The notes under the pieces are model-generated. The model searched no databases and was not told where the DNA came from. It saw nothing but the letters and a program-made list of their open reading frames with translations. 64,000 nt of DNA from NCBI GenBank assembly GCA_034522365.1, contig JAXHLI010000011.1:61766-125765 (forward strand). Direction: 5' to 3'. Source of the stretch: Desulfurivibrio sp. (lineage in GTDB: Bacteria; Desulfobacterota; Desulfobulbia; Desulfobulbales; Desulfurivibrionaceae). Positions 1 through 64,000 of this stretch are shown piece by piece (position 1 is the stretch's first letter; each line of letters begins with the position of its first letter). Both the position numbers and the translations under genes were made by a program.

Positions 1-715
1 TGGCCGGTCGCGCCGTTTCTCTTTTTTGCGGCTTGTCGGCCGAGTGCAGCAGACGGCCATCCTCCAGGGTGTAAATAAGCTCGGCCTCTCCCTCCACCTT
101 GGGGTCGTGGGTGGAGAAGATGAAGGTGGTGGCGAATTCGTCCCGCATCCGCTTCATCAACTCGATCACCCGCAGGGCCGTCTGGTGGTCGAGGTTGGCG
201 GTGGGCTCGTCGGCCAGTACCAACCGGGGCCGGCCCACCAGGGCCCGAGCCACCGCCACCCGCTGTTTCTGACCGCCGGAGATTTGATCCGGGTACTTGT
301 CCGCCTGGGCTTCCATCCCCACCGCCGTCAGCAGGGTGGCGACCCGCTGACGGCGCTCGGCAGCCGGCAGGTCAAGCACCATCTGCAGCGGATACTCGAT
401 ATTCTCCGCCACCGTCAGCACCGGTAGCAAGTTGAAATCCTGGAAGATAAAGCCGATATGCTGCCCCCGGAAGCGGGCGGCGGCCCGGCGATTAAGCCCG
501 GCCAGATCGACACCGGCCACTGCCAGATAACCGCCGCTGGGCTTGTCGAGCCCCCCGATCAGGTTAAGAAGGGTGGTCTTGCCGCTGCCCGAGGGACCGA
601 CAAAGGAGACAAAAGAGGCCTCGGTGATCGTGAAGCTCACCTTTTCCAGGGCCTGTACCCGCACCTCGCCGGCCTGATATTCCTTGCCGAGATCCTGCGC
701 CACCACCAGTTGCAT
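1..715 (-). CDS. ABC transporter ATP-binding protein, LolD/MacB-like (3' end runs off the window)
   Basis: Manual translation from ATG 715: MQLVVAQDLGKEY..., Walker A GPSGSGKTT, IGFIFQDFNL, signature ISGGQKQRVAVARAL, Walker B LVLADEPTANLD, H-loop STHD; no stop before position 1. Confidence 0.93.
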   Translation of the reverse strand, partial: MQLVVAQDLGKEYQAGEVRVQALEKVSFTITEASFVSFVGPSGSGKTTLLNLIGGLDKPSGGYLAVAGVDLAGLNRRAAARFRGQHIGFIFQDFNLLPVLTVAENIEYPLQMVLDLPAAERRQRVATLLTAVGMEAQADKYPDQISGGQKQRVAVARALVGRPRLVLADEPTANLDHQTALRVIELMKRMRDEFATTFIFSTHDPKVEGEAELIYTLEDGRLLHSADKPQKRETARPA

Positions 716-899
716 GGGTCTTTCTCCGGGTTATCGCCACCGCCTTATCGCGGTCCTGCCGTCTTCCTCAAAGACCTTGATCGCTCAAGCAAAGCCACGC
801 TCCGGAGCGATCATCCATGCTCACTATAGAGAAAAACCCCGGGAAACAGAAACTTTTTTTTCGGCGCGGCGGTGGCTGCTTCTTGTGGTCGCTTCGGGA

Positions 900-2669
900 T
901 CAGGTGATGCGGATGGAGGCGGTCTGGTCGCTGATGCCCTTTTTGATCACCTCTTTGTTGTAGGCGGCGATCACGTCCCGGCGTTTGAGCATGCCCAGCA
1001 CCCAGCGGTTGTCGTTGGCTTCCACCACCGGAATCTCGTCCAGGCCCTTGGCATCGAAGAGGCTCATGGCGGTATAGAGATTGTCATCCGGGGTTAGAAC
1101 CGAGACCTCGCGGGTACAGATATCGCCCACCCGGGCGCAGCAGCGCAGTTGTCGGTCGTGGAGCACGTTCTTGACATCCTGCAGGGAAATGATTCCGGTC
1201 ATGCGGCCGCTTTCGTCGATCACCGGAAAATAGAAGCTGTCCTTGGCCTGGCTGAAGATCTGCAACAGTTGATCGGCGTTGGCCTCTTCGCTGATGAAAT
1301 CAACATCACCGCTGACCAGCCTCCCCACCGGAATCGACTCCATTAGCGCGACTTCCCGGCCTTCGGTGATGTCGATCCCCTCGCGGCTGAAGTCCACGGT
1401 GTCGATGGAATTGGGGTTAAGCCGGCCGGCGACCATGGTGCCGATGATGCTGCAGAGCATGATGGGGATGATAATCAGGTAGTTGCCGGTCATCTCAAAG
1501 AGCAAGAAGATGGCGGTCAGCGGGGCGTGGGTGCTGGCCGCCAGAAAAGCGCCAATGCCCACCGTGGCGTAGGCGCCCGGATTGGCCGTGTGCTGGGGCA
1601 GCAATTGGTGAACCACGGTGCCGAAGGCCCCGCCGCTGACCGCCCCGAGAAAGAGGGCCGGCGCGAAAACCCCGCCGGCCCCGCCTCCCCCCAGGGTCAG
1701 ACCGGTGGCCACCATTTTGAGCAAGATCAAGGCCAGCATCACCGCCAATACGCCTTCGCCGGCCAGTACCTTTTCGATGTAATGGTAACCGTCGCCCATT
1801 ACCTGGGGGAAAGCGATGGCCAGCCCCCCCACCGCCAGGCCGCCCAGTACCGGCTTGAGCTGGGGATGGAGCTTGAGGGCGGCAAACCGGTCGCGCAACC
1901 GGTAAAAGATGGCGATATAGAGCACCGCCAGCAAACCGATAATCACCCCCAGCAAGGAATAGAGGGGGATTTCCAGCAGGGGGTTAAGCAGGGTGTAGTC
2001 AGGCACGGAAAAGGCCGGTGAGTCGCCGTAATAGGCCCGGGAAACCACGGTGGCCATGGCCGAGGCTACCACCAGGGCGGCAAAGGAATCCAGGGCGTAG
2101 GTTCTCAGCAGGACGATTTCGGCGGCGAAGAAGACCCCGGCGATGGGCGCGTTGAACATCGCCGCCACGCCCCCGGCGGCCCCGGCGGCGATAAAGACCT
2201 TCATCAGATTACCGGAAACCCGGAAAGTCTGGCCGATGCGGGAGCCGATGGTGCCGCAAACCTGGGCGATGGGGCCTTCCACCCCGGCGGAACCGCCGCT
2301 GCCAATGGTCAGCGCGCAGGCCATGATCTTGGCGAAAATGGTCCGCAGGCGGATGATGCCGGCTTCCAGGTTGACCTGCCGGAGAAAGCGGGGAAAGTTG
2401 TAGCCGTTGATCTCACCGGGGAACAGCAGGGAGAGGGGGATCAGCAACAGCATGCCGAAAGCGGGCAACAGTGGCAGCAACAGCGCCCGCCAGCCGCCCT
2501 GGCCGATGCCCAGCAGTTGCTGGCCGCCGACCAGGATCAGGGCGTGGACCCCCTCCAGCACCGCCCGGAAGAAGATGCTCAAGGCGCCGGCCAGCAGGCC
2601 GATGATGGCGGCGATGGCCAGCAGGCGAAAATTTTTGCCGGGCAGCATTGTTTGTAAACGTAGGTTCAT
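900..2669 (-). CDS. CLC-family anion channel/transporter with C-terminal CBS pair
   Basis: GSAGVEGP, FNAPIAG, GGVFAP and FEMTGNY motifs, many TM helices, CBS repeats (FPVIDE..GIIS; IPVVE..LGML). Confidence 0.92.
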   Translation of the reverse strand: MNLRLQTMLPGKNFRLLAIAAIIGLLAGALSIFFRAVLEGVHALILVGGQQLLGIGQGGWRALLLPLLPAFGMLLLIPLSLLFPGEINGYNFPRFLRQVNLEAGIIRLRTIFAKIMACALTIGSGGSAGVEGPIAQVCGTIGSRIGQTFRVSGNLMKVFIAAGAAGGVAAMFNAPIAGVFFAAEIVLLRTYALDSFAALVVASAMATVVSRAYYGDSPAFSVPDYTLLNPLLEIPLYSLLGVIIGLLAVLYIAIFYRLRDRFAALKLHPQLKPVLGGLAVGGLAIAFPQVMGDGYHYIEKVLAGEGVLAVMLALILLKMVATGLTLGGGGAGGVFAPALFLGAVSGGAFGTVVHQLLPQHTANPGAYATVGIGAFLAASTHAPLTAIFLLFEMTGNYLIIIPIMLCSIIGTMVAGRLNPNSIDTVDFSREGIDITEGREVALMESIPVGRLVSGDVDFISEEANADQLLQIFSQAKDSFYFPVIDESGRMTGIISLQDVKNVLHDRQLRCCARVGDICTREVSVLTPDDNLYTAMSLFDAKGLDEIPVVEANDNRWVLGMLKRRDVIAAYNKEVIKKGISDQTASIRIT

Positions 2670-2703
2670 GGCGAAGTTAAGCGATGATTAAACCATAAAG
2701 CCA

Positions 2704-3855
2704 TCAGCCGCCGAACATCAGGCCTACCTGAGCCCATTGCGCGGAGGGGATTTCGCTGGCCAGTTTCAGGGCGCCGGCGGCGCCGATCCGCTCCGGATCA
2801 TCGACCCGGGTGACCCGGACCTCGCCGTAATCGCGCAGGGCGCTGGCGATCATGGTGTCCAGCCCACGGATTCGGGAGCCGCAGCCGGCCAGGTAGATAT
2901 GGCGCAGCACCTCCTCCTGGTCTTCGGGGTCAAAGGAGGCGATCAGGATTTCCAGTTGCTCGACGATATTGGGTACCATGCTCTCGCAGACCGTGCGCAG
3001 CTCCTCGGTGATGTCGAGTTGCACCGGCTTGCCTTCCACCCGCAGGGTGACCGTCACCGGGGTTTCCGGCTCGCCGACAAAGGCGTGTTCCTCCTTGAGC
3101 CGGCAGGCCAGGGGGAGGGTGAGCTGGGCGCCGGGATGGCGGCGGGTGATGGCCGCTTCCAGCCGTTCATCCAGGTAGTCGCCGCCCTTGAAGGTGGTTA
3201 TCTGATCCTCGGCCGCCGGCAGTGACCCCTTGACGCCGCAGATATCGACGGTGCCGGCCCCGATATCGACGATAATGGCCCGGTTGAGGCGTCCCAGGGC
3301 GTAGGCCACCATAAAGGGTTCGGAGACCACCAGGGCCCGGTCCATCACCTCGCGGGCGAGATCCAGCAACACCTCCTTGTTCATCAGCGAGGCCCGGGCT
3401 GGAACCCCGATCACGCCGTTGACTTCGACTCCGGGGTGGTCGGCTTTAATCAAGGCGACCAGGTGGTGGACCAGTTCCCTGGCCGCCCGGTAGTCCCGTT
3501 CACTGGCTTCTCGGATCACCCCTTCCGAGAGGGGTGAACAGAGTTCCAGAAAGTTGCGTTTATCCAGGGCTTCGGCGCCGAAGAGCGGGCCGTCGCCCAC
3601 CGCCTGCCGGCTGATAACATCCTTGGGATAGCCCACCACCGAGCGCAGTTCAAATTCCTGGCCGTTGTCGGCCAGGATCACGGTGCGGCAGGTGCCGAGA
3701 TCAATCCCCACCGTGAGCCGCCCGCCGCTTGCCGCTGGTACGGCGCGTTGCGGTGTGGTCTGCTCCGGCTCTCCGGCCGTTGCCGGGCTGTCGTCTGCAA
3801 CTGGTTCGGGGCTGTCGCTGGTATCGTTTACTTGTTCCTCGTCTGGAAACGCCAT
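2704..3855 (-). CDS. mamK: MamK-family actin-like ATPase (canonical copy) with acidic N-terminal extension
   Basis: GIDLGT, SVVGYPKDVI, VIGVPARAS, LVVSEPFMVAY, IIVDIGAGTVDIC, GSRIRGL and GALKLA closely follow MamK as recalled; ATG 3855 has a GAGAGG RBS (alternative GTG at 3894). Confidence 0.88.
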   Translation of the reverse strand: MAFPDEEQVNDTSDSPEPVADDSPATAGEPEQTTPQRAVPAASGGRLTVGIDLGTCRTVILADNGQEFELRSVVGYPKDVISRQAVGDGPLFGAEALDKRNFLELCSPLSEGVIREASERDYRAARELVHHLVALIKADHPGVEVNGVIGVPARASLMNKEVLLDLAREVMDRALVVSEPFMVAYALGRLNRAIIVDIGAGTVDICGVKGSLPAAEDQITTFKGGDYLDERLEAAITRRHPGAQLTLPLACRLKEEHAFVGEPETPVTVTLRVEGKPVQLDITEELRTVCESMVPNIVEQLEILIASFDPEDQEEVLRHIYLAGCGSRIRGLDTMIASALRDYGEVRVTRVDDPERIGAAGALKLASEIPSAQWAQVGLMFGG

Positions 3856-3905
3856 GGTCCGAATCCTCTCTGCTTTGGTTGGTTGCTTATCCACTTATTT
3901 AAAAT

Positions 3906-4484
3906 CTATGCGGGGCGCTGTTGGGCGGCGGCCAGCAAGTCCCGGACTACCCGGCCGGGCAGATAATGGCTGCCCTCGACATAGATCAGGCACTCCTCCA
4001 GTTCCCCGTGGGCGGTGGCCAGCTCCTCCTCCAGGGCCCGCCGTTGTTGCTCGGCGGCGGTGACCTGCTGCCGCAGCCGCGCCGTTTCCGTTTCCTGCTG
4101 GTGCAGCTTGTTCTCCAACTCGGGGATTTTATCATTTTCTGCCGTTATTTGCTTGAGTTGGAGCTGGTTTTCCTCCAAATGGCGGCTCAAGGCGCGGAAA
4201 TCCTGGTGGCTGCCCTCCAGGGTGGCGGTCAGGCTGGTTATTCTTTCCCGTAGAGTGGTGATCTCCTGCTCGCGGCGTTCGATCTCTTGCTGCTGGCTGT
4301 TTAGTTCGTCGTTTAGTCGTTGTTGCTCCGCCCCGTAATTTTTGATGGTCTGGCGGGTGGCCTCGTCGGCGGCCTCAATTTGTTGCCTGGCGTGGCGGAG
4401 CCGGCGCTGCTGTTGGAGCCAGACCGCACCGCCGCCCAGCAGGGCGCCGGTTACCAGGTACAGCAGAATCATGGATTCCATCAT
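3906..4484 (-). CDS. N-terminally membrane-anchored coiled-coil protein
   Basis: Single TM (ILLYLVTGALLGGGAVWL) followed by a long Q/E/L/R heptad-rich region; 4-nt overlap with the upstream actin gene. Confidence 0.85.
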   Translation of the reverse strand: MMESMILLYLVTGALLGGGAVWLQQQRRLRHARQQIEAADEATRQTIKNYGAEQQRLNDELNSQQQEIERREQEITTLRERITSLTATLEGSHQDFRALSRHLEENQLQLKQITAENDKIPELENKLHQQETETARLRQQVTAAEQQRRALEEELATAHGELEECLIYVEGSHYLPGRVVRDLLAAAQQRPA

Positions 4485-5560
4485 TTATCTCCGGCCAGTT
4501 GAATTTCGTGGTTCACGGTGAAATCGGCATCATGCCAGCGCTCCGGCGGTAATTCCGCCGCCAGGCGCAAGGCCCCCAGGGCGCCGGCGTATTCGGGCTC
4601 GGCGAGGGCGCTTACCCGCACCTGGCCATAGTCGGCCAGGGCTTGGGCCAGGGCTTGGGGCAGGCCCTGGATATGGGCGCCGCCGCCGGTGAGAAAAATG
4701 TTTTGTAAGACTTCATCAAGGTCCTCGGGGTCAAATTCGCGGAGAAGAGCAGTCAACCGTTCGGTGATTTCCGGCACCAGTCTCTGACAGACCAGCCCCA
4801 ATTCCTCGCTTAGATCGTATTGCCGGGGCTTGCCGGCCGCCCGCAGGGTCACCACCACCGGAGCAGGCGGGGAGCCCACGTAGGCGTGTTCCTCCTTGAT
4901 TCGCCGGGCCAGCTCCCGGGTCATCCGGACTTCGGGATAGCGCTGGTTGATCAGGCTTTGCAATTGTTGATCGAGATGATCGCCACCGTGGGGTAGAATC
5001 ACCCGTTCGTTGGTGGCGGGAACCCGGCCCCGGCAGGGGCAGATGGTGATACCCCCGGCGCCGATATCGATCAGCAGGCTGTTGTCCAGCCGCTCCAGAT
5101 GATAGGCCACCGGCAAGGGTTGGTCGACTAGCAGAAAAGCGGAGAGTAGCTCACCGGCAATGGTCGTCAGGGTTTGCCGGCCGCCGGCTTCCAGGGTGGC
5201 CGGCACCGCGATTACCCCGCTTACCCGTGCTGGCCGGTGGTCAACGTCGGTTTCGGCGGCGAGGGCCAGTGCGATGACGTGCCGCAGCAACTCCCCGGCG
5301 GCGTTGTAATCCTGACGCCGATCCTGGGCGATGGTGCCGTTGCTCAGGGGGTGGTAGAGGGTGAGGGCGCTTTTGTGTTCCAGGGCCCGGGCGCCAAAGA
5401 CCTGCGATTCCCCCAGGGTTTTCAGGGCAATGATATCCCGGGGGTAACCCACCACCGAATCGACCAGGTGACGGGCGCCGCGGTTGGAAACCACCGCCGT
5501 CCGGGCGGTGCCCAGATCGATACCCAACAGCAGCCGGTTTTCGGCCTCCGGTTTGCTCAT
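4481..5560 (-). CDS. Second, divergent MamK-family actin-like protein
   Basis: GIDLGTART, SVVGYPRDII, LIDIGAGG, IKEEHAYVG, LRAAGKP, QNIFLTGGG, GALRLAAELPP; catalytic-loop VSEP replaced by VDQP; ATG 5560 has a GGGGAG RBS (alternative ATG 5584). Confidence 0.85.
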   Translation of the reverse strand: MSKPEAENRLLLGIDLGTARTAVVSNRGARHLVDSVVGYPRDIIALKTLGESQVFGARALEHKSALTLYHPLSNGTIAQDRRQDYNAAGELLRHVIALALAAETDVDHRPARVSGVIAVPATLEAGGRQTLTTIAGELLSAFLLVDQPLPVAYHLERLDNSLLIDIGAGGITICPCRGRVPATNERVILPHGGDHLDQQLQSLINQRYPEVRMTRELARRIKEEHAYVGSPPAPVVVTLRAAGKPRQYDLSEELGLVCQRLVPEITERLTALLREFDPEDLDEVLQNIFLTGGGAHIQGLPQALAQALADYGQVRVSALAEPEYAGALGALRLAAELPPERWHDADFTVNHEIQLAGDK

Positions 5561-5624
5561 GTTCTCCCCTGTCAACTTGGTCATCGGTCAGAAATCAGGA
5601 CTTTTGCGAAGATAACGGATTACG

Positions 5625-5653
5625 ATCGTAGTGGTAAGCAGAGGTGATGTCAA
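5625..5653 (-). promoter_or_regulatory. Sigma70-type promoter of the actin operon
   Basis: Minus strand reads TTGACA-N17-TACGAT. Confidence 0.7.
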
Positions 5654-5735
5654 TATTAAAAAGAGCTCAACCAGGCCGCCGGCTCTCCGCGGAGGAGTGC
5701 GCATGTGGCGAGATGGTTCCGAACCGCACCTTTCT

Positions 5736-5789
5736 AAAAACGCCACCCCCGGTCGGCAGTCAACGGGACTGCCGACCGGGGGTGGCGTT
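5736..5789 (-). terminator. Intrinsic terminator downstream of SDMT
   Basis: Perfect 23-bp stem (5739-5761/5767-5789), 5-nt loop, ending in a T5 run on the minus strand. Confidence 0.8.
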
Positions 5790-5839
5790 GGTGGGCCCGT
5801 GGCGGTCAGGCCGCGACGGGGTTGTAGGTGGTTTACAGG

Positions 5840-6676
5840 TTACGGTTGGCGGAAGTGGAAAATACCCCAGGCCAGGTTGCCCTGTTTGGCGTTGTTGATC
5901 CAGTGGCCCAGGCCGGTTTTCATCCGGTCGATATAGGCCTGGCTAACGCCGGCTTCCCGGCACTGTTGTTCCAGCCGTTCCAGTTCCGCCAGTACCTTGC
6001 CGTAATGGTTGGCCAACTGGTGGGAGTGGTCCTCGAAGGCCACTTCCGTAAGGCCCAGCTTGGCGGCCTGCTGGCGATAGAAACCGGGAGAACCCAGCGA
6101 CGAGAGGTGGATCCGGTCATAAACCGGTTGCAGGGTGGCCGGATCGGCGTCGTCGGTCTGCATCGGGTCGGTGAAGATCAATTCCCCACCGGGTTTGAGC
6201 ACCCGGGCGGCCTCGGCGATCACCTTGGCCCGGTCGCCGGAATGGAGAAAGGCGTCCTGGGACCAGACCACGTCGAAAGTGGCGTCCTGGTAATGGAGGC
6301 TGGTGAAGTCGTCGTCCACCACCTCAATCAGGTTTTCCAGCCCCTGTTCGCGATTTTTCTGACGATCCCGCTCATTTTCCGCCTCGGAAAGATTGAGCGC
6401 CACGCACCGGCAACCGAAAGTCCGGGCCAGGTAGCGCATTGAACCGCCGTAGCCGGCCCCGAGATCCAGGACATAGCTATCCTTGCCCAGGTTCTGCAAA
6501 CGCTGGGCCATATGCGCCACGGTCCGCCGGCTGGCGGTGGCGATATCCTCATCGGGCGTCTCATAGAGTCCGATATGGAGATCCTCGCCGCCCCAGACGG
6601 TATGGTAGAAGATATCGGCATCGTCGCTGTTATAGTATTCCCGGGCCGTTTGTACGACATCATCATACTGGCTCAT
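5840..6676 (-). CDS. Sarcosine/dimethylglycine N-methyltransferase (SDMT)
   Basis: YYNSDDAD..YHTVWGGEDLHIG, VLDLGAGYGG SAM motif, WSQDAFLH, LAWGIFHF; adjacent to GSMT. Confidence 0.9.
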   Translation of the reverse strand: MSQYDDVVQTAREYYNSDDADIFYHTVWGGEDLHIGLYETPDEDIATASRRTVAHMAQRLQNLGKDSYVLDLGAGYGGSMRYLARTFGCRCVALNLSEAENERDRQKNREQGLENLIEVVDDDFTSLHYQDATFDVVWSQDAFLHSGDRAKVIAEAARVLKPGGELIFTDPMQTDDADPATLQPVYDRIHLSSLGSPGFYRQQAAKLGLTEVAFEDHSHQLANHYGKVLAELERLEQQCREAGVSQAYIDRMKTGLGHWINNAKQGNLAWGIFHFRQP

Positions 6677-6686
6677 GGTATCGCCC

Positions 6687-7508
6687 CTAAATTGTTTCCT
6701 GATCTTCTTCGATGTAGTGCTTTTCGGCGACGTGGATGTAAAAATCGGGCTGTTCGCCGCGGTATTTTTCTTTGAAGTCGCCGTAGGTGGTGATGGTCTG
6801 AAAACCGACCTGGAACATCAGTTTACGGGTATAATCCTTACGCAACGGGAACATATTGAGGTGATAGACCGAGCCGTCGGCAAAGGTGTAGCGGAAGCGG
6901 GCCAGGCCGTCGTCGACATGCTCGGGCTCGGCGGAGACATCGTCGCCGCAGTAGTAGAATTGATGCTTGTTGCCGTAGGAGCCGTCCAGCAGGGCGTCGT
7001 AATTGCGCTGGTCTAGGATCAGCAGGCCGTCATGCTTGAGCATGGCGTAAAACTCGGCCAGGGCCTTGCGGCGGTCATGTTCCCTGAACAGGTGGGTAAA
7101 ACTGTTACCCAGGCAGATGATGGCGTCGAATTCACCGTGGACGTCGCGGTTGAGCCAGCGCCAGTCGGCCATTACGGTGCGCAGGACATGGCCCCGTTTA
7201 CGGCCGTTATCAAAGGCCTTGAACAGCATCTCGGCGGAACCGTCGGCGGTGACCACCTCGAAACCGGCCTCGATCAGGCGGCAGGAGTGGAAACCGGTAC
7301 CAGAGGCCACATCGAGAACTTTTTTGACCCCGTGTTCCTTAAGGGTATCAATAAAGAAATCACCTTCGCTCTTCGCCCGGCTTTCCCAGTCGATCAAATC
7401 GTCCCATTTGTCGACGAATCCCTTGACGTATTCATCGGTGTAGTGGTCAGTATCACGCATTGCCACCGGGTCGGTACCAAACTCTTGTTTACTGGTTTTG
7501 GAAGACAT
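6687..7508 (-). CDS. Glycine/sarcosine N-methyltransferase (GSMT)
   Basis: FVDKWDDLIDWESR, VLDVASGTGFHS, ICLGNSFTHL, DQRNYD, YYCG motifs. Confidence 0.92.
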   Translation of the reverse strand: MSSKTSKQEFGTDPVAMRDTDHYTDEYVKGFVDKWDDLIDWESRAKSEGDFFIDTLKEHGVKKVLDVASGTGFHSCRLIEAGFEVVTADGSAEMLFKAFDNGRKRGHVLRTVMADWRWLNRDVHGEFDAIICLGNSFTHLFREHDRRKALAEFYAMLKHDGLLILDQRNYDALLDGSYGNKHQFYYCGDDVSAEPEHVDDGLARFRYTFADGSVYHLNMFPLRKDYTRKLMFQVGFQTITTYGDFKEKYRGEQPDFYIHVAEKHYIEEDQETI

Positions 7509-7754
7509 AGAACCTCACTTGTTTTATTTTAGCTGTACCGGAGCACCCGGTCCGGCCGCCGCTAAACGGCAGCCGCGGATCCCTCACGGCCCTGCACATT
7601 TCCCTTCGGGCTTCACCACCGGGCAATGGAAACAATTTCCCGCCCGGTTTTCAGTAAAGCAAGAAGAGAGAAAAAGGAAGAGATAAAGAGATAAGCAAGC
7701 ACTCTGTGCTGCTAATCATTCACGATTTTGGATGCTTTGTCAACCCCACCCCCT

Positions 7755-8477
7755 TCAGGGCGTCGGTAACTTGGCGTCCGATGGTCGAATATAGAGGGGA
7801 GCGGCAGTGGCCGGGGCCAGAAAATCCCGCCGCTGCCATTTGTCGAGTGCCAGTTGGCCCACGGCGGCGGCCCGGGGGAAAAAGAGGGTGGGCGGGGCGA
7901 AAATGGCCAATTCGGCTAATTGTTCCCGCAACTGTTCCCGGTACAGTTCGGCACCGCTGCCCAGTAGCAGGGTGGGGGTGGTGATCCGGACGGCCAACTC
8001 GGCCGGTGGCAGGGCCAGATAGTCGCTGGTGCGCCGCCCCACCGGCGCGGCGCGGTGCTCGGCGGTCGGGGAAAAACTGAAGAAAGCGCTGAAAACCTCA
8101 CCTTTGCGGGCGTCGATCAGGGGGCAGACCGGGTAGGGAGTAAAAGGGACCTGGGCCGCCAGGGCATCCAACGAACCGATCCCCAGCAGTGGCTTGCCGG
8201 TGGCCAGGGCCAGCCCCTTGACGCTGCTTAAGCCGATGCGCAGCCCGGTGAAGCTGCCGGGCCCCAGAGCCACGGCGATGCCGTCCAGTTGTGGCCAGTC
8301 GATTTCGCAGGCGGCCAGCAATCCTTCAATGGCGCTTAGCAGCCGCCGGGAGTGGGTACGGCGGGAGTGCAGGGAATACTCGCCCCGGCAGCCCTGGCCG
8401 TCCACCAGGGCGACACTGCCGCAGGCCCCGGTGGTTTCCACGGCCAGCAGCAAAGGAGATTGCCGTTGGGTTGACAT
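7755..8477 (-). CDS. tsaB: tRNA t6A biosynthesis protein TsaB
   Basis: LAVETT, THSRRL, GPGSFTGLRIG, IDARKGEVF, PLYIR. Confidence 0.95.
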   Translation of the reverse strand: MSTQRQSPLLLAVETTGACGSVALVDGQGCRGEYSLHSRRTHSRRLLSAIEGLLAACEIDWPQLDGIAVALGPGSFTGLRIGLSSVKGLALATGKPLLGIGSLDALAAQVPFTPYPVCPLIDARKGEVFSAFFSFSPTAEHRAAPVGRRTSDYLALPPAELAVRITTPTLLLGSGAELYREQLREQLAELAIFAPPTLFFPRAAAVGQLALDKWQRRDFLAPATAAPLYIRPSDAKLPTP

Positions 8478-8489
8478 CGCACGCTCGCC

Positions 8490-9563
8490 TCAGCCCTGGA
8501 ACAGGCGGCTGATATCATTGTAAAAGACAAAGACCATCAGGGCGATGATCAACATTAGGCCGACCTGGGAGGCGATCTCCCGCACCTTCAGACTCACCGG
8601 CCGGCGGGTGATCGCCTCGATGGTGTAGAAAGTCAGATGGCCGCCGTCGAGGATCGGAATCGGCAGCAGGTTGAGAATCCCCAGATTGATACTGATCAGG
8701 GCCATGAAATGGACGAAATTGAGCCAGCCCGCTTCCATTTGCTGGCCCGCCAACTGGGCGATCAAAATCGGCCCGCCCAGTTCCGAGGCCGGAACGATCT
8801 GTTGCAGCATCTTGACAATGGCCAGCAGGGTCAGCCAGATGAGGCTCCAGGTCTGGGCAAAGCCCGAGGTGAAAGCGGTAAATATCGATACCGACTGGTA
8901 AACGGTGTTACTGCTGCGGGTAATGCCGAGCATGTAACGCTGACCTACCACTTCGCCGAAAACATTTTTGACCTCCCGCTCGGCCGGTGTTGCGACGGTG
9001 GTGAAAGTTTCCCCATCACGTTCAATGGTCAGCTCCAGCGGCCCGCCCTGGCTGTCGCCGATCAGCCGGGCCATTTCCTCCCACTTGGCGGTGGCGTCTC
9101 CGTTGATGGCGACGATGCGGTCGCCCTCTTGCAGTCCGGCGGTGGCCGCCGGGGAATCGGCGGCGATTTCGCCCAGGGTGGTGCCGGGAGCCGGTTGGGG
9201 AAGGCCCACCGTGGCAAAGATCATAAAAAAGAGCAGCACCGCGAAGGCCAGATTGAACAAGGGACCGGCGGCGACGATGACAAAACGCTGCCAGAGCGTT
9301 TTGCCGGAGAAAGCGCGCCGTCGGTCGGCGGGGTCGATCTCCTCGTCGGGATTCTCACCCAGCATATTGACATAGCCGCCCAGGGGGAAGGCCCCGATCC
9401 GGTATTCGGTCTCCCCGGCCCGCCGGCTGAGCAGCTTGGGACCAAAGCCCAGGGAAAAGGTCAGCACCTTGACTCCGAAGAGTTTGGCAAAGAGAAAATG
9501 CCCCAATTCATGGACAAAGATCAGCAGCCCTAAAACAATGATAAACGAAATGATGGTAGTCAT
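8490..9563 (-). CDS. rseP: RIP metalloprotease RseP
   Basis: HELGH, GGYV, PDZ domain, NLLPIPILDGG. Confidence 0.95.
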   Translation of the reverse strand: MTTIISFIIVLGLLIFVHELGHFLFAKLFGVKVLTFSLGFGPKLLSRRAGETEYRIGAFPLGGYVNMLGENPDEEIDPADRRRAFSGKTLWQRFVIVAAGPLFNLAFAVLLFFMIFATVGLPQPAPGTTLGEIAADSPAATAGLQEGDRIVAINGDATAKWEEMARLIGDSQGGPLELTIERDGETFTTVATPAEREVKNVFGEVVGQRYMLGITRSSNTVYQSVSIFTAFTSGFAQTWSLIWLTLLAIVKMLQQIVPASELGGPILIAQLAGQQMEAGWLNFVHFMALISINLGILNLLPIPILDGGHLTFYTIEAITRRPVSLKVREIASQVGLMLIIALMVFVFYNDISRLFQG

Positions 9564-9584
9564 AAATTAACTGTTTGTTTACGG

Positions 9585-10790
9585 TTAAGCCGGTTCGACG
9601 TTTTGCTGCCGGCGGTGCATGGTTTTGATCATCAGGGACTCGACCACCGATTCGGCCAGCATCCGGGCGGCCAGGTCGGCGGAGAGCACGGTGGCGAGCC
9701 GCTCGGCTCTCTGGTGTTCGGCCCGGTTCAGGGTTTCGGCCACCACCAGGGCGATCTCGGGAAATCTGATCTTGCCCTCCAAAAAGGCCTCCACCGCCAC
9801 TTCGTTGGCGGCGTTCAGGGCCGCCGGCATGGTGCCGCCCCGTTTACAGGCCTTGTAGGCCAGTTGCAGGGCCGGAAAACGCTGAAAATCCGGTGGCGTG
9901 AAACTGAGATCGCCGCATTTGGTCAGATTCAGCCGGGGCAGCCCCAGGCGCAGCCGTTCCGGGTAGGCCAGGGCGTAAATGATGGGAATCCGCATATCGG
10001 GAATCCCCATCTGGGCCACCACCGAGCCGTCGATATATTCGACCATGGAATGGACGATACTCTGGGGATGCAGCAGGACCTCGATTTGTTCCACCGGTAC
10101 GGCAAAAAGCCAGTGGGCCTCGATGACTTCCAGCCCCTTGTTCATCATGGTGGCCGAGTCGATGGAGATCTTGCGGCCCATGGACCAGTTGGGGTGGGCC
10201 AGGGCCTGTTCCGGCTGGACATCCCACAATTCCCGGGCCGGGGTCTGGCGGAAGGGGCCGCCGGAGGCAGTCAGAATCAGGCGGCTGATATCCTGGTGGC
10301 GACCGGCTTCCAGGGCCTGGGCGATGGCGTTATGTTCGCTGTCGATGGGCAGCAGCCGCACTCGCTGGCGGGACACCTCGTTCATTACCAGATCGCCGGC
10401 CATCACCAGGGTTTCCTTGTTGGCCAGGGCGATATCCTTGCCGGCGCTGATGGCGGCCATGGTCGGGGTCAGGCCGGCGGCGCCGACAATCGCCGAAACC
10501 ACCAGGTCGCTTTCCCGCAGCCGGGCCACTTCCTCGTTACCGTTCTTGCCCACCAGGACTCGCTCACCCCAGCCCGGCGGCAGGCTCTGGATCAACTCGC
10601 CGGCGGCATCACCGTCGGCCACCGAGACCAGTTGAGGGTGGAAGGCTTCGATCTGCTCCTTGAGCAGGGCGATATTTTTGCCCGCCGCCAGGCCCAGTAC
10701 CCGGAAGCGACCGGGGTACTGGCGTACCACCTCCAGCACGTTGCGGCCGATGGACCCGGTGGAGCCCAGCAGGGAGATATTCTTGGTCAT
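9585..10790 (-). CDS. dxr: 1-deoxy-D-xylulose 5-phosphate reductoisomerase
   Basis: GSTGSIG, LANKETL, PIDSEH, HPNWSMG, NKGLEVIEAH. Confidence 0.97.
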   Translation of the reverse strand: MTKNISLLGSTGSIGRNVLEVVRQYPGRFRVLGLAAGKNIALLKEQIEAFHPQLVSVADGDAAGELIQSLPPGWGERVLVGKNGNEEVARLRESDLVVSAIVGAAGLTPTMAAISAGKDIALANKETLVMAGDLVMNEVSRQRVRLLPIDSEHNAIAQALEAGRHQDISRLILTASGGPFRQTPARELWDVQPEQALAHPNWSMGRKISIDSATMMNKGLEVIEAHWLFAVPVEQIEVLLHPQSIVHSMVEYIDGSVVAQMGIPDMRIPIIYALAYPERLRLGLPRLNLTKCGDLSFTPPDFQRFPALQLAYKACKRGGTMPAALNAANEVAVEAFLEGKIRFPEIALVVAETLNRAEHQRAERLATVLSADLAARMLAESVVESLMIKTMHRRQQNVEPA

Positions 10791-10857
10791 AGGTTACCTG
10801 TTTTAAAAGCCTGTTCCCCACCGCCGGCGTGGGGCGGAGTGGTTATACGCACTATCC

Positions 10858-10917
10858 GTAATCGTTTACCAGGGTAAATAACTTGTTGATATAACTGGCC
10901 GTAATCGTTCGGTCAGT
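10858..10917 (+). repeat. Degenerate GTAAnCGTTCA-family repeat overlapping the cdsA 3' end
   Basis: gtaatcgtttaccagg...ataactggccgtaatcgttc aligns with the copies at 36381, 43378, 52231 and 58595. Confidence 0.55.
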
Positions 10918-11723
10918 AATACCAGGTAGTAGAGCAGGGGCACCACCAGCAGCAGGGAGTCGATCCGGTCCAGCAGGCCGCCATGGCCCGGCAGCAGGGT
11001 ACCCGAATCCTTGAGACCGGCGCCGCGTTTAAGCAGGGATTCGACCAGATCCCCCACCACGCTGGCCAGCGAGAGGATAAAGGCAAAAAGCAGCGATTGC
11101 AACAGCCCGATCTCCGACAGCCACCACCAGACCACCAGAAAACTGCCGAGCATCGCGGCGACTACACCGCCGATCAACCCTTCCACGGTTTTACCGGGGC
11201 TTAAAGCGGGGCAGAGTTTGTGGCGCCCTAAACGGGTGCCGGCGTAATAGGCGCCGGTATCGGCGGCCACCGCGATGATGGCGGCCAGCAGCAACCAGGA
11301 ACGGCCGGCGGGCTGGGCCAGCAGCAGCGGGAAATGGGCCAGCAGCAGGGCCGGATAAAAGATCCCCAACACCGCCCGGGGCAGAAAATCAAAAGCTGGC
11401 CCGCTTACTTCGTGGCCCCCGTGCTCACTTGCCTGGGTGGCGGCCAGGCTCAGCAGCAGCAGGCCGGCAAAGGCCGCCATGGCCCCACCGGCAATCCACA
11501 GTGGCTCGGCGCTGACGGCGCTTAGCACCGGCAACAGGGCCAGCAGCACAAAGGGTCGCCGCCAGCGGGACTCGCCACCGCCGCGCAGCAGCATGGCGGC
11601 GTATTCCTGCAAAGCCAGCAGGGCCAGCAGGCAGATCACCAGCCAGAAGATAACCGGCGGCGCCAACAGCAGCAGCAGCAGCCAGGCAACGCCGATAATC
11701 AGGCCGGTCAGTACTCTAGCCAT
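10866..11723 (-). CDS. cdsA: Phosphatidate cytidylyltransferase
   Basis: DTGAY, SPGKTVEG, GDLVES..KR..KDSG..PGHGG..DRIDS. Confidence 0.95.
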   Translation of the reverse strand: MARVLTGLIIGVAWLLLLLLAPPVIFWLVICLLALLALQEYAAMLLRGGGESRWRRPFVLLALLPVLSAVSAEPLWIAGGAMAAFAGLLLLSLAATQASEHGGHEVSGPAFDFLPRAVLGIFYPALLLAHFPLLLAQPAGRSWLLLAAIIAVAADTGAYYAGTRLGRHKLCPALSPGKTVEGLIGGVVAAMLGSFLVVWWWLSEIGLLQSLLFAFILSLASVVGDLVESLLKRGAGLKDSGTLLPGHGGLLDRIDSLLLVVPLLYYLVLLTERLRPVISTSYLPW

Positions 11724-12468
11724 TACCGACGCCCCCGCCGTCAGGGTCGAGTTGTTCGCTGGTGTGCCCGAAACGGCGTTGGCGTTGCTGGTAGTCGTTG
11801 ATGGCGGCCAGTAATTGTGGGCGGCCGAAATCGGGCCACAGGATCTCGGTAAAGTAGAGTTCGCTGTAGGAGAGTTGCCAGAGCAGAAAATTGCTGAGCC
11901 GGGTCTCGCCGCCGGTGCGGATCAGCAGATCAGGATCGGGGAGCTCGGCGGTGTCCAGGTAGCCGGCGATGGTCTCTTCGTTGATGGCGTCGATGGGCAG
12001 GCGACCGGCGGCCACCTCGGCGGCCAGCCGGCGGCTGGCCCGGACGATCTCATCGCGACTGCCGTAGCTCAAGGCCAGGTTGAGAATCAGGCCTTGGTTG
12101 GCGGCGGTGCGCTCGGCGGCTTCGGCCAGCACCCGTTGCACCCGGGGCGGCAGCGCTTCAATGGTGCCGCAGGTCCGTAAGCGGACCCCGTGGGTCAGCA
12201 GCTGGTCAAGCTGATTCTGCAGGTAGTTTTCCAGCAGGCCCATCAGACTCTCCACCTCGGGGCCGGGCCGGCGCCAGTTTTCGGTGGAGAAGGCGTAGAG
12301 GGTCAGGACCTCGACGCCCAGTTCCCGGGCCCCGGCCACCGTTTCCTGGACCGCGCGGACTCCGGCCTGGTGCCCCATCAGCCGGGGTTTGCCCCGCTTT
12401 TTGGCCCAGCGGCCGTTGCCATCCATGATGATGGCGATATGGCGGGGCGGGTGACCGGAAACGGGCAT
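11716..12468 (-). CDS. uppS: Undecaprenyl diphosphate synthase
   Basis: IIMDGNGRWA, FSTENW, IRTGGETRLSNFLLWQ, RRFG. Confidence 0.97.
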   Translation of the reverse strand: MPVSGHPPRHIAIIMDGNGRWAKKRGKPRLMGHQAGVRAVQETVAGARELGVEVLTLYAFSTENWRRPGPEVESLMGLLENYLQNQLDQLLTHGVRLRTCGTIEALPPRVQRVLAEAAERTAANQGLILNLALSYGSRDEIVRASRRLAAEVAAGRLPIDAINEETIAGYLDTAELPDPDLLIRTGGETRLSNFLLWQLSYSELYFTEILWPDFGRPQLLAAINDYQQRQRRFGHTSEQLDPDGGGVGNG

Positions 12469-13022
12469 CAGACTTCCATCAGCTCCTTTTCCTTGTCGGC
12501 CATGATGGTGTCGATTTTGGCGATCGCGGCGTCGGTTTCCTTCTGGGCCTCGTCCTGGAGGCGGAAGAAGTCGTCCTCGGGCAACTGCTTGTCGTTCTTG
12601 AGCTTCTTGAGGCGGTCGATGGCTTCCCGCCGCACGTTGCGAACCGCCACCCGGTACTCCTCGCTGAGCTTTTTCAGTTGCTTGACCAGCTCCTTGCGGC
12701 GCTCCTCGGTGAGTTGGGGAATCGTCAGGCGAATTACCTTGCCGTCGCTGCTGGGGGTCAAGCCGATGTCGGAGGCCATGATCGCCTTTTCGATGGCCTT
12801 GCTCTGCTGGGCGTCCCAGGGCTGGATGACGATCATGCGGCTTTCGGGGATGGTCAGGGTGGCCACTTGGTTGAGCGGCAGCTGGGAGCCGTAGGCCTCC
12901 ACCTTGATGCCGTCCAAAATGTTCAAGGAGGCCCGGCCGGTGCGAATCCGGCTTAATTCGCGACGGTAAGCATCCAGGCTCTGATCCATCTTTTCGGACA
13001 TCTCCAGAATTACTTCATCCAT
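12468..13022 (-). CDS. frr: Ribosome recycling factor
   Basis: IRTGRAS, LTEERRKELVK, RNVRR; synteny. Confidence 0.97.
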   Translation of the reverse strand: MDEVILEMSEKMDQSLDAYRRELSRIRTGRASLNILDGIKVEAYGSQLPLNQVATLTIPESRMIVIQPWDAQQSKAIEKAIMASDIGLTPSSDGKVIRLTIPQLTEERRKELVKQLKKLSEEYRVAVRNVRREAIDRLKKLKNDKQLPEDDFFRLQDEAQKETDAAIAKIDTIMADKEKELMEV

Positions 13023-13028
13023 TGGTTG

Positions 13029-13769
13029 TCACTCCTTTGCTGACCCGATGATGGTTCCCACCTGGGCACCGCTGACCGCCTTTCTCATGTTGCCGGGGAC
13101 CATCATGTCAAAGACCATGATGGGAGTGGCGTTATCCATGGCCAGGGAGATGGCCGCCGCGTCCATGACCCGCAGGCGGCGGGTGAGGACATCCTCGAAG
13201 CTGAGGCTGGTGAAGCGGGTGGCGTCGGGGTGTTGCAGGGGATCCCGGTCGTAGACGCCGTCCACCCGGGTCGCCTTGCAGAGCAGATCCGCCTTGATTT
13301 CCAGGGCTCGCAGCATGGCGGCGGTGTCGGTGGTGAAATAGGGGTTGCCGGTGCCGGCGGCGAAAATCAGCACCCGGCCCTTGTTCAGATGGTGCTGGGC
13401 CTTCTGGCGGGAGAAGGTTTCGCAGACCGTGGGCATGGCGATCGCCGACAGCACCCGGGCGGCGACCCCGCTGGCTTCCAGGGCGTCATGGAGGGCCAGG
13501 GCGTTGATCACGGTGGCCAGCATCCCCATGTTGTCGGCGGTGCTGCGGTCCATGCCGGCGGCGGAGCCGGCCATGCCGCGAAAAATATTGCCGGCCCCGA
13601 TCACCAGCCCCAGTTCCACCCCCAGGACGTTGATTTCCCGGATCTCAGTGGCCAGGTACTGGAGTACTTCGTCGCTGATGCCATAGCTCTGACCGCCCAT
13701 CAGGGCTTCGCCGCTGAGCTTGAGCAGTACCCGTTGGGGTTTGTTGCTGGTGGAGGGCTCCGTGGTCAT
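13029..13769 (-). CDS. pyrH: UMP kinase
   Basis: LKLSGEAL, GNIFRG, GTGNPYFTTD, DGVYDRDP. Confidence 0.97.
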   Translation of the reverse strand: MTTEPSTSNKPQRVLLKLSGEALMGGQSYGISDEVLQYLATEIREINVLGVELGLVIGAGNIFRGMAGSAAGMDRSTADNMGMLATVINALALHDALEASGVAARVLSAIAMPTVCETFSRQKAQHHLNKGRVLIFAAGTGNPYFTTDTAAMLRALEIKADLLCKATRVDGVYDRDPLQHPDATRFTSLSFEDVLTRRLRVMDAAAISLAMDNATPIMVFDMMVPGNMRKAVSGAQVGTIIGSAKE

Positions 13770-13810
13770 TGAAAATATTTCCTGAGGTTAAAATGATGAG
13801 GTTTGCCGTT

Positions 13811-14413
13811 TTAGTAGCCGACCTGGAAATGGGCGAAACGCTTAACGGTGATATTTTCGCCCAGTTTGGCGATCAGCTCATTGAGCAGATCCTGAATGGT
13901 CAAATCGGGGTCTTTGACGAACTTTTGTTCCATCAGGCAGTTTTCGGCATAGAATTTATCCATCTTGCCATCGACGATCTTATCGACGATGTTTTCCGGT
14001 TTGCCGGAATCCAAGGCCTGCTGGCGATAGATCTGGCGTTCCCGCTCCTGCGTCTCGGCGGGCACTTCCTCGCGGCTGATGCCGATGGGGCCGGCGGCGG
14101 CGATATGCATCGCGATATTTTTGGCAAATTCTCGGAATTCGTCGTTTTTGGCCACAAAGTCGGTCTCGCAGCCCACTTCTACCATGACCCCGAGTTTGCC
14201 GCCGGCGTGGATGTAGGTTTCGATCACTCCTTCACTGGTGGCCCGGTCGGCCCGTTTCCTGGCCACCGCCAGACCCTTCTGGCGCAGCAGGTCGACGGCC
14301 TTTTCCAGGTTGCCTTCGGTCTCATTCAGGGCCTTTTTGCAATCCATCATGCCCGCGTTGGTTTTATCGCGGAGTTCCTTAACCATTTGTGATGTAATCT
14401 GCACGTCTGTCAC
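13811..14413 (-). CDS. tsf: Elongation factor Ts (short form)
   Basis: VKELRDKTNAGMMDCKKAL, CETDFVA. Confidence 0.97.
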   Translation of the reverse strand: MTDVQITSQMVKELRDKTNAGMMDCKKALNETEGNLEKAVDLLRQKGLAVARKRADRATSEGVIETYIHAGGKLGVMVEVGCETDFVAKNDEFREFAKNIAMHIAAAGPIGISREEVPAETQERERQIYRQQALDSGKPENIVDKIVDGKMDKFYAENCLMEQKFVKDPDLTIQDLLNELIAKLGENITVKRFAHFQVGY

Positions 14414-14514
14414 CTTTTACTTGTAACGGCGACCCCAGGGGTGGGGCCGCCACTATGAGAAATTTCCTGTTCCAAACTGTACCCCGGCGGCCGGCAGGCC
14501 ACGGTCGTCGGCAA

Positions 14515-15327
14515 CTAAGCCGTGGTTGCGGCGGCCTCGCCAGCCGGTTCCGGCTGTCCGGTTTCGCCTTCGCCCGCGGCCACTTCCACTTCCGCGGCCT
14601 TGTCGGCGGCGGCCTGTTGGTCCATGGCGTGGCTCTCTTTACCGGCCAGGATGGCGTCGGCCAGCTTGGAGCAGACCAGGCGGATGGACTTGATGGCGTC
14701 GTCGTTGCCCGGAATCAGATAGTCGATGCCGGTGGGGTCGCAGTTGGTGTCGGCGATGGCCACCACCGGGATGCCGAGCCGGTTGGCCTCGGTCACCGCG
14801 ATATCTTCCCGCTTGGGATCGACGACAAAGATGGCGGCGGGCAGCGTTTTCAGGTCCTTGATCCCGCCCAGGTTGCGCTCCAGCTTCAAGGTCTCCTTCT
14901 GGATCATCATGATCTCTTTTTTCTTGTAGCGGTTGATGGTGCCGTCTTCCTGCATGGTGGTGTAATTCTTGAGCCGATCAACGCTCTTTTTGATGGTCTG
15001 GTGGTTGGTCAGCATGCCGCCCAGCCAGCGGTGATTGACGAAGTACATGCCGCAGCGTTCGGCTTCTTCGCGCACGATATCCTGGGCCTGGCGCTTGGTG
15101 CCGACAAAGAGGACGCTGCCGCCCTTGGCCGCCGCCTTGGCCGTGTACTCGCAGGCCCGCTTAAAAAGGGGCAGGGTCTTGTCGAGGTTGATGATGTAGA
15201 TGCCGTTACGGGCCCCGAAGATATAAGGCTTCATCTTGGGGTTCCAGCGCCGGGTCTGGTGGCCGAAATGCAATCCGGACTCCAGCATCTCCCGCATGCT
15301 GATCGAGGGTGTTTCCACTTGGGTCAT
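14515..15327 (-). CDS. rpsB: 30S ribosomal protein S2
   Basis: [33 protein letters not shown]; ATG 15327 follows an AGGAG RBS. Confidence 0.97.
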
Positions 15328-15344
15328 GATCTCTCCTTGCAAAA

Positions 15345-15463
15345 TGTTTTGGTTGGGCCGCCGTTTCCGTTACCCAACCCCGAAGATAACAACGGGGCAC
15401 CAAAGGGAATTCCGCGCCACCGGCGATTATAATCGCCGGCGGTGAGCGCCGGAAACGTGTGAA
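15345..15463 (-). promoter_or_regulatory. Putative S2 (rpsB) autoregulatory leader
   Basis: Structured 5'UTR (GCCGGCGATTATAATCGCCGGT hairpin, CACACG...GGTGCCCCG/CGGGG) at the position of the known rpsB leader. Confidence 0.45.
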
Positions 15464-15570
15464 TTTAAAAAACCGGTCAACATTACAGTATCGGCGGGTC
15501 TTTTGCAACTATGAAAAAAGGGGTGGGAAAAGGAGCAAAGAAAGACCGGTGGTTGGTCCGGCCGCCGGCC

Positions 15571-15897
15571 TTAAATCAGCACGTTGACCAGGGTGCCCGG
15601 GGGGGTGGTGGCGGTGGAACTGACCGCCTGCAGGTGATTGGCGCGGGCCTGGCGCAGTTGCTGCTCGGCCTGTTGCTCGTTGGCCCGAGCCTGGCTGAGG
15701 CGTTCCATGGCTTGCTTTTTGCGCTGCTGGGCCTCGCGGACCTGCTGTTCGGCTTCCTGGCGCTGGTTTGCGGCCTGGCGCACCTGCCGGCCGCTTTCCC
15801 GCACCTCGCCGTTGCGCTGGTTGGCACCTTCGCCCACCAGGGCTTTGGTTAACTGCGGGGCTTGCGCCGGGCTATGGGAGCCGATCTCCGGGGCCAT
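15571..15897 (-). CDS. Small Q/A/R-rich coiled-coil hypothetical protein
   Basis: GGAGGG RBS; helical repeats (RQAANQRQEAEQQ/QARANEQQAEQQ); C-terminal PGTLVNVLI. Confidence 0.65.
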   Translation of the reverse strand: MAPEIGSHSPAQAPQLTKALVGEGANQRNGEVRESGRQVRQAANQRQEAEQQVREAQQRKKQAMERLSQARANEQQAEQQLRQARANHLQAVSSTATTPPGTLVNVLI

Positions 15898-15991
15898 GGG
15901 CCCTCCGCCTTACTTGGTCAGGATGGGTTGCCGACTAAAACGGCTTTTATTGTTTTTAGCACAAAAAAAAGCGGCTTGGCAAGCAATTAAA

Positions 15992-17767
15992 TCATGATTC
16001 CACACCCTGCAGCATCTCGTCGATCACCGTCAGGCCGCCGTGCCAGAAGGAGGGATCATCGAGGTCTACCCCGAAGGGTTTGAGCAGTTCGTAGGGCGAG
16101 GCCGAACCGCCACTCTTGAGCAGTTCGAGATATTGGGGCACGAAGGCTTGCCGGTCCTGCTGGTAGAGACGATAGAGGGCCAGAACCAGCAACTCGCCAA
16201 AGGCGTAGGAGTAGACATAGCCCGGGGTGTTCAGGAAATGGGGAATGTAGGACCACCAGCGGGCGTAATCGTCGCTTAGACTAACGCTGTCGGCGAACAT
16301 CTCCCGTTGGCTGGCCAACCAGTGGCGGGAGATCTCCTCACTGCTCAATTCGCCCTGCTGGCGGCGGGCGTTGTGGACCCGGTCTTCAAAGCGGTTCATC
16401 GCCACTTGACGGAAGACGGTGGCGAAGATCGATTCCAGCTTCTGGCAGGTGAAGGCGCGGCGGGCCTCGGGGTCGGTCAGCAGTTCCAGTTGGCGGTTGA
16501 AGAGTAGCAGTTCGGCGAAGACCGAGGCGGTTTCGGCCAGCACCAGGGTGGTGGCGGAGTTGTAATAGCCCCGCTGGCTGGCCAGGTACTGGTGCACCCC
16601 GTGCCCCAGTTCGTGGGCCACGGTGGAGATGTCGCGCAAATTGCCGGTATAATTGACCATGATGTAAGGATGCACCGCCGGGACCGCCGGGTGGGCGAAA
16701 GCGCCGCCCCGCTTGCCTTCCAGGAGCGGGGCGTGGATCCAGTTTTCGTTAAAGAAGCGCTCGGCGATCTCGGCCATCGCCGGGGTGAAATCGGCAAAGG
16801 CGGCCAGTACCAGCTCCCGGGCCTGGTGCCACTCCACCACCTGTTCGGGGAGGTGGGGCAGCGGCGCGTAGCGGTCGTAGTCCAGTAATTCATCGACCCC
16901 CAGCAGCTCCTTTTTGAGTCGGTAATAGCGCTGGGGAATATCGTAGCGGCCGGTGACCGCCTCGATCAGGGTGTCGACCGTCCCGTCGGTCAGCTCGTTG
17001 TCGAGATTCATCGAGCTGAGCCAGTGGGGGTATTGGCGCAGCCGATCGTCGATCATCTTGTCGGCCAGCAGGGTGTTGAAGGTGTGGGTCAGGACGTGGA
17101 GCTGACTGTCCAGGCCGGCGGTGAGCTCGGCCGCCGCCTGCCGCCGCTGGTCCCGCTGGGGCAGGTGCAGGTCGCTCAAGACTTCTTCCTCGCTGCGCCC
17201 CGTGGTGCCGAACTTGAGGTGGCCCATGATCTTGTCGAAAAGGGTGGTCCAACTGCCGCGGCCAGCCGGCGCCTTTTCCAGCAGCAGGGCCTCTTCGGCG
17301 TCGCTCAGCAGGTGGGGGGCGTAACGCCGCAGGCTGGCCAGGTGGTGGCGGTAGTGGGCCAGTTCGGGGGCGGCCAGCAACGCCTCGGCTTCGGCGGTCG
17401 CCAGCCGGTTCCATTCCAGTTCGAAAAAGATGGTCTCCTTGCCGATCCGGCTGCCGGCCTCGCGGATCTGCTGTAACAGCGCCCCGGCGGCGGCATCCCT
17501 GGTGTTGGTGGTGAAATTGAGCATGGCAAAGGTGGCGACCCGGCCCAGCCTGGTTTCCAACTCCTCCAGGCGCGCCACCAGCCCGGCCAGCCCGGCGGCG
17601 TCGAGCTCGGCCAGACGGCCGGCAAACTGCTGGTGGATCGCTTGCGCCTCCTGCTCGCAGTGGGCCAGATCGCCCCGCAGTTGAGGGTCGTCGGCCCCGG
17701 TATAGAGATCGTCCAACTGCCAGATTACCTTATCGGTGCCCAGTTGGGCGTTTAATTGCTCACTCAT
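15992..17767 (-). CDS. pepF: M3 family oligoendopeptidase F
   Basis: WQLDDLY, GKRGGAF, HELGH, AETAS, IPHF..YVYSY; probable start MSEQL at 17767. Confidence 0.92.
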   Translation of the reverse strand: MSEQLNAQLGTDKVIWQLDDLYTGADDPQLRGDLAHCEQEAQAIHQQFAGRLAELDAAGLAGLVARLEELETRLGRVATFAMLNFTTNTRDAAAGALLQQIREAGSRIGKETIFFELEWNRLATAEAEALLAAPELAHYRHHLASLRRYAPHLLSDAEEALLLEKAPAGRGSWTTLFDKIMGHLKFGTTGRSEEEVLSDLHLPQRDQRRQAAAELTAGLDSQLHVLTHTFNTLLADKMIDDRLRQYPHWLSSMNLDNELTDGTVDTLIEAVTGRYDIPQRYYRLKKELLGVDELLDYDRYAPLPHLPEQVVEWHQARELVLAAFADFTPAMAEIAERFFNENWIHAPLLEGKRGGAFAHPAVPAVHPYIMVNYTGNLRDISTVAHELGHGVHQYLASQRGYYNSATTLVLAETASVFAELLLFNRQLELLTDPEARRAFTCQKLESIFATVFRQVAMNRFEDRVHNARRQQGELSSEEISRHWLASQREMFADSVSLSDDYARWWSYIPHFLNTPGYVYSYAFGELLVLALYRLYQQDRQAFVPQYLELLKSGGSASPYELLKPFGVDLDDPSFWHGGLTVIDEMLQGVES

Positions 17768-17794
17768 TTTGTTGCTCCATCGGCTGGAATTGAA

Positions 17795-17842
17795 GTAACC
17801 GAACAGCCGCACCACACGTTATCGGCCCTGTTGAACGATTAG
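17795..17842 (-). repeat. GTAAnCGTTCA-family repeat
   Basis: Reverse complement ctaatcgttcaacagggccgataac...ttcggttac closely resembles the 43378 copy. Confidence 0.65.
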
Positions 17843-17912
17843 GGGTTGAAGTATCGGCCAACCCCCGAGTGTAGTCCGGCTGTCGGGGGGTGTCAATCGC
17901 TGTTAGAGGCCG

Positions 17913-18035
17913 GTGTCTTCCCGGGCAGTATATGATCTGGAAATGGTAGAAGCCTACCGCGTTTTCATCCGCCCAGGCGGCATGTTTGAGCAGCTCTCGA
18001 AAAACGAAGTTTTCAACCGGGCTGCCAACCCACAT
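17913..18035 (-). pseudogene. Fragment resembling the C-terminal DUF4143 domain of an AAA ATPase
   Basis: VENFVFRELLKHAAW...FYHF resembles the DUF4143 motif; no upstream ATPase body. Confidence 0.45.
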
Positions 18036-18205
18036 AGTAAATCACCGGGAGGAAAAAGCGCCCCCGAGCTTAACCACCGCCACCCAGGAGTTGCCCAAAG
18101 GCGTGATTCTCATTGCGCGACGGGGCCAAGCGCGATATACAGGGCTGTTCAGGTGGCAACTTTACTCGCTTAACTCGTTAATCCTCTGTTGTTCAATTGG
18201 TGGCC

Positions 18206-20050
18206 ATGACTTCTCCTTCCACGGTTTACGATGAATCCAAGATCAAAACCCTAAGCTCGCTGGAGCATATCCGGATGCGGCCGGGGATGTATATCGGCCG
18301 GCTGGGTAACGGCAGCCATCCCGACGACGGGATCTATATCCTGCTCAAGGAGGTTATCGATAATGGGGTGGACGAGTTTATCATGGGGGCCGGACGCACC
18401 ATCGACATCGCCCTGGCCGATGACAATGTGGTGACTATCCGTGACTACGGCCGTGGGATCCCGCTGGGCAAACTGGTGGAATGCGTTTCGGTAATCAACA
18501 CCGGCGCCAAGTACAACACCGACGCCTTCCAGTTTTCGGTGGGGCTCAACGGGGTGGGGACCAAGGCGGTCAACGCCATGTCCAGCCGTTTTGTCGTGAC
18601 CTCTTTTCGGGACGGCGAGTTCGCCAGGGCCGAATTTGCCCAGGGGGTGCTGGTCAACCAGGAGAACGGCCGTGGCCGGGCGCAAAACGGCACCCTGGTG
18701 GAGTTCCAGCCCGATGGTGAGATGTTTCCCGATTACTCCTTTAATCGTGATTTTATCCGTCGCCGCTTAAAGCGCTACAGCTATCTCAACGCCGGCTTGA
18801 CCCTTAATTTCGACGGCGAGAGCTTCTATTCCGAAAACGGCCTGCTGGACCTGCTGGCCAGTGAAACCAGCGGCACCTCGCTGTATGAGCCCATCTACCA
18901 CCGGGAAAAGACCGTGGAGTTCGCCTTTTCCCATACCGACGGCTACAGCGAGTCCTATTTTTCCTTTGTCAACGGTACTTACACCGCCGAGGGTGGTACC
19001 CATCTTTCCGCTTTTCGGGAAGGGTTGCTCAAGGGGGTCAACGAGTACGCCGGCAAGAAATTCGATGGCGCCGATGTCCGGGAAGGAGTGGTGGGCGCGG
19101 TGGCGGTCAAGGTGCGGGAGCCGATCTTTGAATCCCAGACCAAGAACAAGCTCGGCAACGCCGATATCCGTGGCGAGATCGTGTCCGCGGTGCGGGAGGC
19201 GGTCAGCGCCTTTCTCTACAAGAATACCGATATCGCCGAGCTGGTCATCGACAAGATCCAGCAGAGCGCCCGGGTGCGCAAAGAGTTGCAGCATGTCCGC
19301 AAGGAGGCCAAGGCCAAGGCCCGCAAGGTGGCCCTCAAGATTCCCCAGCTCAAGGACTGCAAATATCATCCGGCGCCGGGCAAACCTTCGCCGGCGGGGC
19401 GGGAAAACATGGTATTTCTGACCGAGGGGCAGTCGGCCTCCGGTTCCATCGTCAGCGCCCGCGATCCCATGACCCAGGCGGTTTTTTCCCTCAAGGGCAA
19501 GCCCCTGAATGTCTTCGGCCAGCCCCTGGCGCTGCTGTATAAAAACGATGAGATGTACAATATCATGCGGGCCCTGGATATCGAGGAGTCCATCGGCCGG
19601 TTGCGTTTCGACAAGATCATCATCGCCACCGACGCCGATGTCGACGGCCTGCATATCCGCAACCTGCTGCTGACCTTTTTCCTCCATTACTTTGAGTCGC
19701 TGGTCAAGCGCGGCCATGTCTATATCCTGGAGACCCCGATCTACCGGGTGCGCAACAAGGAGCAGACCTTTTACTGCTACACCGAAAAGGAGCGCCGGGA
19801 GGCCGACCAGAAACTGGCCGGCCGTGGCAAAACGCGCCGGCCGGTGGAAGTGACCCGCTTCAAGGGGCTGGGGGAGATCTCGCCCAAGGAGTTCAAGCAG
19901 TTCATTGGCGCGGAGATGCGGCTTCAACAGGTGGATATCGATATCCTGAGCGAGGTGCCCCGGGTACTGGAGTTTTACATGGGCAAGAATACCCCCGACC
20001 GCCGGGAGTATATTATGTCGCATCTGGTGGTGGACCCCACCCCGGCTTAG
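18206..20050 (+). CDS. parE: Type IIA topoisomerase subunit B (divergent topoisomerase IV clade)
   Basis: HIRMRPGMYIG, EVIDNGVDE, DYGRGIP, GLNGVG, TEGQSA, LKGKPLN, TDADVDG, RFKGLGE. Confidence 0.9.
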   Translation: MTSPSTVYDESKIKTLSSLEHIRMRPGMYIGRLGNGSHPDDGIYILLKEVIDNGVDEFIMGAGRTIDIALADDNVVTIRDYGRGIPLGKLVECVSVINTGAKYNTDAFQFSVGLNGVGTKAVNAMSSRFVVTSFRDGEFARAEFAQGVLVNQENGRGRAQNGTLVEFQPDGEMFPDYSFNRDFIRRRLKRYSYLNAGLTLNFDGESFYSENGLLDLLASETSGTSLYEPIYHREKTVEFAFSHTDGYSESYFSFVNGTYTAEGGTHLSAFREGLLKGVNEYAGKKFDGADVREGVVGAVAVKVREPIFESQTKNKLGNADIRGEIVSAVREAVSAFLYKNTDIAELVIDKIQQSARVRKELQHVRKEAKAKARKVALKIPQLKDCKYHPAPGKPSPAGRENMVFLTEGQSASGSIVSARDPMTQAVFSLKGKPLNVFGQPLALLYKNDEMYNIMRALDIEESIGRLRFDKIIIATDADVDGLHIRNLLLTFFLHYFESLVKRGHVYILETPIYRVRNKEQTFYCYTEKERREADQKLAGRGKTRRPVEVTRFKGLGEISPKEFKQFIGAEMRLQQVDIDILSEVPRVLEFYMGKNTPDRREYIMSHLVVDPTPA

Positions 20051-20116
20051 GCAGGCAAGCAGAAGCGCCGCACCTTCGGGGAGGGGATGACCGGTAATAA
20101 CTGAACGGGATTGTTT

Positions 20117-22111
20117 ATGGCAACCGCCCAATACGGGGAGCTGCACCGGCTCTTTGACGAAAATTTTCTCGATTACACCTCCTACGTGATCCGGGAGCGG
20201 GCGATTCCCGATCTGGCCGACGGGCTCAAGCCGGTCCAGCGGCGGATCCTGCAGACCCTGCACAACATGGACGACGGCCGCTTCCACAAGGTGGCCAACG
20301 TGGTGGGGGAGACCATGAAGCTGCACCCCCACGGCGATGCCTCGATCTTCGCCGCCCTGGTCAACCTGGCCAACAAGGGCTATCTGATCGACCGCCAGGG
20401 CAATTTTGGCAATGTCCACACCGGCGATGGCGCTTCCGCTCCCCGCTATATCGAGTGCCGGCTCTCCCCTCTGGCTCGGGAGACCATGTTCAACAAGGAA
20501 CTCACCGAGTTCATCGACTCCTATGACGGCCGAATGAAGGAGCCGGTGAGCCTGCCGGCCAGGCTGCCGCTGTTGCTGCTGCAGGGGGCCGACGGCATCG
20601 CGGTGGGGATGGCCACCAAGATCATGCCCCATAATTTTGCTGAACTGCTCACCGCCCAGAAGCAGATTCTGCGGGAGGAGCCCTTTGAACTGCTCCCCGA
20701 TTTTCCCCAGGGCGGCCTGCTCGATGCCTCCGGCTACGAGGATGGCAATGGCCGCCTGCGCTGCCGGGCCCGGATCGAAACCCAGGATGACAAGACCATT
20801 GTTATCCGTGATATTCCCTACGGCACCACCACCCAGAGCCTGATCGAAAGCGTCGAGAAGGCGGCCCGGGCCGGTAAATTCAAGATTCTCTCCATCGACG
20901 ACTATACCGCCGAGGAGGTGGAGATCGAAATCAAGCTGGCCCGGGGCTTCAAGGCCGAGGAGACCATCAAGGCCCTGTACGCCTTCACCGATTGTGAAAT
21001 CTCCATCAGCCCCAACCTGACGGTAATCCGGGAGCAGACCCCGGCGATCGTGACGGTAAGCGAGGTGCTGCGGGAAAACACCGTCCGCTTGCGGCAACTG
21101 CTCAAAAAAGAGCTGGAGCTTGATCTGTCCCGGCTGCAGGAAAAATTGCAGGCCCGGCTGCTGGAGCAGATCTTTATCGAGGAGCGGCTCTACAAGCAGA
21201 TCGAGGAGTGCCCGAGCCTGGCGGTGGTGCTGACCACCATCGACGAGGCCCTCAAACCCTTTGCCGGGGAACTGGTACGGCCGGTGAGTCGCGAGGATCT
21301 CGAACGGCTGCTGGAGATCCGCATCAAACGGATTTCCCGCTACGATATCGAGCGCCAGAAAAAGGAGATCAAGGGGATTCGCAAGGATATCCTGGCGGTG
21401 GAGAAGAACCTGGCCGATCTCACCGGTTATGCCATCCGTTTCCTCGATGACCTGCTCAAACGTTACGGCCCGGAATACCCCCGCCGCACCGAATTGGCCT
21501 CCTTCAGGGAAGTACAGGCCAGCCAGGTGGCCCTCAACAACCTGAGCCTGGCCTACGATCCGGAAAGCGGTTTTCTGGGCACCCAGGTCAAGGCCCCGGC
21601 GGAGAATCGGCTGGCCTGCTCCGAGTACGACAAGATCCTGTTGATCTCCCGCAGCGGCTGGTACAAGGTGGTGGCGGTGCCGGACAAGATCTTTGTCGGC
21701 CATGACCTGGTGTGGTGGGGCAAGGCCGCCGAGAAGACGATTTTCAACCTGATCTACCGGGACGGGGAGCAGAATCTCTGCTACGTCAAGCGCTTTACCA
21801 CCCCCAAATTTATCCTCGACAAGGAATACCGGCTCTTTGCCGAGCACCAGCGCTCGGAGATTATTTTCCTGAAAACCGGCGCCGGGGTCAATATTCGGGC
21901 CCATCTGGCGCCCTCGCCGCGCAGCCGGAGAAATCGCGAGGTCTTCCGTCTGGATGATTTTCTGCTCAAGGGAGTCGGGGCCATCGGTAAGCGGCTCTCC
22001 CCCCGACCAGTGCGCCGGGTTGAGGAAGTCAGCGAAGCGGTGGCCACCAAGGCCCTGGGAGCCGGTAACGACGAAGAGCCCTCGCCCCAGTCGCCACTTT
22101 TTGGCAACTGA
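20117..22111 (+). CDS. parC: Type IIA topoisomerase subunit A (divergent topoisomerase IV clade)
   Basis: RAIPDLADGLKPVQRR, HPHGD, QGNFG, catalytic APRYIE; short CTD with no GyrA box seen. Confidence 0.9.
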   Translation: MATAQYGELHRLFDENFLDYTSYVIRERAIPDLADGLKPVQRRILQTLHNMDDGRFHKVANVVGETMKLHPHGDASIFAALVNLANKGYLIDRQGNFGNVHTGDGASAPRYIECRLSPLARETMFNKELTEFIDSYDGRMKEPVSLPARLPLLLLQGADGIAVGMATKIMPHNFAELLTAQKQILREEPFELLPDFPQGGLLDASGYEDGNGRLRCRARIETQDDKTIVIRDIPYGTTTQSLIESVEKAARAGKFKILSIDDYTAEEVEIEIKLARGFKAEETIKALYAFTDCEISISPNLTVIREQTPAIVTVSEVLRENTVRLRQLLKKELELDLSRLQEKLQARLLEQIFIEERLYKQIEECPSLAVVLTTIDEALKPFAGELVRPVSREDLERLLEIRIKRISRYDIERQKKEIKGIRKDILAVEKNLADLTGYAIRFLDDLLKRYGPEYPRRTELASFREVQASQVALNNLSLAYDPESGFLGTQVKAPAENRLACSEYDKILLISRSGWYKVVAVPDKIFVGHDLVWWGKAAEKTIFNLIYRDGEQNLCYVKRFTTPKFILDKEYRLFAEHQRSEIIFLKTGAGVNIRAHLAPSPRSRRNREVFRLDDFLLKGVGAIGKRLSPRPVRRVEEVSEAVATKALGAGNDEEPSPQSPLFGN

Positions 22112-22284
22112 ACGTCCCCTTGTGCCGTGGACTACCGCTGGTTTATGTGGTAGAATCCGCATAGCCATAGGGGCCTGTCGCTGGACGTTTACAACAAAAG
22201 GAGTAAAATTTCGTGTGTCAAATCACTGAAAATCATCGACCCACCCCGGTGGTCCATTTTGGCGGGTACGTGGTCGAGGCGGCC

Positions 22285-23199
22285 ATGGTCCGTTTTCTCT
22301 GCGGTCTGTTCCTGGCGGCTCTGTTTGTAATGCTGGGGGTTCTGCGCTGGCCGATGGCCGAGCATCCCCTTGACGTCTTCTACCCGCAAACCGGGGTGCG
22401 ATTTGTGGAGGTTGAAAACAGTCGCGCCCTGGAAGAGCAGTTGCGTCGCCTGGGGCTCTGGGAGTTGGAAGGGAAACGGCAAGTGGTGCCGGTGGTCTTT
22501 AATTCGCTGCCCGACGATATGGGCCAGTTGCGGGCCGAGACCCGTAAGCGCCTTTTTCTCCACGCCCTGGTACCCACCGCCCTGGTGGCCCTGGCCGAAG
22601 TGGAGCGGGAACGGACGGAGCTGTTACGGCTTGGTGACCGGTTGGCAGCGGGGCCATGTGAACTGGCAGAGTTGCTGGCCGGTGAAGTCGGCGCCGAGCA
22701 GTGCGGGTTGACCGCGGCCGAGGGTGATTTCCTGGTGGCGCTCAGCGCCAAATATCGCAGTCGGCAACTGGCCGGGCTGCGTCAGCGGGTCGCCGGCTTA
22801 CCCTTGAGCCTGATTCTGGCCCAGGCCGCCATCGAGTCCTCCTGGGGAACTTCCCGTTTTGCCCGGGAAGGCGGCAATCTCTTCGGTATCTGGACCTGGG
22901 ACGGCAGCGGCATGGTGCCGGCCGACCGGGCTGCCGGGAAGACCCACCGGGTGGCGGAACACGGGACCACTCTGGAGTCGGTGCGCTCCTACCTGTTGAT
23001 GATCAACCGGGTGGGGGCCTATCGTACCCTCCGGGAGATCCGCCGGGAAACTATGGATTCCCTGGAGCTGATTAAAGGCCTGCGTTATTATTCCGAAAAA
23101 CGGGGCCGTTATGTCGACGATCTGGAACGCCTGATCCGGGGCAATCGCCTGCAGCGTTTGGATAAGCTGACCCTGGACAGAACTTTGCTACGGTGGTGA
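22285..23199 (+). CDS. Bax-like glucosaminidase (GH73) domain protein
   Basis: RKRLFL, LAQAAIESSWGTSRFAREGGNLFGIW, YSE..Y; N-terminal TM; start uncertain (22213-22285). Confidence 0.85.
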   Translation: MVRFLCGLFLAALFVMLGVLRWPMAEHPLDVFYPQTGVRFVEVENSRALEEQLRRLGLWELEGKRQVVPVVFNSLPDDMGQLRAETRKRLFLHALVPTALVALAEVERERTELLRLGDRLAAGPCELAELLAGEVGAEQCGLTAAEGDFLVALSAKYRSRQLAGLRQRVAGLPLSLILAQAAIESSWGTSRFAREGGNLFGIWTWDGSGMVPADRAAGKTHRVAEHGTTLESVRSYLLMINRVGAYRTLREIRRETMDSLELIKGLRYYSEKRGRYVDDLERLIRGNRLQRLDKLTLDRTLLRW

Positions 23200-23239
23200 A
23201 CGGTTGTCATGTGCCCAACCTGCCCCGGGAGAATTGCCG

Positions 23240-24298
23240 ATGTGGTACAAAACCCTTGTGTTATCCGTTTTGCTGTTGCTGTGGTCGGCCGTGGGCGTTT
23301 CCCCGGGGCTGGCGGAGTCCTCCCGCGGCGATGCCACCATCCTGATCTATCACCACTTCGGTGATGAGCGCTACCCCACCACCAACGTCGGGATGGACCA
23401 GTTCAAGGAGCAACTGGCCTACCTGGACGAGCAGGACTATAATGTGATCCCCCTGGCGGCACTGGTCGAGATGTTGGCCACCGACACCCCGCTGCCGCCT
23501 AAAACGGTGGTGATCACCGTCGATGACGCCTATCGTAGTACTTACGAGCAGGCCTGGCCGGAACTTAAAAAATATGATTTCCCGTTTACCGTTTTTGTCT
23601 ATGTCGGGGCCCTTGAGAAGGGTTACAGCAACTACCTGAGTTGGGAGCAGGTCGAAGAGATGGCCGCCGCCGGGGTCGATATCCAGGATCACAGCTACTC
23701 CCATCATCGACTGGCGGATTGGCCGGCGGAGATGGATGAAGAAGAGTACCGGAGCTGGATCCGCCGGGATCTACAAAAAGGGCGCAAGATCCTGACGCAG
23801 CGGTTGGGGGAGCCTCCACCTTTCTTTGCCATCCCCTACGGCGAGTACAACCATATTGTCCTTGCTGAGGCCGCCGGGATCGGCTACGAGGCGGTCTTTA
23901 CCCAGGATGCCGGCTCGGTCAGCGATGACACCGATTTGATGATGATCACCCGGGAGCCGATTCTGGGGGAGGACTGGTCCACCCTGGAGCACTTTATCAA
24001 GGTGCTGGAGCGGGTCGATCTGCCCCTGGCCGATTACACCCCGGGCCTGGAGCCGTTGGCCGAGAATCCGCCGCCCATAATCGGCGCCCGGCTGCTCCAC
24101 CCCGAACGTTACCGGCCCGGCACTTTTGGTATCTTTGTCAGCGAGTTAGGCTGGCAGCAGGCCACGGTGGAGGGGGATTGCGTTTATATCGAAAACGACA
24201 CCGAACTGGAGCGTCGGACCAACCGGGTGATGATCAGCGCCCGGGAGAAGGAGAGCGGCCGGCTGGCCCTGCGCTACTGGATGCTTACCTCCCCTTGA
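23240..24298 (+). CDS. Exported polysaccharide deacetylase (CE4)
   Basis: Signal peptide; YHHF, ITVDDAY, HSYSH, AIPYGEY. Confidence 0.9.
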   Translation: MWYKTLVLSVLLLLWSAVGVSPGLAESSRGDATILIYHHFGDERYPTTNVGMDQFKEQLAYLDEQDYNVIPLAALVEMLATDTPLPPKTVVITVDDAYRSTYEQAWPELKKYDFPFTVFVYVGALEKGYSNYLSWEQVEEMAAAGVDIQDHSYSHHRLADWPAEMDEEEYRSWIRRDLQKGRKILTQRLGEPPPFFAIPYGEYNHIVLAEAAGIGYEAVFTQDAGSVSDDTDLMMITREPILGEDWSTLEHFIKVLERVDLPLADYTPGLEPLAENPPPIIGARLLHPERYRPGTFGIFVSELGWQQATVEGDCVYIENDTELERRTNRVMISAREKESGRLALRYWMLTSP

Positions 24299-24316
24299 TG
24301 GTTGATTAGATTTTGA

Positions 24317-24370
24317 GTAAACGTTCAGCAGCACCGCTAACCGTGGGCTTAACGGGCCGTAACCGTTTAC
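24317..24370 (+). repeat. GTAAnCGTTCA-family repeat
   Basis: gtaaacgttcagcagcaccgc...ttaacgggccgtaaccgttt. Confidence 0.7.
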
Positions 24371-24460
24371 GTTTTTGACAACTTTGGGCAAAGCGGGTAT
24401 TACCGGCCTCCGGTGGGGATACCGCAAAAGCAAAAATATAAAATTATCATGAGGCGTTAA

Positions 24461-25765
24461 ATGCAGCAGGTGCGGGTTGGGTTGATCGGGTTTGGCACGG
24501 TGGGCAGCGGCACCGCCGAGGTGCTGCGAGTGCAGGCCGAGCGCCTGCGGCGCAAGAGTGGGGCGGATATCCGGTTGGTCCGGGTGGCCGATATCGCCAT
24601 TGAACAGTTGCCGCCGGAGTTTGCCGAAGTCGAGTTGACCCGCGACGCCGGGCAGGTGACTGGGGCTGATGATATCGATATCGTGGTGGAGCTGATCGGC
24701 GGCATCGAGCCGGCCAAGGGTTTTATCCTGCAGGCGATTGCCAGCGGCAAGCAGGTGGTCACCGCCAACAAGGCGCTGATCTCCCAGCATGGCCGGGAGA
24801 TCTTCGCGGCCGCCGCGGCCGCCGGGGTCGAGGTGGGGTTCGAGGCCAGTGTCGGCGGCGGGATCCCGGTGATCAAGGCCCTGAAAGAAGGGCTGGTGGC
24901 CAATCGGATCGAGGAGATCAGCGGTATCATGAATGGTACCGCCAATTATATCTTGAACCGGATGACCGACGAGGGGCTTGATTTCGCCACCGTGCTGGCC
25001 GACGCCCAGGCCCATGGTTACGCCGAGGCCGATCCCAGCTACGATGTTGAAGGAATCGATACCGCCCATAAGCTGGTGATCCTGATGAGTATGGCCTACG
25101 GCGCCCATGTCCGGCTTGAGCAGGTTACCACCGAAGGGATCAGCCAAATCGAGCCGTTGGATATTGAATTTGCCCGGGAATTCGGCTACCGCATCAAGCT
25201 GTTGGCCATCAGCCGTAATCATGGCGATTCCTACGAGGCCCGGGTCCATCCCACCATGGTGCCCAACCATGAACTGCTGGCCAATATCGGCGGGGCCTTC
25301 AACGCCATCCAGTTTCGCGGTGACATGGTCGACGATGTCCTGCTTTACGGTCAGGGGGCCGGCAAGATGCCCACCGGCAGCGCGGTGGTGGCCGATATTG
25401 TCGATATCGCCCGCAATATTCTGCATAATGCGGTCAATCGGGTGCCCAGCCTGGGTTATCTGCCGGACACCTTTGAGGAAATCGAGATCACCCCGCTTAA
25501 GCGGTTGCGCTGCCCCTACTACTTCCGGGTAACGGTGCGAGACAAGCCCGGGGTGCTGTCGGCGATTACCGGTATTTTAGGCCGGCACCAGATCAGTATT
25601 CGCTCGGTATTACAGCATGGCCGCCAGCAGGGCGGCGTGGTGCCGGTGATGTTGCGGGCCTATACCGCCGAAGAAGAGGCGGTGGGCGCGGCCCTGGCGG
25701 AGATCGACGCCCTGGAGGTTTGCGCCGCGCCCACCGTAAAGATCAGAATCATGGACGAAGATTGA
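24461..25765 (+). CDS. hom: Homoserine dehydrogenase with ACT domain
   Basis: GFGTVG, TANKA, EASVGGGIP, NGTANYIL, GYAEADP, DKPGVL. Confidence 0.96.
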   Translation: MQQVRVGLIGFGTVGSGTAEVLRVQAERLRRKSGADIRLVRVADIAIEQLPPEFAEVELTRDAGQVTGADDIDIVVELIGGIEPAKGFILQAIASGKQVVTANKALISQHGREIFAAAAAAGVEVGFEASVGGGIPVIKALKEGLVANRIEEISGIMNGTANYILNRMTDEGLDFATVLADAQAHGYAEADPSYDVEGIDTAHKLVILMSMAYGAHVRLEQVTTEGISQIEPLDIEFAREFGYRIKLLAISRNHGDSYEARVHPTMVPNHELLANIGGAFNAIQFRGDMVDDVLLYGQGAGKMPTGSAVVADIVDIARNILHNAVNRVPSLGYLPDTFEEIEITPLKRLRCPYYFRVTVRDKPGVLSAITGILGRHQISIRSVLQHGRQQGGVVPVMLRAYTAEEEAVGAALAEIDALEVCAAPTVKIRIMDED

Positions 25766-25777
25766 ATTGGTGAAAAG

Positions 25778-27073
25778 ATGAAACATGTAATCCTGGTCGG
25801 CGACGGTATGGGGGATCTGCCGATCCCCGAGTTAGACGGTAAAACCCCGTTGGAAGCGGCTACCACCCCGGTGTCGGACTATCTCGCCGCCAAGGGTGAG
25901 ATCTATCGTTTGCGCACGGTGCCGGAAGGGTTCGCGCCGGGCAGCGACGTCGCCAACCTTTCACTGCTGGGTTACCGGCCGGTGGAATGCTACAGCGGCC
26001 GGGCGCCGCTGGAGGCGGCCAGCATGGGGGTGGAACTGCCCGCCGATGCCATTGCCTTTCGTTGCAATCTGGTCACCCTGGAGCGGGAAGATGACGGGCG
26101 GCTGCTCATGGCCGACTACAGCGCCGGCCATATCGATACCGCCAGCGCCGCCGGCTTGATCAAAATGCTCGATGCCGAATTGGGTAACGAGTACTGCCGT
26201 TTCTATCCCGGAGTCAGCTACCGCCATCTGCTGGTCTGGCGGCGGGATTGCGCCGAGTTGATTACCTCGCCGCCCCATGATCACAGCGGTCGGGATATCA
26301 GTGGCCTTTGGCAGTGCTACCTGCAGGTGCCCGAGTTGGGTGAGGTGGTGGCCAAAGCCACCGAATTGTTGACCGCCGCCCCGGAAAACGCCCGCCGGCG
26401 CCAGCAGGGCCAGAATCCGGCCAACGCCATCTGGCTCTGGGGCGAAGGCAAGCCGCCGGCCATGCAGACCATGCGCAAGCAGTTTGGAGCCAGCGGCGCC
26501 CTGATCTCCGCTGTTGATCTGCTCAAAGGCATCGGAGTCTACGCCGGCATGGAGATTATCGACGTCGAGGGGGCCACTGGTTATCTTGATACCAACTACC
26601 AGGGTAAGGTGGCGGCGGCCCTGGCGGCCCTGGATCGGCACGATCTGGTCTTTGTCCATATAGAGGCCCCCGATGAGGTCTCCCACCAGGGCGATCTGGC
26701 CAACAAGCTCAAGGCGATCGGCGATTTCGATCAGCAGGTGGTGGGCCCCATCCTGGAAGGGCTGCAGCGCCGGGGCGAGGACTTCCGGCTGGCGGTGACC
26801 ATGGATCATTATACGCCGCTGAGTATCCGCACCCACGCCGCCCTGCCGGTGCCCTTCGCCCTTTACGATTCCCGGCAGCACCGTCGCCAGCCCGAGGATT
26901 GCCAGGGTTCCTGCTGGCAGGAGTCGCCGGCCGGCTCTTTTTGTGAAAGCCGGGCCCAGGGCACCCCGATTCTGGTGGATGGGCGCGAGTTCATGCGGCT
27001 GGTGCTGGATCAGACCGACCAGCCGGTGGTGGAAGCGCCGGCCGGTGACGAGGGAGCCGCTGGCGATGAGTGA
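25778..27073 (+). CDS. apgM: ApgM-type cofactor-independent phosphoglycerate mutase / proposed homoserine kinase
   Basis: GDGMGD, PGSDVANLS, GRAPLEA, HIEAPDE..H, DHYTP. Confidence 0.88.
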   Translation: MKHVILVGDGMGDLPIPELDGKTPLEAATTPVSDYLAAKGEIYRLRTVPEGFAPGSDVANLSLLGYRPVECYSGRAPLEAASMGVELPADAIAFRCNLVTLEREDDGRLLMADYSAGHIDTASAAGLIKMLDAELGNEYCRFYPGVSYRHLLVWRRDCAELITSPPHDHSGRDISGLWQCYLQVPELGEVVAKATELLTAAPENARRRQQGQNPANAIWLWGEGKPPAMQTMRKQFGASGALISAVDLLKGIGVYAGMEIIDVEGATGYLDTNYQGKVAAALAALDRHDLVFVHIEAPDEVSHQGDLANKLKAIGDFDQQVVGPILEGLQRRGEDFRLAVTMDHYTPLSIRTHAALPVPFALYDSRQHRRQPEDCQGSCWQESPAGSFCESRAQGTPILVDGREFMRLVLDQTDQPVVEAPAGDEGAAGDE

Positions 27074-27494
27074 CGAATTCGCCCTGGCGGAACCGGTATA
27101 TCGCCACTCCTGCCGGGTGCTTTACGGCGATACCGACGCCGGTGGGGTGGTCTATTACGCCAACTATCTGCGTTTTTGCGAGGCCGCCCGGACCGAGTAC
27201 ATGCGGCAACTGGTGGGCCTGTCCTACCGGGAACTGGAAGAGCGGGGGTTGATCCTGCCGGCGGTGGATTGCCGGTTGCGTTACAAGGCCCCGGCCCGTT
27301 ACGACGATCCCCTGGTGATCGCCACCGCCCTAGTGGAGTTAAAGAAGGTCTCCTGCCGCTTCCATTACCGGATCGAACACCAGGACGGCCGTCTGTTGAC
27401 CCTGGCCTATACCACCCATGCCGTGGTCGATCGCCAGGGCAAGCTGAGCCGTTTTCCCGCCGATATCCTGGCCGCTTTGCGGCAACAGGGGTAA
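27066..27494 (+). CDS. YbgC/FadM-family acyl-CoA thioesterase
   Basis: RVLYGDTDAGGVVYYANYL, PARYDD; ATG 27066 overlaps the apgM end. Confidence 0.9.
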   Translation: MSDEFALAEPVYRHSCRVLYGDTDAGGVVYYANYLRFCEAARTEYMRQLVGLSYRELEERGLILPAVDCRLRYKAPARYDDPLVIATALVELKKVSCRFHYRIEHQDGRLLTLAYTTHAVVDRQGKLSRFPADILAALRQQG

Positions 27495-27566
27495 CGTCAA
27501 AGACCCATCCGGGCAGCGGGGCCGTTTAGCCGGGTGCGGCGGGTTTCGCCCGCCGCTGGCGTTTGC

Positions 27567-28721
27567 TCAGGCCAGGGCCAGCTGATACTTCTTTTTCAAA
27601 TCCACGACTTTGGGCAGATAGCGCCGGGTTTCCCGGTAGGGCAGGTGGCGTACCAGGTGGTTGTAGTTCTGCTGGGGCGAGTTGTGGTTGATGGCCCGGA
27701 TGGCCTGCTGTCGGTCCTCGGCAAAGGCCTTTAGGACGTTGCCGCTGCCGGTGTTGTAGGCGGCGATTACGCAGTACTCACGGCTGGCCGGGTTCTCCAC
27801 CATCTTCAGGTAGCGGCTGTCCAGGATATGGAGATAGGCGGTGCCCATGCGAATATTGTTCTCCGGTACAAAGAGGTAGTCCCGGCTGGGGGTGCCGTCG
27901 CGGTCGTAGAGCAGCCGGTGGGCATCGCGGCCGGCGGTGGTGGGAACGATCTGCATCAGGCCGTAGGCCGGCACATGGCTCATGGCGTAGGGGTTGAAGC
28001 TGCTTTCGGCCTCCATGATGGCGTAGACCAGGGCGGGCTCCTGCTTGAAACGGCGTGAGTTGGTCAGGACGTAGTTCTGAAACTTGAGTTGTTGCTTTTC
28101 GCGGTACTCGCGGAGCATGGCAAAGGTTACGTAGTGGACCGGTTCGCCGTCCACCTGGTCGCTTGCCAGGGCGGTGGCCAGCAGATGCTCGGCGTAGCGC
28201 TCGGCCCGCCACCGCCAGCGGATATATTCACCGTCGTGGTCCGCCACCAACCGGTAGAGAAAGGGTTGGCCGTCGCCTTCGACCTCGTCGGCGCTGAGCA
28301 GATCAACCTTGCTGGGGTCCTCTGGGGTCAGCAGGGTGGCGACAATGGCCTGCTTAAGGGCGGCCTGTGGTTCATTTCGGCGCCGGGTTTCCACCCGGAT
28401 TTCGCCGCTGGCAAAGTCGACCAGTGCCCGGGTGGCAAATTCATCGCTGTACTTGACGTATTCGGTTTCGCTGGCCACCTTCTCGTCGTCCCAGCGGCGG
28501 CGGATTTCCGTGACCAGGTTGGCGAGCTGGCGCTGCAGCAGTTGATCTACTACCGCCACCCCGCTGGTGGGGATTTGCGTGCCGACCGCGCCGGCCACAT
28601 CACCGGCCAGGATCCGATCGGCGGCCCGGAGCCCGCGCTGGATTTCACCGGGGCTGCAACCGGCCAACGGCAGGGCGGCCAGCAGGCTTAAGAAGCGGCG
28701 TCTTGACAGGAGTTGCTGCAT
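27567..28721 (-). CDS. mltC: MltC-like lytic murein transglycosylase (Tat lipoprotein)
   Basis: SRRRFL twin-arginine motif plus LAGC lipobox; AESSFNP, GLMQ, AYNTG, ETRRY. Confidence 0.88.
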   Translation of the reverse strand: MQQLLSRRRFLSLLAALPLAGCSPGEIQRGLRAADRILAGDVAGAVGTQIPTSGVAVVDQLLQRQLANLVTEIRRRWDDEKVASETEYVKYSDEFATRALVDFASGEIRVETRRRNEPQAALKQAIVATLLTPEDPSKVDLLSADEVEGDGQPFLYRLVADHDGEYIRWRWRAERYAEHLLATALASDQVDGEPVHYVTFAMLREYREKQQLKFQNYVLTNSRRFKQEPALVYAIMEAESSFNPYAMSHVPAYGLMQIVPTTAGRDAHRLLYDRDGTPSRDYLFVPENNIRMGTAYLHILDSRYLKMVENPASREYCVIAAYNTGSGNVLKAFAEDRQQAIRAINHNSPQQNYNHLVRHLPYRETRRYLPKVVDLKKKYQLALA

Positions 28722-28736
28722 AACAAAGGCTTGCTT

Positions 28737-29882
28737 TCAACCGCTATGTTCTACGCTCAGACAGAGAGCGAGATAGATCCGGGCGGCATTGAAGACCTCG
28801 GCCAGGGGGGTGTATTCTTCCGGGGTATGGGCCAGTTCCAGGGCACCGGGGCCCAGGATCAGGGGGCTGACCCCGGCCTGGTAAAAAAGGTTGCCGTCGG
28901 AGTGGGAGCGGAAGGCGTCGCAGCGCCAGGGCAGTTGCAACTCGTCGTAGATCTCCCGCAGTTGTTCGGCCATGGGGTTATCGGTGGGTAGCCGGTAGCC
29001 GGGGGCGGCTAGATCACACGCAAATTCCAGGTTGAGATCGGGAATCAAAGTGTTGGCCTCGCCGATCCGGGTGCGGATCGTCTCCTCCACGGTGGCCGGT
29101 TCCAAATGGGGCGGCAGGTGCATGTCGATCCAGGTTTCGCAACGGTCGGGGACCACGAAGCCGGCCCGGGAGGAGGTCATCTCCCGGATCGAATAGACGA
29201 TTTCCGAGTACCGGCGGTCGAAAAGCGGATCGCGCCCCAGTTGCAGCAGCACTCGCAGCATCGACTCCACGGCGTTGTGTCCCAGCTCCGGTAGCGAAGA
29301 GTGGGTGCGGCGCCCTTTGGTGGTGAAGATCGCCTCCAGATAGCCGTAATGGGCGAAGTTGGGCAGCAGGTTGGTAGGTTCGCCGATCACCGCCCAGGCG
29401 GGTTGGCAGGTTTTCAGGAAGGTGGCGCTGCCGGCCCCGTTTTCCTCCTCGTCTACCACCAGCAGCAAACCCACCGGCGGTTGCCGCTCGACGGGCAGCA
29501 GCCGGGCCAGGGTCAGGAAGGCGGCGACCATGGCGGCGCAGCCCCCTTTCATGTCGGCGCTGCCCAGGCCGTAGAGCAGACCGTTTTCCTCCCGGGCCTC
29601 GTAATCCTCCAGATCCCAGGCGGTGATGGTATCGACATGGCCCACCAGATAAAGCCGGGGCTCGCCCCAGCCCAGGGTGGCCACCAGGTTGCAGCGTTTG
29701 TCCTCCACCTCCTGGCGGTGGACGGCCAGGCCGCCGGCCTGCAGGGTCTGCTCCAGGTAGAGCTGGATATCTTCCTCCTTGCCCGACGGGGAGTAGATAT
29801 CCACCATCTCCCGCAACAGGTTGGTCAGCCAGCTTTGATCCAGGGCGCGCCAGAGTTGGTGGATTTCAGACCAGTGGTTCAT
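28737..29882 (-). CDS. M20 family metallo-amidohydrolase (ArgE/DapE-like)
   Basis: GHVDT, GSADMKGG, DEE, GEPT, HSS, AHTPEE. Confidence 0.9.
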   Translation of the reverse strand: MNHWSEIHQLWRALDQSWLTNLLREMVDIYSPSGKEEDIQLYLEQTLQAGGLAVHRQEVEDKRCNLVATLGWGEPRLYLVGHVDTITAWDLEDYEAREENGLLYGLGSADMKGGCAAMVAAFLTLARLLPVERQPPVGLLLVVDEEENGAGSATFLKTCQPAWAVIGEPTNLLPNFAHYGYLEAIFTTKGRRTHSSLPELGHNAVESMLRVLLQLGRDPLFDRRYSEIVYSIREMTSSRAGFVVPDRCETWIDMHLPPHLEPATVEETIRTRIGEANTLIPDLNLEFACDLAAPGYRLPTDNPMAEQLREIYDELQLPWRCDAFRSHSDGNLFYQAGVSPLILGPGALELAHTPEEYTPLAEVFNAARIYLALCLSVEHSG

Positions 29883-30402
29883 TGGACCTCTTCTTTTTTT
29901 TCTTGGTGCCTTTTTTCTTGCGGCCCAGGTTCAGGGTCAGGTAGACGTGCTCCTGGATATTGCCAAAGCCCAGCTTGTCGAAAAAATCAATGGCCGGCCG
30001 GTTGTCGGCGGCGGTATCGACGATGATCATCCGCACCCCCTGGGCTCGCATCCTTTTCTTCATCATGTTGAACAGGTTCTGGCCCACTCGCAGCTGCTGG
30101 GCTTTGGGGCAGACCCCCAGCCAGACCAGATAGCCGTATTTCCAGGCGCTGTGCCTTTTTTCCACCGTGGTGCCCAGGGCGAAACCGACGATCTGCTCTT
30201 CGCTTTCGGCCACCAGGCAGAGTTCGGAGTCGCTGTTGAACATCGAGGTCACTTCGTACTCGTCCCAGGTGCGGTAGAGACTGGGCGAGTACTCGGCGGT
30301 GAAGATTATTTCGCCGATATGAAAAACCGCGGCGATATCGTCGACACTCATCTCCCGGACATGGAGAGTGCTCTTGCGGCCGACCTGACTACAGGTATTC
30401 AT
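29866..30402 (-). CDS. GNAT family N-acetyltransferase
   Basis: LVWLGVCPKAQQLRVG acetyl-CoA motif, N..AI.FF.KLGF; overlaps the M20 start. Confidence 0.88.
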   Translation of the reverse strand: MNTCSQVGRKSTLHVREMSVDDIAAVFHIGEIIFTAEYSPSLYRTWDEYEVTSMFNSDSELCLVAESEEQIVGFALGTTVEKRHSAWKYGYLVWLGVCPKAQQLRVGQNLFNMMKKRMRAQGVRMIIVDTAADNRPAIDFFDKLGFGNIQEHVYLTLNLGRKKKGTKKKKKRSNEPLV

Positions 30403-30570
30403 GGAGGATAACCAAAAAGCGTGAAAATAAATAAAAGGGGCTGTCGCAAACCCCATAACTTACCACCATCATGGCGGGTTGGGAAGATCATAATGCTTGC
30501 AAACCGATGGGAAAAATGGACATATTGGGTATGGTCGACCCCTGGTGGGGTTTAGGATGAAGCCAAAACC

Positions 30571-32608
30571 GTGGAAGGCTTGATGGTGGTAAACGACGAT
30601 GGGCAATTGACCGGTACCGGCAAGCCGGGGCGGGTGGCACCACCCGGCGCGCCGGCCACGGCGCTTGAACTGGTGGAAGTGGCCGCCGACGGGATGAGCG
30701 CCTGGCTGGCGATTTACCCCCGGCTGGCCGACGATACCCCGTTGACCTACGGGGACCTGCGGCAGGCCCTTGCGACGGCGGGGGTGGTGTACGGCGTTAT
30801 GGAGGATGCCATCCGGGCCGCCCTGGAACAGGGGGTGGTCCTGCTGCGGCTGCTGGCGGCCAAGGGTGCACCACCCCGGCCCGGCCGAGACGGTGAATTA
30901 CATTTTTATTTTACTTTAAATGATACTGATCCCCGGCAGTTGGCGGAGGCCCGACGGGAAGGCCAGCTCGATCCCGCCAAAATCCGCAAAAGTCTGGTCA
31001 AGGGCGGGGAACTGCTGGCGCGCAAAACCCCGCCCGGCGAAGCGGTACCCGGCCGCCGGGTAACCGGCGAAGAAATCCCGGTGGCGGGGCCGTTTGACCC
31101 TGAGTTGCGGGCCGGTGATAATGTGGAAATGGCGGTCGACAACTTGAGCCTGACGGTCACCGCGACCCTGGTGGCCGGCTATGCCGATTATGTCGCCGGC
31201 GCGGTGGTGGTTGCCGACCCCCTGCACTTGAGTGATGATGCCATGACCGCCTGGCTGGAGATCCAGCCGCCCGATCAGGCCGGCCGCCGGCTGACCGGGG
31301 AGTTGGTCTTAAAGATGCTGGCCGCCCGGGAGGTCGAGCTACGGGGTAAGCAAGAAAACGATTCGTCGGGCGGTGGAAACGGCGGCCTGGCGCAACCTGG
31401 TGCTGCCCCGGGTGGTGATAGCCCGGGGCAAGGAGCCGGTGGCCGGCCGGGATGCCCATATCGAAATGCTGACCCGGATAGAGAAAAGCGCCGGCCGGCT
31501 TTTCGGCCCCACCGAACGGATCGATTTCCGGGAACGGGATACCATCCAGTCGGTCAAGAAAGGTGATGTCCTGGCCCGCCGTACCCCCCCGGAGCCCGGT
31601 CAGGACGGCTATACGGTCCAGGGCCAACCGCTGGTCGCCAAACCCGGCAGCGATCTCCAGTTTCAACCCCAGCCCAACGTGGTGATCAGCGAGGACGGCT
31701 GTCGCCTGCTGGCCGATATTGACGGGATGATCACCGTGTTGGCGCCCAACAAGATCGCGGTATTCGAGGCTTACGAGGTCAAGGAGGATGTCGACTACCA
31801 TGTTGGCAATCTGGAGATGGTGGGTACGCTGCTGATCAAGGGCTGGGTGCGCTCGGGCTTTACCCTGCGGGCCAGCGGTGATATCAGAGTGGCCGGTGGA
31901 GTGGAAAACGCGGTTTTAGATGCCGGCGGTAATGTCGAGATCGGCGGCGGTATGGTGGCCCGGGGTGGGGGCAGCATCAAGGCCGGCGGCAATGTCGCGG
32001 CCCGTTTTCTAGAGTGGACCCGGGTCAAAGCCGGTGGTAGTATCACGGTACAGGATCAGGTTATGCGCTGCCAGTTGTTCGCCGCCCAGGGTTTGACCGT
32101 CACCGGCGGCCGGGGCCGGATCCGGGGCGGGATGGCGTCGGCCATCCAGGGGATTGAGGCCAACGAGCTCGGCTCCCCGGCCGGCGTGCGTACCGTGCTG
32201 ATGGCCGGCACCAACCCGGCCCTGCGCCGGCGTCTGGCGCGGCTTGACAAACAGCTGGCCGAGCATGTCCGCCAGCGGGCCAAGCTCGATACCGTGCTGG
32301 GCCGCTGGTTCAAGCAGGGCCGGGTAGGCGGCCAGCCGCCGCCGGAGGTCCGGAGCAGGCTCTCCCGGCTGGCCAAGCAGCGTCGGGCCCTGGTCCAGGC
32401 CGAAAATCGGTTGCGCCGGCCCCAACAGCAGTTGCAACAGGAACTGGCGGCCATCGATTTGGAGAAAATCAAGGTGGTGGCCCATAAGGCGGTCTATGCC
32501 GGCACCGTGGTGGTGATCGGCCAGCTCAAGCACCAGGTGCGGGATGATTTGCCCCGGCCGGTAACCTTTCGCCTGGATGCCCAGAAGCGGGCCATTGATG
32601 CCAATTAG
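30571..32608 (+). pseudogene. FapA (DUF342) family protein split by a one-base frameshift near 31336
   Basis: Removing one G joins the ORFs (..EVSYGVSKKTIRRAVETAAWR..); GVVYGV, A.G..P..G.D, IDFRE and DVDYHVGNL motifs; may be a sequencing error. Confidence 0.8.
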
Positions 32609-32630
32609 GTAAGCGTCCAGCAGCACCGCA
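32609..32630 (+). repeat. Short GTAAnCGTTCA-family repeat remnant
   Basis: gtaagcgtccagcagcaccgc vs gtaaacgttcagcagcaccgc at 24317. Confidence 0.55.
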
Positions 32631-32684
32631 TGTCGTTAGCCATGGTGGCCTTTTATACTAATTTAACGGAGTAGGAAGAGAGTT

Positions 32685-33086
32685 GTGATCGATATCAAGA
32701 AATTACGGGTTCGGGATTTGATGCAGCCGGAGGTGTTGACCATTGACCGCGAGGCTGCCCTGGATGAAGCGGCTCGGCTGATGCATGATAAAAAATGTTC
32801 CAGCCTGGTGATTCCGCCGGCCGACGATAGCGATGCCTACGGGATTGTCACCCGCAAGGATCTGCTCAATATCATGGTGCTGGATATCCAGGATGAGTTT
32901 ATCTCCCGGGTGGGGGATGTGATGACCAAACCGGCCATCACCGTGACCCCGGCCCTGGCCATCGAAAATTTCCTGTTGCTGATGCGGGTGACCGGCACCC
33001 GCCGGTTGCCGGTGGTGGACGGGGAGCGGCTGCTGGGAATGATTAGCAATACCGATGTATTCAACCGCTTGATCGCGGAGTTATAG
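32685..33086 (+). CDS. Stand-alone CBS-pair protein
   Basis: VRDLM, GIVT..D, VGDVM, RRLPVVD..GMIS..D. Confidence 0.9.
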   Translation: MIDIKKLRVRDLMQPEVLTIDREAALDEAARLMHDKKCSSLVIPPADDSDAYGIVTRKDLLNIMVLDIQDEFISRVGDVMTKPAITVTPALAIENFLLLMRVTGTRRLPVVDGERLLGMISNTDVFNRLIAEL

Positions 33087-33124
33087 TAGATTCTACGAGA
33101 TTACTCCAAACAGGAGAGCAGCAG

Positions 33125-33892
33125 ATGCGGCCATCGTCTCAACCCCAGGAAATTCAAGATGTCATGGCCGGCGAGATCAAGCAGGAGATCGCCGGCCGTT
33201 ACTTTGGATTTCGCAAGATGATCGAGGACGATACCAGTGATTATTTCGAGCAGGTACGCCGTCACTCCTTTGTCCTGGAAAAACGGCTCAGTTTTGATCT
33301 GATCCGGATCTACCTGCTGTTGCGGCAGGAGGAGTTGATCCAGCGGTTTCTGCAATTAAGCGGCCTCAATGAAAGGCTGTTTTTTGATACCTATCTGCTG
33401 GAGTCCGCCAGTATCCAGGAGCGGGTCTTCGAGTGTCAGCGTTTTAAGGGCTGGACCAGAAGGGGCCGGTTTGTCCGCTATTTTTTGAGCTGTTATGACA
33501 ATCTCGCCTTCCATGTCAAGGCTTACGATGCCAAACTAAACGAATTGACGCAGTTTCAGAGTAGTATCGCCGACGAGATCGAAGCCTTCTATCGCCAGAA
33601 CAATGTCAACGCCATTATGAGTTTTCTACGTTCACTGGGTGATGAACAGGCCACCGGCGCTATGCAGGGCGGTATGGAGGTGGGGCTGGCCGACGGGATT
33701 GAGCAGAAACTGAAAATCAAGCCGCCGGCCCCGGTGGAACAACTGCTGCCGATGATCAAGCCCCTGCCGCCGCTGGCCGAGGTCAAGCCGGCTTTGAAAA
33801 AGATGGCCAAAGAGGCCTACCAGCGGCAGGTGCCACAGCTTCTACAGTTGTTTGAGGCCAACAGCACCCCTTGCCCGGAGCGGGAATCATAA
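33125..33892 (+). CDS. Hypothetical helical protein
   Basis: AGGAG RBS, coding-like codon usage; no recognised motif. Confidence 0.75.
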   Translation: MRPSSQPQEIQDVMAGEIKQEIAGRYFGFRKMIEDDTSDYFEQVRRHSFVLEKRLSFDLIRIYLLLRQEELIQRFLQLSGLNERLFFDTYLLESASIQERVFECQRFKGWTRRGRFVRYFLSCYDNLAFHVKAYDAKLNELTQFQSSIADEIEAFYRQNNVNAIMSFLRSLGDEQATGAMQGGMEVGLADGIEQKLKIKPPAPVEQLLPMIKPLPPLAEVKPALKKMAKEAYQRQVPQLLQLFEANSTPCPERES

Positions 33893-33910
33893 AGGGCCTG
33901 TCGAGCTGGT

Positions 33911-36100
33911 CTATCCCAGTCCCAGGGCCATGCCCAGCTGGTAGATGATTACCGACAGTCCAAAAGCGAAGATGGTGTTGCCAATCATGGCCAGGGCGCC
34001 CCATTTCCAGGAGCCGGCCTCCCGGGCGATGCAGACCACGGTGACGAAACAGGGGGCGTAGAACATCACGAAGATCAGCAAAGCCAGGGCCTTGACCGGG
34101 TTCCAGGTGGGGTCCCGGGCCAGGGTGGCGGCCAGCGACCCGCCGGCCTCGGGATCGACCTCGCCCAGCGAGTAGGCGGTGCCCAGGGTGGAAATCACCA
34201 CCTCCTTGGCGGCGAAACCGCCGACCAGAGCGATGTTGGTGCGCCAGTCAAAACCGGCCAGCCAGGTCACCGTCTCCAGGCCGTGGCCGATCCGGCCCGC
34301 CAGAGACAATTCCAGGGCCCGTTCCGCCCGGTGATGTTTCAGTGCTGCCAGGCGTTCGGCAACACTTTCTTCGGCCTCCATGGTCGTTGCCTGGGCGAGT
34401 TCGGTTTGCAGGGCGGTCCGTTGGGTGGCCAATTCTGCTTCCTCGTGGGCCGGCAGCCCGGGGAAGGTCATCATCGCCCAGAGGATAATGGAGATCGCCA
34501 GGATAACGGTGCCCGCCTTTTTGATGTAATGCCAGGTACGTTCCCAGGTATGAATCAGCAGGCCGCGCAGGGTGGGCAGCCGATAGGGCGGCAGTTCCAT
34601 CACGAAGGGGGTGGCCGGGCCGCGCAGTACCGTCAGGCGGTAGAGTTTGGCCACCAGCATGGCCACCAGCCAGGCCAGCAGGGTAAGGATAAACATCATC
34701 AGCGCCTGGTGGCCGGCGAAGAACACCGCGATCAGCAGGGCCGTTACCGGCAGTTTGGCGCCGCAGTTCATAAAGGAGACGGTGAGCAGGGTGGCCAGCC
34801 GTTCCCGCCGCGATTTGAGGGTCCGGGTGGCCATGACTCCCGGCACCGCGCAGCCGCCGGCGATCCCGCCGGAGACGATATAGGCCATCACCGAACTGCC
34901 GTGCAGGCCGAAGGTACGGAAGACGCGGTCCATCATGTAGGCGACCCGGGCCAGATAGCCGGTATCCTCTAAAATGGCGATGCCGAAAAACATGAACATG
35001 ATCAGCGGCACGAAACCCAGCACCCCGCCGACCCCGTCGATGATGCCCGAGATCAGCAAAGACTTGAGCAGCCCCTCCGGCAGCTTGGCCTGGGCCAGCT
35101 CGCCCAGTTGACCGAACAGCGCCTCCAGCCACTGTACCGGTAGTTCGCTGAAGGTGAAGGTGAAGGTATAGAGGCCGAACAGGATCGCCAGCATAATCAG
35201 CGGCCCCAGCAGGCGGTGGGTCAGCACCAGGTCGATTAGGTCCGAAATATAGAGCCGATCGACGTGGTGACTCTGGCGGACCACCCCCTGTTGCAGGGTG
35301 GAGCGGATAAAGCCGTAACGGTGGTCGGCTATCAGGGCTTCCGGCTGGGCGGCCAGGGTGCTTTGCTGGTGGCGGATGGCCTGCTCGCGCAGCACGTCCA
35401 GTTGAGTGGCGGCCTGCTGGTCGTGGCGGCTGATCATCTCCCGGACCTGGCTGTCGTTTTCGAGATATTTCAGGGCCAGCCAGCGGGCCGGATAGGTGGC
35501 GGTCAGCAGTTGCCGCTGCTCGATCAGGGCCGCCATTTCCAACAGGGCGCTGTCGAGGTCCTCGCCGTAGGAAACCGGCAGGGGTTGCCAGTCCGGAGCG
35601 CTTGCCGCCAGGCGGCGGGCTTCGCTCATCAGGGTTTGCAGGCCGGTGCCGCTGCGGGCGACGATCGGCACCACCGGTACCCCCAGCAGGGCGGCCAGTT
35701 TGTCGGTGTCGATTTCCAGACCGCGTTCTTTGGCCACGTCCATCATGTTCAAGGCGATCAACACCGGCACGCCCAGTTCCCGCAGCTGCAGGGTGAGGTA
35801 GAGGTTGCGCTCCAGGTTGGAGGCGTCGACGATGTCGATCACCACGTCGGGTCGTTCCTGGACCAGGAAATCGCGGGCCACCACCTCCTCAAGGGAGTAG
35901 GCGGCGAGGGAGTAGGTACCGGGCAGGTCGATGATCCGGCAGCGGCTGCCGTCGGGCAGGGGGTAGTCGCCCTCCTTCTTCTCGACGGTGACTCCGGGGT
36001 AGTTGCCGACGTGCTGGCGGGCTCCGGTAAGGGCGTTGAAGAGGGTGGTCTTGCCGGCGTTGGGATTGCCGGCCAGGGCCACGGTGAACGGGGGGGTCAT
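33911..36100 (-). CDS. feoB: Ferrous iron transporter FeoB (copy 2)
   Basis: [42 protein letters not shown]; true start ATG 36100 overlaps feoA. Confidence 0.95.
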
Positions 36101-36357
36101 CGGTCCGCCTCCTTGTCTCCGGGGCTCTCCAGGGCGACCTCGATATGATCGGCCTCGTTGTTGCGCAGGGTGAGGGTGCCTCCCATCACCCGCAGGGCCA
36201 CGGGATCGTTGAGCGGCGCCCGGCCCTGGATGGTGATCCGGGTGCCGGGCACCAGGCCCATTTCCCGCATACGTTGGCTCAATTCGCCGCTGCCACTGAT
36301 TTTGGTGATAACGCCACTTTCGTTTTTGGCCATTCGGCGCAGGTTGATGATTGTCAT
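36097..36357 (-). CDS. feoA: FeoA
   Basis: [23 protein letters not shown]. Confidence 0.93.
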
Positions 36358-36380
36358 ATGGAGCCCCCGGAACTTTCAAA

Positions 36381-36435
36381 CGGCACTGCTGAACGGTTAC
36401 GGCCCGTTAAATCAGTGGCCGTTGGCCTTGGTGAA
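36381..36435 (-). repeat. GTAAnCGTTCA-family repeat in the feoA 5'UTR
   Basis: Reverse complement ttcaccaaggccaacggccactgatttaacgggccgtaaccgttcagcagtgccg, near-identical to the 52231 copy. Confidence 0.75.
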
Positions 36436-36460
36436 AACTTTCAAGTTGAAGCGGAGTCTG

Positions 36461-36489
36461 CTTATAACGGACCTTGATTTCGTAGTCAA
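36461..36489 (-). promoter_or_regulatory. Sigma70-type promoter for feoAB copy 2
   Basis: TTGACT-N17-TATAAG; upstream inverted repeat TTCTAA-N5-TTAGAA (36494-36510). Confidence 0.55.
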
Positions 36490-36570
36490 CAATTTCTAAA
36501 GACGTTAGAATTAAATTATGTTACCCAAAAACAGTCGACAAATAGTCATTAAGGTAGACGGGGAGTTATT

Positions 36571-36861
36571 ATGTTCTGGGAATATCTGATTTTAGTACTG
36601 ATTATCGGGTGGGCGGTATATTATCTGGGGCGCAAATTCTGCGGGCGGGGGCGGGGAGGCTGTTCCTGCGGTTCATCCTGCGGCCCCTCTGGCGGGCCCG
36701 ACCGGAGCACGGTCCGGAGATTGCGGCGGGACGCGATAAGTAAGGCCCGCGATCACCGATCCTGGCGCCGGCTCGGGGGCGGGTGGGTGCAAACTGCAGT
36801 AACCGTTCAGCAGTGCCGCAGATTGTCGGCGCTCGACGCCGATAACGTGCGGAGTTGCTGA
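36571..36861 (+). CDS. FeoB-associated Cys-rich membrane protein (true 3' end probably shorter)
   Basis: GGGAG RBS; TM helix then GGCSCGSSCG; the ORF tail runs into a repeat element. Confidence 0.7.
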   Translation: MFWEYLILVLIIGWAVYYLGRKFCGRGRGGCSCGSSCGPSGGPDRSTVRRLRRDAISKARDHRSWRRLGGGWVQTAVTVQQCRRLSALDADNVRSC

Positions 36862-36869
36862 ATGGTTAC
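36799..36869. repeat. Palindromic GTAAnCGTTCA-family element
   Basis: Terminal inverted repeats GTAACCGTTCAGCA / TGCTGAATGGTTAC around an inner hairpin ttgtcggcg-ctcga-cgccgataa. Confidence 0.75.
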
Positions 36870-36930
36870 AAACTGCATGACGTCAGCGGGGAGTGGCAAC
36901 CAGGGTGGAAGCCACTCCCCACCAGTCTCT

Positions 36931-37170
36931 CTAGCCATGCCATTGGTAGATTTCGGCGGCGGGGCCAGCGTCGCAACAGCCGCCGCCGCCACACTTGCCA
37001 CCACAATCGGCGGCTGGCGTGAGCAGGGAGACCTTGCCCTTGGCTGTCCAGCGCGCCAGCATGGCCCGCATCGCCTCCGGTTCGGTATCGAAATGGAGGG
37101 CGAGATCGTGCAGGGAGGCGCGTCGGTGCTGCTTAAGGTAATCTTTTATGGCGGTAAGCATGGTTGTCAC
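36931..37170 (-). CDS. feoC: FeoC-like winged-helix Fe-S protein
   Basis: IKDYL..ASL.DLA.HF, ML..W..KGKV, CGGKCGGGGCC, EIYQW. Confidence 0.88.
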   Translation of the reverse strand: MTTMLTAIKDYLKQHRRASLHDLALHFDTEPEAMRAMLARWTAKGKVSLLTPAADCGGKCGGGGCCDAGPAAEIYQWHG

Positions 37171-37177
37171 CTCCCGG

Positions 37178-39517
37178 TTAAGAAATGGTCTGCGTTTGGG
37201 GCCGCCCGCTCACCAGGGGCAGGGCGGCGCGTTCCTTGTTGCCCTGCCGGGCCATGACCATGATCGCCAACAGCAGCAGTGCCCCCAGGCCGCCGATCCA
37301 CAACGCCGAGGAGAGGGGATGCCGGGCAAAGGTGGCCGCCTGGTAGAAGACGGTGGCCGCCATATAGGCCAGCCCGCCGTTCCAGGAACAGGAAAAGAGG
37401 GTCCAGCGCAGGTTGGTCTCCCGGTAAATGGCGGCAATGGCCGCGCCACACGGCACATAGAGCAGGACCATGAGCAGATAGGCAAAAGCTCCCACCTTAC
37501 CGTCGAAGAGTTCCGCCATGGCCCCAAAGGTACCCACCGCCACCTCCTGTTCCGCCGCCGCGCTCTGCAGGGTGGCGACATCACCGACTGCCAGCCCCAG
37601 GGGGTCGAGCACGGTGTCGGCGACTCCCGCCAGGTTAACCGGGATGGAGACCAGGGATTCCTGGATGCCGCCCCAGAAATTAAAGGGTTCCTCCTCGCCA
37701 CCCCCTTCCACGGGGGCGCCGAGCTGGGCGTAGAGGGAGTCCAGGGTGCCCACCACAGCCTCCTTGGCCAGGATGCCGGTGAAGATGCCCACCGTGGCCG
37801 GCCAGTTATCCTCGCTGATGCCGGTGGGGGCGAAGATGGGGGTAATGCTCTGGCCCACGGTGCTCAACATGGAGCTCTTGCTGTCTTCGTGGCCGATGGT
37901 GCCGTCAGGCCCCAGGGTGTTCAATAGATTCAACACCAGGATCAGGGGAATCAAAATCTTGCCGGCCCGTAACATAAAGCTTTGCAATCTCTCATAGGCC
38001 CGGAAAAGCACCCCCCGGGCGGTGGGCAGGTGGTAGGGGGGCAACTCCATGACAAAAGGGGTGGCCTCCCCTTGCAACAGGGTGTTCTTGAGGACCATGC
38101 CGGTGAAGACCGCAAACCCCACCCCGATCAAATAGAGCAGAAAGACCAGATTCTGCCCGCCGGTGGGGAAGAAGGCGGCGGCAAAGAGGGCATATACCGG
38201 CAGCCTGGCGCCACAGGAGATAAAGGGAGTCATCATAATGGTCAGCAGCCGATCCCGCTGGTTTTCCAAGGTACGGGTGGCCATGAAGGCCGGCACGTTA
38301 CAACCGAAGCCGACCAGCATCGGCACGAATGATTTCCCCGGCAGGCCCATAAGGCGCATAAAGCGATCCATGACGAAGGCGGCGCGGGCCATGTAACCGG
38401 AATCCTCCAGAAAGCTGAGACAGATAAACATAAAGGCGATGGGCGGGATAAAGGTGGCCATGGTTTGCAGCGCGCCACCAATGCCGGTGGCCAGCACCGC
38501 GATCAACCAGTCCGGCGCACCGACGGCGGCCAGCAGGGCGCCGAAACCGTCGACGAAAACGGTACCGGCGAAGATATCGAAAAAATCAATAAAGGCCCCG
38601 CCGATATTGATGGTCACCATGAAGGTCAAATACATGGCCAGCAGAAAAATGGGAATTCCCAGGGCCCGATTGAGGACAATACCATCAATTTTGTCGGAGA
38701 GGGTGCGCCCCACCCGCCCTCTCTTCTTGACCGCCCCTTGCGTCAACTCTTTGATGATTCGGTAACGGCTGTCGGCCAGGAGGATATCGACCTCCTCATC
38801 CAGCTCGGTTTCAATCTGCTGTTGCAGCTGGTCCCGGACCTTGGCGGCTTCGGCTCCCGCCAGTTCCTCCACCCATGCTTCCCCTTCCAGCAGCTTTACC
38901 GCCATATAGAAGGGGTTGAGCCGCCGGGAGCGGGCGGTCTCCGCCACCAGCGGCAGCAGTTTGCTCACCGCCTCCTGGATTTGCCCGGGATATTCCACCT
39001 GCAGATTTGGTGGTGCCGGGGTCCGGGCGCTCTGGTCGATGGCGGCGCGCAGTTCCGCCACGCCTTCGCCCCGGGCCGCCACCAGCGGTACCACCGGGCA
39101 TCCCAGGCGGCGGCTCAACTCCTCCAGGTCGATCTCGATTTGCTGCTCTTTGGCGCTGTCCATCATGTTCAGGGCCAGCACCAGGGGCACCTTCATCTCC
39201 AGCAGTTGCACCGTCAGATAGAGATTACGTTCCAGATTGGAGGCGTCGACGATATTGACGATCAGGTCCGCTTCCTCGGAAAGGGTGAAATCCCGGGCCA
39301 CCTCTTCATCCAGGGAGGCGGCGGAAAGCGAGTAAATGCCGGGCAGGTCCACTAACTCGACCTTCTCCCCGCCATAATGGTATTCGCCGGTTTTGCGCTC
39401 GACGGTGACCCCCGGCCAGTTGCCCACCTGTTGCCGATTACCGGTCAGGGCGTTGAACAGGGTGGTCTTGCCGCAATTGGGGTTGCCCACCACGCCGATT
39501 ACTTTTTTAGCCATCAC
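37178..39517 (-). CDS. feoB: Ferrous iron transporter FeoB (copy 1)
   Basis: GNPNCGKTT, NWPGVTVE, DSGYMARAA, GFGCNVP, CGARLP, LYVPC. Confidence 0.96.
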   Translation of the reverse strand: MMAKKVIGVVGNPNCGKTTLFNALTGNRQQVGNWPGVTVERKTGEYHYGGEKVELVDLPGIYSLSAASLDEEVARDFTLSEEADLIVNIVDASNLERNLYLTVQLLEMKVPLVLALNMMDSAKEQQIEIDLEELSRRLGCPVVPLVAARGEGVAELRAAIDQSARTPAPPNLQVEYPGQIQEAVSKLLPLVAETARSRRLNPFYMAVKLLEGEAWVEELAGAEAAKVRDQLQQQIETELDEEVDILLADSRYRIIKELTQGAVKKRGRVGRTLSDKIDGIVLNRALGIPIFLLAMYLTFMVTINIGGAFIDFFDIFAGTVFVDGFGALLAAVGAPDWLIAVLATGIGGALQTMATFIPPIAFMFICLSFLEDSGYMARAAFVMDRFMRLMGLPGKSFVPMLVGFGCNVPAFMATRTLENQRDRLLTIMMTPFISCGARLPVYALFAAAFFPTGGQNLVFLLYLIGVGFAVFTGMVLKNTLLQGEATPFVMELPPYHLPTARGVLFRAYERLQSFMLRAGKILIPLILVLNLLNTLGPDGTIGHEDSKSSMLSTVGQSITPIFAPTGISEDNWPATVGIFTGILAKEAVVGTLDSLYAQLGAPVEGGGEEEPFNFWGGIQESLVSIPVNLAGVADTVLDPLGLAVGDVATLQSAAAEQEVAVGTFGAMAELFDGKVGAFAYLLMVLLYVPCGAAIAAIYRETNLRWTLFSCSWNGGLAYMAATVFYQAATFARHPLSSALWIGGLGALLLLAIMVMARQGNKERAALPLVSGRPQTQTIS

Positions 39518-39753
39518 TGGTTCCTCCTTTCCACGTAAAGGGTTGCCGCCTCATCCTTGCGTAACGAGAGAGCGAAGCCGCGCACTTCAATCCCCACTGG
39601 ATCACCCATGGGGGCGATGCGGGAGACGATGATTTCCGTCCCCTTGGTCAGTCCCATGGCCAGCAGCTTTTCCCGGTAAGCCGAGGTTCCCTTGGCGTAG
39701 CCGGCAACCACGGCGCGCTCCCCCATGGCCAAATCTCGCAGAGTTTCTTTCAT
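39514..39753 (-). CDS. feoA: FeoA
   Basis: KLLAMGL..G, APMGDP, LSLRKDEA. Confidence 0.94.
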   Translation of the reverse strand: MKETLRDLAMGERAVVAGYAKGTSAYREKLLAMGLTKGTEIIVSRIAPMGDPVGIEVRGFALSLRKDEAATLYVERRNQ

Positions 39754-40028
39754 CGTTCTTCTCCCTTGGTGATGACTACTTGAATTTTATGGGCCATGCC
39801 GCCGCCCAGATACAAACGGCTGTCGCCATGTTCCAGGAGCAGCTTGCCATCCATGGGATTGCAAAGCACCCGCACCGTGACGCCGGGCCGCAAGCCCAGG
39901 GCGGCCAACCGTTCCCTGGCCCCGCCACCTCCGTTGATGGCCACGATCCGCCCTTGTTCGCCTTCCTGGGTGAAGCGCAACGGGACACTGCCCGGCACCG
40001 CCACCCGCTCTTTGGCCACCCCGTTCAT
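39750..40028 (-). CDS. feoA: FeoA-family protein
   Basis: RLAALGLRPG, SRLYLGGGMAHKIQV; start uncertain (40028-40091). Confidence 0.88.
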   Translation of the reverse strand: MNGVAKERVAVPGSVPLRFTQEGEQGRIVAINGGGGARERLAALGLRPGVTVRVLCNPMDGKLLLEHGDSRLYLGGGMAHKIQVVITKGEER

Positions 40029-40097
40029 GGTAACAATCCTCCTGGCCGGCGCCCCCGGCCGTGGGCCAGCCATTTTTATTGTGCACGTCAAATTGAA

Positions 40098-40159
40098 TTA
40101 GGTGACCTAAATACAAGCAGGCAAAATTAATGTCAACACTTTTTATTAGGCGCTCTTAA
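40098..40159 (-). promoter_or_regulatory. feoAABC promoter with two candidate DtxR/IdeR-like operators
   Basis: TTGACA-N17-TATTTA overlapping the perfect palindrome TTAGG-TGA-CCTAA (40098-40110); second site TTAGG-CGCT-CTTAA (40146-40159). Confidence 0.65.
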
Positions 40160-40216
40160 GAAATTGTTGGCGGTCAAAGATCAAGGTGCTATCCGGGCTG
40201 GCTGGCGAATATTTTA

Positions 40217-40247
40217 TTTGACATTCAAATATCTTTAAGATAAAGAT
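40217..40247 (+). promoter_or_regulatory. P1B ATPase/MarR operon promoter with tandem palindromes
   Basis: TTGACA inside TTTGA-CAT-TCAAA, followed by ATCTTT-N5-AAAGAT; candidate operator for the downstream MarR. Confidence 0.45.
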
Positions 40248-40279
40248 TTGCCAATTTCCAACCAACCAACATTTACGAG

Positions 40280-42205
40280 GTGACAAAGATGATCGGCCGT
40301 TTTTCCACCCTGGGGGCCTACCGGGAACTTTTCAATCTGCGGGAATTTTATCTCTGCCTGCTGGGCGGCGGCCTGGCGCTGGCCAGTTTTATCCTGGAGG
40401 GGCGCGCCGAGTGGCCGGACTGGCTGGCCATTGCCCTGGGCTTGGCCGCCGTGGCCATCAACGGTTTGCCCATTATTTGGGGAGCAATCAAGGGGATCTG
40501 GGCCCACGAGGTGAACGTCGATGAACTGGTCAGCATCGCCATCGTCGCCTCCTTGTTCCATGGCGAAGTATTGACCGCCGCGGTGGTCAGCTTCGTGATG
40601 ACCCTGGGGGCCCTGGTGGAGGAGGTGGTTAGTGACTCCGCCCGCCGTTCCATCCGCTCCCTGGTGAGCCTGACCCCCCAGGAGGCCACCCTGCTGGCGG
40701 ACGACCAGGAACGGGTGGTGCCGGTCTCCCGGGTCCGGCCCGGCGATCTGGTGCTGATCAAACCGGGGGAGCGGATCCCGGTGGATGCCGAAATCGTGGC
40801 CGGCGAAACGGCGGTGGATGAAGCGGCCATCACCGGCGAGTCGATTCCCCGCGCCAGAAGGGAAGGGGACCGGGTGCTGGCCGGCACCATGAATTTCAGC
40901 GGGGTGATCGAAGCCCGGGCGACCAGAGTCGGCGAGGACACCACCTTCGGCAAGGTGGTCCGCCTGGTGACCGAGGCGGAGACCCACAAGCCTCGCACCG
41001 CCCGGATTGTCGACCGTTACGCGCAATGGTTCACCCCCCTGGTGCTTTTCTGCGCAACCCTGGCCTGGTGGCTCACCGGCGAGGTTGACCGGGCGGTGGC
41101 CATTCTCATTGCCGGCTGCCCCTGTGCCCTGATCATGGCCGCCCCCACTGCCACCGTGGCCGCCATCGGCCGTCTGGCCAAGGCGGGTATCCTGGTCAAG
41201 GGGGGGCAATTTCTGGAAGAGGCGGCCCGCGCCGATACCTTTCTTTTCGACAAGACCGGCACCCTGACCCTGGGTGAACCCCGGGTGGAGGAGGTGGTGC
41301 CGGGGGAGAATTTCACTTCCCGGGAGGTGGTCACCTGTGCCGCCTGTGTGGAGCAGAATTGCAGCCACCCGCTGGCCAAAGCGGTGATGAAGGCCGCCTA
41401 CTACGCCAAAATCACCGTTGGCAAGGCGGAACAGATGCTGGTGGAGATCGGCCTGGGGGTCCGGGCCCTGGTTGACGGCAGCACGATCGAGGTGGGCAAC
41501 GCCGATCTGGGCGGCGGCGAGGCGGCCCTGCAAGCTCCGCTGCGGGAGTGTTTGGGGCGGATCAAGGAGCGGGGTTCCACCGCCCTGGTGGTCTATCGTG
41601 ACCAGCAGCCCATCGGGGTGCTGGGGGTCTCGGACAAAGTGAAAACTTCAGCGGCAACGACCATTGAGGCCCTGCGCGCCATGGGCATCCGGCAGCTGGG
41701 GGTACTGTCGGGCGACCATGATAAACCGGTACGTAATCTGGCTGACAGGATCGGCCTGGACAAAAGCTGGTCGGCATTGAAACCCCAGGACAAATTGAGT
41801 ATTATCCAGCAGTATCAGCAGCAGGGGCACCGGGTGATCTTCGTCGGTGACGGGGTCAACGACGCTCCGGCCCTGGCCCGCGCCAACGTGGGGATCGCCA
41901 TGGGAGCAGCCGGTACCGATGTCGCCCTGGAAACCGCCGATGTCGCCCTGACTCGCGACGATATCGCCCTGCTCCCTTTTTTCGTCGCCCTCAGTCGCCG
42001 GATGCTAACCACCGTCAAGTTCAACATCGGCCTGGGATTGTTTTTTAACGGCGTCGCCATCCTGGGCAGCGGTTATGGGCTGTTGAGCCCGATCATGGCG
42101 GCGCTGTTCCACAACGGCGGCTCGATTATCGTGGTGCTCTCCTCGGCCAGCCTGGCCTTTGTCACCCCAGGGAAGCATCTGAAAACGCCCGCTCCGGGCA
42201 GGTGA
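40280..42205 (+). CDS. Heavy-metal P1B-type ATPase (CPC type, no N-terminal metal-binding domain)
   Basis: TGES, GCPCAL, DKTGTLT, SHP, GDGVNDAP, HNGGS. Confidence 0.93.
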   Translation: MTKMIGRFSTLGAYRELFNLREFYLCLLGGGLALASFILEGRAEWPDWLAIALGLAAVAINGLPIIWGAIKGIWAHEVNVDELVSIAIVASLFHGEVLTAAVVSFVMTLGALVEEVVSDSARRSIRSLVSLTPQEATLLADDQERVVPVSRVRPGDLVLIKPGERIPVDAEIVAGETAVDEAAITGESIPRARREGDRVLAGTMNFSGVIEARATRVGEDTTFGKVVRLVTEAETHKPRTARIVDRYAQWFTPLVLFCATLAWWLTGEVDRAVAILIAGCPCALIMAAPTATVAAIGRLAKAGILVKGGQFLEEAARADTFLFDKTGTLTLGEPRVEEVVPGENFTSREVVTCAACVEQNCSHPLAKAVMKAAYYAKITVGKAEQMLVEIGLGVRALVDGSTIEVGNADLGGGEAALQAPLRECLGRIKERGSTALVVYRDQQPIGVLGVSDKVKTSAATTIEALRAMGIRQLGVLSGDHDKPVRNLADRIGLDKSWSALKPQDKLSIIQQYQQQGHRVIFVGDGVNDAPALARANVGIAMGAAGTDVALETADVALTRDDIALLPFFVALSRRMLTTVKFNIGLGLFFNGVAILGSGYGLLSPIMAALFHNGGSIIVVLSSASLAFVTPGKHLKTPAPGR

Positions 42206-42209
42206 TTGT

Positions 42210-42662
42210 ATGGAAACGGAAACCCTGACCCAGTTGCTGATCGAATTCTACGAGAAATTCTCCTCCTGGGAGCATGGGGTGGTCAAGGAGTCCGGCCTGA
42301 CCCTGCCCCAGATGCACACCCTGGAGCTGCTGGGCGCCGCCGGTGATCTGCGGATGACCGAGCTGGCGGCCAAGATGGGCACCACCACCGGCTCTCTGAC
42401 CGTAATGGTGGATCGGCTGGAAAAAAACGGGCTGGTGGCCCGCCGGCCCCACGAGACCGATCGCCGTTCCACCCGGGTCGGGCTCACTGAAGAGGGAGCG
42501 AGGCTCTTCCGGGAACACCATGAGCTGCATACCAGGCTGACCCAGGATATAGCGGCGGCCCTCTCCCCGGGAAGTGCAGGCCTTCGGCGACCTTTTAAGC
42601 CGTATAACCGCGAGTTTATGACCATGATATGGGGGCAGAGAAACCAAGGACCAAAAGGATAA
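42210..42662 (+). CDS. MarR family regulator (C-terminus frameshifted near 42570)
   Basis: LTLPQMH, ELAAKMG, VDRLEKNGLV, DRRS..LT..G; an alternative frame gives a typical end (EVQAFGDLLSRI). Confidence 0.85.
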   Translation: METETLTQLLIEFYEKFSSWEHGVVKESGLTLPQMHTLELLGAAGDLRMTELAAKMGTTTGSLTVMVDRLEKNGLVARRPHETDRRSTRVGLTEEGARLFREHHELHTRLTQDIAAALSPGSAGLRRPFKPYNREFMTMIWGQRNQGPKG

Positions 42663-42665
42663 TAT

Positions 42666-43352
42666 ATGAAAGCCTGGAAATGCACGGTATGTAATTATGT
42701 TCATCAAGGAGACACGCCGCCGGAAATATGTCCGGTATGCGGGGCTGGTAAGGACAAATTTGTGGAAATTGAGGTCCCGGATGAAATAGCGGCCGCAGCA
42801 CCGGATGCCGCCGTTGATACGACCAATGCTACGGCAGTGGAGCAGGATGCCAGGACCACCATGGGGCAGACCGGATCGGTCGATTCCGGCAGAAAAAAAG
42901 CTGATTTGGCTCCCAGGACCTTGTATCGAAAGATCACCCATCAGTTGATCCGGCACCATGCCCACCCCATTCTGGTGCATACCCCCAACGGGATTCTGCC
43001 GGCAGCCGCCATCCTGTTTATCATCGCCTGGCTGTTTGACGCATCCCTGCCGGCCAAGGCCGCTGTTATTAATCTGGTCTTTGTGGTCCTGGCCCTGCCC
43101 CTGGTACTGTACACAGGCGTGCTGGAATGGAAGGGGAAATACAACCAGGCAAACACCCGGCTGTTTCGACGCAAAATTATGGCCGCAGCGGCGACCAGTG
43201 CAGCCTGCGCGATTTCCATGGGCTGGTACCTGCTGGACCCGCAAGTTTTGTCATCTTCGCTGGCGTGGCTGTTCATTCTTATCAACCTGGTAATGCTGGG
43301 CTCTGCCGGCGTGGCCGGCTACATTGGCGGCAAATTCGTGTTCAAAGACTGA
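42666..43352 (+). CDS. Rubredoxin-like domain fused to a four-TM membrane domain
   Basis: WKCTVC..CPVCGA; HP.LVH.P motif and TM helices ending in GYIGGKFV (DUF2231-like). Confidence 0.85.
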
Positions 43353-43377
43353 TACGGATTTTTGCAGAAGCATATCG

Positions 43378-43420
43378 GTAATCGTTCACCAGGGCCGATA
43401 ACCGTGGGCCGAACGGTTAC
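43378..43420 (+). repeat. GTAAnCGTTCA-family repeat
   Basis: gtaatcgttcaccagggccgataac...gaacggttac with terminal inverted repeats. Confidence 0.7.
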
Positions 43421-43453
43421 TAAAAGATGCAACAGTTTCCGGTCTGCGCAAGG

Positions 43454-43517
43454 AGACAAACCGTCAACCGATTGCGGATTTGTCACGACAAATCCGCAAT
43501 GAGTTGACGGTTTGTCT
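43454..43517. repeat. 64-bp near-perfect palindrome
   Basis: 15-bp plus 14-bp paired arms, a 2-nt mismatch and a 2-nt centre; abuts TTGACA-N17-CATGAT. Confidence 0.85.
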
Positions 43518-43553
43518 TGACAAGGCCAGCCGGGATGGCCATGATGCAGAGGC

Positions 43554-44620
43554 ATGAAACGGAGATCTATCCGACCCTTATCAATGATCTTGCTCGCAAG
43601 ATGGTGTTTCTCTGGCCCCAGGCAGGTGGGTAAAACCTGGCTGGCCCGGCGGGTGATGGAAGAGTACGCCCGACCGCGCTATCTCAACTGGGATAATGAG
43701 CAGGATCGGGAGGTTCTTCGCCAACAGGGCTGGGGTGGGGACATTGATCTACTGGTGCTGGACGGGAAATCCATAAGATGGCCCAGTGGAAAAATTAGCT
43801 CAAGGGCGTGTGGGATACCAGGCCGGAGAAGATGGCGGTGCTGGTGACCGGCAGCGCCAGATTGGAGACCTTTCGCCAATCCGGCGACAGTCTGGCTGGA
43901 CGTTACTTTCATCATCGCCTCTTCCCCTTTACCCCGGCCGCAATCGGCGGCGATCGGCCAAAACGGCGAACTGAACCACTTTCTGCAGCGTGGCGGCTTT
44001 CCCGAACCCTGGCTGGCCGCCGATTCCGCCGACGCCGGGCGCTGGCGACGTCTCTACCTCGATGGTTTAATCCGCGAGGATATCCTTAATTTTGAAAATA
44101 TCTCCCGACTTAAGGAGATGAATCTGCTGCTTGAGATGCTGCGTGACCGGGTGGCCTCTGCGCTGACTCAGAGCCTGGCGGAGGATTTGGCGATTTCGCC
44201 CAGATCAGGTAAAGCGTTATCTCGACATTCTGGAGGCGCTTTACATCATCTTTCGGGTATATCCCCACCACCGCTCGGTTGCCAGGGCTATCCGAGCTTC
44301 AGCCACTAAAGTCGATTTTCTCGATTAATCCCCTGGCCAGGGGGGGAGGGGCAGAGGTTGGAAAACCTGGCGGCCCTTGCTCTCTACCGGCAACTCTCTT
44401 TTCTGGAAGATCGGGACGCAGCTCCCCCGCCGCCTGCGTTACTGGCGCACCCGCGACGGCAAGGAGGTCGATTTTTTCGATTGTTGAAGAGCATCAACCC
44501 AAACTGATGCTGGAGATTAAGCAGAGCGAGCTGACCAACTGGCGGCCCGGTTTGGTAGTAATTTTGGCCAGAGGTACCAGATTCCCGGCGTGCAACTGGT
44601 TGCCGATTTAAGGGCCGAAA
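43554..44620 (+). pseudogene. AAA_14/DUF4143 ATPase, multiply frameshifted
   Basis: GPRQVGKT, LVTGSARL, GDSLAGRY, GGFPEP, LIREDI and GKEVDF found in different frames. Confidence 0.85.
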
Positions 44621-44767
44621 ACCACGCTCCCCCTCTGCCGCTGCTGCGCCTCTACGATTTTCTCCTGCTCTCCCCATGGCTTCTGATGACTTTTTCCGTC
44701 CGGCGACGATGGACTTATCGTGCCAGTCCACTTTATTTGAAATGGGGTTACTCGTCTGGTTTTTCGT

Positions 44768-44817
44768 TTGACATGTCCGATCAAAGTAACTACCCTGCGA
44801 GGGACTGCACATAGTCC
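44768..44817 (+). promoter_or_regulatory. vapBC promoter and candidate autoregulatory operator
   Basis: TTGACA-N17-TACCCT followed by GGACT-N6-AGTCC; related TGGACT-N9-AGTCCA at 44710-44730. Confidence 0.6.
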
Positions 44818-44839
44818 ACATACATCAGGAGGTTTTGCT

Positions 44840-45072
44840 ATGGCTCAGTTGTCGGTGTCATGTTTCCAAAGAGATTGAAGAACGAGTTGCGGACCCGGGC
44901 CAAACAGGCCGATTTACCCCTTTCTCGTTTTCTGGCGGAGTTGGTAAAACGTGAAGTCAGCCGAACCGACGGTTGGCCGGAGGGTTATTTTTCGCAGGTG
45001 TTTGGCGGCTGGGAGGGTGAGCCTCTGCAGCGTCCGCCCCAAGGGGAATACGAGAAAAGGGCCGAGTTGTAA
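44840..45072 (+). CDS. vapB: VapB-like antitoxin (frameshifted near the N-terminus)
   Basis: AGGAGG RBS, RHH-like RAKQADLPLSRFLAELV, WPEGYF..RPPQ tail; directly upstream of a PIN toxin. Confidence 0.7.
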
Positions 45073-45074
45073 GC

Positions 45075-45476
45075 ATGTATCTTCTAGACACCAATATCTG
45101 CATACACCTGCTCAATCAGGCGGACCCTCGCCTTATCACTCAATTCAAATCCCGTTCACCAGCAGAAATCGCTCTGTGCAGCGTGGTTAAAGCCGAATTG
45201 CTGTACGGTGCCCGCCGCAGTGGACGGGTGGATGCCAACTTGCTACGACTGGAGTTTTTCTTCCAGCCACTCGCCAGCTTACCGTTTGATGATCTTTGCG
45301 CTCAACACTATGCCATGATTCGTAACGATCTGGAAAGACGTGGAGAGTTGATTGGGCCAAATGATCTGTTGATAGCAGCCATCGCCCGGGCGCATCAAGT
45401 TACCCTGGTGACCAATAACACCAAAGAGTTCAACCGGGTAGCCGAACTAAGAGTTGAGGATTGGCTGACAAGTTGA
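45075..45476 (+). CDS. vapC: VapC PIN-domain toxin
   Basis: YLLDTNICI, AELLYGA, IGPNDLLIAA, VTNN..EF. Confidence 0.95.
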   Translation: MYLLDTNICIHLLNQADPRLITQFKSRSPAEIALCSVVKAELLYGARRSGRVDANLLRLEFFFQPLASLPFDDLCAQHYAMIRNDLERRGELIGPNDLLIAAIARAHQVTLVTNNTKEFNRVAELRVEDWLTS

Positions 45477-45654
45477 CGTCATCACCGGATTTTCGAGAGA
45501 CCTTGCGCATCGATCTGCGGTGTATCCGTAAAGGTCTTCAATAACAGGGGCGATAGCCATAACGCTCGTAATCGATCACAGGTCTTCCTGTGCGGGCTTA
45601 CCTCTTTCCCATCCTACCTATCCTCGCCGTATCTTTACCCTTCATCCTTATTTT

Positions 45655-45733
45655 TCAGGCACACCAAAAAAACTATTGACCCCAAAATAACAGCGTGCTA
45701 TTTGGTGTACACAATATAATTAGGTATGCAAAA
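45655..45733 (+). promoter_or_regulatory. STAS/DUF2325 promoter with candidate operators
   Basis: TCAGG-N4-CCAAA, TTGACC-N17-TATTTG, TTTGG-N4-CACAA, TTAGG-N4-CAAAA. Confidence 0.5.
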
Positions 45734-45754
45734 CAAACTAAGCGGAGGCGCACC

Positions 45755-46063
45755 ATGACTTGTGAAGTTGAAAAAATCGGCAGCAGTGCCAGAATCACCA
45801 TCGAAGGGGTAGTCGATGAGCGGGGAGCCGCGGTATTGAAGGAGCGTTTTCGCGACCTTTCCCGTGATCAATTCAATGAGTTGATCATCGACATGGGGGG
45901 CGTCAGCCACTTCGGCAGCTCCGGGCTTGGTGGCCTCTTGTTATGCTACAAAGCAATGGCGGCCCGCCAGGGAAGCCTCCGCCTGACACGAACCCCCGCA
46001 GCCATTTACTCTCTGATGAGAGATTTGCAGCTCGACACCTTGTTTGAAATCAACGGCGACTAA
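45755..46063 (+). CDS. STAS-domain anti-sigma-factor antagonist
   Basis: GGAGG RBS; IDMGGVSHFGSSGLG phosphoacceptor loop. Confidence 0.88.
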   Translation: MTCEVEKIGSSARITIEGVVDERGAAVLKERFRDLSRDQFNELIIDMGGVSHFGSSGLGGLLLCYKAMAARQGSLRLTRTPAAIYSLMRDLQLDTLFEINGD

Positions 46064-46087
46064 ACGGCATACCAAGGAGGAAGGATT

Positions 46088-46387
46088 ATGTGTATCGCGG
46101 TGATCGGCGGCATGAAACGTTTGGAGGCTCACTATAAGCAGGAGGCGCAGCGGCAAGGGGTCAAACTCAAAGTATTCAACATTGCCGGCCGGGATATGGA
46201 GCGCAAGCTGCAACGGATGAGCGCGGTGGTCCTGTTCACCGGTCAGGTCTCCCACAACGCCCGTAACGAGGTGCTGCGGGCCGCCCGCCGCCACAATATC
46301 CCCCTCTACCAGTGCCACTCCTGCGGGATCTGCACCCTGCGGGACTGCCTGAATTGCCTGGTCGTTCCGGCGAAGACCACCACTTAG
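46088..46387 (+). CDS. DUF2325-like protein
   Basis: MCIAVIGG, VVLFT..VSH, IP..CHSCG.C.LR.CL. Confidence 0.8.
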   Translation: MCIAVIGGMKRLEAHYKQEAQRQGVKLKVFNIAGRDMERKLQRMSAVVLFTGQVSHNARNEVLRAARRHNIPLYQCHSCGICTLRDCLNCLVVPAKTTT

Positions 46388-46858
46388 CGGAGAGGAGAGC
46401 CGACTATCGCCAGAGCCGTCGGCGATAAGACCCAGAGGTGGCGGGAGAGCAACCCCAGGAAGAGGCCGCCCATTAGGGCGTGGCCCTTTTCGCGATCCAG
46501 GGCGACCAGGATCAGGGCAGCGACCAGGGAGGCGGCCATGCCGCGTTTTATGGTCCCCATCCGGGGCCAGCCACAGAAGGGACTGATATTATGGCCGTGC
46601 TGGCGCTGGTGGCCCGGGCGAATTTGCCGGGCGGGCCTTTGCGGGGGTGTTGCCCTTGCCGCCAGAAGCGCCACCACTTCCACGCTTTTGGCCACTTCCT
46701 TAAAAATGACCAGGGTGCCGCAAGTTTGGGGGGTGTGCTGTAACTCCGCCGATGGCGCGATGCTGCGGATAAGGGCGGTCAGTTCGCTGAGCTCGGAAGC
46801 AGATAAAGGTTTGGCATGGCGCAGCCGGATACGGCCGGGAATGGAATGGGTCGATCAT
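46384..46858 (-). pseudogene. HMA-like domain plus TM protein (FezC-like), with one-base insertions
   Basis: GGGAG RBS, ATG 46858; removing one base gives MITHSIPGRIRLRH, in frame with ORF 46384-46695; H-containing TM hairpin; a second correction gives HLWVYRRRL. Confidence 0.65.
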
Positions 46859-46879
46859 CGTGGCGTGTCTCCCGTGATT

Positions 46880-48774
46880 TCAGGTTTATTCCGCCAGGTA
46901 GCGCGTAGGGGCGCAGGGCGTTAAGACCGGCGGCGATGGTGGTGGAGTTGTGGAGCAGGGCGCCCAGGGCCGGGGAGGTGCGCCCCGTCAAGCCACCCAG
47001 CAGCAGCAGTGAATTGACCGCCACAATAAAGGTGAAGTTGTACCATACCCGATTGAGGGTCGCCGAGGACAGGGAGCGCAGGGCCGGCAGGACTGTCAGA
47101 TTGTTATCCACCAGCACGATATCGGCGGCGTCGCGGGCCATGTCCGCCCCCTGGTGCATGCAGCAGCCCACCGAGGCTTCGGCGAGGGCGGCGGCGTCGT
47201 TGAGACCGTCGCCGACCATCGCCACCACCTGACCGGCCTCCTTGAGCTCCCTGATATAACGCACCTTATCGTCGGGCAGCGCCTGGGCCACCCACTCATC
47301 CACCCCGATCTCGGCGCTGAGGCGGGAGGCCATGCCATCGAGATCGCCGGTGAGCATGACCACCCGCTTAACCCCCATCCGGCGCAATTCGCCGATTACC
47401 TGTGCCGCCTCGGGCCGGGGCGGGTCCTCCAGGGCGAAACCGGCGGCCAGCTCACCCCCCACCGACAGGAAGAGGATGGTCCATCCCTGCTCGTTCCAGT
47501 GGGGTAGCACCGTCTCCAAGGCCGAGATGTCCACCCCCTCATCCTCCGCCACAAAATGGAGACTGCCCAGCAAAACCCGCTGATCATCCAGGCAGCTCGC
47601 CACCCCGTGGGCGGAGACATACTCCACGGTGGCGTGACGTTCACTGTGTTTCAGCTCCTCTTGATCAGCCTGGCGGACCACCGCCTTGGCCACCGGATGG
47701 GGAAAATGCTCCTCCAGGCAGGCGGCCAACCGCAGGGCCTCTTGCCGGCTCCAGCCGTTACAGGGCACTATCTCTTTTACCGAAGGTTCGGCCATGGTCA
47801 GGGTGCCGGTTTTGTCGAAGACAAAGACATCCGCCCGGGCCAGATCCTCCAGATGGCGGCCGCCGCGCACCGCCGCTCCCAGGGAGTTGGCCTGCCGCAT
47901 GGCGGCCAGCACCGCCAAGGGAGTGGCCAGCTTGATGGCGCAGGAATAATCCACCAGCAGCACCGCCGCTGTCCGCCTGAAATCGCGGCTCACCAGCAGC
48001 ACCAGTCCGGCCAGGAGCATGGAGAAGGGGGCCAGCCGCCCGGCCAACTTTTCGGCCTGGCCGTGAATGCCGGCCTTGCGCTGCTCGGCGTCGGCCAGCA
48101 GGGAAAGGGTGCGCCGCCAGACGGTTTTGTCGCCATCTTCGGTGGCCTTGATCAACAACTCCCCCTCCTCCAGCAGCGAACCGGCAAATACCGCCTTGCC
48201 GGTTCGTTTATCCTGGAGGGCGGCTTCCCCGGTCATCAGGCTTTGGTCCACCAGCCCTTCACCCCCTTTGACCACCCCGTCGGCGGGGATCGAGTTGCCC
48301 TGGCGCACCGCCACCAGATCCCCGCTGCGCAATACGCTGGCATCAACCACCAACTCCTGCTCGCCTAGACGCAGAAGGGCCTTGATCGCATGGCGGGCCA
48401 TGGAGTCGGCCAGGCTTTCCTGGGAGCGTTTTTTGGTCCATTGTTCGAGGAATTTACCCAGGCCAAGCAACAGGGTGACTGCTGGTAAGGCTGCGGAAAT
48501 CCCGGCGCCAGATGCAGATAGCGATGGCCGTGGCATCGAGCAGATCCACATCGAAAATGCCCCGGAGCAGCCCCATGAATCCCCGCCGTAACCGGGGCCA
48601 GGCCTGCTTGATCGCCACCGCTTGCCGCAACCCCATCGGCAGAAAAGGGTGCAGAATCAAGGAAAGTACGGTTTCCCCCCAGCCGGGGGTGGCGGGCTCA
48701 TGGGGCGGCTTGGCAAAAACGCTCTGCTCCGGATTTATCGCTCCCAACCATTGAAGACCTGGAAAGCCGGACAA
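46880..48774 (-). pseudogene. P1B-6-type ATPase (FezB-like), frameshifted near 48490 and apparently N-truncated
   Basis: DVDLLDA, DYSCAIKL, DKTGTLT, EEHFPHP, GDGLND, HNSTT; ends approximate. Confidence 0.8.
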
Positions 48775-48823
48775 ATTGTGCCTCCCTTGATAACGCACTG
48801 TTTATTAGCTGTCGATAATTTAA

Positions 48824-48882
48824 TTTGGGTTACAAAAAGAATATTGACATCCCCAATTATAATTGTTATTAGGCTGACCCAA
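48824..48882 (+). promoter_or_regulatory. Divergent ATPase/porin promoter with candidate operators
   Basis: TTTGG-N4-CAAAA, TTGACA-N17-TATTAG overlapping TTAGG-CTGA-CCCAA. Confidence 0.55.
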
Positions 48883-49086
48883 CATTTGCTCACGGGGCAG
48901 CCTTGTTTAAAATGAACGTACCAGTTTTATCCAGTTAACTGATTGGTTTTGTGGTAGTAGGCAGTACCATTTAACAATAATACTGCTTTTTGTGTGTTCG
49001 TTGTATAGGATCCTGTGCACCAATCATTTCCGGATATTCTATGCTGACCGGAGTTAATTTCAATTACTACTTGGAGGAGTTGCGTT

Positions 49087-50201
49087 ATGAAGAATTCACT
49101 TGTGGTTTGGCCGTTGCCGGCCTGCTCTCACTGGCCCCGTTGGGAGCGGCGGCCGCTTCCCTGGAAGAGGCCTTTGCCGACGGCACCCTCAATGGTCATG
49201 TCGGGGCTTACGGGGTCAGCAGCAAGGCCAAGGGCAGCGACCGGGAGGGGTTTATCAGCGGCAGCGCCTCGTTGGCCTATGAGACCGCCCCTTTTCATCG
49301 TCTGAGCTTCGGCTTTGGGGCCTGGGGCACCACCGAGCTGACCGAAACCAATGACGGCGATTATCGTGCCGCAATCGCCAGCGACGCCATTATCCACCAG
49401 GCCTTTGCCCGCTATACCGGGGATGATTGGGGTCAGCTGCAGGCCGGCCGCTACGAGATCGACCTGGAGTGGCTCAACGACTATATCCTAGGGGCTTCCG
49501 CCCGGCTGACCCAGCTGGGCGGGCTGGATTTAACCCTGGGCTGGGCGGAACGCCAGGCGGTGGTCGATCCCGATGAAGTCAGCGAGCGTTTTGAGAAGAT
49601 GAACGACAGCAAGGGGCTCTACTTTGTCGATCTCCAGTACGCGCCCGTGCAATGGCTGACCATCAACCCGTACTATTACCACGCCGGCGATATGTTCCAG
49701 GCCCCGGGTTTGAAACTGACCGCCGATTATGAACTCTCCGACGCCTTGGCGGCCACCTCCATGGCCCAGTATGTCAGCTCCAACACCGATTCCGCCTTCG
49801 GCCAGGAGGATGGTGACTATCTCTGGCTGGAGCAGGGGCTGGCCTACGGTGATTTCGGTTTTTACGCCGGTTATATGCAGGCCGATAACGACGGCACGGG
49901 CGGGATTGCCAGCTTTGGCGATCAGATGCCCTTTGAAGAGGGCAACAATATCATCTCCGCCGATGCCAAGACCTGGTATCTGGGTCTGGACTACGGTTGG
50001 CACTGACCCCTGAACGTTACCGTCCTGTACGGGGAGACCCGTTATTACAACCCCCGGGTCGATGAGGAGGAGTTCAACCTGATCGCCGGCTACGCCCTGC
50101 GGGACAGTGTCGATCTGGAGTTGATTTACGCCGATGTCGGCAGCGATGTCGCCGCCGACGATTATTACACCATGAGTCTGGCCGCGGTTTTTAGTTTTTA
50201 G
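49087..50201 (+). pseudogene. OprD/Opr-family outer-membrane porin (frameshift at codon 3; in-frame TGA at 50004)
   Basis: Adding one A gives signal peptide MKKFTCGLAVAG..AAA-SLEEAF; beta-strand pattern; terminal VFSF. Confidence 0.75.
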
Positions 50202-50441
50202 GCCCGTTTTACCAAAAAAATCCTCCCCCGGCGGGCGGTGGTGATCGTTGCTGATCATTGCCGCCCGCGCCAAAACTGATGACTATCGGGACAAAAAAGG
50301 ATTGTTTCTAATGATGGTCGTTGATTCGTGCGGCCGGCCGGAATGGTTCACCGAAAAAAAACCCGCCAAAGCGCCGGAGGGAGTGGCGCAGAGACGGGAC
50401 CCGGTTGGACTGAAGTTTCAGTCCGGCCTTTTGGTGTGTTT

Positions 50442-51188
50442 TTAGAAAGCCATGGATACGGAAAGCCCGCCATAGAAGAAGTTGGCGTCACTTTTGCCTA
50501 TGGCGCCGAAGTTAGCCACTTCCAGTGTATCTTCGGCCTCGCTGCTCAGAGCAAAGGAGTAGGCCAGGGTGGGGGTGATGGTGAAGTACTGGCCAACCGG
50601 GTAACTGATGGAAGCGGAGAGCTGGCCATCGTGGAAGGCGTCGTAACCGTCGGTGTCCATGTAGCCGACCTGGGCCCCGAGATCAAGGGCCAGGGTATCA
50701 CTCAGGGCGAAGCTGTGGCCCACTCCCAGGGTGAGGTACCAGCCGGGATAGGCGTCGAAATCCCGATAGATGGTCAGGGTGGGGGTCAACATGGTGTTGT
50801 AGGCGGCGGTGAGGTAGACCTCCTGGCTGTCTTCGGCTCCATCCAGCCCGTAGAAGATGTAACCGGCTCCCAGGTCGAAATCGTCCATGCTCCAGTCGTA
50901 GGCCAGGGTGAGATCGGTCTCGTTCCATTTTTTACTGTCTGTGCCCCAGAGGTCGGTGTCCAGGTTACCCCAGATATTGGCTGAAAAGCCTTTCCAACCT
51001 ACAGTCATCGAAGGCTGAATTACCAGGCTGTCCCGGCTGAAGGCGTAGCCACGCCAGATATACTGGCTGTAGGTGTCCACCGCAAATTCGGCGGTGGGTG
51101 CCTCTTCCCCGGCCACAGCGCTGGACGCCAACAATCCGCAGCCCAATACCCCCAAAGCCACTCCCTGCAAATAACCTTTTACTTTCAT
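50442..51188 (-). CDS. TorF/Gcw_chp-like outer-membrane beta-barrel
   Basis: Signal peptide; SQYIWRG, QPS, ETDLTL.Y; terminal F. Confidence 0.85.
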   Translation of the reverse strand: MKVKGYLQGVALGVLGCGLLASSAVAGEEAPTAEFAVDTYSQYIWRGYAFSRDSLVIQPSMTVGWKGFSANIWGNLDTDLWGTDSKKWNETDLTLAYDWSMDDFDLGAGYIFYGLDGAEDSQEVYLTAAYNTMLTPTLTIYRDFDAYPGWYLTLGVGHSFALSDTLALDLGAQVGYMDTDGYDAFHDGQLSASISYPVGQYFTITPTLAYSFALSSEAEDTLEVANFGAIGKSDANFFYGGLSVSMAF

Positions 51189-51257
51189 CTTCCTGCTCCC
51201 TGTGTTGAAATTTTAATGAAATGGCCCGCGCTGGGCCTGGTCTTGGGGTAGTGTCTA

Positions 51258-51437
51258 AGCACTATCCGTGCCAATGGGAGAGCTGGTTTGTTTTGCCTTG
51301 TAATATCAGGGTGTTGTCTTGGGAAATTGGGGGATGAGCGGCGGTTTTCAGTTGGAGGTATTACATTTATGTTTCGTTATGGTTAAGTTAAGAGGTGCGT
51401 GGATACAAAAATGTAAAAAAATGTACCCACTGTACAT
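51258..51437 (-). promoter_or_regulatory. Sigma54 promoter with IHF site and upstream activator sites
   Basis: TGGCACGGATAGTGCT (51258-51273), IHF-like TATCAG-N4-TTG (51304-51316), TACA/TGTA palindromes at ~51404-51437. Confidence 0.7.
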
Positions 51438-51486
51438 AAGCCTGGCTGATCGTTGCTGATCATTGCCGCCCGTTTTTTGTTTGGGG

Positions 51487-52074
51487 TCAATCAAGGTCGG
51501 CAAAGTCGCGGCGGATTTTTTCAACCAGCCGGCGATAGCTTTCGGCGTCGCCATACTCCATGAATTTATGGTAGCGGTGGTGGACTTCCTTGGTCATGCG
51601 GGCGTGTTTGATGGGGCACCAGTACTGTTCGGTGCGGGCGGCAATCTCGCGGGTGTAGGCGATCAGCCCGTTGACGTAGCCGCAGTAGAGGCAGTTGAGT
51701 TTTTCGACGGGGTTGAGATAGCTCAAAGCGTGTCGGTCGATGACGATATAATCCCCCCGCTTGACTTTGGGAATCCCGTAGACCGGGAAGCAACTGGCCT
51801 GGTAAACGGTGATAAAGAGATCAAGCAGCAGGGCCGGCAGCAGACAGGACCAGACCACCGGGGCGGTAAGAATCACCAGCAGGCGCGATTCGTAGAGAAA
51901 GCGGCGCAGGGACTTGACCATTAACCGGTGCCGGCGCCGCGCTTCCCGGGCGAAGATTACCCGGCGGCCTTTGATGTGGTAAGAAAACTCCTCTTCCTTG
52001 CGCTGAATCTCCGCGGACAGTTCTTGCTCAAGCTCCTTAAGCCGCTTGAGTAACTCTTCGATGCGGTTGGACAT
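51487..52074 (-). CDS. Hypothetical membrane protein with conserved-looking Cys/His motifs
   Basis: GAGG RBS; N-terminal coiled coil, TM, DRH.L.YLN, CLYCGY, YWCPIKH. Confidence 0.8.
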   Translation of the reverse strand: MSNRIEELLKRLKELEQELSAEIQRKEEEFSYHIKGRRVIFAREARRRHRLMVKSLRRFLYESRLLVILTAPVVWSCLLPALLLDLFITVYQASCFPVYGIPKVKRGDYIVIDRHALSYLNPVEKLNCLYCGYVNGLIAYTREIAARTEQYWCPIKHARMTKEVHHRYHKFMEYGDAESYRRLVEKIRRDFADLD

Positions 52075-52230
52075 GTTGGTCCCTCGAAATAATGGTGATG
52101 GCCGGCCGGCGAAAGTTGCCGTAGCTTACGGGAAAGCAATTCTCCCCGCAACCTAATGATGCTCTAATGCTTGCCAACAGTTGCCTTGCCGGGTATTGGT
52201 AACAGTTGCGACAAGCGTTTGCCGCGCCGC

Positions 52231-52275
52231 GTAAGCGTTCACCAAGGCCAACGACCGCTGATTTAACGGGCCGTT
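52231..52275 (+). repeat. GTAAnCGTTCA-family repeat
   Basis: gtaagcgttcaccaaggccaacgaccgctgatttaacgggccg. Confidence 0.75.
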
Positions 52276-52288
52276 AAGCGGAGAGCAA

Positions 52289-52877
52289 ATGAGCAGCGAT
52301 GAGCACCATATGTTGAGGCAAAACAAAGCTGGCGGCGCGGGACCGGCTGAGCCCGGCCTCGCGGCAGTCTAAAAGCCGGGCCATCCAAACCGCCCTGGGC
52401 AACCTGGAGGTGGTGGTCCGGGCGCGCTGGCTGCTGGTGTATCTCCATTTTCGCAGCGAGGTGGAAACCCTGCCGGCCTTGGCCGCCCAACTGCCGCCGC
52501 GCTGCCGGTTCGCCGCCCCCCGCACCCTGACGGCGAGCCGGCAACTGCGGCTCTATGAGCTTGCCGATCCCCGGCAGCCGGCGGTCAAGTCCGGTTACTG
52601 CGGAATTCCCGAACCCGATCCGGCCCATTGCCTGCCGGTTGATCCCCGCGCCTTGGACGTGGTGCTGGTGCCGGGCAGTGTTTTCGACCGGCGGGGCGGC
52701 CGGCTGGGCTATGGCGGCGGCTATTACGACCGTTTCCTGGCCGCCGAGGCCCCCCAGGCACTCCGGATCGGCCTGGCCTTCGCCCTGCAGGTTGAAGAAA
52801 AACCCCTGGCGCTGGCGCCCCATGACCAATTGCTTGATTACCTGGTAACCGAAGAGGAAGTGCTGTCGTTTGTTTAG
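52289..52877 (+). CDS. 5-formyltetrahydrofolate cyclo-ligase (extra A in a homopolymer near 52322)
   Basis: SEVET, GIPEP, VPG..FD..GGRLGYGGGYYDRFL, PHDQ.LD. Confidence 0.88.
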
Positions 52878-52984
52878 AAGTGTTTGACGTGGTGAGGCGG
52901 GGTTGGTAGATTGCCGTCTTGGCAACGGTAAGTTGTTCCATGGGTACTGGATAAGCCAAAAAAAGCAGCATAAGAGGTGTTCTT

Positions 52985-53333
52985 ATGCTCAAGAAATTAT
53001 GGTTGTTGCCGTCCCTGTTGTTGATCTCCGGTTTGTTCGTTGTGGGCACGGTCGGTTGTGATCAGGCCGAGGAGCCGGGCTCGGGGTCCGAGCAGGATTC
53101 CGGGTATGAGGCCCCGGCGGAAGAGCAAATGCCGCCCCAGGAGGAAGCTGCCCCTAGCTCAGGCTATGGTGGTGGAGAGTCTTCCAGCCCGGGTTACGGC
53201 GGTGCAGAGGCCCCTAGCTCGGGCTATGGCGGTGGAGATTCCTCCAGCCCGAGGTTACGGCGGTGCAGAGGCCCCTAGCTCAGGCTATGGCGGTGGAGAT
53301 TCCGGTGGTTCTTCACCGGGCTACGGGCAATAG
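52985..53333 (+). CDS. Small acidic lipoprotein with GYG repeats (one-base insertion near 53252)
   Basis: Lipobox TVGC; corrected frame repeats APSSGYGGG(E/D)SSSPGYGGAE and ends SPGYGQ. Confidence 0.8.
53150..53302 (+). repeat. 60-bp coding tandem repeat (~2.5 units)
   Basis: Units start at 53150, 53210 and 53271 (gcccctagctc..ggtgcagag). Confidence 0.9.
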
Positions 53334-53339
53334 GCGACC

Positions 53340-54824
53340 GTGGCGGAGATGAAGGTGGCGGGCCAGTCCGGCCCCGATCAGGCAAGCCGGTCCCTGCTGC
53401 GGGCCATTCCCAAAGTCGATGAAGTGTTCTCCTGGCTGGCCGCCGAGCGTGGCCAGCCGGGAGACGAGGCCGGAGCGACGGCAGCAGCCGCTCCGGCCTT
53501 GCTGGTTAAGGGGGTGGTGCGGGAAGTGTTGGCCGCTTGCCGACAAGCGATCCTGGCCGGGGAGTTGACCGACGCCAGCGAGCTTGCCCGGCCGACGCTG
53601 CTGCCCCGGCTCCGCGAACGTCTGGAGGAGCGGTTGCGGCCCAATTTCCGGCCGGTGATCAACGCCACCGGGGTGGTGGTGCATACCAACCTGGGCCGTT
53701 CCCTGTTGCCTGATGCCGCCACCGGGCAGTTGCAGGCGGTGGCCGGCCGCTATTCCAACCTGGAATTCGATCTGGCCAGCGGTAAGCGGGGCAGCCGCTA
53801 CAGTCTGGTGGAAGGGTTGCTTTGTGAGTTGACCGGAGCCGAGGCTGCCTTGGTGGTCAACAACAACGCCGCCGCCGTACTGCTGGTCTTGCAGAGCCTG
53901 GCCGCCGGCCGCGAAGTGGTGGTCTCCCGGGGGCAGTTGGTGGAAATCGGCGGTTCTTTTCGGATCCCCGAGGTGATGGCCGCCAGCGGCGCCCGCCTGG
54001 TCGAGGTCGGGGCCACCAACCGCACCCACCTGCGGGATTACCAGCGGGCCATCGCCGAGGATACCGCCCTGCTGCTCAAGGTCCATACCAGCAATTACCG
54101 GATTATGGGGTTCACCTCCGAGGTCGGCGTCGACGAGTTGGCCACCCTGGCCGCCAGCTATGGACTGCCGCTGATGGAGGATCTGGGCAGCGGCTCGCTG
54201 GTCGATCTGTCTCCCTACGGCCTGGGGTATGAGCCCACCGTCGGCGAGGCGCTCAAGGCCGGCGCCGATGTGGTTACTTTCAGCGGTGATAAATTGCTGG
54301 GCGGTCCCCAGGCCGGCCTGATCCTGGGCAAGCGGGAGATCATCGAGCCGATCAAGAAAAATCCCATGAACCGGGCCTTGCGCATCGATAAGTTTACCCT
54401 GGCCGCCCTGGAGTCGGTCTTGCGGCTCTATTACGATACCCCCCGGGCCTTTGCCGAGATTCCCACCCTGCGGTTGCTGACCATGCCCTATGCCGAGATC
54501 CGGCGCCGGGCCCAGCGGCTGCGTCGGCGGCTGCGGCCACTGGTCGGCGAGGATTGCCGGGTGGAGCTGGTGGATACCGCCTCCCGGGTGGGGGGTGGCG
54601 CCCTGCCGGAAACCCCGTTGCCCAGTTGCGCGGTGGCCCTGCGGCCGGCGCAAATCTCCCTTAACCGGCTGGAAAAAGCCTTACGGCAAGCGGCGGTGCC
54701 GGTTATCGGCCGTCTTGAGGAGGATCGTTTGCTGCTCGATATGCGCACCGTGGCCGATCGGGAGGTTCCCCAGCTGGCCGCCACCCTGCTGGCGGTGCTG
54801 GGCCAGCCGGCGGAGAAGCGATGA
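53340..54824 (+). CDS. selA: L-seryl-tRNA(Sec) selenium transferase
   Basis: VINATGVVVHTNLGRS, VNNNAAA, EIGGSFRIP, FSGDKLLGGPQAG. Confidence 0.96.
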   Translation: MAEMKVAGQSGPDQASRSLLRAIPKVDEVFSWLAAERGQPGDEAGATAAAAPALLVKGVVREVLAACRQAILAGELTDASELARPTLLPRLRERLEERLRPNFRPVINATGVVVHTNLGRSLLPDAATGQLQAVAGRYSNLEFDLASGKRGSRYSLVEGLLCELTGAEAALVVNNNAAAVLLVLQSLAAGREVVVSRGQLVEIGGSFRIPEVMAASGARLVEVGATNRTHLRDYQRAIAEDTALLLKVHTSNYRIMGFTSEVGVDELATLAASYGLPLMEDLGSGSLVDLSPYGLGYEPTVGEALKAGADVVTFSGDKLLGGPQAGLILGKREIIEPIKKNPMNRALRIDKFTLAALESVLRLYYDTPRAFAEIPTLRLLTMPYAEIRRRAQRLRRRLRPLVGEDCRVELVDTASRVGGGALPETPLPSCAVALRPAQISLNRLEKALRQAAVPVIGRLEEDRLLLDMRTVADREVPQLAATLLAVLGQPAEKR

Positions 54825-56596
54825 GCTTTCCTTTTTTGCCATCCCAGCTTGAGCCGCACCGGGAGCCGGTTACCGGTTTGCCCGATGCGGTGGCCCTGGC
54901 CCAGTATCTGGAAGATTCCCTGGCCGAAGGTGCCGGGGAGGGCGAAGAGCGCCGGCGGCAGCCGGATTTTCTGGTCCTGCTGGAGATTTATCCCCAGGCC
55001 CGGGACGCCCAGCGGGCCCTGGCCGCCATCCAGCGGGCCGGGACTTATCTGCACACCCTTTTTGGTTCCTCCACCCCCCTCTTTTCCCTGGGGCTGGGGG
55101 TTTTTGCCCTGCTCTGGCCCCAACTGCCCCCCGAGGAAGCACGGCGCTTGGCCGATGTCCTGCTGCGCCGGTTGCAGCGGGAAAAATTCAGCCGGGCCCA
55201 TATCGGCCTGGCGGCCCATGACGGCCGACGGCCAAATGGCCGGCCGGCGGTGGTCCCGGAGACTGCCGCCGCTGTAATGCCGGCGGCCACCGAGCCGCAA
55301 GCGGTGAGCCGGTCGCTGCTCACCGAGGCCTGGCAGGCCCTGGCGGTGGCCCGGCGGCGCGGCCCTTTTTGCCTGTGCCTGGCCGGCTCTCCGCCCCTGT
55401 TCCCGCCCCTGGCCGCCGGCGAGCGGGCTAAACTGGGCCGGCTCTGGCGGGGGAGGGAGCGTTTCGCCCTGCTGCTTATCCGCCAGGACCAGCCGGCCTT
55501 GAGCAACCATTTCAGCAAACGGGTGCGGGGTGCGTTGACGGCCGAGGTTACCGACGCCCTGTTCCTTAATCAGCAGGAGGTGTTAGTCTACCTCGACCAG
55601 GCCGAGCAGCAGCAGGCCCTGGCCTGGCTGGCCGATTTCCGCCGTCGGATGGGGCACAGCGACGGAGCCGGTTTCTCGGCGGGGCTGGCCCTCTATCCCT
55701 GCCTGGAGCTGCCCAAGGCCGGCATCCCGGGTAATTGCCGCAAGGCCCTGCTCCATGCCGAACTGCTGGGGCCGGCCGCCACGGCGGTTTTCAACGCCGT
55801 CACCCTTAATATCAGCGGTGATGCCTATTATAACGAAGGCGATATCCGTAAGGCGGTGGCCGAGTACCGCCGGGGGCTGGAGCTGGACCCGGCCAATGTC
55901 AACCTGCTCAACAGTCTGGGGGTGGCCCTGGCCCAGCTTAAACAGAACCGGCCGGCCATGGCCGCCTTTGAACAGGCCCTGGCGGTGGCGCCGGACAACT
56001 TTATGGCCCTCTATAACCTGGGTTTTGCCTTGCTGGCGGCGGGCCGCGAGGATGAGGCGCTGGATTGTCTGGAAAAGGCCCGGCGGGCCGACGGCCACTC
56101 CTTTGAGTTGGCGTTGCAACTGGGGCGGCTTTATTACCGTCGGGGGCGCTATCAGGAGGTGGTTGAGCTGTTAGGTGGTTGTCTTGACGAGCTCGGCGAG
56201 GAGCGTCGGGATGGTGATCTGGCCGCCGCCCGGCGGCTACTGGCCCGGGGTCTGATCGCCACCGGCGATCACAAGGGAGCCGAGACGGCCATCCAGCAGG
56301 TCCTGGGCGGTAACTCCCAGGACCCGGAAGCCTTGAGTCTGCTGGGGGAGTTGTATCTGCTGAATGGCGAAGGGGTGGCGATCGCCCTCTCGTTGTGTCG
56401 CCAGGCCGTGGCGTTGGATGACGAGAATGGCGGTCATTGGCGGCGTCTGGGCCGGGTCCAGTGGCACCAGGGCGAGTTGGCGGCGGCGGCGGCGTCGTTG
56501 CACAGGGCCACGAAGCTGGACCGGCGCGACCGGCGGGCCGCCGCCTGGCTGACGGAGATTTACCGGCAACAGGGTAAAAACATAAGTGTTCACTAA
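54821..56596 (+). CDS. TPR protein with degenerate nucleotide-cyclase/GGDEF-like N-terminal domains
   Basis: C-terminal TPRs (AVAEYRRGLELDP, ALYNLG); FSAGLALYP..ALLHA cyclase-like strand; ATGA overlap with selA. Confidence 0.75.
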   Translation: MSFPFLPSQLEPHREPVTGLPDAVALAQYLEDSLAEGAGEGEERRRQPDFLVLLEIYPQARDAQRALAAIQRAGTYLHTLFGSSTPLFSLGLGVFALLWPQLPPEEARRLADVLLRRLQREKFSRAHIGLAAHDGRRPNGRPAVVPETAAAVMPAATEPQAVSRSLLTEAWQALAVARRRGPFCLCLAGSPPLFPPLAAGERAKLGRLWRGRERFALLLIRQDQPALSNHFSKRVRGALTAEVTDALFLNQQEVLVYLDQAEQQQALAWLADFRRRMGHSDGAGFSAGLALYPCLELPKAGIPGNCRKALLHAELLGPAATAVFNAVTLNISGDAYYNEGDIRKAVAEYRRGLELDPANVNLLNSLGVALAQLKQNRPAMAAFEQALAVAPDNFMALYNLGFALLAAGREDEALDCLEKARRADGHSFELALQLGRLYYRRGRYQEVVELLGGCLDELGEERRDGDLAAARRLLARGLIATGDHKGAETAIQQVLGGNSQDPEALSLLGELYLLNGEGVAIALSLCRQAVALDDENGGHWRRLGRVQWHQGELAAAAASLHRATKLDRRDRRAAAWLTEIYRQQGKNISVH

Positions 56597-56665
56597 AAGG
56601 CCAGGGCCCGTTAAGTTGACGGGCCGAGCGGCCGCGGGGATAATAAACCGGGGGCAAAGGAGAGT

Positions 56666-57352
56666 GTGATGCGGGTGACCAGGGCCGGAGTGGTGGATGA
56701 GCGGCAGCAGTATAATCTCGATAATTTCAAGGTGGGCGATACCTGGCGGCTGTTCAAGATCCTGGGCGAGTTTGTCGAGGGCTTTGACACCATGTCCAAT
56801 ATCGGCCGGCCGGCGGTGTCGATTTTCGGTTCGGCCCGCACGGCCATGGGCGAGAAGTATTTTGAAATAGCCGACAAGATCGCCTACGATCTGGCCATTG
56901 CCGGCTACGCCGTGGTTACCGGCGGCGGGCCCGGCATCATGGGGGCCGCCAACCGGGGCGCGGCCAAGGCCGAGGGGCTCTCCATCGGCCTCAATATCAA
57001 TTTGCCCTTCGAGCAGGAGCCCAACGGCTTTGCCAACGTGCCGCTCAACTTCAAATATTTTTTCATTCGCAAGGTGATGTTCATCAAGTACTCCATGGCC
57101 TTTATCTGTATGCCCGGCGGTTTCGGCACCCTCGACGAACTCTTCGAGGCCCTGACCCTGATGCAGACCAAGCGGATCAAGGCCTTCCCGGTGATCCTCT
57201 TTGGTTCCGAGTTCTGGGACGGGCTGGTGAGCTGGATCCAGGATAAGATGGTGAGTACCGGCAAAATCGAGGAGGATGACCTGATCTATTTTCAGGTCAT
57301 GGACGATCCCGAGGAGGTGGTGCGCTACATCAAGCGCACCGTGGTCCTGTAG
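56666..57352 (+). CDS. LOG family (TIGR00730-like) nucleotide phosphoribohydrolase
   Basis: FGSAR, TGGGPGIM, RKVMF, PGGFGTLDE. Confidence 0.93.
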   Translation: MMRVTRAGVVDERQQYNLDNFKVGDTWRLFKILGEFVEGFDTMSNIGRPAVSIFGSARTAMGEKYFEIADKIAYDLAIAGYAVVTGGGPGIMGAANRGAAKAEGLSIGLNINLPFEQEPNGFANVPLNFKYFFIRKVMFIKYSMAFICMPGGFGTLDELFEALTLMQTKRIKAFPVILFGSEFWDGLVSWIQDKMVSTGKIEEDDLIYFQVMDDPEEVVRYIKRTVVL

Positions 57353-57356
57353 TGGC

Positions 57357-58589
57357 TCAGCGCAGCAGCGCCAGCAGGGCTTGCAGTGGGGCGGGGCGGT
57401 TGTTGATCGACAGTTCCCCCTGGTGATAACTGATGTCTAATTCCAGCCGCTGCTGGCCATCCTCTTGCTGGTTGGCCTTCTCCAGGTAGCCGCGGCGGCG
57501 CAGGGCGGCCAGGGTACGGGAGTTTTCGCCGCCGGGCAGCAGGGCCACCGGCAGGCTGGCGGTGAGTTGGCAATCCAGGCCGGAGAACAGCATCAGCGGG
57601 TGGAAGGGGCGCTTATCGTCGGGGCGTTGCCGGTAGGCCAGCCGTAATTGTCCTTCGGCCGTCCCGGCGGGGCTGACCAGCCGGGCCTGCTCGATGGTCA
57701 ATTGCGGCGCGTGTTGTAACAGCCGGGGCAGGGCCGTCACCAGGGTTTCGGCCGCCGGGGGCGGCACCTGGCGGGGGTGGCTGGCCAGTGCCGGTCCCAG
57801 CCGAGGGGCCAGGGCGGCAAGCTGCCGCAGGGCCGGCAGATCGAGCCGCTGCCAGTTGGCCGCCAGGAGAAATTCGGGATAGTGGGTTTCCCCCGCCCGC
57901 AGGTTGGCGAGCCGCAGGCGCTGCTCGCCGGAGAGGCCGGCGCCGGTCTGCTCCGGTTGACGACGCCAGGTGAAGGTCGTGCTCAGCCGTTCCAGGGCCA
58001 AGGGCGGCAGCGGCGGCGCCCGCAGGGTGAAGTCGGTCAGGGTCAATTCACCTTGCAGGCTGCGGAAGTCCAGCGGGTAGTGGAAACTTCCCGCCAGTTG
58101 TTGCCAGTGCACCGCCGGGGCGGCCGCTTCGGCGGCGGCGGTGGGCGGCGGCCAGTGCCAGGAAGTGGTGACTTCGCCGTTGAGCGGAACCGTGGTTTCG
58201 GCCCGCGGCCCCTTATCGTCAAGGGGGAGGCCATTGACCTCCTGGAGTTGGCTGGAGATACGGGCCAGCAGCAGCCAGGAGCCGGGGTCTGCGGTCCCGT
58301 TCCGCAGCCCCGGCAGGGGGCCGTGCCGGATATGGTGCACCAGCCGCCAGCCCGCCCGCGGTTCCCCGGCCGGGTGCAGCAGGGTGACCGCCCGGGAGGA
58401 GCGAAAGCCCCGCCGGTACTCCAACAGTTCCATTTCCCAGTCCTGTCCGGTGGTGGCCGCCAGTCGCGCCAGCTGGTGTTCGGTGGCCAGCCCCACCCCG
58501 TAAGTGGCAATCGCCAGCAGCAGCAACAACCCCAGTGCCAGGACTCCCAGCGCCAGGCCGATTTTTCGTGCTTTAGCGGTCACTATCAT
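57357..58589 (-). CDS. YdgA/DUF945-family protein
   Basis: N-terminal TM, YRRGFRSSRA, HIRHGPLP, GELSIN. Confidence 0.8.
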   Translation of the reverse strand: MIVTAKARKIGLALGVLALGLLLLLAIATYGVGLATEHQLARLAATTGQDWEMELLEYRRGFRSSRAVTLLHPAGEPRAGWRLVHHIRHGPLPGLRNGTADPGSWLLLARISSQLQEVNGLPLDDKGPRAETTVPLNGEVTTSWHWPPPTAAAEAAAPAVHWQQLAGSFHYPLDFRSLQGELTLTDFTLRAPPLPPLALERLSTTFTWRRQPEQTGAGLSGEQRLRLANLRAGETHYPEFLLAANWQRLDLPALRQLAALAPRLGPALASHPRQVPPPAAETLVTALPRLLQHAPQLTIEQARLVSPAGTAEGQLRLAYRQRPDDKRPFHPLMLFSGLDCQLTASLPVALLPGGENSRTLAALRRRGYLEKANQQEDGQQRLELDISYHQGELSINNRPAPLQALLALLR

Positions 58590-58594
58590 TGATC

Positions 58595-58641
58595 TTCACC
58601 AGGGCCAATATGTGGACTTAACGGGCCGTACCGTTCGCAGT
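58595..58641 (+). repeat. GTAAnCGTTCA-family repeat
   Basis: ttcaccagggccaat...gacttaacgggccgtaccgttc. Confidence 0.65.
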
Positions 58642-58682
58642 CGATCGTGGCAAGCAGTCAAGCGCCTGGTCCCCTGTGTACT

Positions 58683-59783
58683 TTAAGCTTCTGTTGCGCG
58701 CAGGGCGCGTTCCTGCCCCTCGATGGAGGCGACCAGCCGGAACTGGCTGCCGGCCCGGCGCAGATTCTGTTCGGGGTCGCTGACCTTAAAATAAAGGTTG
58801 CCGGCCAAAAAGTCGCTGAAAAAACGTAGCCCCAGCTCAAAGGTCAGCAAGCGGCAGGCGTCGTAGATATAGGCGAAATCACTGTAGGTCAGCAGGGCCC
58901 GCATCTCACTCAGGTAGCCGCTTAGCAGGGCGTGGGCCAGTTCCAGCTCGAACACCGGCTGCCTGGCTTCCTCGCCGTGGGGATTGCAGCAGGAGCGCAA
59001 ACAGTCGCCGATATCATACTGGGTCAGGCCCGGTTTCAAGGTGTCATAATCGACCAGAGCCAGGGCCCGCTCTTCATCCTCGGCAAAGAGGATATTGTCC
59101 AGCTTGGGATCGCCATGGATTACCCGTTCCGGTAGGATTCCCCGGGAGCGGGCCTGCTCCAGCACCGCCGCCGCCTCCTGGCGCTGGTCGATAAACTCCC
59201 GGCAGAAAGCGGTCTCGTCGTCAACCCGGCCGGCTGGTTGTGCTTGCCGTAAGCGCCGGTAACGGGCCAGGGCCGAGGGTACCACATGGAAGGTGGGCAG
59301 GGGGTCGTACAGCCGGGCCGGCGGCAGGTCGTGGAGCAGGGCGTGGAAGCGGCCCAGGATGGCGCCGGCTTCGTTGGCCTGGCGGGGGTTTTCGAGGCCG
59401 GGCAGGGTCCGGCTGTGCTCGATAAAGAGCAGGGCCCGCCAGTAATGGCCCTGTTTATCGCAAAAATAATCCTCACCGTGGCGGGTGGTCAGCATGGTGA
59501 CGGCCTGGTGCTTTTTACCCAGTCCGGTCTGTTCGCTTTTAAGTGACAGGTGATCGCTTACCCGGCGCAGGTTGTGCAGCAGCAGTTGCGGTTGGGGGAA
59601 GACCTCCGGGTTGAGCCGTTGCAGCAGCAGCGACGGTTGCCCCCGGCGTCGAACCAGGTAGCTGTCGTTGATCAGGCCGCCGCCGTGGGGGGTGACGCTG
59701 ACAATCCCGGCGCCCGGGGTGAATTCGGCGGCGATGGCGGCGGGGGCCGCCGTGCTCGATGTTGGCACGTGGTCGTTTACCAT
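58683..59783 (-). CDS. APH/choline-kinase-fold phosphotransferase (N-acetylhexosamine kinase-like)
   Basis: GLINDSY, LQRLN..VF, IHGDPKLDNILF, DYDT, DIGD, GLRF..D.L.G..YF. Confidence 0.85.
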   Translation of the reverse strand: MVNDHVPTSSTAAPAAIAAEFTPGAGIVSVTPHGGGLINDSYLVRRRGQPSLLLQRLNPEVFPQPQLLLHNLRRVSDHLSLKSEQTGLGKKHQAVTMLTTRHGEDYFCDKQGHYWRALLFIEHSRTLPGLENPRQANEAGAILGRFHALLHDLPPARLYDPLPTFHVVPSALARYRRLRQAQPAGRVDDETAFCREFIDQRQEAAAVLEQARSRGILPERVIHGDPKLDNILFAEDEERALALVDYDTLKPGLTQYDIGDCLRSCCNPHGEEARQPVFELELAHALLSGYLSEMRALLTYSDFAYIYDACRLLTFELGLRFFSDFLAGNLYFKVSDPEQNLRRAGSQFRLVASIEGQERALRATEA

Positions 59784-59824
59784 ATAATTCGTCGTAAGCG
59801 TGCAGCCTGCCACTGGTTATGAAT

Positions 59825-59923
59825 TAAACGTTCAGTGAGCGTTCACCAAGGGCGACGACCACTCAGTTAGCGGGTCGCAAACTTTTAACAGTGCCGCAAG
59901 GTCTAGTGTTGCTGAGTGTTTAC
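59825..59923 (+). repeat. Long degenerate GTAAnCGTTCA-family element
   Basis: taaacgttca-gtgagcgttcaccaag...cagtgccgca...tgctgagtgtttac. Confidence 0.65.
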
Positions 59924-59925
59924 GT

Positions 59926-60378
59926 TCAGCAGGGTTGGCGGAAGCTGACCCGGAGGCGGCGGCCCTGTTCCCGCCATTGGAGGCTGTGGGCGAAGGTCTT
60001 GATAATGAAAATGCCCCGGCCGTTTTCGGCGGTGAGCTGCTCGCCGCGGGTGGGATCGGGCAGTTGGGAGGAATCGAAACCGTTGCCGGCGTCGGTGACC
60101 TCGAAGGTGAACAAGTCGTTAAAGGACCAGCGGAAGACAATGGGCAGGTCGTCACGGCGCTGATTGCCGTGCTTCCAGGCGTTGATGAGGGCCTCGGCCA
60201 GGGCCATGTGGATTTTGATTTCCACCGGGCCAAAACCCCGCTGCTCAATCTCATCTTTGATCAACTGCCAGCAGCCGTCCACCAACTCGTCGATATCCCC
60301 GAAATCCCCGGGGTAGAGAGTACGTTCGCCGGTGTCCGTCTCCGTCGGCCGTTTTGAGCTGGTTGTCCAGAATGTCAT
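59926..60378 (-). CDS. RsbW-like anti-sigma Ser/Thr kinase (HATPase_c)
   Basis: EALINAWKHGN, DAGNGFD, GRGIFII. Confidence 0.88.
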   Translation of the reverse strand: MTFWTTSSKRPTETDTGERTLYPGDFGDIDELVDGCWQLIKDEIEQRGFGPVEIKIHMALAEALINAWKHGNQRRDDLPIVFRWSFNDLFTFEVTDAGNGFDSSQLPDPTRGEQLTAENGRGIFIIKTFAHSLQWREQGRRLRVSFRQPC

Positions 60379-60454
60379 CCCACTGTCCATGCCGCCAAGC
60401 GTTGCCGCAACCAAAACCGCCCCTTGTGGAAAATTACCCGCTTCCCCGGTGGCA

Positions 60455-61633
60455 TCAGCCGGCCCCACGGTAGTGTAGTGCCAACATGGTAACGTCATCA
60501 CCGAAACGCACCTGATTCGAAAATCTTAACATCTTTTCTATTAAAAAGCCAAGGGTGGTTTGCTTATAAGGAAAACCATAGTGGTCGATCAGCTTGATCA
60601 ATCCCTGGTTGCCCAGCATCTCCTGGTTATCGGCGCCGCCGATCTCAATGGCCCCGTCGGTGTAAAACAGCAGCCCGTCGCCGGGTTCGATGGGCAGGAA
60701 GGTGACTTCGTAGACGTGGTCCTCCACCATGCCCAAAGGCAGGCTGGAGAGTTTGATCTGGCGGCTGCGCCCCTGGCGGTGGAGGATAAAGGAAGGGCTG
60801 CCGGCGGCGCAGAGGGCGATCGCTTCGGCCTGCAGGTCGATGACCCCGAAAAGGCCGGTGGCGAATGATTCCTCGTCGCGGACCAGGGCGCAGAGGCTGC
60901 GGTTGATGGCGCTGGCGAAGGTGGCCGGCCGGTCGATGAAGCGGCGGTTGTTTTCCCACAGCGAATGCAGGTGCATGGCGTAAAGCCCGGCGGCGGTGCC
61001 ATGCCCCATGACATCGGCGATGCAGAAGGCGTAACGCTTGTCGTCCAGCCGCTCCACCGTGTAGTAATCGCCCCCCAGCATGCCGAAGGGCAGGTAACGG
61101 GCAGCGAATTGCAAGCGGGGGTTGTCGTCCTCGGGTAATTGCATGGAAAGATTCTGGATTCGCCGGGCCCGTTCCAGATCCCGGATCTCCTCGGAGCAGT
61201 CCCGGAAGATTTCGACTCCGCCGATAACCTGCCCCTCATCGTCGAAAATGGGGGAGACGTTGACCTGCACCGGGATTCGGCGGCTGTCCTTGTGCAGCAG
61301 AAAGACCAGGCTGGGGCTGGTAGAGCAAGAACCGGTGGTCATCGCCCGTTGCAGCGGGCAGTGCTCCCTGCCGCAGAGCAGGTGGCCATCCTTGTCGGTG
61401 TGGCTGAGGATTTCATCAAAACAGCTTTTGCCAATCACCTCCGCCGCCGACCAGCCGCTGATTTGTTCGGCGGCCTGGTTCCAGTAAACGATGCGCCGCT
61501 GGCGATCGGTGACATAGACCCCGTCGTTGAGGGCGCCCAGGATCTGCTCGGCGCTATAGGAGGGCAGGGTCTGGTCGTCGCCGAGCAGGGCGCCGAGGTC
61601 GTGGTGGTTGGGCAAATCGGCAAGCTGATTCAT
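60455..61633 (-). CDS. PAS plus PP2C (SpoIIE/RsbU-like) phosphatase
   Basis: PAS WNQAAE..GW..EVIG; GGDYY, DVMGHG, YTDG, DDVT. Confidence 0.92.
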   Translation of the reverse strand: MNQLADLPNHHDLGALLGDDQTLPSYSAEQILGALNDGVYVTDRQRRIVYWNQAAEQISGWSAAEVIGKSCFDEILSHTDKDGHLLCGREHCPLQRAMTTGSCSTSPSLVFLLHKDSRRIPVQVNVSPIFDDEGQVIGGVEIFRDCSEEIRDLERARRIQNLSMQLPEDDNPRLQFAARYLPFGMLGGDYYTVERLDDKRYAFCIADVMGHGTAAGLYAMHLHSLWENNRRFIDRPATFASAINRSLCALVRDEESFATGLFGVIDLQAEAIALCAAGSPSFILHRQGRSRQIKLSSLPLGMVEDHVYEVTFLPIEPGDGLLFYTDGAIEIGGADNQEMLGNQGLIKLIDHYGFPYKQTTLGFLIEKMLRFSNQVRFGDDVTMLALHYRGAG

Positions 61634-64000
61634 GGTTTCGGGGTGTCTTGGGGAGTGTTGAAGAGGTCAAAAGCCGGGCGGCCGATATGGTATCCCTGGC
61701 CGTAGTCGACCCCCAGGTCCCGGCAGGCGGCCATGATCCGTTCATCCTCGACGAATTCGGCCACCGTCTTGACCTTGAGCTCCCGGGCCAGGGTAACGAT
61801 GCTTTTGGTGTAGGCCATGAAATCGCTATCATCAAGAATATTGCGGATAAATTCTCCTTCAATCTTAAGATAATCGATGGGGAACAGTTTCAGGTACTTA
61901 AAGGAGGAGTAGCCCGAACCGAAATCATCCACCGCGAAGCGGTAGCCTTCGGCTTTCATCCGGGTGACGAACTTCTGCAGCATCTCCACATTGCGGATGG
62001 TATCCCGTTCGGTGACCTCAAAGATGATCCGTTGGGGCGGGATCTCGTATTTTTGGCTCATCTCCTGGATCCTGGGGAGAAACTCCTGGAAGATAAAAGA
62101 TTTGGGGGTGATGTTGATAAACAACTCACCCTGGTAGTTATGCTCGGCCGCGTGCTTAAAGGCCTTTTCCATCAGCAGATGGTCAAGTTTGTGCAACATC
62201 CCGAGCCGGCCGGCGGCTTCGATAAAATCGCCGGCGGCGATCATGGTGCCGTCGGCGGCGGGGATCCGCATCAGCACTTCGTGGGCCTGGATTTCGCCAC
62301 TGTTAAGATCAAGGATCGGCTGGAAATAGGGCAGCAACGATCCCTCTTCCAGGGCCTGGTAGACCCGGAAGTTGATCTCACTCTCATCTTTGAAAATCCT
62401 GGTGATATCCTGCTCTTCGGGCTCGGCGATATTGTTCTTGCCCTCGCCCTTGACCTTGTACATCATATTGTCGGCCACCAGGAAAAGATCCTTGGCGTTT
62501 TTGCCGTGCTCCGGATACATGGCAATCCCCAGGGAGACGGTGGCCTGGACCCGGATCCCGTCGGGGGTCAGTACCCCCAGCCCGGAGATCGATTTGATGA
62601 TCCGATCGGCCACCGTCAGGGCCTGTTCGCGGCTGGTCTCCGGCAGCAGAATGGTGAATTCGTCGCCGCCGTAGCGGGCCACGAAGTCGCCGTCCCGCAC
62701 TGCCTGGCGCAGGACCTCGGCCAGTTGCTGCAGGAACATGTCGCCGAAGGCGTGGCCGTACTGATCGTTGACGGTCTTGAAGTTGTCCATGTCGATCAGC
62801 ACCAGGGCAAAAGGGTAGTCGTGGCGCTGGGCCCGGCCCACCTCGTAGCCCAGCAGTTCCCAGAACATCCGCTGGTTGTGGAGTTGGGTCAGGGGGTCGC
62901 GGGTGGCGTAGTATTCCAGGTCGCGGGTATAGCTGGAGATCGCCTTGACCGAGCCCACCAGGTTGAGCAGGGTGGCAAGCACGCTGTCCAGCACGATATG
63001 GCCGATCGAATCCAGGGCCATACCGGATTGCACCCCGATACCGACAATACCGCCCACCTTGGGGGCCTCCAGGAACATCGATTTGGTCCGCAGCTCGATA
63101 GTGCTCAGGTTCAGATCCTTGGGCAGGGGGATTTCGGAGCCGCAGTCGTGGTGGACGATCTTGACCGCTGGCGAATCGGTGGCCAGCTTGAACTGGGCGT
63201 AGATCTGGCGCTGGATCAGGTTTTCCAGCTCGGTTTTGGTCTGGTCGGAGGGGGTGGAGCGCCAGAAGACGTCGAGTTCGTATTCGTTGTCTCCTTCCTG
63301 GAAGAAGGCCAGCAGGGCGTAGGTGTCGAGGATGGTGTTGATATCCAGCAGCAGTTCCTTGATAAACTGCTGCCAGTTCTGGACCACGCTGGAGGTGATG
63401 ATGAATTTGTTCAATACCTTGATTTCAAACTCCAGGATATCCTTGTCCACCGCCACGTCATGGAGTTTTTCACTGAGCTCTCCCACCGCTCGGAAGGCCT
63501 CGGTCAGCTCGCTGAAACCCAGGTTGCTTTGGCCCAGTTGGGAAAGGGTGGGCAGATCGGTGATCGTTTTAATCTTGACGGTCTTTTCCCGGAATTCGGC
63601 GATCGCCGCGCTGATCCGGTTGACCACCAGGGTGGTGACCCCCACCACCAGGGCGATGGTCAGCAGGCCGTAGAGGACAAAAAGCCAGAGATACTGGCCG
63701 CGCATCTGGGCCGTCATCTCCGCGATATTCTGCTTGACCTCGACAATCCCCAGCACCGAGCCGATTTCGGCGTTGGGATGGCAGGAGAGGCAGGAGGCGT
63801 CATCGACGCGCAGGGCGTAAAGGTGCCGGGTGATGTCGCCTGCCGTGGTGGTTTGCTGGCCGTAGCCGGGCGCCAGGCCATTCTGTCGCACGGTTTCCAT
63901 AAAAGGGAAGCGTTGCTCGATCTCGCCGTAAAGCTCGCTGACCAGCGGACTGCGATAGACCTTGATATCGTAAGGGGTGTCGGCGTAGGACTGGCGGATC
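61630..64000 (-). CDS. Membrane GGDEF-EAL protein with periplasmic CxxCH sensor (5' end outside the window)
   Basis: CLSCH before the TM; intact GGDEF; EVLMR and DDFGSGYSS; frame open to the window edge. Confidence 0.92.
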   Translation of the reverse strand, partial: IRQSYADTPYDIKVYRSPLVSELYGEIEQRFPFMETVRQNGLAPGYGQQTTTAGDITRHLYALRVDDASCLSCHPNAEIGSVLGIVEVKQNIAEMTAQMRGQYLWLFVLYGLLTIALVVGVTTLVVNRISAAIAEFREKTVKIKTITDLPTLSQLGQSNLGFSELTEAFRAVGELSEKLHDVAVDKDILEFEIKVLNKFIITSSVVQNWQQFIKELLLDINTILDTYALLAFFQEGDNEYELDVFWRSTPSDQTKTELENLIQRQIYAQFKLATDSPAVKIVHHDCGSEIPLPKDLNLSTIELRTKSMFLEAPKVGGIVGIGVQSGMALDSIGHIVLDSVLATLLNLVGSVKAISSYTRDLEYYATRDPLTQLHNQRMFWELLGYEVGRAQRHDYPFALVLIDMDNFKTVNDQYGHAFGDMFLQQLAEVLRQAVRDGDFVARYGGDEFTILLPETSREQALTVADRIIKSISGLGVLTPDGIRVQATVSLGIAMYPEHGKNAKDLFLVADNMMYKVKGEGKNNIAEPEEQDITRIFKDESEINFRVYQALEEGSLLPYFQPILDLNSGEIQAHEVLMRIPAADGTMIAAGDFIEAAGRLGMLHKLDHLLMEKAFKHAAEHNYQGELFINITPKSFIFQEFLPRIQEMSQKYEIPPQRIIFEVTERDTIRNVEMLQKFVTRMKAEGYRFAVDDFGSGYSSFKYLKLFPIDYLKIEGEFIRNILDDSDFMAYTKSIVTLARELKVKTVAEFVEDERIMAACRDLGVDYGQGYHIGRPAFDLFNTPQDTPKP

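What the first reader, a model, noticed from the sequence alone, without database searches (positions are those of the whole stretch)
2704..5653. Stand-alone dual-MamK actin plus membrane-anchor operon outside any magnetosome cluster
Seen: a compact unit with its own TTGACA-N17-TACGAT promoter, insulated upstream by a 23-bp terminator, encoding divergent actin -> TM/coiled-coil protein (4-nt overlap) -> canonical MamK-like actin. It sits among housekeeping and osmolyte genes, and no mamA/B/E/I/M/O/P/Q gene is recognisable in 64 kb. Known: MamK filaments align magnetosomes through adaptor proteins such as MamJ; MamK homologues in non-magnetotactic bacteria are largely uncharacterised. Inference: a minimal membrane-tethered actin cytoskeleton that positions some other cargo (storage granule, sulfur or iron organelle, membrane vesicle) or shapes the cell.
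Basis: partly seen in the sequence, partly recalled or inferred. Interest (0 to 1): 0.9.

Follow-up and report, generated by a model that had tools for sequence, protein, structure and literature searches.

The report
Magnetosome-type actin pair with membrane tether
Many non-magnetic sulfur-cycling bacteria of one order carry a conserved three-gene unit of two relatives of the magnetosome actin MamK and an uncharacterised membrane protein; all three are made as proteins in a cultured relative and likely form a membrane-anchored filament that probably helps give the cell its curved shape.

Summary
On the minus strand lie a promoter, a divergent MamK-family actin (K1), a membrane-anchored coiled-coil protein and a canonical MamK-family actin (K2). 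No magnetosome cluster was found in this 86%-complete Desulfurivibrio genome or in three 99-100% complete congeners. The unit is an order-level module: the coiled-coil protein's C-terminal motif occurs in 46 of 301 Desulfobulbales genomes, next to a MamK gene in 44 (29 full triads, 13 one-actin dyads, one cut, one remnant). It travels with a conserved promoter through different neighbourhoods, is under purifying selection, and decays as a unit. Published proteomics of D. dismutans detects all three proteins: K2 as abundant as MreB, K1 7-15 times rarer. One genome holds both the dyad and a separate magnetosome cluster with its own mamK. Best reading: a K2 filament tied to the inner membrane by the coiled-coil protein, with K1 as a minor regulatory subunit, probably shaping the vibrioid cell. 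Binding, polymerisation and function are untested. Ten literature searches found no description. The scan earlier reported a different, amidase-linked MamK module on other DNA, not this one.

The parts
5739..5789 (-). Perfect 23-bp hairpin plus T run; intrinsic terminator, likely of the upstream methyltransferase genes, insulating the unit
   Evidence: stem 23, loop 5, one copy in the genome
5625..5653 (-). Sigma-70-type promoter, TTGACA-N17-TACGAT; the -35 box is conserved upstream of the module in relatives
   Evidence: TTGACA within 300 nt upstream in 25 of 29 module loci against 7.4% of random windows; shared extended motif
4481..5560 (-). K1, divergent MamK-family actin (359 aa from ATG 5560; open frame from 5584); Gln where AMB-1 MamK has Glu143; phosphate-2 Thr replaced by Gly
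3906..4484 (-). Single-pass membrane protein (191-192 aa): N-terminal TM helix with GxxxG, about 140-residue cytoplasmic coiled coil, conserved C-terminal beta-hairpin-helix with HxLPxxVxR
2704..3855 (-). K2, canonical MamK-family actin (383 aa from ATG 3855; open frame from GTG 3894) with intact nucleotide motifs and a 43-residue acidic, Pro-rich N-terminal extension

Best explanation
The three genes form a conserved unit in non-magnetotactic Desulfobulbales and likely encode a MamK-type actin filament tied to the inner membrane, which probably helps set the curved (vibrioid) cell shape. Steps: (1) shown: K2 has intact MamK nucleotide motifs, and in D. dismutans it is as abundant as MreB; (2) inferred from about 50% identity to solved MamK: K2 polymerises with ATP into MamK-like double filaments along the cell; (3) predicted: the membrane protein sits N-out/C-in, likely dimerises (GxxxG, coiled coil), and projects a stalk of about 20 nm whose conserved C-terminal hairpin-helix would grip the filament; (4) inferred: K1, degenerate at catalytic positions in this family and 7-15-fold rarer than K2, would act as a minor subunit that seeds, caps or slows turnover of the filament; (5) inferred, weakest step: a filament held along one face of the membrane would bias growth or stiffen that face, as CcfM with MamK and MamY is described to do in Magnetospirillum. 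I put the tethered filament (steps 1-3) at about 0.75 and the shape role at about 0.4.
For: Linkage: motif protein in 46 of 301 order genomes, beside a MamK-family gene in 44, on another contig in 2 (read from coordinates). At least five unrelated flanking contexts. Promoter travels with it. dN/dS below 1 for all three genes in 8 of 8 pairs. Joint loss: deletions through all three genes in G006, and a K1::K2 recombinant without the membrane gene in G094. Proteomics of D. dismutans (PMC12142623, Table S1 rows): K2 rank 83 and 100, membrane protein 197 and 311, K1 493 and 712, MreB 103 and 112, among 1,864 identified proteins. Topology: more Lys/Arg after the TM helix in 56 of 56 homologues; stalk 120-179 residues in the 51 with a matched motif; variable middle, conserved ends. 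Purified AMB-1 MamK did not pellet with liposomes (PMC12713370, passage), so it would need a tether. Both cultured carriers are curved (PMC5016858; PMC12142623). Precedent: CcfM, a curvature-inducing coiled-coil protein linking MamY and MamK (cited in PMC9512821, passage).
Against: No mutant, localisation or morphology contrast exists; shapes of the non-carrier relatives are unknown. The membrane protein has only 3-6 residues before its TM helix, so it cannot touch the wall directly. RS-1 MamK localisation did not follow curvature in E. coli. The module is dispensable: not found in G001 (99% complete) and G008 (100%) of the same genus, nor in 25 of 25 genomes of genus g8. K1 is canonical in families f3 and most of f5, and absent in f7 dyads, so a catalytically altered K1 is a lineage trait. 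A Gln at the Glu143 position also occurs in the cluster-encoded MamK of G037. Abundance ratios come from one species and from label-free estimates.
Confidence: 0.4

Rival explanations
1. Same tethered filament, but its job is to position or partition a membrane-bound cargo (iron, sulfur or polyphosphate compartment), as MamK does for magnetosomes; the membrane protein then sits in the cargo membrane like a MamJ-type adaptor.
For: This is the established role of MamK (PMC10653835 passages). Coiled-coil proteins plus two actins organise magnetosomes in RS-1 (PMC12748827 passages). The topology fits any membrane derived from the inner membrane.
Against: No cargo genes are linked in any context examined. 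D. dismutans thin sections are described as typical Gram-negative, and the word 'inclusion' does not occur in that paper. K2 level changes little between two growth modes (log2 -0.29, p 0.13).
Confidence: 0.25
2. The filament is a longitudinal landmark that places the subpolar flagella, a polar complex or the nucleoid.
For: D. dismutans has 1-2 thick subpolar flagella and a large nucleoid. The two genomes without fliG in a 27-genome check (G001, G003) also lack the module.
Against: fliG is present in 25 of those 27 genomes, including many without the module. No motility or partition genes are linked. One paper lists D. alkaliphilus as non-motile, another as motile.
Confidence: 0.17
3. A functionless or decaying relic of a lost magnetosome cluster.
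For: The cluster-encoded MamK of G037 falls in the same clade (96/89). Four of 301 order genomes carry magnetosome clusters. K1 is fast-evolving in this family, and the unit has collapsed in G006 and G094.
Against: Purifying selection, a conserved promoter, high protein levels, a partner protein not found in any of 41 magnetosome-cluster loci, and co-occurrence with an intact cluster that has its own deep-type mamK in G059. Descent from a cluster remains possible; lack of function is unlikely.
Confidence: 0.06
4. The organism is magnetotactic and the rest of the cluster lies in the unassembled 14% of the genome.
For: G000 is 85.7% complete.
Against: The closed genome G004 and the 99% complete G005 and G007 carry the same triad and show only generic CDF, HtrA and LemA-level scores. 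No magnetochrome-like motif in G000 frames.
Confidence: 0.02

Closest known systems
MamK of magnetotactic bacteria (PDB 5LJW, 5LJV, 5JYG; NCBIfam NF040964)
   Same: Best family and best solved relative of both actins. K2 keeps the phosphate-1, connect-1 (xEPx) and phosphate-2 (DxGxG) motifs. Tree position among MamK of Magnetococcales, Nitrospinota and Desulfobulbales.
   Different: No magnetosome cluster; partner is a membrane protein family not found in the cluster loci examined; K2 has an acidic N-terminal tail; K1 is below the family cut-off.
MamK plus MamK-like pair of Magnetospirillum magneticum AMB-1
   Same: A canonical and a very divergent MamK copy acting together (PMC9512821 passage; PMC2818848 passages). 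That MamK-like lacks the Glu143 equivalent is recalled, not read here.
   Different: In AMB-1 the second copy lies in an islet of other mam homologues and serves magnetosome chains; here both copies flank one membrane gene in a non-magnetotactic host.
CcfM and MamY (Magnetospirillum gryphiswaldense)
   Same: Membrane-associated coiled-coil or filament-forming proteins that act with MamK along the curved inner membrane; CcfM is called curvature-inducing.
   Different: The window protein is 191 aa with its own C-terminal motif and no Pfam, NCBIfam, PDB or fold match. Sequence relation to CcfM or MamY was not tested directly (no sequence at hand).
Mad28 with Mad20/23/25/26 (Desulfovibrio magneticus RS-1)
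   Same: Two actins plus coiled-coil proteins as one organising system.
   Different: Mad28 is 15-17% identical to MamK with SxGxG in phosphate 2; K1 and K2 are 44% identical to each other with DxGxG. RS-1's coiled-coil proteins lack TM helices.
BeeR (Verrucomicrobiota; PDB 8R2N) and Bbp (giant cable bacteria)
   Same: MamK-related actins of non-magnetotactic bacteria with unknown function; BeeR also has a 30-50 residue disordered N-terminal extension; Bbp lies in a three-gene cluster.
   Different: BeeR scores are 208 and 180 bits against a cut-off of 530; BeeR is 25-30% identical to MamK. Bbp is placed between MamK and MreB and its neighbours are a hypothetical and a Kelch-like gene; Bbp sequences were not compared here.
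Amidase-MamK pair of non-magnetotactic bacteria
   Same: A MamK-family actin tightly linked to a single-pass membrane partner outside magnetosome clusters.
   Different: Different actin branch, sister to deep-type MamK (100/100); its partner carries a wall amidase domain, while this partner has almost nothing outside the membrane.

Membership tests
MamK family | Score above the NF040964 cut-off (400 bits) | tested here: met
   K2 452 bits
MamK family | Score above the NF040964 cut-off, for K1 | tested here: not met
   K1 371 bits; still its best family by far, and K1 orthologues in f3, f5 reach 408-494 bits in most genomes
MamK family | Groups with MamK, apart from MreB | tested here: met
   100/100 split from MreB; 19-row clade with G037 cluster MamK 96/89, 80/88 when MreB is added. 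Magnetospirillum MamK, BeeR, Bbp, Mad28 and ParM were not in the trees.
MamK family | Nucleotide motifs xEPx and DxGxG (as given in PMC10653835) | tested here: met
   K2: both intact. K1: DxGxG kept, Glu replaced by Gln
MamK as magnetosome protein | Encoded in a genome with the core mam set (mamA, B, I, M, Q and others) | tested here: not met
   G000 85.7% complete, same result in G004, G005, G007
MamK family | ATP-dependent polymerisation into non-staggered double filaments | not testable with these tools
   needs purified protein; filament geometry recalled, structure papers not held
MreB | Score above MreB cut-offs; mreBCD context | tested here: not met
   49-61 bits against 293; 23-25% identity to the genome's own MreB on contig C16
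BeeR | Score above NF053558 cut-off (530 bits) | tested here: not met
   208 and 180 bits
Mad28 | SxGxG in phosphate 2 and 15-17% identity to MamK | tested here: not met
   DxGxG in both actins; 38-54% identity to shallow-type cluster MamK
Bbp | Clade between MamK and MreB; hypothetical and Kelch neighbours | tested here: inconclusive
   neighbours differ; no Bbp sequence was compared
CcfM / MamY / MamJ adaptors | Sequence homology of the membrane protein | tested here: inconclusive
   motif profile finds nothing below E 0.08 outside its own family in 41 cluster loci; no match to the G037 gene before mamK; Magnetospirillum sequences not at hand
Membrane adaptor of a MamK filament | Physical binding to the actin | not testable with these tools
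   needs pull-down or two-hybrid

The most novel reading that the evidence does not exclude
This is a two-actin bacterial cytoskeleton in which a rare, catalytically altered actin (K1) seeds or caps filaments of an abundant one (K2) at a dedicated membrane anchor, a bacterial parallel to actin-related proteins. The module may preserve the job MamK had before magnetosomes: the data do not reject it as sister to all magnetosome MamK (AU p 0.37 and 0.20), and one magnetosome cluster (G037) uses a MamK from this clade.
Probability: 0.15. Interest if true: 0.87.

Novelty: new variant of a known kind. Interest (0 to 1): 0.66.

Why it matters
MamK is treated as a signature of magnetotactic bacteria; one database survey reported no non-magnetotactic homologues inside the MamK clades and chose MamK as the search marker (PMC7449369 passages). 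Here 69 of 301 Desulfobulbales genomes carry a MamK-family gene and only 4 showed paired mamB/mamM on the mamK contig, so MamK alone misleads in this order. The module gives a small system in cultured bacteria for asking what a MamK filament does without magnetosomes, how it is tied to a membrane, and what a second, degenerate actin adds. If it sets curvature, it would be a route to vibrioid shape that has not been described.

Tried and rejected
Complex prediction of K2 with the C-terminal motif gave no verdict (score 0.01) and is used neither for nor against binding. Fold searches of the membrane protein found nothing: no Foldseek match at E 0.001, best Z 3.4; this does not show a new fold. 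Pfam and PDB profile searches with the motif were empty or at E above 1. The Atlas gave only unnamed or RmuC-like coiled-coil clusters. A recalled likeness of the hairpin-helix to the copper-amine-oxidase N domain got no support. RNA-library contigs of two studies cover all three genes of L038 in the 4 runs laid, but contigs cannot show level or a single transcript, so I rely on the proteomics. Supplements of PMC5516251 and PMC12545173 hold no rows for these genes (one PDF of the latter unreadable). CDF genes with middling MamM/MamB scores in G030, G025 and G050 lie among housekeeping genes and were not counted as magnetosome genes; the other such singletons were not inspected. fliG presence did not track the module. 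The extended promoter motif picked out no clear regulon in G000. An AU test rejected one clade of all cluster-encoded MamK (p 8e-5), but the amidase-linked rows were in that test and may alone cause the result, so I do not use it for direction; the rooted tests were inconclusive. The 83-row careful tree did not finish; 21 near-redundant loci were left out of it, and 35- and 29-row subsets were used for careful trees. Four papers were not held (Ozyamak 2013, Draper 2011, Abreu 2014, Bergeron 2017); older subscription literature may mention these genes. Look-ups of the scan's notes by sequence and by relatives returned nothing.
Full report
Observation. The unit is as described, on the minus strand: hairpin terminator (5739-5789, 23 bp, single copy), promoter TTGACA-N17-TACGAT (5653-5625), K1 (5560-4481), a membrane/coiled-coil gene overlapping K1's stop by 4 nt (4484-3906), and K2 (3855-2704). 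Starts are assigned from ribosome-binding sites. No terminator-like site separates K2 from the ClC channel gene 35 bp downstream. GC content of the three genes (0.62-0.65) matches their neighbours. The closest titled relatives are Desulfurivibrio.

The two actins. K2 passes the NCBIfam MamK cut-off (452 bits against 400) and K1 falls short (371); both are far from MreB (49-61 against 293) and BeeR (208, 180 against 530). Solved AMB-1 MamK is the best PDB match of both. The genome has a separate MreB on contig C16. K1 and K2 are 44% identical. K2 keeps every nucleotide motif apart from Gly to Cys in the adenosine loop, shared within its family. K1 has Gln at the place of MamK Glu143, Gly for the phosphate-2 Thr, and keeps 56 of 79 positions that are invariant in 27 canonical rows; five K1 of this family keep 56-63, six K1 of other lineages keep 73-78. 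Other K1 copies are altered differently: Asp to Lys in phosphate 1 (L038, L049), Glu to Asp (L047, L048), Glu to Lys (L128, L129). That Glu143 is catalytic is recalled. The cluster-encoded MamK of G037 also has Gln there, so K1 need not be dead.

The membrane protein. No Pfam family reaches its cut-off; hits are generic coiled coils. Seventeen homologues share a TM helix with invariant Gly and a C-terminal HxLPxxVxR motif around a variable middle. The model is one long helix (residues 2-163), a beta-hairpin (165-175) and a short helix, mean pLDDT 91. Lys/Arg follow the TM helix in 56 of 56 homologues, which places the stalk in the cytoplasm; the stalk is 120-179 residues (median 149) in the 51 with a matched motif, about 20 nm at 0.15 nm per residue. 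A motif profile found 25 proteins among 1.84 billion representatives; of 7 inspected, 5 have the family's architecture, 1 is a collapsed fusion and 1 is an unrelated repeat frame. In 401 genomes drawn across the phylum the motif was found in 4, all in this order.

No magnetosome cluster. Proteins from 41 magnetosome-cluster loci gave no hit in G000 for the clusters labelled MamI, H, N, Q, S, D (labels) or MamF and L (labels by position, recalled); only generic HtrA (31%), CDF (26%) and TPR hits. Profiles agree: MamM 112 bits, MamP and MamE at DegP level, MamQ none, MamA 69 bits. G004 (closed), G005 and G007 (99%) carry the triad with the same pattern, G007 adding a 76-bit MamQ-profile hit like those in control genomes. 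Positive controls G011, G037 and L065 showed real clusters.

Distribution. Of 301 genomes of the order, 69 have a MamK-family gene at E 1e-45 and 46 have the motif: f1 7 of 43 with G000, f3 5 of 6, f5 19 of 40, f7 15 of 16. Reading coordinates: 29 full triads, 1 cut by a contig end, 1 remnant, 13 actin-membrane dyads (f7) and 2 with the genes on different contigs. The 24 MamK genomes without the motif are 16 in f16 and 1 in f17 (11 of 12 inspected are amidase pairs), 3 magnetotactic, and G025, G070, G071, G094 (G070 is a dyad cut by a contig end). Flanks differ among lineages, yet the promoter stays: TTGACA upstream in 25 of 29 loci against 7.4% background, with an extended TTGACA-N12-CCATTGTA shared by triads of f3 and f5, dyads of f7, G025 and G071. 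Kin are not independent, so these counts show an inherited module, not repeated association.

Selection, loss and coexistence. dN/dS is below 1 in 8 of 8 pairs for each gene: K2 0.04-0.24, K1 0.05-0.39, membrane gene 0.05-0.57; distant pairs are near saturation. In G006 the three genes are collapsed by several deletions into under 1 kb; in G094 the first half of K1 is joined to the second half of K2 with a frame break and no membrane gene. Both are assemblies and could hold errors. G059 carries the dyad and, on another contig, a full cluster with a deep-type mamK, so the module is not simply a displaced cluster gene.

Expression. In the D. dismutans proteome (PMC12142623; passages and five table rows read), the three genes match locus L049 by coordinates. 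riBAQ with formate plus nitrate and with sulfur: K2 2.7e-3 and 2.0e-3 (rank 83, 100), membrane protein 1.2e-3 and 5.2e-4 (197, 311), K1 3.9e-4 and 1.3e-4 (493, 712), MreB 2.3e-3 and 1.8e-3 (103, 112), among 1,864 identified proteins. K2 to membrane protein to K1 is about 7:3:1 and 15:4:1. The paper's main text does not mention MamK and the table calls K1 a rod shape-determining protein. No expression data exist here for the window's own organism.

Phylogeny. K1, K2, dyad actins, G071 and the cluster MamK of G037 form one clade (96/89) beside other Desulfobulbales cluster MamK, Nitrospinota and Magnetococcales; K2 is a clade (100/100), K1 is unresolved. With MreB as outgroup the base is open, and trees with the module outside all cluster MamK are not rejected (p 0.37, 0.20). 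Direction of descent is therefore unknown.

Mechanism. An abundant intact actin, a half-as-abundant single-pass protein with a cytoplasmic stalk and conserved tip, and a rare altered actin fit a filament held about 20 nm from the inner membrane with a minor regulatory subunit. MamK did not bind liposomes by itself in one study (PMC12713370, passages). For the job I choose cell shape (0.4): both cultured carriers are curved (PMC5016858 passages; PMC12142623; D. alkaliphilus encodes the K2 orthologue P0003), no inclusions are reported, and CcfM is a precedent (second-hand, PMC9512821 passage). Against: no loss-of-function data, no periplasmic domain, and many relatives lack the module. Cargo positioning (0.25) and a polar or nucleoid landmark (0.17) stay open.

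Literature. Ten searches found no description of this unit. Seen: passages of PMC10653835, PMC10580974, PMC7449369, PMC7203096 (only the first 300,000 characters are held, and its Desulfurivibrio mention lies beyond them), PMC2818848, PMC12748827, PMC12713370, PMC4818849, PMC5016858, PMC9512821; part 1 of 3 of the BeeR preprint; whole text of PMC9522336; term searches and supplements of PMC5516251 and PMC12545173. Databases already label K2 orthologues 'MamK family actin-like protein'. Subscription papers were not searchable.

Verdict. Real, conserved, expressed in a cultured relative, not described in the library searched; a new variant of the MamK cytoskeleton with an uncharacterised membrane partner. 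Interest 0.66: the architecture is well supported and testable, the function is inferred.

Noticed in passing
L110-L119, L121 (families f16, f17): A second non-magnetotactic MamK module: a single-pass N-acetylmuramoyl-L-alanine amidase gene overlapping a deep-type MamK-family gene in 11 of 12 loci inspected; clade sister to deep-type magnetosome MamK. Noted earlier by this scan in other genomes.
   Followed up: partly
L042, L108 (G037): Magnetosome cluster in a Desulfobulbales genome with mamE, K, M, O, P, A and Q, B, S-like genes in an order like that of Magnetococcales; its MamK has Gln at the Glu143 position and falls in the module's clade.
   Followed up: partly
L043/L107 (G011) and L065: Magnetosome clusters with two mamK copies in tandem; in G011 followed by an FtsA-scoring gene, likely mad28.
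   Followed up: partly
L122, L141 (G174); L125, L139, L140 (G059): Two further magnetosome clusters with deep-type mamK in this order.
   Followed up: partly
L120:7645-8652 (G269): A long-branch MamK-family gene (387 bits) directly before a hopanoid-type glycosyltransferase gene, a third kind of stand-alone context.
   Followed up: no
L038:10095-10176, also near 8375 and 11499: A short repeated element sits between K1 and the membrane gene and at both ends of the unit; RNA contigs break there. It could affect the K1-to-K2 ratio; the window has no such spacer.
   Followed up: no
L131 and L132 (G093): Two module copies in one genome, one with a longer (over 269 aa) alanine/glutamate-rich stalk protein.
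   Followed up: no
window 33911-48551: Metal-handling stretch: two feoB genes (33911-36379, 37178-39517) and two heavy-metal P-type ATPases (40280-42205, 46779-48551); not linked to the module in relatives. A ferrosome-type role was not tested.
   Followed up: partly
window 5840-7508: Glycine/sarcosine and sarcosine/dimethylglycine methyltransferase pair for betaine synthesis, as expected in a haloalkaliphile.
   Followed up: no
family f7 genomes (L104, L106): 13 of 16 carry a CDF gene scoring 183-225 bits on the MamB profile, well above ordinary CDFs, in housekeeping contexts where inspected.
   Followed up: partly
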